From Asterionella formosa (taxonomy: Eukaryota): a stretch of DNA of 51,339 nucleotides. The notes under the pieces are model-generated. The model searched no databases. It had not been told where the DNA came from and was given only the letters and a program-made list of their open reading frames with translations. Positions 1 through 51,339 of the stretch are shown in pieces. The translations under genes and the position numbers were made by a program. Numbering within the stretch: the first letter of the stretch is position 1; the number at the start of each line of letters is the position of its first letter. The stretch lies in assembly GCA_002256025.1 (NCBI GenBank), contig NKIB01013797.1, positions 1-51,339 of the forward strand. Direction: 5' to 3'.

Positions 1-10716: not shown

Positions 10717-11046
10717 GCTACCGGTACTACGCCATATTGCATAAGTCGAGAAACGACAATATGATTTATTGACAATTCAAGCGTGACATAAGTTGAATTC
10801 AAATTCTCAAGTTGCGTTGATGACATTTCAGTATATACTTAAAGGTTTTTTCATGCATGTTAGTTGCTTAAAAGTTTTACAGTCGGCTTTTCAGGGAAAA
10901 TGGCTACGTTATACTTCGCAAGGATAGTATCGCCGACTACCGGTACCCTGTTAGTCGAGAAATGACAATATGATTGAATTACAATTGTAATTTGACATAA
11001 GCTGAATTAACATTGTAAAGCAGCCACGATGACATTCCGGTACATA
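10717..11046. repeat. Imperfect ~100-120-bp direct repeat (10717-10836 and 10936-11046)
   Basis: CTACCGGTAC..AGTCGAGAAACGACAATATGATT..TGACATAAGTTGAATT..GATGACATTTCAGTATATA vs CTACCGGTAC..AGTCGAGAAATGACAATATGATT..TGACATAAGCTGAATT..GATGACATTCCGGTACATA. Confidence 0.75.
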
Positions 11047-12381
11047 AATGATCTGTTCTTACATCTTCAGAGGCATTCTTGATTTATCATACGTGTTGGG
11101 TAATGGTTTTACAATTAGAGAAGACCAAAGAGTCAAACACAGATTGAAAGTTTGACGACCACATGATTTTTTCGAATTCCCTCAGCATCAAAAATTGAGT
11201 CCGTCATTGAAGCTAACGTTGCCAAATTATTGACGAACCTATAATACGACCTCAACGGGAAACGGAAATACCAGTACCGTTAAACCTGGTGTCTCATATA
11301 CCTGTACCCCGGTACATGGTACCAGGTACCCCACCCCCTTGCACATCTAGTGCAACACTCCAAATTTTTTTTGTCTACAGAAAAAATAACAGCATATTTT
11401 TGTATTCTAGCCATTTGTCAATGGTATCCATTCCGGGTTTCGGGACAAAACTGACAGTTGGTATCATTTTGTGGTAACACCAACCATTTTTTGGACTGTA
11501 TCAAAAAGTCTATAATACAGTACAAAAAATTCCAATAAAGTTTGTATTTGTCATAATACACAGTTAAATGAGAAACAGATATGCGGTACAGGTTTACTCA
11601 TGAGTAAGAGCTACAACTGCTTTGAACCTGCAATTCACTTCATTCAATCAACTAATATTGAAGTACTTGCATGTTCCTGACAATGATCATTGCAAAGGAT
11701 GGTCATGATGCTCATTATGTAGAGATGGCTCATGAGTACTAGTTGATGGATTTTTCGAAGTGGCATTTGAAATAGAAGATAAGAATTGTTTAATGATGTA
11801 TTCTCAAGTATTGAGGTTCAGCACAGCAATTGAAAATATTTTAGTACTAGGAGAAGCTACCATAAAATAAATCGTTTTCTACAGTATGAGAAATTGATTA
11901 TTTCTTACAAATTATTTATAAATCGCAAATGAAATTCAAATAAAGTTCTTGCAATGAGAGTTCCTTTACTGAATGGTGTGATCTGGCCAAACACCTTCTC
12001 ACTCCTTACAAGTGCATGATTCATTTCTTCCTCCTCATGTAATCGAAGAAGTATTAGATGATCCTTGCTTCGCTGTTGTGGACATCAAAGTGAATACTGA
12101 TGATGTTGGTACACATTATGCTGCATACTGTTAGACTTATATGATCGAATATTAGTCAATATCATAAAGCAGTTGGGCAGATGCATCAACACTCATTTGG
12201 CCGATGTCATATACACATCAATGAACACTTTTAGTAGTCAGGTATAAAGGAGATCAGAAGGAATGCTATACTATTGTTGTGAACAGTAGATGCAACATAT
12301 TAGTTGTTTTTACAATATAAAATAGCGATATCATTGAAATAAAAATTAGCAATTTAATATTCATAGTATAGCTACGTCGCT

Positions 12382-13671
12382 CTAAATGATCATTTGATCC
12401 ATGAGGGATTCTCCCACATCATGTTTGTGTTTCCAAGAAGTCACAGCATTGTGTACATGGGTGATAATGTATGGCTGCTGTAAAAATTCCTTGTACTCCA
12501 CATATTTCATCTCTCGGCAAATACTGGCCCTCGAGAATGCTAATTGACCGAAGATTAGCATAAAGATCACAATAACAAATCGTCCAAGCCACTTTGCAAC
12601 TCTTGGCCGCTGAACCAACCAAACCCACATAAGTTGTAAATCGGGAGACATGCAATTCCAAATCCATCTCATAATGAAATGTCGAACCCATCGCCAAACA
12701 ATCCATGCACTTGCCTTCCAGTTCATGATTACGTCTCCTCCAATTGGGCGTGTGTCCCAGTTTGGACAGGTGCCAGCATTCACATCATCTATCAAAATAT
12801 CTATTTCTTTCAGCTCAACCAGCACCTTGCGCATTTCATCAACACATTCTAAATTGGCGGAAACCTGATATGCTTGCTCTTTGGCCTGGTCCACAAAAGA
12901 TAGTGTTGTTGGTACAAGCGGCGAACATGCGTAAGTCGGTGCAAGCATCTCTAGGCTACTCCAGGATGTCGAGAACATGATCTTTTGGAGAAAAAAAAGT
13001 TCAGTTTCGGTATGTGACACAACAAGGGAGTTCATGGGTAGACAGTCCTTTTGTGATGTCAGTTCGGAGTTTAGAGGTGATTCTTTCCACCAACTCATAA
13101 CTTGCTGCATTTCGTTCGCCGTTTGTTCGGCAAAGCTCGCTTGGAAACTTGATTCGGCTACAGCTTCCTCCAAGGATGCTTGTTTCTCCGTTGATGGATG
13201 AGTCAAACATGTACTTGCTGCTAACTGAGCCTCGGTCCCTTGATCGAAACCAGAAATGGAACCATCGGCGTGATCGTCGAAAGATATTGTCAAACTGCTC
13301 ATATCTCGACGTTGCGATGCAATTGCTAATGATTTCATGGCAGAAGGTAACGGAACCTTTGACTGCATACTCCGAAGTGGCGATGCAATTGCTAATGATT
13401 TCATAGCAGAAGATAAAGGAACCTTTGACTGCTGGAGGGCTAGCTGCATGTCTCGTGCCTGTTGTTCGGCAAAGTCAGCGAGCAGAGTACTCCCTTCTAA
13501 AATCTCGTCGTGTTCAGCGGCATGCGCTAGCTCGTCCAATACTTCCCACCAGCATTCAGGAGGTCCACCACGAAAGGTTCGGTCATCCTCAACCGTCGTT
13601 TCCTCGAGACTTGGGGAGGACGCTTCAGCCGCCCACGAGGGCCACGCATCGTCTGACGATGATTCAATCAT
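12382..13671 (-). CDS. Hypothetical protein with internal repeats and a C-terminal TM segment
   Basis: Long ORF, open from 13803, first ATG at 13671. It has a 22-aa tandem duplication QSKVPL(S/P)SAMKSLAIAS (66-bp period, ~13314-13432), three FAEQ/FVDQ-type helical motifs, and the hydrophobic FVIVIFMLIFGQLAF near the C-terminus. Confidence 0.7.
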   Translation of the reverse strand: MIESSSDDAWPSWAAEASSPSLEETTVEDDRTFRGGPPECWWEVLDELAHAAEHDEILEGSTLLADFAEQQARDMQLALQQSKVPLSSAMKSLAIASPLRSMQSKVPLPSAMKSLAIASQRRDMSSLTISFDDHADGSISGFDQGTEAQLAASTCLTHPSTEKQASLEEAVAESSFQASFAEQTANEMQQVMSWWKESPLNSELTSQKDCLPMNSLVVSHTETELFFLQKIMFSTSWSSLEMLAPTYACSPLVPTTLSFVDQAKEQAYQVSANLECVDEMRKVLVELKEIDILIDDVNAGTCPNWDTRPIGGDVIMNWKASAWIVWRWVRHFIMRWIWNCMSPDLQLMWVWLVQRPRVAKWLGRFVIVIFMLIFGQLAFSRASICREMKYVEYKEFLQQPYIITHVHNAVTSWKHKHDVGESLMDQMII

Positions 13672-14414
13672 GTGGAAGTGATGGATCTGCGTTGAGTCTG
13701 GCGCCTTTTTGTTTTCTTTCTTAGGTATTAATCTTTTGATCAAGGCATCACACTTTTCTTTAGCCGTAGCCTTCTCCTTAGAAAGATCCGCTGCAGCCAA
13801 CAACAGCTAATCCATCAATCAAGAGAGTCACTATTAATGCTAGGTACAAAAAGCTACCACTACCGGTATGTGCGAATCGTTTTCTTGAAATGCATATCGC
13901 TGCAATACGTTATCAACTGATAAATTCATCTCAGAATGCTGATCCCACAACGGCCGTGACGTCAACAAATTTGCGCGAACGCAAGCCGAGGATTGCTACA
14001 CAAATAGCTGGGTGTATACATATTAGTACTTAAGTACAGCATAGAATACATACTGCGAAGGGAATAACCAGGGTGTGCCCCCCACGTGTAGACACCCTGC
14101 GATAATGAGTACCGGTATCTACTATCGCTGGTATACCAGTGAACACCATCTAAATTGGAGTGCAAAAGTGAGTTTGGGAATCATACAACAGCAAAAACGA
14201 TTCAAGCGTCAATGGGTTGTTCACATTCTATTACTACATCAGTAAAAGGTTCATAGGGAGGAAATCAATGATTCTGCCTTACTGTGGTACAATAAAACTG
14301 TGCTTCATTCTCAAAAGAAGAAGGGTTCCTTTAGTTGTTGCAAAAACACCAACATCCGTTTTATTATGAAAACTCATAATTTTGTAGTAGAGGGAATCAA
14401 GGTTTAGATCACCA

Positions 14415-15156
14415 TTAACGGTGGCGGCGAGCACGTAAGCCATGGACTCCGCCATCCAAAGCACCAACAGCAGCTCCAGCCTTGGCTCCATCGGATGCAC
14501 TCATTCCAGGTAAAATGGCCCCAACAATGGCACCCTTGGCAGCTCCACCAGCAGCCCCCACGGCGGCACCTCTAGCAACCTCGTGGTGGTGTTGTTGTGG
14601 TGGTGGTGCTTGTTTCGCTGGGGCAGGCACTGGTGCAGGTGCTAGAATAACGTAGCAGCGTGGAACAGGGCGTGACAGTGGATTTCATTAGTTGGGAGGA
14701 TAGCTAGTATGTTGACAAGAAATTCGAAAGTGACAAATATCCAGCTATCGTACAAACAAAGAATAGATTAGACTTACCAGCCTGGGGTGCCGGATTTTTA
14801 GCCGCGGCCATGGCAGCCTTTTGTGACCCTTGAGCAGCTTGAATGTCAGCAGTTAAAGAGGCAATCTGAGCCTTCAATCCTGCATTCTCCGTTTCCAATT
14901 CCTTCACATGATCTAAAGTTGCTTCAGATGAAGCACACGGTGCGCCACCCTCATTATTCTCGGTTTCCATGCTTCGCACGAGCTTTTTGGCTTGTAGACT
15001 CGACAGGCCTAGATCACTACACAAATCCTCAATCGATAAACTGCAAAGTAAATCGCCGTCAACGTTGTTGTCGCGAAAGAGATGGGCCTTTTCTCCTAAT
15101 CCTATGGCGGTCAGAAAGATACAGACTTCGTCCAAATCGAATTCGCTAACTTTCAT
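14415..15156 (-). CDS. SAM domain-coiled coil-Pro-rich-glycine zipper protein, gene 1 (head A / tail X), two exons, ~201 aa
   Basis: Exon 1 15156-14778; phase-1 intron 14777-14642 (GTAAGT...CTAAT...TTCTAG); exon 2 14641-14415. SAM motif DLDEVCIFLTAIGLGEKAHLFRDNNVDGDLLCSLSIEDLCSDLGLSSLQAKKL; tail GAAVGAAGGAAKGAIVGAILPG...GAKAGAAVGALDGG. Confidence 0.88.
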
Positions 15157-16807
15157 TATATTGCGATGTTCTTGATTGCAGTTACTCTGTTCAAAGTACT
15201 GATATACTAGGTTAGGTTTGTGAAATTTGTGTCAAGTATTGTTCCTTGATTGTTCTTTCAGTGTTTGTATGCACACGGTTCCTCGTTGGTACTTTTGCAC
15301 GTAGAGTCTTCCAATTCTACAGCTAAGTGTATCCGAACTTCGCTGTAAACAAACATTCGCAAAATGGTACTGCTACCGGTATATACATAGCAGCTCCCGA
15401 GTCTTAGAGACCATATAGAAGGAAGAAACGTCGTACCTGGTGTCCGTGATTCCTACACATAACCAATCTTTATTCCATACACCCCTGAACGTTATTCGGA
15501 TCAACTATGTGTTCTGTTTTCTCTATTAAATTCCGACGCATGAAAGAAGAAGGAGTGAATAGTTGACAGTTTGGATACCATTGGAATCGTTGAATAAATC
15601 CAATGGAATGTACTTACCCCCAGATATTGAATCGTTTCAAAATGCAACGAGAAGGTTTAGGAGTGACAGGGACACCTATTAGTGTTCTCACAGATTCATT
15701 TATGCGTCTTGCTATTCGGTCACATAGAGCGACATTAACTTGATGACAGGTAGACTACATGCAGTAACTGTAAATGAGTCAACCAGGATGTTGGAGACTA
15801 TGATGTGTATCACCCCCATTAAACAAAATCTAAGATACTAGTACCTGTGTACGTGGTTTACATAGGATGAGTATGTATACCGGCACCTGCAGAATCCCGG
15901 TACATAGGCATACCGGCACTGCTGTTGCATTTTTGTTGAATAGCACCCGGTACTGCACCATGGCTGCTACATACAGGAAGTTGAAGCAGGCCTTCTCATT
16001 GTAGATCAGTTTATCTCTGAACCGCGAGAATAGAAGAGATACTTGATAGAATATTAAGCATCATAAATAATACGAGTCCTCATACATTCATTCACTTTGC
16101 CAACCACAAACAAGCAGCATGGGATACAAGGAGTTTGCCGACTACAGTGTCCACGAAGTGGTCATTTGGGTCAATGCCATTGGCATGGACGACCGTGCCC
16201 AAGCATTTACTGACAACGATGTCGATGGCAGATTGTTGATCGATTTGACAGACGACGATATGAAAACTGATCTGGGATTTTCGGGACTTCAAGTCAAGAA
16301 GTTTCGACAAAAGCTCAACTTTACTCTCAAACTGACAGCCCCTCGCGGAGGGAATGGTGGAGGCGATGGTGACGCGCGTGTCGTCGAATTGGAGAGCGAG
16401 AATGAAGCACTCAAGAAAGAACTCGCTAACCTTGTCGCCATTAAGGCAGCCCTTCATACCCCAGCACCTGGTAGGTTTACGTTGCATTCAGTGTGATCTT
16501 ATGTTTAATTATCCTGATTTCTAAACGATTAACATGGTCCCTTTCCTCCCTGGCTCAGCACCTGCAGCTCCTGCCCCATCCTCACCAGCGTCAGCTCCTG
16601 CCCCAGCGAAACAAGCACCACCACCACAACAACACCACCACGAGGTTGCTAGAGGTGCCGCCGTGGGGGCTGCTGGTGGAGCTGCCAAGGGTGCCATTGT
16701 TGGGGCCATTTTACCTGGAATGAGTGCATCCGATGGAGCCAAGGCCGGAGCTGCTGTTGGTGCTTTGGATGGCGGAGTCCATGGCTTACGTGCTCGCCGC
16801 CACCGTT
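14417..16807. repeat. Inverted repeat pair 1: arms 14417-14627 and 16597-16807 (211 bp, one mismatch seen)
   Basis: The exon-2 coding sequences of genes 1 and 2 are reverse complements. The only difference noticed is a synonymous GCT/GCC, and identity ends within the stop codon (TAA vs TGA). Confidence 0.9.
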
Positions 16808-16809
16808 GA
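16119..16809 (+). CDS. SAM domain-coiled coil-Pro-rich-glycine zipper protein, gene 2 (head B / tail X), two exons, ~200 aa
   Basis: Exon 1 16119-16470; phase-1 intron 16471-16558 (GTAGGT...CTCAG); exon 2 16559-16809. SAM motif YSVHEVVIWVNAIGMDDRAQAFTDNDVDGRLLIDLTDDDMKTDLGFSGLQVKKF; tail identical to gene 1. Confidence 0.88.
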
Positions 16810-17846
16810 TCGTGGCATGGCAAGCTATCTTGGCCAGAAACCAATGTCCTGAAGAATTCTATTTCTATATCGTTCTCGTTGTTGGCTTCACTTTGTATTG
16901 CAATCTCAGAACAAGTCTCTCTGCGAGCAGGTTAACTTTATTAACTCGTCAATCTTATTACCATCAGGTTTTGGAATACATTTGTTCACAAAAGTAACTC
17001 TCTAGCCTTATCAGAACATGTGTTCCTTCCAATATATTATTGAACCACATTTCTAACACTATTGGAACTGAATTAAAAGTTGTACTTAGAGGGACAACAA
17101 AAAGTTCTCAGGGAGTATTTGAGATTGAATAGCTGGTGCTTGCGTCTGCCAACATCAAAAGATTTAACCTAGTATAGGTGGATTGCCATGCGCGGTCATT
17201 GTATCATGCTGAGAATTACCCACGTCATCAGCAAGCATAATAAATTAAGAATCGATGAATGCTGCTTGAACTGATAATTGATCAGATCAACGCAGGGGAA
17301 TCCTTTATAGCTACCAAACATAAGGCTATAAAATTTGACATCCCAAAAAGTAGCTCCATAATAAATATCGACATTTTGCAATGTTGTTTGGAAGGAATTT
17401 TGGCTTTGTCATTAAAGGGAACACCTTCAAGAAACTACTAGACATTAGTACAATATGTCATTCATTGATTGATTGAGAATTGATTGGTGTAATTTCGATG
17501 AGAACCCTCCATTCTTTGCCCAATGGTTTATCAGAAAAGAGTTTTATGTAAGTGATGGATGCCACTACTAACTCTTCCTTGACAACCACTGACAGCAGCT
17601 TCTGCTTCAGTCGTTTGTTGGTATCAGTCCCTACAACCTATAAAGGGATCACAGAGGTTGAAATTGAATTGTTTACAAGGAAAACACTACAGCAACTAAA
17701 GTAGCATGACCGCAACAAAATGAATGATACATGTTTATTCCAGCCAATCATTTGTAGACTGATCGAGATCCGCTTGGTTTACAATTGATATAAATCCACC
17801 CGTTTACCACTTTTAGTCTATCATAAAACATACAATTTAAAAAGGG

Positions 17847-18589
17847 TTAACGTAGACGTCGGATGCCACCACGAACTCCTCCTTTCAAACCCCCGACAGC
17901 AGCTCCTGCCTTGGCTCCATCTCTTGCACTCATTCCAGGCACAATTGCTCCAACAATAGCTCCCTTGGCAGCTCCACCAGCAGCTCCAAATGCGGCTCCT
18001 TTCACCACACCACCCGCAACCCTTTTGTTTTGTGGTGGTGGAGCAGGTGCATGCGCTGGGGCAGGCGCGGACACGGGAGGAGGTGTGGGTGCCGGGGTAG
18101 GTACGTACACTGGGAAAGCGGATGTAATGAATGAGGGACGAAACGTCAGTTTGTTCACGTTGAGAGGCCAATATAAACACCGACATAAAAGTAGATTGTC
18201 ACTTTGAACAATCTAACATAGTTTGACTTACCGGCCTTGGCTGCTGGCGGATTGTGTTCCGCTTGGATTGCTTGAATGTCCGCAGTGACCGCAACAATCT
18301 GCTTCTTCAGCTCTGCATTTTCAGCTTCCAAATTTCTCATTTTCTGAAGAGTGGCTTCGGATGAGCCGGAGTTTGGAGCTCCAGCATTATTCTCCTCGTC
18401 AATACTGCGCAAGAGCTTCTTGGCTTGCAGAGATGTAAGGCCAAGCTCAGCAGTGTAATCTTCAATCGTCAAGGAGCAAAGCAGGTCTCCATCCACATCA
18501 TTTTCTCGAAAGGGACCAGTCTTTTCCCCAAGACCAATGGCGGTGAGAAAGGTACAGACTTCGTCCAAATCAAATTTATTCACCTTCAT
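17847..18589 (-). CDS. SAM domain-coiled coil-Pro-rich-glycine zipper protein, gene 3 (head A / tail Y), two exons, ~206 aa
   Basis: Exon 1 18589-18232; phase-1 intron 18231-18110 (GTAAGT...CTGAC...TTTCCCAG); exon 2 18109-17847. Head MKVNKFDLDEVCTFLTAIGLGEK... is like gene 1; tail is NKRVAGGVVKGAAFGAAGGAAKGAIVGAIVPG...GLKGGVRGGIRRLR. Confidence 0.88.
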
Positions 18590-19320
18590 TGTATGTTTTG
18601 TGGTTCCTTTGTGGAACTGATCAGAACTGCGATCCTTGGTTTATTGCACATGTTTTTTTGACATTATCTTTATATACCGGTACATGTGTGTGGGTTTTCT
18701 CCTGTCATATCACGTTACATAGTGGATGTCCCAATATATAGTAAGTATATTCATAGGTCACACACAAATTTGATGCATGCGCGCGCGCATCGGTCTATTT
18801 CGGTACCAGGTACCGGTACCTGGAATTGCATTGATATGGACTACGGCAGAGGTCGACGAAAGTTTCTACAAAGCAGGATACTGATACTTTTCCAGAGAGA
18901 GTACCGGTATCAGTATACCAGTGTGCTGTCATCCTACCGTTCACCAAGTACTCCCTCTGGAGGTAACGGTACCAGGTACATATTCCAAATGCATACCATA
19001 CTGCTCTAAAATTTTGCCAGTTCTCCTGGTATTTCCTACCAGGGGAATAAAGCACTGGTCTAGCTTGCCAGTATCCTGCCATGTCGGAAGCTTACAGAAT
19101 ATCCGTCATGCCTTTTAAAGCATTCTTTGAGAGCGAAATCCCTGTTCGTGCTTTGTATGTAGGCTAGCAACACCAAAATGGAAAAATGTAGCTCAGTAAA
19201 ATCAAGTCATCGCTTTTGTTCATAGCTACCGTGCATATACCGAATACCGGTATGCTAGCTGCCATGATTGTTGCTTCAATTAATTACTACCAGTACTCCA
19301 CTCCGGTACCAGTAAAAAAT

Positions 19321-20822
19321 GGCTTTGAGCCACTTCGAACGGCTTTCAGTCACTTAACTGTGTATACATAGATTTTTTCTAATTTTCCAGTTAAGACTAT
19401 AAGGCTTGTGCTTTAGATAATCAGATAAATGTGTTGGAAAAGGGCGATCGGCCCGAAAGTGGCAAAAACAATACTATACCATTGAGCTGGCATCACCCGG
19501 AAATACACATACACATTTATGGAAAACATTTAATCACAGTCATTGGCAGGACATAACTCATCAATTTTTACCCCTGACAACAAATCCAAGTTTAAACATC
19601 TAACTCAAGAAATGCAAGAGAGACTTACTCACCCCAAAGGAAATGCGCCATGCTGAATTTGCTGTTGGAAAGGATGATATTGTTGATCTGGAGTCGAAAT
19701 CTTGGGATGAATCCTTAGCCCATGTTGCTTCAAACCAAAAAGCTGTTGCTGAATGAGGTTGGGGTTCATTGAACTAGAAATTGTTGTTCCATCCGGAAAT
19801 TCCACTGAAAACCCCCGAATCTGCAAACAGAAGCAAACAATAATCAACCAGTCTCTTCCATTCCATCATCCGGACTAAACTTGAGCCAAGGCATCGCTGG
19901 AACCCTTGTTGATCAGGTTGTTGTACAGTATCGCAATCATGAGGACCAATAATAAAAACAGCACAAAGGGTGATTGCAAGCAATAAACAATACAAAGCTG
20001 GTCTTCATGTCACTGCAGGCAGGTACTTCAACTTTTGAAGTGGTCGATGAAGAGCTGAAAAGGAAGCGGCATGCGGAAGAAGTGCAGAGTGAGCGAGAGC
20101 ATAAGAAAATAGATGCACACACAGCACTTGCAAAAAGGTTGATGCAATCAGAACTCAAAACAAACAGTCAACAGAGTGGACAATGCTTGTGCAAATGAAA
20201 ACAATGGCAACATGTGACAAGCAAGCAGGCAATCTTCCATTACCAACAACAAAGCATTACAAGCGAGCAGGCAATCTTCCATTACCAACAACAAAGCAAC
20301 TTCTACTTACCAGATACCATGACACTATGATGTGTAGCGACGCTGCAGTACCAGTTGCAACTGCAATGGCGCCACTTCCTCACCCTTCGGTTGCTCCTAT
20401 TACATGACAAGATATAATGGGAGTCTAAAAATGAGCGATGCAACGACTGCAGCGAAAATATGCGAGGAGTCTTTGATGGAACCAACAAGATAAAATTGAA
20501 GTGACACCATCAGTATAAGAAAGATGCAAATTCTGGCTGCGAAAAAAATGCAAACGATATAATATTTTCTAACCGCCGCTTACAAAAAAACTTCATGTAT
20601 GTTAAAATTTTAATCAATGGTTTGCTTTGAGCCAATTCGGCCGTTTTTGTCACTTTTAAAATGGATAGATCTCAGTAAATATGTTTTCAAATTTAAAAAT
20701 GATCTAATTCTCATGTAGCTTGATGAACCAACTAATATCGTGCAAAAGGGCCAAAGGGGGGATCGATTTTATCATAATTCTAGAATTAGTCGGAAAAAGG
20801 TATAATAACGTGGCTCAAAGCC
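19321..20822. mobile_element. ~1.5-kb non-autonomous TIR DNA transposon (PHIS-like termini)
   Basis: Perfect inverted match AAATGGCTTTGAGCCAC (19317-19333) / GTGGCTCAAAGCCATTT (20810-20826), with AT flanking both GGC...GCC ends. Subterminal inverted match AAAGTGGCAAAAAC / GTTTTTGTCACTTT. No intact ORF inside. Confidence 0.75.
20217..20298. repeat. 42-bp tandem duplication inside the TIR element
   Basis: ACAAGC(A/G)AGCAGGCAATCTTCCATTACCAACAACAAAGCA occurs twice. Confidence 0.85.
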
Positions 20823-21141
20823 ATTTATAACGACTGGTTCCACTGTAATTTTGGTATTTTATTCTATTCCGTATTTAAACTTTGTGTATGCACCATGCAG
20901 TTCAACAAATCCTGCAATAGTAATATGTGTATAAGCAACTGTGGTTCTAGAATGTTCTAAAGCAAAAACACAGCATATCCATGTAGAGCACTTCCTCGGT
21001 TCAGCCATGCATGTATAGTTGCAACCAAACATTAGGTCACTGCTACTCATGAAGCAAGTTCAAGCTCTGAAAATTTCTCTACAGCTAACAGCCCCTCCTA
21101 TTAGAAATTATTCCAATCGACTGGTGCATATAATGTAAGTT

Positions 21142-21214
21142 CTAAGCATTCTAAAAGTAGGTAAATCTAACATTTTTCTGGCGCATTTTTCATAGAATTG
21201 TGTCCCAATTGGAA
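21142..21214 (-). repeat. Dispersed ~72-bp repeat, copy 2
   Basis: Reverse complement aligns with 3581-3651. Confidence 0.8.
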
Positions 21215-22270
21215 TATTTGATTGAGGCTGGTGTAACTTTGGCATAGCATACCAAATTTTTTTTCCAAGGAGGTTGGAAGAAATTTCATTATGCCACTGC
21301 AGCAATAGTTACAATATTCCGCAGATGGGAGAGGAATTATTACACAGAAAGGGTTTGCTACCAATTCAAGTTGAGGCGACAGAACAGGCCATAGATTTTA
21401 CAGTGGCATTCATGAAGGTTAATGGTTGAAATGTGGAGGTTGCTGGAGTGCAGGTGGAGGTGCATGTTGAGGTTGAGGTTCATGACGAAATATTCGATTG
21501 ATTGATTATATTCATTTTATAATGAAGGGGTTTTGGCTACCAGTTCCCTCCTAGCAGCTGCATAGGAACAACAATCTACCTTTCCCGCCTATAGTAGCAT
21601 ATAGAGTGTTTTATTCAATTATTTATACAGTTAGTATATTTCCAGCAATCATGCAATTGACGAAGTCAATCGATTTTTGAAAACTGTTGACAACATTTGG
21701 ATTGAATATTATTGAGAATTATAGTTTGAAATCTAATATTTTTATTTCCTGTTCTGTTTTTTTCTTTATCAGTCAATGTACCACGCTTTCTAGCTGGTTT
21801 GTGTTTTTCGATATTGTCAACAACTATCACATCTAGATTGATTGTTCCTTTTTGACAATGACGTCAAGAGAGGAAAAACTTGCCAATCCAATTTCGTTCA
21901 CTCTTGCATCTCACAGAGACCTCCAAGGAATTTTCCAACAACTCCTGCAGAATGTGTTTGCTTGGCTGTTGATGTCGACACAGTACACCCAACATAAGAA
22001 CAAGCCTGGCCATCCTGCAGTCATCGACGGGAATCATTCATGTACCGGTAGTAATGTATTGAAATAAATTATTACATAAACTTTCACCAGTATAGGAATG
22101 CAAATGTTGCATATTCCGGTAGAAAATGTATATCAGCCAGTATAAATATATATGGATTGGTTTCTTCAATTACACGGTATACGGTATTACATTGGTCCGT
22201 GGGCAGCGATACTTTTCCATGAATTTGCTGACAGCATCATTAATCCTGTCCAATAGGAAGAACAAGCCAA

Positions 22271-23003
22271 ATGGGATACAAGTCATTTGCTGACTATGAT
22301 GTCCACGAAGTCGCCGTTTGGGTCCATGCCATTGGCATGGGGGACCGCGCGCAATCCTTTGTTGATAATGGCGTCGATGGAAAGTTGTTGGTTGATTTGT
22401 CGATCGACGATCTCAAAACAGATCTTGGATTTCCTGGTCTGCACGCCAAAAAGTTTCTCCAAAAGCTTGACTTTGCATTGGAGCTGACTACACCTCGTGG
22501 GGATGGGACTGATGATGCAGAAGCGCTCCTGGCGGAGTTACAGGCCGCCAATGCAGGACTTAAGAAGCAGCTGGATGACCTCAAGTCAATCAAGGCAAAT
22601 CTAATAGGCCCCGCGCAAGGTAAGTTGCTTGGTTTGTCATGATTGAATCGAATCAAATCAAATCAAATTTGATGCTACTAGAAAGTTCTGACCCAGTTCT
22701 TTCTTGCTTTGCTGTTTGTGTTTGCTTGTTTTCCCTCTGTTCACATTAGTGCCTGTCTATCATGCCACTCCTCCCATGTCTGCACCTGCCCCGGCGCATG
22801 CACCTGCTCCACCACCACAAAACAAAAGGGTTGCGGGTGGTGTGGTGAAAGGAGCCGCATTTGGAGCTGCTGGTGGAGCTGCCAAGGGAGCTATTGTTGG
22901 AGCAATTGTGCCTGGAATGAGTGCAAGAGATGGAGCCAAGGCAGGAGCTGCTGTCGGGGGTTTGAAAGGAGGAGTTCGTGGTGGCATCCGACGTCTACGT
23001 TAA
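22271..23003 (+). CDS. SAM domain-coiled coil-Pro-rich-glycine zipper protein, gene 4 (head B / tail Y), two exons, ~200 aa
   Basis: Exon 1 22271-22619; phase-1 intron 22620-22749 (GTAAGT...CTGAC...ATTAG); exon 2 22750-23003. Head MGYKSFADYDVHEVAVWVHAIGMG... is like gene 2; the zipper tail is identical to gene 3. Confidence 0.88.
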
Positions 23004-25195
23004 CCCTTTTTAAATTGTATGTTTTATGATAGACTAAAAGTGGTAAACGGGTGGATTTATATCAATTGTAAACCAAGCGGATCTCGATCAGTCTACAAAT
23101 GATTGGCTGGAATAAACATGTATCATTCATTTTGTTGTGGTCATGCTACTTTAGTTGCTGTAGTGTTTTCCTTGTAAACAATTCAATTTCAACCTCTGTG
23201 ATCCCTTTATAGGTTGTAGGGACTGATACCAACAAACGACTGAAGCAGAAGCTGCTGTCAGTGGTTGTCAAGGAAGAGTTAGTAGTGGCATCCATCACTT
23301 ACATAAACTCTTTTCTGATAAACCATTGGGCAAAGAATGGAGGGTTCTCATCGAAATCACACCAATCAATTCTCAATCAATCAATGAATGACATATTGTA
23401 CTAATGTCTAGTAGTTTCTTGAAAGTATTCCCTTTATTACATGGCAATCTATTGCTTCCTTGCTTGACTGAATCCCAGGCAGCATTGACAAGCCTGAAAA
23501 CCACAGAAGGACAAACCATCATTTTCATTTAAAAAAGTTCGGGTGGATTGGGTGGCTACAATTAATGAAGTGTGCCATTGAGGAAAGGTTGAAACAAGTC
23601 CAGATCAAAAAACCATCTCTTTGTCATGCTGTAGATAAATGGCTCCCCACCTTCTTTTTCTGGGTCCTATTTTGTGCCAGCAACTAGGTCCTCCACATTT
23701 TGGCAGCTGCTGTGTATCAGCAGTTGCAGAACCTATATCGTCTTTATCATCTACAATGTCAGATTTAGTAAGAATAATATCAGCAGTGGTAGCTACTAGA
23801 AGAACCAAAGGTTGATGGCTGAAATTTTTTTTAGCCAGCTAGTTGTACAATCGTCTTTCAACCTTTCCCCCGCCCCCTTTTGGGTGGCATTTTTTTGCTT
23901 TTGGCTGGGAATTTTTTCTTGTAACCCATGTGCAGTCAAAGATGGACTGCCTTGAATCCAATTCACATTTAGAGTGCAGGTCACAAGTTATTTCTTGTTC
24001 CTGTTGCCCTACACCTTGTATAATACAAAACATACTGAATTCATTAACAAGTAATCTGCAGTAAAGGAGTGTCTTTAATCAAAGGCTATGAACCATTGTT
24101 ATTACCAACAAGAAAATCATCAACATGGCTAGTGATTGTTACCCACAGATCATCAGTGTACTACTGGTAGGGGCAGAGTTGCTCACCACTGTCAGCCAGA
24201 ATTATTTGAAGGCATTATTCCTCCAGCAATAGAAAACATCAAGGAGCAACAAAAACAAACATCACTACTATGTCATAAATAATCAGCAACAAGAGAACAT
24301 GGGTTGCTGGGATCATGCATAATTACATGAGTTGAGATAACAGTGATGCCTCCTGCCAAAAATTTGTCCATTTGCATTTGGAATAAAACGGTTTTGTTCT
24401 TGTTGATAAGATGAATACTAATGGAAGAAGAAACCCTTCAATTCACAAAGTAAGTGTATCCTAACTCTGTATCAAATGTGGAAACTTCACATTGATACAC
24501 ATTTTGGAGATACAAAAGAGGTGTACAGTATTAGCTGGCAGCTAATAGGCAACCTGGCAAAGCAGGAGGGCTTACGTACAAATAATTGGGCTGGTGAAGT
24601 ACAAAATTCATCAAAATGGTAGAAACCTTGTATTGCAAGATCAGACATTGTTGAAGTCTGCCGGTAAACATACGAGTTTTCATACATTATTATTTTAGTT
24701 CTCTGACGATGGTCTTATTTCTTCCAATTTATTTTCCTGGACATGACGCACAGACCAAGCATCATATCATACGTAAATCATGTACTACATAATCAGTAAT
24801 GTGAATTTTCTTTGTCTGATTCCTTCTTGAAAGAATAAAATTGAATGGCTCGCACAGCCGCCCCTTCGCTTCTTGTTATATAACGGAACCTCACAACCAT
24901 CTTGCTCTGCATGTTTAAGATTACCTGATGGTACCAAGGTACCAGGGTATCAGTAGTCTACCGGACGGTATAGGTTTGTCATGTATTTAGAAATGATATC
25001 CAATCTACCGGTACATAAAATAGTCTGACTAAACATTCCAATCCAAACATCAGTTTGTTCCATTTCGACGTGTGCTGAGTCGGCGAATCGGAGGGTAGAG
25101 CGTTCTTGAGTGCGAGTGAATGTAAAGTGTTCAATAGCGACATCTGAAGGACAAGGACTCGCTCTACAATACAATACTCATCGTCAGCTGACTGT

Positions 25196-25975
25196 ATGAA
25201 CAAACTCCCGCTTGTCCCGAGACTGTTCCGGCCCAAGGATCTCGTAGCCCCAACCGTTATTTTTGCCACAAACCACCTACTGATCGTGAACAAATCGCCC
25301 GGATGGTTGACTGTTCCGACTGATAAGGGCTGGGATCAAAAGTCCCTAATTCATCGTTTGCAGAATTTGGAACTAGGCGGTGGCAGTAAAAAGGATTGGC
25401 TGACACCCCTCCATCGGATCGACCAGCCCTGTAGCGGCCTGGTGGTCTTGGGGAAAACCACCAAGGCATGTCAACGCATTCAACCTCTTTGGAGAGATGG
25501 AAAGGTGAAAAAGACCTATCTCGTGGTTCTTTCCCAACCTCATGCCCAATCTCATGGTTGGTCCAATCTGGAGGGGCACATGATTATCACAAGCAAGAAG
25601 TCACTAGGTAGCCACAAACAAGCCGTGCAATTCACCAATGAACCATATCCAAATACCAAGCACTGTCAAATGAGATACCGCTCCCTTTCACCCACATTGC
25701 TACAAGTTTCGACGAATCAAGGGGCTCGACACATGGTGCGTGCCTTGTTGCACTTTCATGGATATCGATTGGCGGGGGATTTGCGTTATGGGGCCAATCG
25801 AGCATTGGAAGATCATTCGGTAGCATTGCATGCGTTCTCCATTGTATTTCCGAATGAATTGTCTTTAGGAGACTTGGAACAAAAATACTTTGAAGCTCCG
25901 ATACCAGCAACGTGGGAACAGTATTTCGGGATTACACAAGACCACGTGAATGGTTGGCGCAAAGAAAAACCATAG
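25196..25975 (+). CDS. RluA-family RNA pseudouridine synthase
   Basis: Motif I LLIVNKSPGWL, catalytic motif LHRIDQPCSGLVVLGKT, and NQGARHMVRALL...LAGDLRYG and ALHA motifs. Confidence 0.9.
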   Translation: MNKLPLVPRLFRPKDLVAPTVIFATNHLLIVNKSPGWLTVPTDKGWDQKSLIHRLQNLELGGGSKKDWLTPLHRIDQPCSGLVVLGKTTKACQRIQPLWRDGKVKKTYLVVLSQPHAQSHGWSNLEGHMIITSKKSLGSHKQAVQFTNEPYPNTKHCQMRYRSLSPTLLQVSTNQGARHMVRALLHFHGYRLAGDLRYGANRALEDHSVALHAFSIVFPNELSLGDLEQKYFEAPIPATWEQYFGITQDHVNGWRKEKP

Positions 25976-26179
25976 AGGATGTTGATAGAAGTAATATACT
26001 AAACTAGAAATGAGAAAAGCAATGCAACTTACATGCGTAGTGACGGATATCATTCTAAATGGTACCATTTATGACTGGGTCTTATTCAAGGTCGGAAAAC
26101 GTCAGGTTGGTTCAATATTACAAACGAATCATCACAGGACCATGACTGTCCTGGACTGCTCCTCTGCTTCTCTGTCTTA

Positions 26180-26680
26180 GGTCACCGAAAATCCCATATT
26201 CCAGTAAGAAACTAACAAATCACCCGGTTGGTTGGCTTTTCTATCAGGAGGTGGTCAGTGATGGTGGCTACGGAAAAAAGTCAATCCTCACTCACCATTT
26301 GCAAAATGATGGTTCGATTCTGATGATATATTCTTAGACAAACGAGAATGGCTGGTGCCCGCTTCTCGTTTGGACCAACCCAACCCTTGTACCGTGGATC
26401 TGATCTTGAAAACCAAACAAGACCCATGTGTTCAACATTTCATGGGGCTCGGCACATGGTACGAGCCTTGTTACACTTTCTTGGAAACCGCGTAGCAAGT
26501 GATGTGCGTTACGGGGCCAAACAAGCCTTGGAGGAACATATTGTTGCAGTACATTTGCAATCTATTGCCTTTCCAAGGGAATCATCAAAACTTGGGATCA
26601 TAGAACAAATACGGTTTGAAGCCCCGATACCGGAAACATGAAAGGAGTAACTCTCAAGGCGATGTGACAAAGGAAAATGG
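26180..26680 (+). pseudogene. Degenerate tandem duplicate of the RluA-family gene
   Basis: Fragments NKSPGWLAF (~26215) and HGARHMVRALLHFLGNRVASDVRYGAKQALEEHIVAVHL...FEAPIPET*, where a TGA stop replaces TGG. The catalytic HRID region is decayed and the middle is deleted. Confidence 0.8.
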
Positions 26681-26998
26681 TAGTGGACTATTATGGAAAA
26701 ACGAGAAATATACGACGTCAGATAATATGCATATTAGCGAGAAGAAGGAGGACAAACGTCAATCGCAATTGTGATTCCATTTGATGATCCCGACTTGCCG
26801 TACTATTGAACAACCGTCAGCAGGTTCTAATTTGTTGGAGAGAATGGGGATCGACCTTTTGCTGCAAAATATCTAGCCCCCCCCCCAATTGCTGCATATC
26901 AGCGTCTGAATTTTTAAGAAAAACGGCTATTTAATAGCGCTCAATAACAAAATGAATCGTTCCACAACGGCGGTGCATGACTTCATGAAACTTGCAGA

Positions 26999-27964
26999 CT
27001 ACTTTGTCGTGAGTTGCTTTTCCAACCAAGCACAAACATCTTGGATTACTTGATTCGTGACTTTGGGCACATCTTGTAGCAGCTGATGACCAGTTGTATC
27101 CACCATAATCAATGTTGCCTTATCCCCGACCTTGTCACAAAACTCTTGCATGGCATCAGCTTTGGTTCGTACATCGAGTCTGGAGTGAATGGCTAAAAAG
27201 GGAACTGGGAATTTGGATGCATGCTCTAAAATATAATCTCCCGCAGATAGCATAGCAGCAACACCGGAGAGGGTTGGAGTTGTTTTAAGGACAACCTTTG
27301 GATCAGCTCGGGCCGTTTGAGCCCACTTCTTATCGCCAAATGCATCATCAAAGGAGGACTCCGTATCCACAGCTGGCATGGCAGTCTTTGGATAATAGTT
27401 GGCAAGCCAGCACAAGACTTTGACCACCCAAGCAGGAGGAAGCAAGCTATCTCCCACCCTCACTAATCCTCCAAGCGAAATAACACCAGAAAGCGTTATA
27501 TTCTGTTCAGGAGCATCGAATGCAGCATTGATCACTTGGGGCGCTCCCCATGATTCACCCAAAAGAAACATGGGCAATGGTTCCTTTGTTATTTCTGCAG
27601 CTTCCAAAGTTGCCCATTCCAAAGCGGCAAATACATCTTCCACCAAATCTTCCATGCAACGGATGTAAGTGCAGTTACGTGGTGATCCAGGCTCCCTGTC
27701 GGAGTATCCGCAATTGACTTGATCGTACGAAGCCACAAGGGCTCCCAATTCAGTTGCAAGGTGCTTCGCGAAGGCATCAAAGTAACCAGAATGCCAGCCA
27801 CTTCCGTGTACCAGCAAAATGAGACATGTCGGCTTGGCGGTGGTGGGTTTCCAAAGTCTCGTTGCAAGATGGGGCCCTCGAGGGGACTCTAACTTATGGT
27901 TGGTGGGAATAGGAGGATTGGGAACAGCGTAGTTTTTCGTATCGACCATCACTGCTGCTGCCAT
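26999..27964 (-). CDS. Alpha/beta hydrolase, monoglyceride lipase/lysophospholipase (Hydrolase_4)-like
   Basis: LLVHGSGWHSGYF, YDQVNCGYSD, nucleophile elbow FLLGESWG, PFLAIHSRLDVRT and catalytic His in TGHQLL. Confidence 0.9.
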   Translation of the reverse strand: MAAAVMVDTKNYAVPNPPIPTNHKLESPRGPHLATRLWKPTTAKPTCLILLVHGSGWHSGYFDAFAKHLATELGALVASYDQVNCGYSDREPGSPRNCTYIRCMEDLVEDVFAALEWATLEAAEITKEPLPMFLLGESWGAPQVINAAFDAPEQNITLSGVISLGGLVRVGDSLLPPAWVVKVLCWLANYYPKTAMPAVDTESSFDDAFGDKKWAQTARADPKVVLKTTPTLSGVAAMLSAGDYILEHASKFPVPFLAIHSRLDVRTKADAMQEFCDKVGDKATLIMVDTTGHQLLQDVPKVTNQVIQDVCAWLEKQLTTK

Positions 27965-28870
27965 GTTGTTTGTTCACTATTATTATGTTATATTTAGTAG
28001 TCGCCGAATTTTCAGCTGGATGATGGTGGTATTTGTGGCCTCTCCCTCCCTTCGCAGAACATAAATAAAATGATGATTTGGCATCATGAAGGTGGTAATC
28101 TTGCGATGAGAACCCTCACTTCTGTATCCATCATCGTCAGCCATCATGACCATGCATCATCACGCCATGATGGCTGCGCGGCTGGAAAGTCCGGTACCTG
28201 GTACCAGGTGTATCATATATTTACAAAGTATAAAACGTATTTTACCGGACCTGTTCATTCTAAAAATAAATCCTCTGCAGAAAAGTAGAGAATTTCGATG
28301 TCAAATCGATGTAGAAGTATCTAGGTATCTACATCAAATATAAAATATCCTTTATGCAGGTACATATGACGGCTTCATCAGTGTTCCTTTCCACGTAAAT
28401 GAATATTGCTAGGAATCTCATAGATACGTACATGTGTACATATATACAGATTGATTCGCAAACCCTGGTACCAGTACCAGTTATTTGTACAGTTGTCTAA
28501 ATACATACGACCGTTATAATTTGCTTCTGTCAACGATTGTTCTTAAATAAAAAGGAATATATAGAAACGCATTCTATCAAAAAGGAATAAATTTGATACA
28601 CGTGGGCAATGTCGACGATTCATAAAACATAATGTCGTCTAAATTGAATACCGGTATACATATGACGAACGATTAGCATGCATGCTGACTCGATCATGAT
28701 AAATACCGGTAATGTAAACATTATTCCGGAACAAATGCACACATGAATATATCATATGTATACCACCGGAATACGGACATAGCATGAACAAATCACAACC
28801 AGTAAATGTATTTATTAGTAATGAAAATTGTTAGCAACGCAGGGTATGAGAAACAAAACCGAATGCAATC

Positions 28871-31246
28871 ATGTCAGACAGCAGCAACATTGTCATATCC
28901 AACAACGATAAAAGTGTGCTGCAGCTCCTTCAAGATGTTTGTGGAGTAACTGAAGCGAGAGCTCAGGAGCTTCTCGAAGCTGGTGGATCCACTGAACGCG
29001 CGATTGATATTTTCTTTAGCCATCAACCGCAAGTTGCGACAGCATCATCTCACCTTGTAGCTTCGAATAAAAAAAGGAAAGAGCGGGATAATATTGCTTC
29101 TAGTAGTAGAAGCAACGATACCAGACCCCACCCAACACTCTTTTTGGACCATTCAAAACGTACGCAGCAACAACAACAACAATCACCTCACGACCCTAGA
29201 CTTGACTATCTGGCTCTGGCAACATGCTTGGCAGAAATGACAGGAACCACCAAGCGTCTTGCCAAACTCTCTACGTTAAAACTGTTTTTTAAACAAACGA
29301 TTGAGGCCGTTGGCGGGATGGGGGTCGGAACTGAAGCATCTCGTGCTCACGATGGGACCTTACTTACCCAGGCGATGTGCCTCCTCTTGGGTTGTCCAGG
29401 AGTTACACTGAATGTCAGTTGGTCAGCCGTGAGCAAAGCGGTCATGACTGTGACGGGAGCGTCATCGACACAACTCAGACAAGCGTATCAAAGCTCGGGA
29501 GATTACGGCGACGCGGCAGCCACTTTCATGAGGAAGCAACGATTGCTGATTACGCCAAGGCCGTGGACGATTGAAGGTGTGTACTCTATCCTGCAAAAAA
29601 TATCCAAATGTGAAGGGAAAAACAGCCAAGCACAACGGCATGCATTAATGGTGAAATTGCTGCAATCTTGTAAAAGTGAAGAAATTCGATTTCTGGTCAG
29701 GACGCTTTTGGGGAACATGCGCCTGGGGGCATCACTCAAGACAGTTTTGACGGGGTTGGCAATGGCAGTAGATGAATTATACGCCGGAACCAATGATACT
29801 GGAACTGCATCTACACATGTACAAGATACCTATGATATGTGTCCTCGAATAGACAAGATTTGTCTAGCTCTATTGGTTGGCGGTATTTTACGGATGAAAC
29901 AGACTTGTGTCCTTGAGGTGGGAACATGTATTAATCCAATGTTGGCCAATCCAGCACATTCTCTTGATGAAATCGAAGCAATAATGTCGAATGGTGGTCC
30001 CATCATTGCAGAATGGAAATATGATGGAGTGCGATGTCAAGCTCATTGGGATGGAACCGAAATGAAGCTCTTTTCTCGACACATGATAGAGAATACAGAG
30101 CAGTTTCCAGATGCCGTCAAATTCTTGTTAGATGCAAAAAATGAAATTGTGACATCATTTATTATTGATGCAGAAATTGTTGGTGTTGATTCTGATGAGA
30201 CGGGATCTACACGTCTGTTACCATTTCAAGACCTTTCCACTCGGAAGGGACCTGCCAAAATGGACAATAATGTTACTATTTGTATTTTTGCTTTTGACCT
30301 CCTCTACCTGAATGGAGATTCATTGATAAAGGTGCCACTTTATGAACGACAAAATTCATTGCGGAATTATTTTTCCAAGGTACAAGGGTTTCAGTTTGCA
30401 TTGGCCATGTCTCTTTGCACGTACGACGAAGTCAAGGTACAAGCATACTTGAAGGACGCCATCCATGGAGGAGCAGAGGGGCTCATGGTCAAACTTTCTG
30501 GTTTACCCACAGAAAAGGCATGTCCATTGACTTGTCATTATGAGTCTGGGGTACGATCACACACGTGGCTGAAGGTCAAACGGGACTATATTGCAGGATT
30601 TTCTGATACCATTGATGTTGTTCCAATTGGAGCTTGGTATGGAAGTGGTCGCAAAGCCGAACGTAACTTTCTTTCGCCCGTCTTGCTGGCAGTGTACGAC
30701 GACGAGGAGGAAGTTTACAAGAGCATCAGTCGCTGCATGACGTTTACAGATGCAATGTACGAGTCAACGCGAGAATTTTATTTGCGAGGCACACCGTATC
30801 CTACGGGCACTGAAATCGTGGAAGGACTGAGCAATGTAACAACTGTCAACGATGATGACGAATCTGTTAGTGATGAATGTGACAAAATCCCATCTCGATC
30901 ATCGAACCAAGAAGACCCCAGCACATTTGACTGTAACGATCGAGTGAATTGTTACCTAAACAAGCCGAACGCTTTACTAGTGACAAACGAATGTCCACCA
31001 ATTTGGTTCAAACCATTGGAAGTGTGGGAGGTGTCATATGCCGACCTATCGCTTAGCAATCAACACACGGCTGCTCAGGGCCTTGTTGACCCAGTTCGGG
31101 GCGTGGCACTTCGTTTTCCTCGATTCAAACGGCGTCGACCAGATAAGGGAGTGGACCAGGCAACAACCTGCCAACAAATTTTGGAGTTATTTGCAAAACA
31201 GAGCAAGATTGCAAATAGTTCAAGCAGACTATATCAAAATAGTTGA
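28871..31246 (+). CDS. ATP-dependent DNA ligase I-like protein with an N-terminal UBA-like domain
   Basis: Motifs I EWKYDGVR, III IIDAEIV, IIIa FAFDLLYLNG, IV EGLMVK, V WLKVKRDY and VI LRFPRFKRRRPDK. DNA-binding-domain motif EIRFLVRTLLGNMRLG. N-terminal LQDVCGVTEARAQELLEAGGSTERAIDIFF is UBA-like. Confidence 0.93.
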   Translation: MSDSSNIVISNNDKSVLQLLQDVCGVTEARAQELLEAGGSTERAIDIFFSHQPQVATASSHLVASNKKRKERDNIASSSRSNDTRPHPTLFLDHSKRTQQQQQQSPHDPRLDYLALATCLAEMTGTTKRLAKLSTLKLFFKQTIEAVGGMGVGTEASRAHDGTLLTQAMCLLLGCPGVTLNVSWSAVSKAVMTVTGASSTQLRQAYQSSGDYGDAAATFMRKQRLLITPRPWTIEGVYSILQKISKCEGKNSQAQRHALMVKLLQSCKSEEIRFLVRTLLGNMRLGASLKTVLTGLAMAVDELYAGTNDTGTASTHVQDTYDMCPRIDKICLALLVGGILRMKQTCVLEVGTCINPMLANPAHSLDEIEAIMSNGGPIIAEWKYDGVRCQAHWDGTEMKLFSRHMIENTEQFPDAVKFLLDAKNEIVTSFIIDAEIVGVDSDETGSTRLLPFQDLSTRKGPAKMDNNVTICIFAFDLLYLNGDSLIKVPLYERQNSLRNYFSKVQGFQFALAMSLCTYDEVKVQAYLKDAIHGGAEGLMVKLSGLPTEKACPLTCHYESGVRSHTWLKVKRDYIAGFSDTIDVVPIGAWYGSGRKAERNFLSPVLLAVYDDEEEVYKSISRCMTFTDAMYESTREFYLRGTPYPTGTEIVEGLSNVTTVNDDDESVSDECDKIPSRSSNQEDPSTFDCNDRVNCYLNKPNALLVTNECPPIWFKPLEVWEVSYADLSLSNQHTAAQGLVDPVRGVALRFPRFKRRRPDKGVDQATTCQQILELFAKQSKIANSSSRLYQNS

Positions 31247-32072
31247 ATCGAACATACACTTCGTGTGTGTATCCACGTTACGTATTTTCTACTAACACAA
31301 TTATTGATGTACAGATCAAAATGTGAATGAAAGGCAGTGCATCAATGAATTGAAGAAATCTCACTCAAGCAATGTACGCTACTTGTTATAGATGAATAGT
31401 ACTGTCGACAGCTCTTGCAATGAGGCAAGATGAAGTAGACTCATTAGGTTGTTCTAGATTGTAGAAGTAGAAGGTTTTGTAGTGACGATTAATTCCTAAG
31501 TATTTATGAGAAATTGTGAGCTTACAAATGAAGGGAAAATGATGGTGGTATTATATTTAATCTGATGATGGCGCGTTATACGGGCATTTGATTCAAAACA
31601 AGATACCGGTAGCCGACTCTGACATACATACAAAATGACATGATATTCCATCGTAACGGTTCTATAACCGGAAATAAAATCATAACAATCATGTATCCAG
31701 CCGCTCATTCTTTTGTTACTACCGGTACCTGGCAAGTTACATCTAAATCTTTAGCTGAAGCAAGATTATCGCAACTTGGTGGTTCCCTGGTCCCCCTCTA
31801 CCGGTATACCAAATGTGTGATGTGTTGTGAGTTTAGTCAGAAAATGTCTTTTTTCGTATACATGAATGAATACATTACAAATGATCTCACATAAAAGAAA
31901 AGAAGAGCAAACGGCATTGCCTGGTCAACCTATGATGGTCGATCAGCCTAGGTAATCATGTGCGATTCAAGTCTGTGCGGTGAACTTTGAACTAAGAAGA
32001 AACTACTAATCGCTCACAATTCTCTACCTAGGGAGAAACCAATCAACTTGTTCGCCTGTATCATCGTGCACC

Positions 32073-33023
32073 ATGTTGCCAAGAACTACCCAATCCATAA
32101 TATTCACACGAGATAGAATTCTCGTGTCCTCTTCTGAAGAACCGAATCGATCTCAAACCGCGTTTCATCATCGGCGAGGACGAGGAGGGAGATATGGTCG
32201 TGAACGAGACGAAGTACAGGTATTCACTGCTCCTTTGCCAGATCCCTTTGAGGTTGTCTACTACAGAGAAATGGAGGGAGTTTCTACTCGCTCTTTTAAG
32301 GCCTTCTCTAACAATTCTGACAGCTCCAATAAGAGCGGATTGAGTAGTAGCCTTGGAGATTTTAGTTTCGACCAATCACTTTTGACACTGCAGACCGACA
32401 ATGCGGGGGACGGCAGTCTCGGAGCCAGTGGACACAGCGAGCGAATAACAAAAGAAAGAACGAATCATGGCGAGATTTGGAAAGGGGATCTCATAAATCA
32501 GCGACATTCGCTTGAGATATCCAAGGGTATTAACTTGTCATCATCAAAGCTTGAAAACGAATCAAGGAGACGACCCAGTCGCTCTCACGAGCAGCAACGT
32601 GAAAAGCGCGACTCTACTGAAACATCAGAAGGATCTACTTTAGAATTGCGAACCAAACTTGCGCATGAGTCGAGAGAACCATCTAGCTCTAGCGAGAAAC
32701 TGTTGAGAAAAGTGCAGTATAATGTCAATCAACCCGCCACGAATCGTTCTGTAGTGTCCCAGCTAATTAAGGACATTCGCAAGGACATTGAGAGATCAGC
32801 ACGAAGTCTTGCCATTGCCGTCAATCTTCAACACGATTTATCCAAAGTTGATGAGTTTCTTGCCGAAACTCAGGAAGGAAGCAATGCAAGCTCCAACGGC
32901 GAGTGCGACGAATCCTTGCAATACGAAATTCAGCAACGAATTTCGGAAATTATTGCGCGGAGACGACGCTGTGAGAACACACTTCTTCATCAGCAAGAAA
33001 ATAAAACCAATCTGTCACCATAA
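32073..33023 (+). CDS. Hypothetical protein, orphan family member 2
   Basis: 316-aa ORF. PDPFEVVYYREMEG and SVVSQLIKDIRKDIERSARSLAIAVNLQHDLSKVDEFL are shared with family members 1 and 3. Confidence 0.8.
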   Translation: MLPRTTQSIIFTRDRILVSSSEEPNRSQTAFHHRRGRGGRYGRERDEVQVFTAPLPDPFEVVYYREMEGVSTRSFKAFSNNSDSSNKSGLSSSLGDFSFDQSLLTLQTDNAGDGSLGASGHSERITKERTNHGEIWKGDLINQRHSLEISKGINLSSSKLENESRRRPSRSHEQQREKRDSTETSEGSTLELRTKLAHESREPSSSSEKLLRKVQYNVNQPATNRSVVSQLIKDIRKDIERSARSLAIAVNLQHDLSKVDEFLAETQEGSNASSNGECDESLQYEIQQRISEIIARRRRCENTLLHQQENKTNLSP

Positions 33024-33403
33024 TATGATAAACAAATGTAGTTTTTGCTGCGCAGTCAACTATATCCAACTGATGGAGACATATTAAATGTTATATACTC
33101 CCGACAGCGACAGTGGCGACGGGATTCACCAATGCTTTGAAATCTGGGATGACAATACAGAAAGCGCCTTGCGAAATAATTGAATATAGCCAAAATAGTC
33201 GTCTATATATTAATCTCATCAACGAGGGATAATTTGCCAAGTTCTCAATCCAACGTCGCAGCTACGAGATGCGTACCAACAGGATCAGCCTAAAAATGGT
33301 AATTCATTGCAGACTGAAACTCCAGAACCAAGCTCATGCTAGCTTAATGATGACAATTGCCTATTGTTCCAACAATTTTTTTCATGTATATTTCGGTCAC
33401 AAT

Positions 33404-34624
33404 TCAACCTGCTATTTCTGCCTTCAATTGAAACCGTGTTGAGGTGGATTTCTGATGGACGGCCTTTCGAAAAGATTCAATTGGACCATACAATTTTACA
33501 TTCTTCTTTGGATGTAGTCTCCGCTTCTTCTTGCCCATGAGTGATAATCGAATGATAGCTGCTACCTCCTCTTCGCTCGGCTCAGCAATGTTTTGTGAAA
33601 TCCATTCTGATATGGGTCGACATGCCACACCTTGACCGTGAGTCCCAAATTCCTTGGTCCATTCCTCGATTGTTCGCTCTTCTTGTTGTGTCATATACTG
33701 CATAGCATCTGCATCCATCTCAATACCATCAGGAAATGTACCACCAAGTGCGTCTCGAGCTATTCCCCTAGGTCCTTGATTGGACCAACAATTGAAGAGA
33801 AGGACAGATCGTTCTACTGCACAATCGCCATCGTCATCGTTATCATCAAAATCATCGCTGGATTTTTCATCTTCCTGGCTTTCGCAAGCTGCTGCTTCTT
33901 CTTCAGATTCTCGTAACGCACGTTCATCCTCGTCAGTGAGCAACCATCGATCGATTGGCTTCGGGACACCATGCATGGCAGATCCCGGAAATCTCAAGAG
34001 TCGTCCTTGTACTGCAGGTACCGTCACCAGTTCTGTGGTGATGTTACGACTTTCATTCCAACCTCCATATTTTGAAACCACACATGTCGGTCCCTTCAAG
34101 TCTTCCATGACTTGCAAATACAATACATGTCCAAGGTCGGGGCAACACAGAATGCTTTGATCTTCCAAAAGAGACTCGTCAATGTCCGAATGAATGTCGA
34201 TGTTCATAAACTCGTCTCGCCACCAATATTCAACAACCGTGACACTGGTATTGTCATTCTCTTTGTCCATCTCAAGAAGGATACGATGCATGGCATGTTC
34301 GAGCGGGGTCAAGGGGTGCGTATTGTGAGGTGGTCGGACAAAGATGGACGATCCTTCTTCATTGCGTTCCGTGAATTCTACTGCGAGGTCATGAAGTGCC
34401 AAGCATTTGTCTGGTTCAAGGACGCCGTCAAAGATCTGTACGTCGAGTGAGGAGGATTGATGGAGCAATGATGTTGATACTGCTGCTCGCCTCGTAGTTG
34501 CGTAAGGCGGAGGCCTTATTATTCTTGGGAGGAACCCAAACGCCAACGGCACAACAACCAACAGCCTGAGCAGTGAAAGCAGAAGAATTCTCGCAGAAGA
34601 AGCATGTTGCGTAGCCTGTGTCAT
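33404..34624 (-). CDS. Fe(II)/2-oxoglutarate oxygenase-like protein, probably plastid-targeted
   Basis: First ATG at 34624. Hydrophobic leader ending PLAFG|FLP, HxD motif EYWW...DIHSD, distal His in GRLLRFPGSAMHGV, and an RSVLLFNCW motif. Confidence 0.75.
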   Translation of the reverse strand: MTQATQHASSARILLLSLLRLLVVVPLAFGFLPRIIRPPPYATTRRAAVSTSLLHQSSSLDVQIFDGVLEPDKCLALHDLAVEFTERNEEGSSIFVRPPHNTHPLTPLEHAMHRILLEMDKENDNTSVTVVEYWWRDEFMNIDIHSDIDESLLEDQSILCCPDLGHVLYLQVMEDLKGPTCVVSKYGGWNESRNITTELVTVPAVQGRLLRFPGSAMHGVPKPIDRWLLTDEDERALRESEEEAAACESQEDEKSSDDFDDNDDDGDCAVERSVLLFNCWSNQGPRGIARDALGGTFPDGIEMDADAMQYMTQQEERTIEEWTKEFGTHGQGVACRPISEWISQNIAEPSEEEVAAIIRLSLMGKKKRRLHPKKNVKLYGPIESFRKAVHQKSTSTRFQLKAEIAG

Positions 34625-35149
34625 AATTGTTACCAGGATAGAGAGCAACCTATGAGTGCCAGTACGGTAACGTTGAGCAAAAAGTGTCTGTCAAACTGTT
34701 TGAATTTTCAGATACATCATGAGAAGTCTGCCTGCTGAAGAAAAAACGTCAAAAATATCTGTGCAGGATGGTAAGAAAACAAAAATTGATCATGGGCAAA
34801 GGTGCTGTCATTTCATGGTTTTCCAAGTACATTCACCCATCACTGTGGGTCTGAAATCATCATGTAAATGTCAATGTCACTAGGGTCATTGACTTGAAAG
34901 AATGACAGTTCTGCAGAGGGAGCTCAGCAAAAAATCAGAGGTAAAGAGGTGATGGCCATTTTAGTCAACGCTCCCCTAACTGAAGATGATGCTGATGCAA
35001 CTGAGCTGTATACACTTGAAAAGCAATTCAAGATCATTTTTGAAGGTGATTCAGACATCTTTTAATATGGTGAAGGTGATGATGTTAATGAGGAGGCTGT
35101 AGATAATGCCCTCCAAGCAAGCAACCTTAACTTGTTGAGCATACCAGCC

Positions 35150-35900
35150 ATGCACAAAAAAATTTAATGGCAACAAGCAATGCAGGAATCAAAACAGCAT
35201 GATTTTTGGTAAGTTGCATCTACCAACATTTCGCCAATGCCTCATTTAGGATAAATCACCTCTTGTCTCATGATCGACTTGATACAATTTTCAGGGATAG
35301 CTACATGCAACACAGTTTGGCCAGAACCTGAGTATCCTGATCGCTTTCATGAAGTACAATTTAAAGAGAGGAAACATTATATATTGAACTGTTAAATCAA
35401 TGTCCACATCATGGACAAACACGTATACCTGTTCTGGATTTATGTGTGTTCCCTGAAACCCTTGGCATTTGGAAATGAAGAATACGACACAGTTTGCTGT
35501 GGCAAAACAGGAATTCTAATGTTTGCAATGAAATGGTGGAGGGAAAAGATGCTCCCTGATTACGACCGAATCAAGAATTTGATAACCTTGGTGGGATGAC
35601 TGTTTGCCTCATGCTTCGACTCTCAAAAACAATTTGGGGGTCAGCAACAAGGATAATCTTATTTGACCTTGGATTTTTTTGCCTTGAAGGACACCATTGA
35701 ATTAAGAAACAAGCAGGGGTTGTATGCATCAGCACTGATAAAGAAGCGCTGCTTCTGGCCGAAATATATCCAAGGTGAAGAAATCAAGGCATACTTGTTC
35801 AAAAGAAGCCTTGAGTTTGGCTTTGCAGATGCCTGGCCAGCAAGAAAACTAGACAACATCCCTTTCTTATATATATATTGCATAAGCTTCCCCGTGTGCC
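35150..35900 (+). mobile_element. Degenerate piggyBac-type (DDE_Tnp_1_7-like) transposase remnant
   Basis: Frameshifted fragments TCSGFMCVP*, KPLAFGNEEYDTVCCGKTGILMF, MVEGKDAP, LMLRLSKTIWGS and LKDTIELRNKQGLYASALIKKRCFWPKYIQGEEIKAY, in the motif order of stramenopile piggyBac transposases. Boundaries approximate. Confidence 0.75.
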
Positions 35901-38081
35901 AACACCAGAAGTCACCATGTTTGTTGGAATGATAGGTGCTGGAGGGCGCAGATTTTTTGATGCCCAGGCTGGACATGCCAGGAAGAGCTAGTCTATGTGG
36001 GCTGCTCTATTCACCTAGTAGTGTAGTCTTAAGGCGCTATATAAATGAGTTAAAAATTTTGCTGTGAAATTGGCAACAAATCGCTGCTGGAAGTTGTTTA
36101 GTCGTCGATTCCTCAGTTATGAGGATACAAACAAAAATGATACGTTGTTGGTTCCGTGGTGACTAGCATGATAACTTCATAATTATTTCTATCTTCTGGA
36201 CAAATAGATGAGAAAACTTGAACAACGGAAATCTTGGAGAGGGTGCAAGCAACATCTCAAAATAAAAGAAAATACCTCAATTCATTTTTTGTACTGAGTT
36301 ACATTTGCACACAAATTGTCGTGGTTCATATTATATCTATGGAATCTTGCTTGATTAGTTCATGTTACCTCTTGTAGTAATATAGATATACACGTAGATA
36401 TGAAACAATACACTGATTGTTCTTTATGCGACCACTAGAAAATTCGAATTGTGTGGAATATCATGAATTCCCCTGACCAACGCCAGCATAGTCTATGCAT
36501 TTTTGGACAATTTTGTGAAAAAATTGTACTCTTTCCAATTGGCTCTGCCTCCTTAGTCTACTTACTTTGATTATAGAGAAAATCATGATTACTACTGGAA
36601 CTACAATACTGGATGGCGGCACAGTTTGTTGCTCATGGCCTTTTTCATGAGTCTTCCATCATTCTCTTTGACTCTTGGAGAGAACGTTTATATGCTGCCT
36701 ACTTAGAGCGCACAGACATCAAGAATCAGGAAGTACCAGCTGCATCACTTCAACAGACAACTCAATCAGGAAATAGCAGCTTCACGTGATCAGCCATGAA
36801 TTGAAGAAGGTTCAAAATGACAATGATACCTTGTTTTATTAGCTTTGTACTGCCTATCTCATTGCTCTACTAAGAAATCTCCGTATTGCTGGCAATATTA
36901 GAGGCACCATACTATAGCTAGTGTGCATGTCATAACTTCATTGCCATGGTATATCATGCATGTTAACGCTATATTTATAAAGCGTATATACTACTAGGTA
37001 GTGTATTATGTCCCAAACATACTAGGTACTGTTATGTATGGTGTATAAAATATATAAATGTACCAATAATATGATTCATTCTATAGCAACGGTGTACAGT
37101 GACAAGACCTAAAAAAGTCAAAATGAGTCCAATGATGTGGTTGACAAACTTCTCCATATGTTGGGGAGTTTCTAATGATCCCTGTACATTTAGCTAAACA
37201 ATCTTTATAGTACAGGTATTCATACAGAAGAAAAGAGGATTATGCTTCTTAGTATCATTTTGGCCACATTTGAAAAAAAGGTCAAAATTGGGACGCATAC
37301 TTTCCTGACCAACCGATGGAATCAGTCATTCCTGTCATTCAAAGTAAATATCATCGATGTTATGCGCTTTCCATTTCTACATCTACACAGTCTATTGCAA
37401 GAGAAATAGTTGCAAGATCATTGGGTTTGTGTGGTAGATCTTGTTTGGTGGAAAACATGATGTCGTGCTGCCATTCTGCTTGAATTGCCAAGTCTTTGCT
37501 TTATTCAGCTTTCCGTTTCCCACTTCCATTGGGTCCGAGTCATTAAAATCTGCTACTACGATACATACTCCCGCACCCCTTTCACAAGTACGTCAATATT
37601 TCAGGAATGAATATTTCTTGAAATTTACAGAAAGAAATTATTATCCTGATACTGTAATGGGTTTTGCAAATGAGTTATTGAGTCCAACAATTCAAGAGGT
37701 ACCTTGTATTAGTTCCAAATCAAGGTACACTCTGAATGATCATGTCCAAAACAAGAAGATATACCTTGCTTAAATTTGATCTGATGATCTGAGTAGTTAC
37801 CCAATACAAGGTGGATGCAAAAAAGTAAAACCAATACAAGGTAAATCTTGTACTGGGCATTAAACCATGTTTAGGAGAAATTAGTCATACCTTGGAAAAA
37901 ATTCAAGCCATTTTCGTGAAATAACTTGATTTTAAAAACGAGCCTATTTCGCTCCTTGTAGTGGCAAAAGCACGGATTCGCAACCCTAACGAAGAAGCTA
38001 GCCAATATGAGGTCAACCTTGTGTTGGTAAATCTTTTTCACATTGTTTTGGATTCCAATACAAGATATTTTCAACCAGGCA

Positions 38082-39097
38082 AACAACAAGAGTCACTATC
38101 CAGCATCTACAGAGCTACATGATTATACAATGGAAATCAACGAATACATCCTCAACATTGGCTCAAAACAGAAGAGCAACCAGGCAGGCGAGCAATCGGG
38201 GCAAGCTTAGGCCTCCACACAGCAGGAAATAGAGTTTGTTTCACTCTTTGAAGGAATGAAGCAAGCAAATTTTCTGGTAATCGGCAAGAAACTATGATGA
38301 AAAGAACGCAGTAATAAGCTCAACTATCAAGTCAAGAGTTCGCATCGATTCTGCATCGATCAGGCTACCAACAAGAGTCGCTATCTAGTATCAATGGAAC
38401 TGCATGATGATTATGGAAATTGACGAAGAAATAAAAATTGGCTCAGCACTCAAGAGCAACCAAGCGAACAAAAGGGTCAATCAGATGGCTCACGCAACAG
38501 GACATAGAGTTTGAATTGAGCAGGCGAATGTTCTGGTAATCGGAAAGAAGCTATAATGAAAAGAAAGCAGAAACAAGCTCAACCATCAGATCAAGAGTTT
38601 TCATCGATTCTGAATCGATCGGGTAAGCAACCAAAGACACTATCTTGCATCAAAGGAACTTCATGATAATGGAAATTGGCGAAAACATTAAAATTGGCTC
38701 AGCACACATGAGCCACCAGGCGAACAAAAGCGCAAAAAGCCCTCCCTCCCGCAACTGGAAATAGAGTTTGATTCACTCCTTGAAGGAAAGAAGCAGGCAA
38801 ATATTCTGGTAATCGGGGAGAAACTATAATGGAAAAGAATGAAAACAGAAAAAGCTCAACTATCAGATCAAGAGTTTGCATCGATTTTAAATCGACTAGC
38901 AGGCTAACAACAAGAGTCGCTATCTAGTAGCATCAAAGGAACTACATGCTGATGATAATGGAACCTGACAAAGACATTTGAATTGTCTCAGTAGACAAGA
39001 GCAACCAGCTGGCGAACAAAATGGTCATACAGCTGGCCGCTCTACAACAGGAAGTAGAGTTTGATTCACTCCTTGAATGAATGAAGCAGGCAAGCAT
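38082..39097 (+). repeat. Degenerate tandem array, ~3.7 units of ~260-285 bp
   Basis: Units start near 38082, 38368, 38628 and 38906 (AACAAGAGTC(A/G)CTATC...ATTGGCTCA...AGAGTTTG...TTCTGGTAATCGG...AAGCTCAAC(T/C)ATCA...TCAAGAGTT...ATCGAT-N5-ATCGA). Confidence 0.9.
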
Positions 39098-39605
39098 GAT
39101 GAAAAGTGACCAATTCAACCACCATAGATACAAAACAAGATACAAAGAACTTAATTTGCTCACAGCTCCAGCCACAACAAGGTGAAATAATATCTTAAGC
39201 ACAAGTGCACTTTAGCATAGCACTTGGCAATTTGTAGCTAACACACGTTTGCACTCAAAAATCTCTAAAGGCGAGGTCGAGAGTGTTGTGTTCCTTACCA
39301 CAACTATCCCCACTTGAAAACTTCAGAAGTCACTGAATATGTTAGGTTGATATCAGGAGTGTTTTGCAAAAAAGGGCTGCTCACGCCAGCAAGCGTCACA
39401 TGGCTGCCTAGTAGTTTGTTTAAGGCGTTTTAAAAGTGAAATTAAATGTGATATTTATATGTTCATATTGAATCTATGTTGCTGATTGAAGATTTTATTT
39501 CTCTATGCCCAAAGGAATGTATAAATCAGTACCGGTAGATTACACCAATCTTTGGCTCATGATGATGGGGCAGACAGGATGAAACTAGTACTGATTTTAT
39601 GAACA

Positions 39606-40005
39606 GGGGAATAGCTTAGTTGATTGAGCATGCTGCCATTGATCTGAAGATGTGTGGTTTGATTCCCGCAATCTTTTTTAGAAGCAAGCAATTATTGGGT
39701 TCAATTCTCACACTCCTCACCATCCCGTGCAGTCTTCCCTGGTGTTCAAGGAAAAGTTGGTTGGGGGGGGGGGGGGGGGGGGGCGGGGGGGGGGCGGGGC
39801 GGGGGGGGGGCGGGGNNNNNNNNNNTCCCCCCCCCAAGGTACAAGCCGCAGCTTGTCCCGCCTTCCTAGGTTGTCAGAGTTTCCCCTAATGGTGCAGATA
39901 AGATGACCACTTCTTGTGAAAGATGATTGTTGGGGACTCACCCACACTATTAAACTACTACTAGGGAAGCACAAGGTCCTGTCAGAAGGCTGTGCTATGA
40001 AATTC
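39606..40005 (+). mobile_element. tRNA-derived SINE-like / structured repeat, copy 2 (CpG-decayed, contains an assembly gap)
   Basis: GGGGAATAGCTTAGTTGATTGAGCA...GCCATTGATCTGAAGATGTGTGGTTTGATTCCCGCAATCTTTTTT...GCAGCTTGTCCCGCCTTCCTAGG...GAGTTTCCCCTAA...GGGAAGCACAAGGTC, colinear with 2529-2215. Confidence 0.75.
39816..39825. other. Assembly gap (10 N) between a long G-run and a C-run
   Basis: N10 flanked by the G-rich tract 39763-39815 and C9 at 39827-39835. Confidence 0.98.
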
Positions 40006-41823
40006 CAGGTGTAGTCACCACAAGGTCTTCAACAAGGCGCATTAGTCTATAAGTGATGTTCAATATTTTTGATTTTACTTGTACATCTAATTCATGTGGT
40101 TCAAGTGTGGATAGCATGACTATGTTAAAGTATTACCTTTTTGATAGATCTATATCATTCGACAAAGACTATCAATAGAGACATTCATTTCTCTTTCCGT
40201 TTCTATAGTCTTATTGTGAGTTTACTAATCTAGTTTAGGTTGTTCTGTTTGAACAAACAAACAAACTATTCTCCAAATGCTGTTTGTATTTCTAGAAACA
40301 TACAATCAAAGATAGACCCATGTCTATCTCACACTTACTGATCATAGAATTTTTAACCATGATCATTCATTTTCAAACTATCGGTCTTCCGAAATAGCTT
40401 ATTAGTCCGGCTCATTATAGTCGGAGTAACAAGGAATAATGTGTGGTTGATGAGAGCATGGTTCAGACAGATAAAACATACCGACGCAAGACTCCTATGT
40501 CTACGAGAACCTTTTTGCATGTACAAATTCCGATTCCCATATTTTGGCGACTGTTAAAAAAGCCGATGTGGTCGACTTTTTGGAGGAGGATTGCTCTGCG
40601 TTGGTGGGGTCTCGCTCATGTAGATATAAACATGTATATGAGAAGTGTACCCCTAGAATGACTGCATACAGATATCGTGTATTTTTACTACCGGCATGGT
40701 ACTTGACAGCCCCTTTTTGGACTATTTTTTGATAGTTTCGATTCCTACCGGTAGGAGCGGGACCGGTGCACTTGTTTGTTCTCGTCCCAAGAAACAGTGA
40801 AGCCCTTTCAATGTCTGAATACCGTTGGTAATGGACATACGACACCCTGAAATCGACCAATGACAGTAGACTAATGACAGTAGCGATTCATATGCGAAGT
40901 GGGTGGTGCTATGGTGAAAGCTAATTTCTCCTTCAACTATTCTATTTAGCGGTAGTTGTATGCAATATGTGTATTGATGCACATTGTACATGGTATAAAT
41001 ATTTTGGGAAAGTACAGACCTCGCAAACTGTAACTGCTGGACCACAACCGTAATATTAGGGGGTCATTGTAACATGACATATCGGAAATCACCTGTTAGA
41101 CTACCGGTACGCTCCTCAATGGAAACTTCCAACTATTCTCAAATTACTTCTTACCGAACAGGTCAATAAAGGATTCAACGGATGCCATTGAACAAGCTTA
41201 AATTAACCAGAAGTCAAAAATGAAATCGAACATCAGCGAGCCAGTTAGCATGTCGGATGTGTCCGAAATAGGACAAAGGCGGGTAAGCAAAGAGGACATA
41301 ATTTTTCCCGATGCCCACCACTGTCCAATTTGTTGGCAATGCTACAATTCTCGAATACCAACGACTGACATTTCGGATCTATTTTGTCTTTAGATCCCAA
41401 ATTGGGTCACTGTGACCTGACATATCAGAATTATCCGGATTACCTAGCAGTACACTCTTCAATATAAGCTTTCAACCATTTTCAACTTTACTCCTACCGT
41501 ACAGATCAATAAAATGATTTACGGATGGTATGGCACAGGCCGCATCCAGAAGTCAGAATAGCATGTCTCATTCGTACTACATAATTTGGACAACGAAGTG
41601 TTTTGGTATAATTTTTAAATGGTCATTACAGGACAACAGGCAACGTGGATGAGAGTGTACCGGTAGTCATGATAATAACAGTAACAATAGCGAGAAACGA
41701 CCTCCTACGTGAACATTTTGTCTAGTACCGGTACATCTTTTCATCTCTCAATTCAAGAAGCCAGTAACAGATACCGGTAGTTTTACCAATAATAGAAATC
41801 AAAAATCAATCATCTCAACAATC

Positions 41824-42621
41824 ATGTTGCTTCGAAGGGCCCCAAGTAGCCGTCAATTGCCTGACAACAACAACAACAACAACAGCACCGGAAAACAAAG
41901 AATTGCTTTTCCCTCCTCTGACGAGTTGAGCATTCGAGGAAGAAGAGCAACTAGTACGGGGCCTGCTCCTTGTCGCCGGGTCAAGAGCACCAGTAGAGTT
42001 CCTATCAATCGAAAGGAAGCGGCTGAAGTGCCTGATCCATTAGAGGCGACCTACGTCGTTGACGCCGAAAGGCCATCAGATCCATCTTTCAATGAGTTCC
42101 CTGGTTCTGAATGCCCCGGCCCTACGGACAGCACCATGAACGATAATAGTATGATTCAGGGTGACTTTGTGCAACACGACCAAGACAAGAATAAAGAAAG
42201 CAAGAAGAAATCTAAAAAGGGAATCAAGGAAACGGGCCATAGCACCAAAAAGCGCGATCCTAAGAAAACATCCAAAATGTTTGAGGAGCGCACCGGAACG
42301 CAAGCAGGTCGTAACCCTAATCATCCCAATAAGGTGAAGCACAGTGTCGTGTCTAAGCTCATCAAGGAGGTTCGGAACGACCTTGATAGAGCAGAGCGAA
42401 ATCTTGTCATTGCTCGTCGCCTGCAACGTGACCTTGAAGTCGTTGATGACATTCTTGCCGAGAATGAAGCAAAGAGAGGGAGCAAAGCCAAGAGCGGCAA
42501 GACTATTGATGAACTTGAGGCAAAACTCCAGTTCCTTTTCTCGAAATTATTGGCTATTCGCCGGCGAACTGAATCTATTTCTGGCCCTGAAGAACACCCG
42601 ACGTGCTCGGAAGCGCCATAG
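41824..42621 (+). CDS. Hypothetical protein, orphan family member 3
   Basis: 265-aa ORF with PDPLEATYVVDAE, a Lys-rich middle and SVVSKLIKEVRNDLDRAERNLVIARRLQRDLEVVDDIL. Confidence 0.8.
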   Translation: MLLRRAPSSRQLPDNNNNNNSTGKQRIAFPSSDELSIRGRRATSTGPAPCRRVKSTSRVPINRKEAAEVPDPLEATYVVDAERPSDPSFNEFPGSECPGPTDSTMNDNSMIQGDFVQHDQDKNKESKKKSKKGIKETGHSTKKRDPKKTSKMFEERTGTQAGRNPNHPNKVKHSVVSKLIKEVRNDLDRAERNLVIARRLQRDLEVVDDILAENEAKRGSKAKSGKTIDELEAKLQFLFSKLLAIRRRTESISGPEEHPTCSEAP

Positions 42622-43148
42622 AATTTACTTCAAATTGCCGATTGTATGTACGAGGCAGTATTTAATTAAATTGTACATCTATACACAAAAATCCAATTCT
42701 TCGTTGCAAGCAACGGTCAGGTAACTGTTATACAAGGCAAAAGGACTTAAAACCAGGAGCGAGTAGAAGCATGCTCAAGAGAAGCACCATCATTGTCAGG
42801 CCTGGATTAAATGAAGTAGCAGGTACCATATTTAGTATAGAACAAATGGCAACATTGTATCAATGTCATGATTAATCGATGTAAATTATAAACTGAATCA
42901 ATCTATACAGTGTAGGCGGCGATGGTTTCATCATGATATTTTATTAACCACCGATATATTTTTATCTTCTCATCACCACGCCATCAAGCAGTCACAGCAA
43001 TCATCATCATGGATAATCGCTGCAAAATGTTAGACAAAGCATTACATTTTGATAGAATAAAATGCCCAATGTATTCCGGTATGTATACCGGTGCCTGCTA
43101 CGGATACCTTCAAGCTCATCCCGGTAATACCTGCCGGTAGACTATGGT

Positions 43149-43337
43149 TCCAGGTACAAGGTACCTGGTACCAGGGAACCAGGTACCTACTCCTCCATCG
43201 CCATGATCAGCATCATCATCTGCATTGCACTTTGTTATTGCGGTTGACCTACCGACTAGTACCAGGTACCAGGTAGTGTTCTGACCATGGCATGGTGCTC
43301 ATTGTATACCGGTACCAGGTACCAGGGTACCAGGTAC
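43149..43337. promoter_or_regulatory. Dense cluster of GGTACC(A/T)GGTACC motifs upstream of the PhyH-family gene
   Basis: Three sub-clusters (43149-43187, 43259-43275, 43307-43337), 180-370 bp upstream of ATG 43518. Confidence 0.4.
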
Positions 43338-43517
43338 TACACATTAGTATCAAATGAGGATTCAAAACAAAACGAATGTTGTTTATTCATGTGCTGATGA
43401 TGAGATCCGAAAAGCATCAGCACCACGCCGGGCATCATTATCAGTTCGCATTGAGTCGGACGTCGCCGTTGTTTTCCATCTCATACATTCTCCCAAGTCA
43501 CCACTATAATCATCGCA

Positions 43518-44570
43518 ATGGCGATAGAATCCGAACTAGTTAAGGAGGACCCATGGGCAACCGACAGCGACGACGAGCCCTTGACAGTTGCTAACGAGTT
43601 GTCCGGCGAGGCGCTGTCCGCACTCCTCGAGTTTCAACAAACGGGTGGCTTTGAGGACATGCCACCGTCTATCATTGATAAGAACGCCGTTTGTGCCACT
43701 TTCACACCTGGAGATTCCAAAATGATTGCTGCTACCTACCGAAGATTGCAAGGCAAGGCTGACGAAGCGGCGAAGAAGCACACCGAGGCCTTGCTGCATC
43801 GAACCGTTTTGGATTTGCAAGTCACTCATGCCAGGGACAGCGTCGATGTGATGATGCGTGAGGGGGTGGTGAGACTTGACAATGTCTTGTCTCCGGAACT
43901 GTGTGATGCATGTCTCGAAGGTATAAACAGAGACTTTTTAATGGCAGATACAGAGCGAATCTCGGATGGAACGAACCAGCCCTGCGATGGGTTTGGCAAC
44001 GTCTTTAGCAGAACAAATCGCTACGACATGTACTTGAAGAATCAGGGCGTCTACCAAGACGCACTCCATCAAATGTTAGAATCAACAAGTTCTCTAGGAG
44101 CGCTCTACGCGGCTCTAGTCGGACCTGACCACCCTGGCATTTTCCATGAATGTTCCTCGCTCATTTCGGATCCAGGGTCCGCCAGTCAGCCCATTCACCC
44201 TGACAGTACCTATTTTGCGGTCGCACCCATGTGGACATGTTTCGTGGCACTTCAAGACGTGACAGCATCCATGGGGCCAACCATTATGCTACCACAAACA
44301 CATTCGTTCTCTAGTCACGAAGATTTGAAAGACCCCGAACGAAGAAATCACCTATTGGCGCAGTGCGAATATCGACGGTCGGTCCTTAACAAGGGAGACT
44401 GTGCCGTCATGGACTCGAGATGTTTCCATTTTGGAGACGCCAATACAAGTTCCACTAGGCGGGTTCTATTCTATTTCACTATTCGAAATCCAGCACACCA
44501 GGGAGATTATCCGTTATGTGGGAGCTTGTACCCTGACATGAGTGAATTGACAATTGGAAATTTTTCGTAA
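43518..44570 (+). CDS. Phytanoyl-CoA dioxygenase (PhyH) family protein
   Basis: REGVVRLDNVLS, SDPGSASQPIHPD (HxD), FVALQDVTASMGPTIMLPQTH and KGDCAVMDSRCFHFGDANTSSTRRVLFY. Confidence 0.9.
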   Translation: MAIESELVKEDPWATDSDDEPLTVANELSGEALSALLEFQQTGGFEDMPPSIIDKNAVCATFTPGDSKMIAATYRRLQGKADEAAKKHTEALLHRTVLDLQVTHARDSVDVMMREGVVRLDNVLSPELCDACLEGINRDFLMADTERISDGTNQPCDGFGNVFSRTNRYDMYLKNQGVYQDALHQMLESTSSLGALYAALVGPDHPGIFHECSSLISDPGSASQPIHPDSTYFAVAPMWTCFVALQDVTASMGPTIMLPQTHSFSSHEDLKDPERRNHLLAQCEYRRSVLNKGDCAVMDSRCFHFGDANTSSTRRVLFYFTIRNPAHQGDYPLCGSLYPDMSELTIGNFS

Positions 44571-46643
44571 CCATACAAACGTAGGATTCAATAGTCATGT
44601 CTTGTTGACTTTCGATGGACAATACAATGAGTTGAACAAGTTGCCAATAACATGCCACCAAAACTCAGCATTGGCAATGTTCTGCACATGTTGGTGATTA
44701 TCAGCCTCTCACACTCAACAAAACTAACTTGAAAAGTAAGATTGATGCTAACTTGTCTCTAGGAATGCATAGCTCAAGTTTGACTGCTGTTGAAGCCCAG
44801 TCAACTCACAAGACAGTCTCCAAGTCTCAAATGATATTATAATATCACTTTTCCAATCAAAAAATGAAAAAGGCCCACAGCATATTCTCCTGCTGCTAGC
44901 AGTAATACAAGATCATCGTGTTGCTACTTTCAACTTGCACTTTTCATATCTGTCCCATAGCATCAGTGGCAGTGGTGTTGAGTTGTGATTGAATATTGGC
45001 TTTGGCTTTGCCCCAACAATTGAATCCTTCTCCAGAATTATTTGAGGTGAGAAGGGACAAAAAAATGCATGGTCAACATGCAATAAAACCTTCTCATCAT
45101 CCCAAAATGCTCCCATTGTTTCTTTTTGTAGTCATCCTTTTGAATCAGCCTTGCACCTTTTAGAGAAACCAAGGTTTCTTTTTAATTAAAATCATGTGGT
45201 GCTTGCAACTATGGCTTGCATCAATTTCATGACTTTATTTGAAAAAAGTTTTCAAATGGAAGGTGTAGCTACAACTCCAGCCATCAAAGGAGTCAAAGAT
45301 AGTTACATAATTTATCCTTCTAGTAATACTAAAGGCTGATAACACAAACATTAAGAGTAGTACTGGTAGGCAAGTACAAATGGTCTACTAGCTAGTATAT
45401 AACAGACAATCATCTTGGTAATCTCCATGACCAGGAGGGCCCAGAGTGAGTATAAGGAATGGATTAACTCTCAAAATAAAATTTGAAACTTCGACACATG
45501 CTGGGTACCGTCGTTACTGCCTTATTTTTAACAGGACATGGATCAATCAAGATCCGTCATGCTACCAGCTACCTGTTACTACCCCTGGTACCAGGTAACA
45601 TTGACTTGTCATTTGACTCACTCTCCCCATTCCCGTTGGCGTTATCCAGCCATTCTCAGCATCTAGCCATGTACCAACAGTACCCTGGTACTCCAACCAT
45701 AGTTACTTACTGGTAGTTATTCAGTTGGTATATGCATACGGTATATATATTAACAATGTCTGATGAATGAATTACGAACGGTTTGGAGTATGGGTCGACA
45801 AGAAGGAGCATGATTCAGCAAATGATCCATGTGCCATCACGCAACACCATAATTGCCCCTCCGCCTGTGCCTTCTTCACTCCATGATGTGTTGAATCTTG
45901 ACAACGGAACCACGAATCATTTTTGTACTGTACATTGGTGTATACATGTATATATGTTGAATGACATCTCAATCATACACCACGTATATAATAATATTGA
46001 AAACTAGATAAAACCAAAATTCCCATGACAGGAGGGAAGATACCACAGCTCACAAGTGCGTTTTCAATCACTCGTTTGAAGTTAAATACCGGTTTGTACG
46101 GAAGTTTCTACCGTAGACAGAAAGTGTACCGAGGGAGAATGTCTTTTTGCTGATGGTGGTTTTCTGAACAAGTCACTGGTGTAGCATTCGTTTCTGCATG
46201 TACGAAGCATCCTGTAGCAACAAAAAGGAGACTTAGATTCTGAGCGATTGTGCTGGCATGGCAGGCAGAGGGTGGTCGTTTGTATTTTTTCGCCTTCTTC
46301 TGCATCACATCAGGCCGTCAGTGACTAATAATAATGCTGGTATTGATACCAGGTACCTGGTACCGTACCCTGGTACCAGGTACCGACATTTGAGTTCAGC
46401 TCCCAGTACATAAAATAGTTACCGATATCTACCCGGCGCTGTAAATACGGTCATCTCCCTGGCGAAAGCAAATAAATCGTCCATCAGCCAAACAACGAAT
46501 AAGGAAAACATTACGCTAAAAACTGAAGTGTTCACAGCGGACTTCTTCTCCCTGCAGAACCAATCAAAGCACAAAAAGTCTTGTGTTGCTGTCATTGAAA
46601 GGGTTCAGTTCTAGTTGTATGAAAGCCCACCATCAATAACACC

Positions 46644-47692
46644 ATGAGCACCTCCGTTCGATTATTGTTCTTTCTAGCCGTACTGTTGTCGTTGAGCACT
46701 TCATGGGCGTTTGTGTCGCCTCTCACGGTGAGTGTGCTGGTGCTGGTGCTAGTGCTGATTGCAATTCGGAAATCGGAAATCGAGTGGCAGCAAGAAGCAC
46801 CCTCATTCTAACCACACTTGTTTCTCTGTACACCCATCAGAACCGACCAACTATGATTCGCGTCACCGGCACCAGCACCAGCACCAGCAGAGCGCATCCA
46901 TTGTTCCTGTCCGATTCCAGCTTGAAGGCCCCGGAGGAACCAGCCTTGTTCAGAGGCGCAAACGACAAGCTGGACTTGGATACTGTCATGAACACCTCCA
47001 TTCTCTTACTACTGATTTCCGGCATTATACTTCAATTCTTGTCCTCGGTTGAGTTGGACCACATGCGAGGTTGGACTACTGCGGAAATGGCTCATGAGGT
47101 CCTACTAAGCAATTGGAACCGTTACATGAGTGTTCTGACGGAACACCCCATTGCCACCAAGGCCATGACGTCGGCATCGGTGTATGCCATTGGCGACGTT
47201 GTGGCACAAAGCACGGAAGGCAGGACCATGAAGGACCTGGATCGGATGCGGACCCTGCGATCCCTAACAGCAGGGCTTATTGGACATGGGCCGTTGTCTC
47301 ATGTATGGTACAACTTTAGTGAAGGACTCTTTACGAGTACCTTGCATTGGACGGCATGGTGGTCCTTTATACCGAAAGTGGTTTTGGACCAATCCCTGTG
47401 GGGGCCCATTTGGAACAATACATACATTGTTCTACTAGGGCTCATGAAGCGAGATTCGGTGGAGGCAATTATTGGTGACATTAAGCGCACGACTATCCCA
47501 TTGGTGGTATCTGGCTTGAAGTTGTGGCCATTGGCACATTGTGTCACATATGGACTCATTCCAGTTGAGAATCGATTGCTATGGGTCGATACTGTGGAAA
47601 TTTTGTGGGTCTCCATTATGGCCACCCAAGCTGCTGGTGCTACCAAGGAAAAAGATGCAAAGAATAACAGTGTGGTGGTTGACACCAAATGA
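46644..47692 (+). CDS. Mpv17/PMP22 family membrane protein with a plastid-type presequence, two exons, ~311 aa
   Basis: Exon 1 46644-46727 encodes MSTSVRLLFFLAVLLSLSTSWA|FVSPLT. Phase-0 intron 46728-46840 (GTGAGT...TTCTAAC...CATCAG). Exon 2 has HPIATKAMTS...GDVVAQ, KVVLDQ..WGP, SGLKLWPLAHCVTYGLIPVENRLLWVD. Confidence 0.88.
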
Positions 47693-47951
47693 ACAAGATT
47701 GTGTGGTCGTTTTGTGGCGCATACATACACACGTGTCCTTATTTCTTTATTTCTTCAAACCACCAACCATCACCGCTATTTGTTTGTCATTTATGTATTG
47801 ACCATCAGCTATACATTCATGTATCCCCCCTCCTCCCTCCATCCCCGTCTCGATATATATTATACAATTGTCATTTCTTACTGTAATACCATGATTTATA
47901 TCTTTTTATGTTCTGCAAATCATCATAAATAGCAAGGGATCCTCCTCATCG

Positions 47952-48788
47952 TCACCTTGTCGCTTCGCCTGCCAGTTGCTCCGCCACCATGGCATGATGC
48001 AATAGTCTTGATTTGACGATTATAAGACGTGGTAACATCCAACCCTCTGGTGGATCAATGGGATTCATCAAGTGTTCCAGACATTGCAATACGGCAGGAA
48101 TCTCACGATTACCGTTTATATCAATGGCCACCACTGTAGGATATCCACCATACAATACGTCTTGACACTTGGTCCGCAATTGTTTCGTCCCTTCTTCCGT
48201 CAAGGCATCTTCCAATGAAAACATACATTGTGGATACCTCTCTTTGGCAATATCAATGGAAACTTGTGATTTATCAATACCCAGGCACTGTACAGTACCA
48301 GTACTACTAGATACAGGCATCATTCCTAGATCATCACTTTCTGATAATGGCGGCTTGTCCAACATGGGAACTATTCCACCTTGTTGCACTCCACGTTGAA
48401 CTCGAGCCACCGTTTGTCCAAAATCACATCCAATTTCTAAAAATACATCCGTCCAATGCGTATGCGTGACACAACTGGTTCGATACGCTGGTGTTTCCGG
48501 ATGAATCATGACGAAATAAGACTGGGCATTATTGTGCAGGATGGGATGGATGTTACATCGTCGTACCCGATACGTGGATCCTTTTGGATATCGTACCAAC
48601 ACTCGTTCGTCATCATCCAATACAACTCGTGCTCTCTTATGACATACATTGGTCCCATGTGTAACAAAACAAAGTGTACCAGGAACCAATCGACGAGGAA
48701 ATAATACTGTTGCCACTTGCTCTTCTAAAATGTATTGATAGGGAGGATGATTGGTTATGCTTTGTGGCTGTGGTAGTTGAAGGGGCAT
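47952..48788 (-). CDS. SAM-dependent methyltransferase-like protein
   Basis: 278-aa ORF with motif I-like DVFLEIGCDFG, CLGIDKS, SLEDAL and VVAIDINGNR; small beta-rich N-terminal domain. Confidence 0.7.
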   Translation of the reverse strand: MPLQLPQPQSITNHPPYQYILEEQVATVLFPRRLVPGTLCFVTHGTNVCHKRARVVLDDDERVLVRYPKGSTYRVRRCNIHPILHNNAQSYFVMIHPETPAYRTSCVTHTHWTDVFLEIGCDFGQTVARVQRGVQQGGIVPMLDKPPLSESDDLGMMPVSSSTGTVQCLGIDKSQVSIDIAKERYPQCMFSLEDALTEEGTKQLRTKCQDVLYGGYPTVVAIDINGNREIPAVLQCLEHLMNPIDPPEGWMLPRLIIVKSRLLHHAMVAEQLAGEATR

Positions 48789-49637
48789 GATACGAAAGTG
48801 TGTGTTCCTTGTAATGGAAATTGAGCTACCATCAGTACATGCAATGAATTTTGATACTCTTCTTCATGAAAAGTCGGATTAGGGGTTTAGTGTTGTTTCC
48901 AACAGGAAGATAGTGGTACCGGCAGATATAACTGGGACGTGCGCCACAATAACATTTTCATGATATTAGCTATATATGGTGTATATATTATGAGCGATAC
49001 ATCCTGGCTGATGTAGTAATCATCGTTTTTCGTCCAACCATCAATACTGGTATATAAGTACAAATGCTGTATCATTCTACACCATAAGAATTAAAAGTCA
49101 TCTCTCGTGTTGCAAACAACGAGGAGGATGGGTCGGACATACAATACAACGCGGGCGGTAGCTGGAACATTAAAATCATTTAGCTGTATATTAGTTGGAG
49201 ACACCTTGATTGCACTCAAATATACTCGGTACTACGCTTGCACAGCTTGCTTTTGAAGGTGGTTCCGGTACCAGGTACCATGGTACCCCTTGTACCTCCT
49301 ACCAGTACTGTTCTCCAAGGGACAGCCGAACAGAACAACTTTCATTAGACTCCACGTGGAGATCTGCTGACGAAATTTGATGCCCCAGTATACTACCGGT
49401 AATTAGCTACCAGTATACTACCGGTAGGCTAAATATCCTATTTATTGCTTACCGGTACAAATACAACGTGCAACTGTACAGGGTAGATACCGGTAACATA
49501 TTTTATGTAGGCGCAACAAAGCACATCGATTGAGGGGTCGAGTGATCATACACCGAGCTGTCTCATCCCCTATACTCTCGCTCTCTCATCCCATCATCGT
49601 TGTGTAGAGTCATACACTCACTCACGCTCCATCCAAC

Positions 49638-50012
49638 ATGCTACTCTCCACAAATATAGCTACCCGCAGTTGGATGTCTGTAACTACAAGATTCTGGAGT
49701 CGAACGACGATTGTGCCCATGCAGATGCAGATGATACCGCAACTGCAGCAGCAACAAAGGGCACAACCAATGCCCTTGATGCTGACCATGATGACCCGCA
49801 TGTCGATGGAACATATGCACACTACCATTCATTATCCATTACTTCTACCTTCTTGGCTACAGCAGGGGATTTGGTTTATCAAACGAACATTTCAACCATC
49901 CATTGTTCGGCGTAAACGAAAAGGGGGATTTTTAGTACGACAGCGAACGGTTGGTGGGCGACGTACGATACGTCGACGACGTGCCAAAGGACGATGGCGT
50001 CTGGGGATATAA
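49638..50012 (+). CDS. MRPL34: Mitochondrial ribosomal protein bL34m
   Basis: C-terminal [41 protein letters not shown] is the L34 signature. The long Arg/Thr/Ser-rich N-terminal extension, almost free of acidic residues, fits a mitochondrial presequence. Confidence 0.92.
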
Positions 50013-51339
50013 AAATATAAAAGTGGATGAGTCTGGTGAGGGAGGAAGCGAAATGATGCAAGGAAGGAAGGGAAAATTAGTGTTTGTTTGCAGCAAGATG
50101 CTGGCTGTTGAGGTGGCTGTGATTGTAGTATTTTTCGTAGATGTTTCAACAGTTATTATGCAACATTATAGTGCAATAGAAACACACCAGAAGAACTATC
50201 CTAATATAATTATTAACATATCGTTATCATATACTAAACAAAGCACGAACTTTGGTGTTCCGTGAACCAATAGTTGGACTACCTCTAGGAGGACTTTTTT
50301 CCTTTTAACTTTTCAAGTTGGATGAAAATATTAGTAAAGCATACGAGGAATAATAGCAATCTACCATCGAAAAAATGTTGAAAGTAGAACCACACCATTG
50401 ACTGACTTTGACTTGATCGAGGAGGAGCCCAGCTGTTTGGCAGGGGTCGTGTTTTCTGACAAATGGAGACAATGTGAGGTCAGGTGTGATTACTATAGGA
50501 AGGTTGTATCAGGCAATATCATAGCCCGAAGCTAAATTGGTTACAATATACAAAACTGTCTCCTCTCCAACAAGGTGGATAGAAATTTTCACTTCCTAGC
50601 TAGCTACTGAACATCTGGGGATGTTATGTTTGAATGTTGAACGAACACACTGTTTCGCAGCTGTGTTGCCATTTTCATATCTCGATTCTCAGTTTACTTG
50701 CAGTATTATTCTCGCTCACGATTTCAGGATAAGGCACTCTGACCGGAGTACATATTGATTGTCAGTCTGCCTCTACTACCTACGACATGTTCATTGCTGA
50801 TTGCATTATTATAAGAATGTATCATGCTTTGACTTGCTAGTATGATCTCCTTCTCTGACTCTCGCTGTTTCGCAATGTTAGAGAAATGAGACGCTTTTCT
50901 GTATCTGTAGACCGGGTTTGAAAGGCAAGCCCGCTTGGTATTGCAATGTTACAGTGCCTGATGGTAGCTAATACTTGTATGATGAGGTTCAGCATTCACC
51001 AACGTGTCACATCTCATGTTGTCTTTTATGACAGAGAATGGTTCCCAAGTTGGATTCGTTTGGAGAAAAAATAGCAATGATTTTTACGATGTCCTCTAGA
51101 AAGTATGTTGGGTGTTAATGAAACCTTTTGCATACGAGATAGATTCCAATGTGATGGTTGAGTTTCGAGTCGTGATTCAAACGTGGTTTTTTCCCTGGCC
51201 GCTGCTACCTAAGAATTCATGGGAATTCACATGCATTGTCTTCAATCCTCACGCTTGTACACGCGGGACAAAAGTATAGAGCAGTACGGTAATTTGTACT
51301 AGACTAGTAGAAATTGCCTAATAAGAGTAGACAAAGCTA

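Follow-up and report, generated by a model that had tools for sequence, protein, structure and literature searches.

Pair-matched glycine-zipper tails and indications of domain-limited gene conversion in a duplicated head-to-head cluster of SAM-domain genes from the diatom Asterionella formosa

Neighbouring genes that carry matched sequence elements are known from the fungal NWD2/HET-S-type NLR-effector pairs, whose matched amyloid motifs have been proposed to serve specific partner recognition, and the SAM domains of SARM1/TIR-1, liprin-beta and polyhomeotic are known to form rings or polymers. At the level of gene organization, three further systems are relevant. The head-to-head pair hsp16-1/hsp16-48 of C. 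elegans is present as two modules following duplication, and gene conversion has kept these identical (PMC3966223); the CEACAM family exhibits domain-limited concerted evolution, in which, it was argued, selection determines the exons that are captured (PMC7042247); and sex-chromosome palindromes undergo arm-to-arm conversion, with arms above 99% identical (PMC3723533, PMC8981503). Here, we compare these systems with a cluster of four genes from Asterionella formosa, located in a stretch of 51,339 nt that was analyzed as a whole (the window). The overall account that we consider likely is one of duplicated divergent A+B pairs whose tails have been kept alike by within-pair conversion, the identity being mainly a mechanical by-product.

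The gene models comprise four two-exon genes (g1 to g4) in the order <-,->,<-,->, encoding proteins of 200-206 aa, and no gene copies of this type beyond these four occur in the window. All four introns are of the GT-AG type, in phase 1, and located at the border between coiled coil and linker, with exon 1 encoding a SAM domain plus a short coiled coil and exon 2 encoding a proline linker followed by a glycine-zipper tail, as modeled and matched to Pfam. In g1 (A1, minus strand, 201 aa), exon 1 (14778..15156) is followed by a 136-nt intron (14642..14777) and by exon 2 (14415..14641), which carries the tail referred to as X and the stop codon TAA. Its partner g2 (B2, plus strand, 200 aa) consists of exon 1 at 16119..16470, an 88-nt intron at 16471..16558 and exon 2 at 16559..16809, with a longer proline linker, tail X (also identified by alignment) and the stop codon TGA. 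The start codons of g1 and g2 point away from each other across a 962-nt spacer (15157..16118), which presumably serves as a shared promoter region and for which sequence comparison detected no similarity to the g3-g4 spacer. The second pair is composed of g3 (A3, minus strand, 206 aa), with exon 1 at 18232..18589, a 122-nt intron at 18110..18231 and exon 2 (linker and tail Y) at 17847..18109, and g4 (B4, plus strand, 200 aa), with exon 1 at 22271..22619, a 130-nt intron at 22620..22749 and exon 2 (linker and tail Y) at 22750..23003. The 3' UTR of g3 spans ~145 nt (17702..17846, minus strand), with a polyA site near 17702, where a contig from a polyA library (X5) stops at a loose T run.

This layout, with a phase-1 intron at one and the same module boundary, had been read from the letters in the first-pass annotation and is borne out by the models together with RNA contigs. 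Contigs skipping exactly the predicted introns were found in 4/4 runs for g1, g2 and g3 and in 3/4 for g4, whose splice joint was absent from run X6; the four runs were drawn from three studies, and their contig depths cannot rank expression. Proteins predicted from short database contigs also match the models, P0246 and P0004 being identical to g1 and g2, respectively, and P0010 departing from the g4 model at one residue; no full-length g3 protein was present among the database proteins, and the g3 junction is supported by spliced contigs. The same material bears on the possibility that the identical exon-2 copies are assembly artefacts arising from repeat collapse or misjoining. Although assemblies are classically prone to error at short near-identical repeats and a gap is present in the window (N run at 39816-39825), this gap is 16 kb distant from the tails, and independent contigs and proteins join head to tail (A1+X in P0246, B2+X in P0004, B4+Y in P0010 and P0162). 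Spliced contigs likewise pass from the A3 head through a g3-specific linker into Y, a single 837-nt contig extends over the head of g1, tail X and the 3' UTR belonging to g1, and the stop codons differ between the two X arms. We regard an artefact of this kind as extremely improbable.

The exon-1 proteins resemble each other by head type, with identities of 63% for A1/A3 and 62% for B2/B4 versus 34-42% between A and B. When the SAM columns alone were considered, these values rose to 72% (A1/A3) and 71% (B2/B4), close to the ~73-75% previously counted by eye. All four exon-1 translations passed the SAM_2 profile (PF07647; 26.8-37.2 bits against a cut-off of 20.5) and three of them the curated cut-off of SAM_1 (PF00536), g1 exon 1 scoring above both (33.8 and 29.3 bits, respectively). 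In the AF2 model of P0004, the SAM domain and the coiled coil are predicted with confidence, the linker is disordered and the C-terminal part forms two helices; the five SAM helices (11-20, 24-32, 37-42, 45-50, and 56-73) have a pLDDT of ~95-97. In addition, the head profile matched solved SAM chains in the PDB, namely SARM1/TIR-1, liprin-beta and polyhomeotic (E 6e-13 to 4e-6). In the head tree, A1 and A3 fell within an A clade (support 97/98) and B2 and B4 within a B clade (100/99), each of which takes in proteins from other sources, and a grouping of the heads by pair (A1+B2 clade) was rejected by the AU test (p 0.0004). Head dS between pairs was 1.46-1.52, and the within-pair head pS was 0.68-0.76 (saturated). 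These trees and distances indicate that the two head types, A and B, represent old paralogues and that a tandem duplication of the A+B pair took place long ago (head dS about 1.5), which agrees with the duplication of a divergent A+B pair that had been suggested at the outset.

Exon 2 groups by pair, with DNA identities of 97% for g1/g2 and 95% for g3/g4 versus 74-78% between X and Y. The private matching tail earlier ascribed to each pair was thus recovered, X in g1/g2 and Y in g3/g4, and so was the conflict between the exon genealogies, in which heads group A with A and B with B and tails match by pair; the branching of the protein tail tree was not resolved. The initial description of exon 2 as identical within pairs holds for the zipper part and has to be corrected for the linker, since its first roughly 6-14 codons are unlike between partners and the identity begins at 14624/16600 in pair 1 and at 18068/22782 in pair 2. 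For any four tails, the within-pair 2+2 partition has chance odds of 1 in 3. Within the zipper, the glycines G154, G158, G162, and G166, and further G177, G181, G185, G189, and G193, were invariant in 33 family members, recurring at every fourth residue along the helix. Two helices are predicted here at low confidence (pLDDT 50-65 in the AF2 model), and the maximal 19-residue hydropathy of the tail reaches only 1.5-1.56. Across the four genes, the glycine-zipper profiles matched with E-values of 2.6e-5 to 0.012 in the Pfam scan (the Gly-zipper_OmpA match of g1 exon 2 having an E of 2.6e-5), at scores under the curated cut-offs both for Gly-zipper_OmpA (PF13436; 20.3-24.4 bits against 27) and for Gly-zipper_YMGG (PF13441; 15.7-22.6 against 28.9), and precomputed Pfam labels assign PF13441 or PF13436 to P0004 and many relatives.

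Alignment at the DNA level placed the matched tails within two inverted repeats. Repeat X pairs 215 nt at 14410..14624 with 16600..16814 and contains three differences, one synonymous, one in the stop codon and one just past it, the homology stopping at the stop codon. Repeat Y pairs 17413..18068 with 22782..23436 over 656 aligned positions, comprising 222 nt of coding sequence and 434 nt of 3' flank, and contains seven differences, two of them coding and five in the flank. The tract borders are sharp in both alignments, with unrelated sequence outside, and given the g3 polyA site at 17702, ~290 nt of the identical flank lie outside the mRNA. Within pairs, tail dS was 0.02 for pair 1 (one synonymous difference in 47.7 sites) and 0 for pair 2 (0/51 sites), compared with 0.83 between pairs; with an X vs Y pS of 0.5, at most one difference at ~48 synonymous sites has a p of about 2e-13, and a within-pair match by chance is excluded. 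Because the identity extends to synonymous sites and to the 434 nt of non-coding flank, it points to DNA-level gene conversion and not to protein-level conservation. Of the features by which conversion is recognized, synonymous and non-coding identity beside a saturated remainder of the genes, sharp borders and conflicting genealogies were found, and we conclude from these alignments that interlocus (non-allelic) gene conversion between the inverted repeats appears to have homogenised the two tails of each pair. The tail GC3 (0.28-0.43) is no higher than the head GC3 (0.44-0.52), so the mark of GC-biased conversion is absent. The g2 and g3 tails are also inverted and just 1037 nt apart, yet they are 83% identical; proximity alone does not explain the pair-specific conversion.

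The same tracts could have arisen from two one-off copy events, in which exon 2 of each pair was overwritten once and recently by its neighbour's, for instance through break repair off the nearby inverted copy, with neither long-term concerted evolution nor functional meaning. The unique 3' flank in the pair-2 tract, where one end lies beyond the old homology, fits such a single recent event, but the tract of pair 1 is cut back precisely to the coding sequence under constraint, which fits repeated conversion with eroding flanks. Likewise, the very few differences in both repeats and the GC3 without a rise are consistent with one-off copying, which would, however, require two independent recent events in neighbouring pairs in addition to similar tail sharing in other lineages, and we consider it improbable. 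In the preferred account of continued within-pair conversion, the inverted repeat of each pair is the glycine-zipper portion of exon 2, which lies outermost in the pair, and its conversion has generated the four head/tail combinations and the conflicting exon genealogies. The restriction of the pair-1 tract to constrained coding sequence may represent the expected remnant of long-running conversion with eroded flanks, and a more recent copying in pair 2 presumably took along the 434 nt of 3' flank. The shared spacer probably drives the joint production of both proteins of a pair, which probably co-assemble via their SAM/coiled-coil heads, and the identical tails could then form a single homotypic glycine-zipper bundle at a membrane. 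Strong purifying selection on the tail throughout the family would make tail identity tolerable or slightly advantageous, and this identity would be chiefly a mechanical by-product of conversion.

Beyond this locus, the arrangement of SAM domain, short coiled coil, proline-rich linker and predicted C-terminal glycine-zipper hairpin was found in 136 representative clusters at E<=1e-10 and in 315 representative proteins at E<=1e-3. The named members are all diatoms and carry no annotation beyond hypothetical or SAM-domain protein, and family transcripts occur in environmental RNA assemblies. By these matches, the architecture is indicated to be family-defining and not special to this locus, and the large family bearing it is uncharacterised and so far unstudied. 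The tail of the A-like P0189 (from Fragilaria crotonensis) departs from that of the B-type P0237 at 2/54 positions, and the tail of the A-like P0039 from that of the B-type P0042 at 9/54, a one-genome origin being assumed in both cases. Tail differences within presumed pairs amounted to 0, 0 and 2 versus 12-17 of 54 across lineages, the same-genome pairing being partly assumed. Among 250 proteins, the ending GGVRGLRRRLG was confined to P0189 and P0237, and GAATGG to P0039 and P0042. Two scans for corresponding loci in relatives confirmed none. Judged from protein tails, homogenisation hence seems to recur in other lineages, since P0189 and P0237 share a near-identical and otherwise unique tail, and the nine differences between P0039 and P0042 indicate that the matching is not always tight.

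The charged-site differences between X and Y listed in the first-pass annotation (MSASD/MSARD and ALDGGVHG/GLKGGVRG) are present in the sequences and flank the zipper, as would suit a pairing barcode, in which selection holds the tails of a pair identical and unlike those of the other pair, assembly is limited to A1 with B2 and A3 with B4, and conversion is merely the tool of selection. Both pairs are indeed matched, and X and Y have been kept apart despite the closeness and inversion of the g2 and g3 tails, but the X vs Y dN/dS of 0.27 gives no sign of diversifying selection, and the zipper core differs at just 5/41 aligned positions, all of them family-variable. The identical tract of pair 1 coincides with the coding tail and ends at its stop codon, whereas that of pair 2 takes in non-coding flank, such that its identity needs no protein-level selection. 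A private tail ending is also common to one A-like and one B-type protein of other origin, yet P0039 and P0042 are less well matched, and four copies would fall into the within-pair partition by chance one time in three. As the match was made by DNA-level conversion, identity alone is no proof of selection for a barcode, which we consider unlikely. It is likewise doubtful that A and B act as obligate partners within a single membrane assembly, with a zipper ring or pore needing identical helices, for which selection recruits conversion and forms two insulated complexes with private tails, recurring across pennate diatoms. If true, the locus would hold a genetically encoded system for matching paralogous hetero-oligomers and a SAM-driven membrane effector or scaffold of a new type, and matched tails under selection would provide a simple system for studying how paralogous complexes avoid cross-assembly.

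Among the known systems, the fungal NLR/HET-S-type pairs had been invoked as an analogy. The locus resembles NWD2/HET-S pairs in the short matched terminal sequence common to neighbouring genes and differs from them in that both partners have the same architecture and an amyloid-type repeat is absent. Pfam searches of the four genes returned SAM and glycine-zipper matches only, with none to HeLo, no NTPase (NACHT/NB-ARC) was found among the 14 large ORFs scanned in the window, and the shared region is predicted to be a helical glycine-zipper hairpin. The analogy consequently fails on its defining parts, and the locus is judged not to be an NLR/HET-S-type amyloid signalling pair, in part on this structural prediction. 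With SARM1/TIR-1, liprin-beta and polyhomeotic, the proteins share the SAM profile match, by analogy with which the diatom heads may oligomerise, but these proteins are without a glycine-zipper tail. The tails in turn share the repeated small-residue GxxxG-type pattern with bacterial glycine-zipper membrane segments (Gly-zipper_OmpA/YMGG, with Pfam matches at E 3e-5 to 5e-4; toxins TelE and Tde1); unlike these, the diatom protein is eukaryotic, of cytosolic type and without a secretion context, and its Pfam zipper scores lie under the curated cut-offs.

Closer parallels exist in the organization of the DNA. As in hsp16-1/hsp16-48, a small divergent pair is doubled into a 2x2 cluster with inverted repeats separated by several hundred to several thousand bases, and near-100% identity is ascribed to conversion and not to recent duplication; in hsp16, conversion acts between modules and on whole genes, whereas in the diatom it acts within a module and on part of the last exon, the modules remaining distinct (PMC3966223). 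Sex-chromosome palindromes likewise feature inverted repeats around a spacer and intrachromosomal conversion, with arms of kilobases to megabases, whole genes and GC-biased conversion (PMC3723533, PMC8981503), whereas the diatom arms measure 215 and 656 nt, each begins within an exon, and GC3 is not raised. In CEACAM, the genes are animal Ig-domain receptors with many converting paralogues, described without head-to-head pairs or a shared C-terminal membrane segment, but as in the diatom, some exons of neighbouring paralogues are homogenised by gene conversion and others keep separate histories (PMC7042247). The locus draws attention to an unstudied family of SAM, coiled coil and glycine zipper, for which whole-protein trees or orthologue calls would mislead. 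It is a case of domain-limited concerted evolution and illustrates, in a clean natural setting, how conversion can affect a single domain-coding portion of an exon as the remainder of the genes diverges.

The cluster at 14415-23436 comprises two divergent A/B pairs in which all four genes are spliced and the tails are homogenised within each pair. These small genes follow the order reverse, forward, reverse, forward, and each was modelled as two exons separated by a phase-1 GT-AG intron, exon 1 encoding the head (SAM and coiled coil, type A or B) and exon 2 carrying the glycine-zipper tail (X in g1 and g2, Y in g3 and g4). In pair 1, g1 (A1, minus strand) has exons at 15156..14778 and 14641..14415 (intron 136 nt; 201 aa) and g2 (B2, plus strand) at 16119..16470 and 16559..16809 (intron 88 nt; 200 aa). 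The exons of pair 2 are at 18589..18232 and 18109..17847 for g3 (A3, minus strand; intron 122 nt; 206 aa) and at 22271..22619 and 22750..23003 for g4 (B4, plus strand; intron 130 nt; 200 aa). A tblastn search with all eight exon translations returned these four copies only in the window, whose sole N run lies at 39816-39825.

Splicing was examined in assembled RNA contigs from four public runs of three studies, compared with the region 14000-23600. Exactly the modelled introns were absent from the contigs, for g1, g2 and g3 in all four runs and for g4 in three, and the four junctions proposed in the first-pass annotation were thereby recovered as modelled. A contig of 837 nt from a polyA library unites the g1 head, tail X and g1's own 3' UTR, and a second contig, which terminates in a loose T run at 17702, gives g3 a 3' UTR of ~145 nt. 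Among the database family proteins (P-numbers), three predicted from short contigs agree with the models: P0246 and P0004 are identical to g1 and g2, respectively, and P0010 matches g4 except for one substitution. A full-length g3 protein was not found among the database proteins; the g3 junction is supported by the spliced contigs. In one of the runs, X6, a further contig (record 22, 14613-14787) is unspliced through the g1 intron and differs from the window by five substitutions and one insertion, possibly as genomic DNA or a retained intron from another strain.

The heads group by type. Exon-1 protein identity reached 63% for A1/A3 and 62% for B2/B4, against 34-42% between A and B, and in the SAM columns alone the within-type values were 72% and 71%, close to the ~73-75% previously counted by eye. 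A maximum-likelihood tree over ~115 residues was built from 30 rows hand-picked from 250 proteins (relatives of A and B along with 17 further members of the family), taking the place of a poorly resolved 122-row SAM-only tree. It recovered one clade of A1, A3, P0138 and P0143 (support 97/98) and another of B2, B4, P0163, P0209 and P0120 (100/99), and an A1+B2 head clade was rejected by the AU test (p 0.0004). Inside these clades A3 grouped with P0138 and P0143 (92/81) and B4 with P0209 (92/75), a placement which suggests that the pair duplication predates the splits between the source organisms of P0138, P0143 and P0209.

The tails group by pair, and at the DNA level. Exon-2 identity was 97% for g1/g2 and 95% for g3/g4, against 74-78% between X and Y. 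Over the last 58 codons, g1 and g2 showed a dS of 0.02 (1 of 47.7 sites) and g3 and g4 a dS of 0 (0 of 51 sites), with dN 0 in both comparisons; tail X versus tail Y gave dS 0.83 and dN 0.22. The corresponding head values were pS 0.68-0.76, which is saturated, and dN 0.61-0.69 within pairs, and dS 1.46-1.52 and dN 0.26-0.29 between pairs (A1/A3, B2/B4). Taking the X versus Y pS of 0.5 as the level allowed by protein constraint alone, at most one difference at 48 synonymous sites has a p of about 2e-13. The two-by-two combination of heads and tails reported for these genes is therefore real, and the tails, described there as identical, are so in their zipper part; the first ~6-14 codons of exon 2 differ between partners because the upstream borders of the repeated DNA fall within the exon, in the proline linker.

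Each tail belongs to an inverted repeat. The arms of repeat X (14410-14624 and 16600-16814) show three differences in 215 nt, namely a synonymous change, a change in the stop codon (TAA vs TGA) and a change just past it; similarity then ends abruptly. Between the arms of repeat Y (17413-18068 and 22782-23436) there are seven differences across 656 positions: the 222 coding nt contain two and the 434 nt of 3' flank contain five, and ~290 nt of this flank lie past the g3 polyA site. Identity at synonymous sites and in untranscribed flank cannot be maintained by purifying selection on the protein, whereas DNA copying between the inverted copies, i.e., interlocus gene conversion, can produce the within-pair match. 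In pair 1 such conversion would have been long-running, its tract eroded to the constrained coding part, and pair 2 would include a more recent event in which the flank was copied too. A further possibility is that the stretch lying between the repeats has inverted. A transposon reading of repeat Y was dropped, as its arms begin within a functional exon. Run X6 carries strain variants in the tails at 14463, 14511 and 22828, which are not assignable to both partners because contigs end at the repeats. P0248 is a natural variant of A1 with one substitution in tail X (..EVARS.. for ..EVARG..); B2 proteins carrying this change were not seen, and it is possibly a paralogous variant usable for following conversion in populations.

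We consider the tail match probably a by-product of conversion, with a mild benefit possible. The first-pass annotation had instead proposed that the tails may act as a pairing barcode by which each A assembles only with its own B. In favour of a selected, pair-specific match, X and Y have stayed distinct despite the inverted-repeat arrangement of the g2 and g3 tails as well, at a distance of only 1037 nt, and the pair-1 tract is coextensive with the coding tail. The pair-2 tract, however, shows that identity is possible without selection at the protein level, and diversifying selection was not seen, the X/Y dN/dS being 0.27 against 0.18-0.19 for the heads. The zipper core is conserved, only 5 of 41 positions differing by manual count; within-pair grouping is one of the three possible 2+2 partitions of four copies; and a signature of GC-biased conversion is absent, no rise in GC3 marking the tails as it might under long biased conversion. 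The putative partner recognition, and with it selection for matching, appears unlikely on this evidence.

The grouping of tails by pair can be set against other lineages. A full HMMER search with the family protein P0003 retrieved 315 representative proteins at E<=1e-3, of which 136 reached E<=1e-10; many are of ~200 aa and matched end to end, and a profile search retrieved 92 at E<=1e-10. Organism names, where given, are all of diatoms (Fragilaria crotonensis, Skeletonema marinoi, Fistulifera solaris, Cyclostephanos tholiformis, Conticribra weissflogii, Thalassiosira sp., Synedropsis and Grammatophora), and the source annotations read "hypothetical protein" or "SAM domain". Searches of literature that included few subscription journals turned up nothing on diatom proteins of the SAM-glycine-zipper kind. 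Scans for related genomic loci matched 594 stretches with the full-length alignment and 144 with the A-head alignment, none of which was confirmed, and the cross-species check proposed in the first-pass annotation was thus run on protein tails only, in a fixed 54-residue window. A protein tail tree (28 rows, 60 columns) was mostly unresolved, with X and Y not sisters, and difference counts and unique motifs were used in its place. A1 and B2 differed at 0 of 54 residues, as did A3 and B4; P0189 (A-like, F. crotonensis) and P0237 (B-type) differed at 2 of 54, and P0039 (A-like) and P0042 (B-type) at 9 of 54, a common genome being presumed for each of these two couples. The window's tails differed from those of other lineages at 12-17 of 54. 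Among the 250 proteins, the ending GGVRGLRRRLG occurs in P0189 and P0237 only, and GAATGG in P0039 and P0042 only. The A and B heads form separate clades that both span these lineages, and tails follow lineage or partner, not head type, a pattern that, at the level of protein sequences, would point to repeated tail homogenisation across lineages.

Across the family, the i, i+4 glycines are invariant in 33 aligned members, and two tail subtypes occur, with an ..ILPGM.. or an ..IAGDAG.. turn. P0120, P0138, P0143, P0209 and P0155-P0163 are exon-1-only or read-through predictions that break after the same ..G codon, so the phase-1 intron position seems conserved in A/B orthologues from other sources; the P0120 tail is read in the wrong frame. 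In many members from other sources, among them P0021, P0127, P0128, P0068 and P0009, unrelated sequence follows straight after ..KGAIG/KGAVG, as if a second, unrecognised intron interrupted the zipper in other diatoms; at this position the window's four genes lack an intron. P0006 and P0016 bear two tandem SAM domains followed by an acidic linker, so that head copy number varies across the family.

SAM_2 scored above the Pfam cut-off in all four first exons and SAM_1 in three, and all four second exons matched Gly-zipper_OmpA and Gly-zipper_YMGG under the curated cut-offs, with E-values of 2.6e-5 to 0.012. In an AlphaFold2 model of P0004 that used 33 family sequences, the SAM bundle (pLDDT about 95-97) and a helix spanning 84-112 are predicted with confidence, the proline linker (113-147) is disordered, and two C-terminal helices (148-168 and 174-199) have low confidence (pLDDT 50-65). 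The family profile matched SAM domains of known structure from liprin-beta, SARM1/TIR-1 and polyhomeotic; it matched no solved chain in the tail, and the ESM Atlas gave no usable match. The Kyte-Doolittle maximum over 19 residues, 1.5-1.56, is borderline for a membrane helix.

Within each pair, the spacer between start codons (962 nt in pair 1, 3681 nt in pair 2) would act as a common promoter region of the two genes; the two spacers show no conserved promoter similarity to each other. A and B would then join through their SAM and coiled-coil heads, association through SAM domains being common to many SAM proteins, and identical glycine-zipper hairpins might pack together at a membrane. A complex prediction for the A1 and B2 heads returned a score of 0.16 against a mark of 0.34, which speaks neither for nor against their association. 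Between g3 and g4, 19457-20460 (plus strand) is transcribed, with RNA contigs in 3-4 runs, a loose polyA run at 20458 and a 42-nt tandem duplicate at 20217-20298; it holds no open frame above ~100 codons and is possibly a gene, non-coding or for a small protein, whose presence widened the pair 2 spacer.

Farther out, an open frame cut off by the edge of the window (3-1007, minus strand) encodes a DDE_Tnp_4 transposase domain (E 2.9e-23) and therefore places a transposon of PIF/Harbinger type ~13 kb from the cluster. The 474-codon open frame adjoining g1 (12382-13806, minus strand) had no Pfam match at E<=1e-5. Six open frames with housekeeping domains, namely a BT1 transporter (5557-7290), a pseudouridine synthase (25148-25975), an alpha/beta hydrolase (26999-27973), an ATP-dependent DNA ligase (28850-31246), a PhyH dioxygenase (43455-44570) and Mpv17/PMP22 (46640-47692), suggest no functional tie to the cluster.

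The earlier interpretation thus stands in part. Its likening of the pairs to NLR/HET-S systems falls away, the defining features of these being absent from Pfam scans and predicted structure. The evolutionary mechanism is already known: earlier reports describe identity maintained by conversion in the head-to-head hsp16 modules of C. elegans (PMC3966223) and concerted evolution limited to exons in CEACAM genes (PMC7042247). Sex-chromosome palindrome arms are a further precedent for such conversion. The locus represents domain-limited concerted evolution in a family that is uncharacterised and has only diatoms among its named members. It differs from hsp16, CEACAM and the palindromes in that the two partners of a pair convert each other over part of a single exon although their heads are old paralogues.
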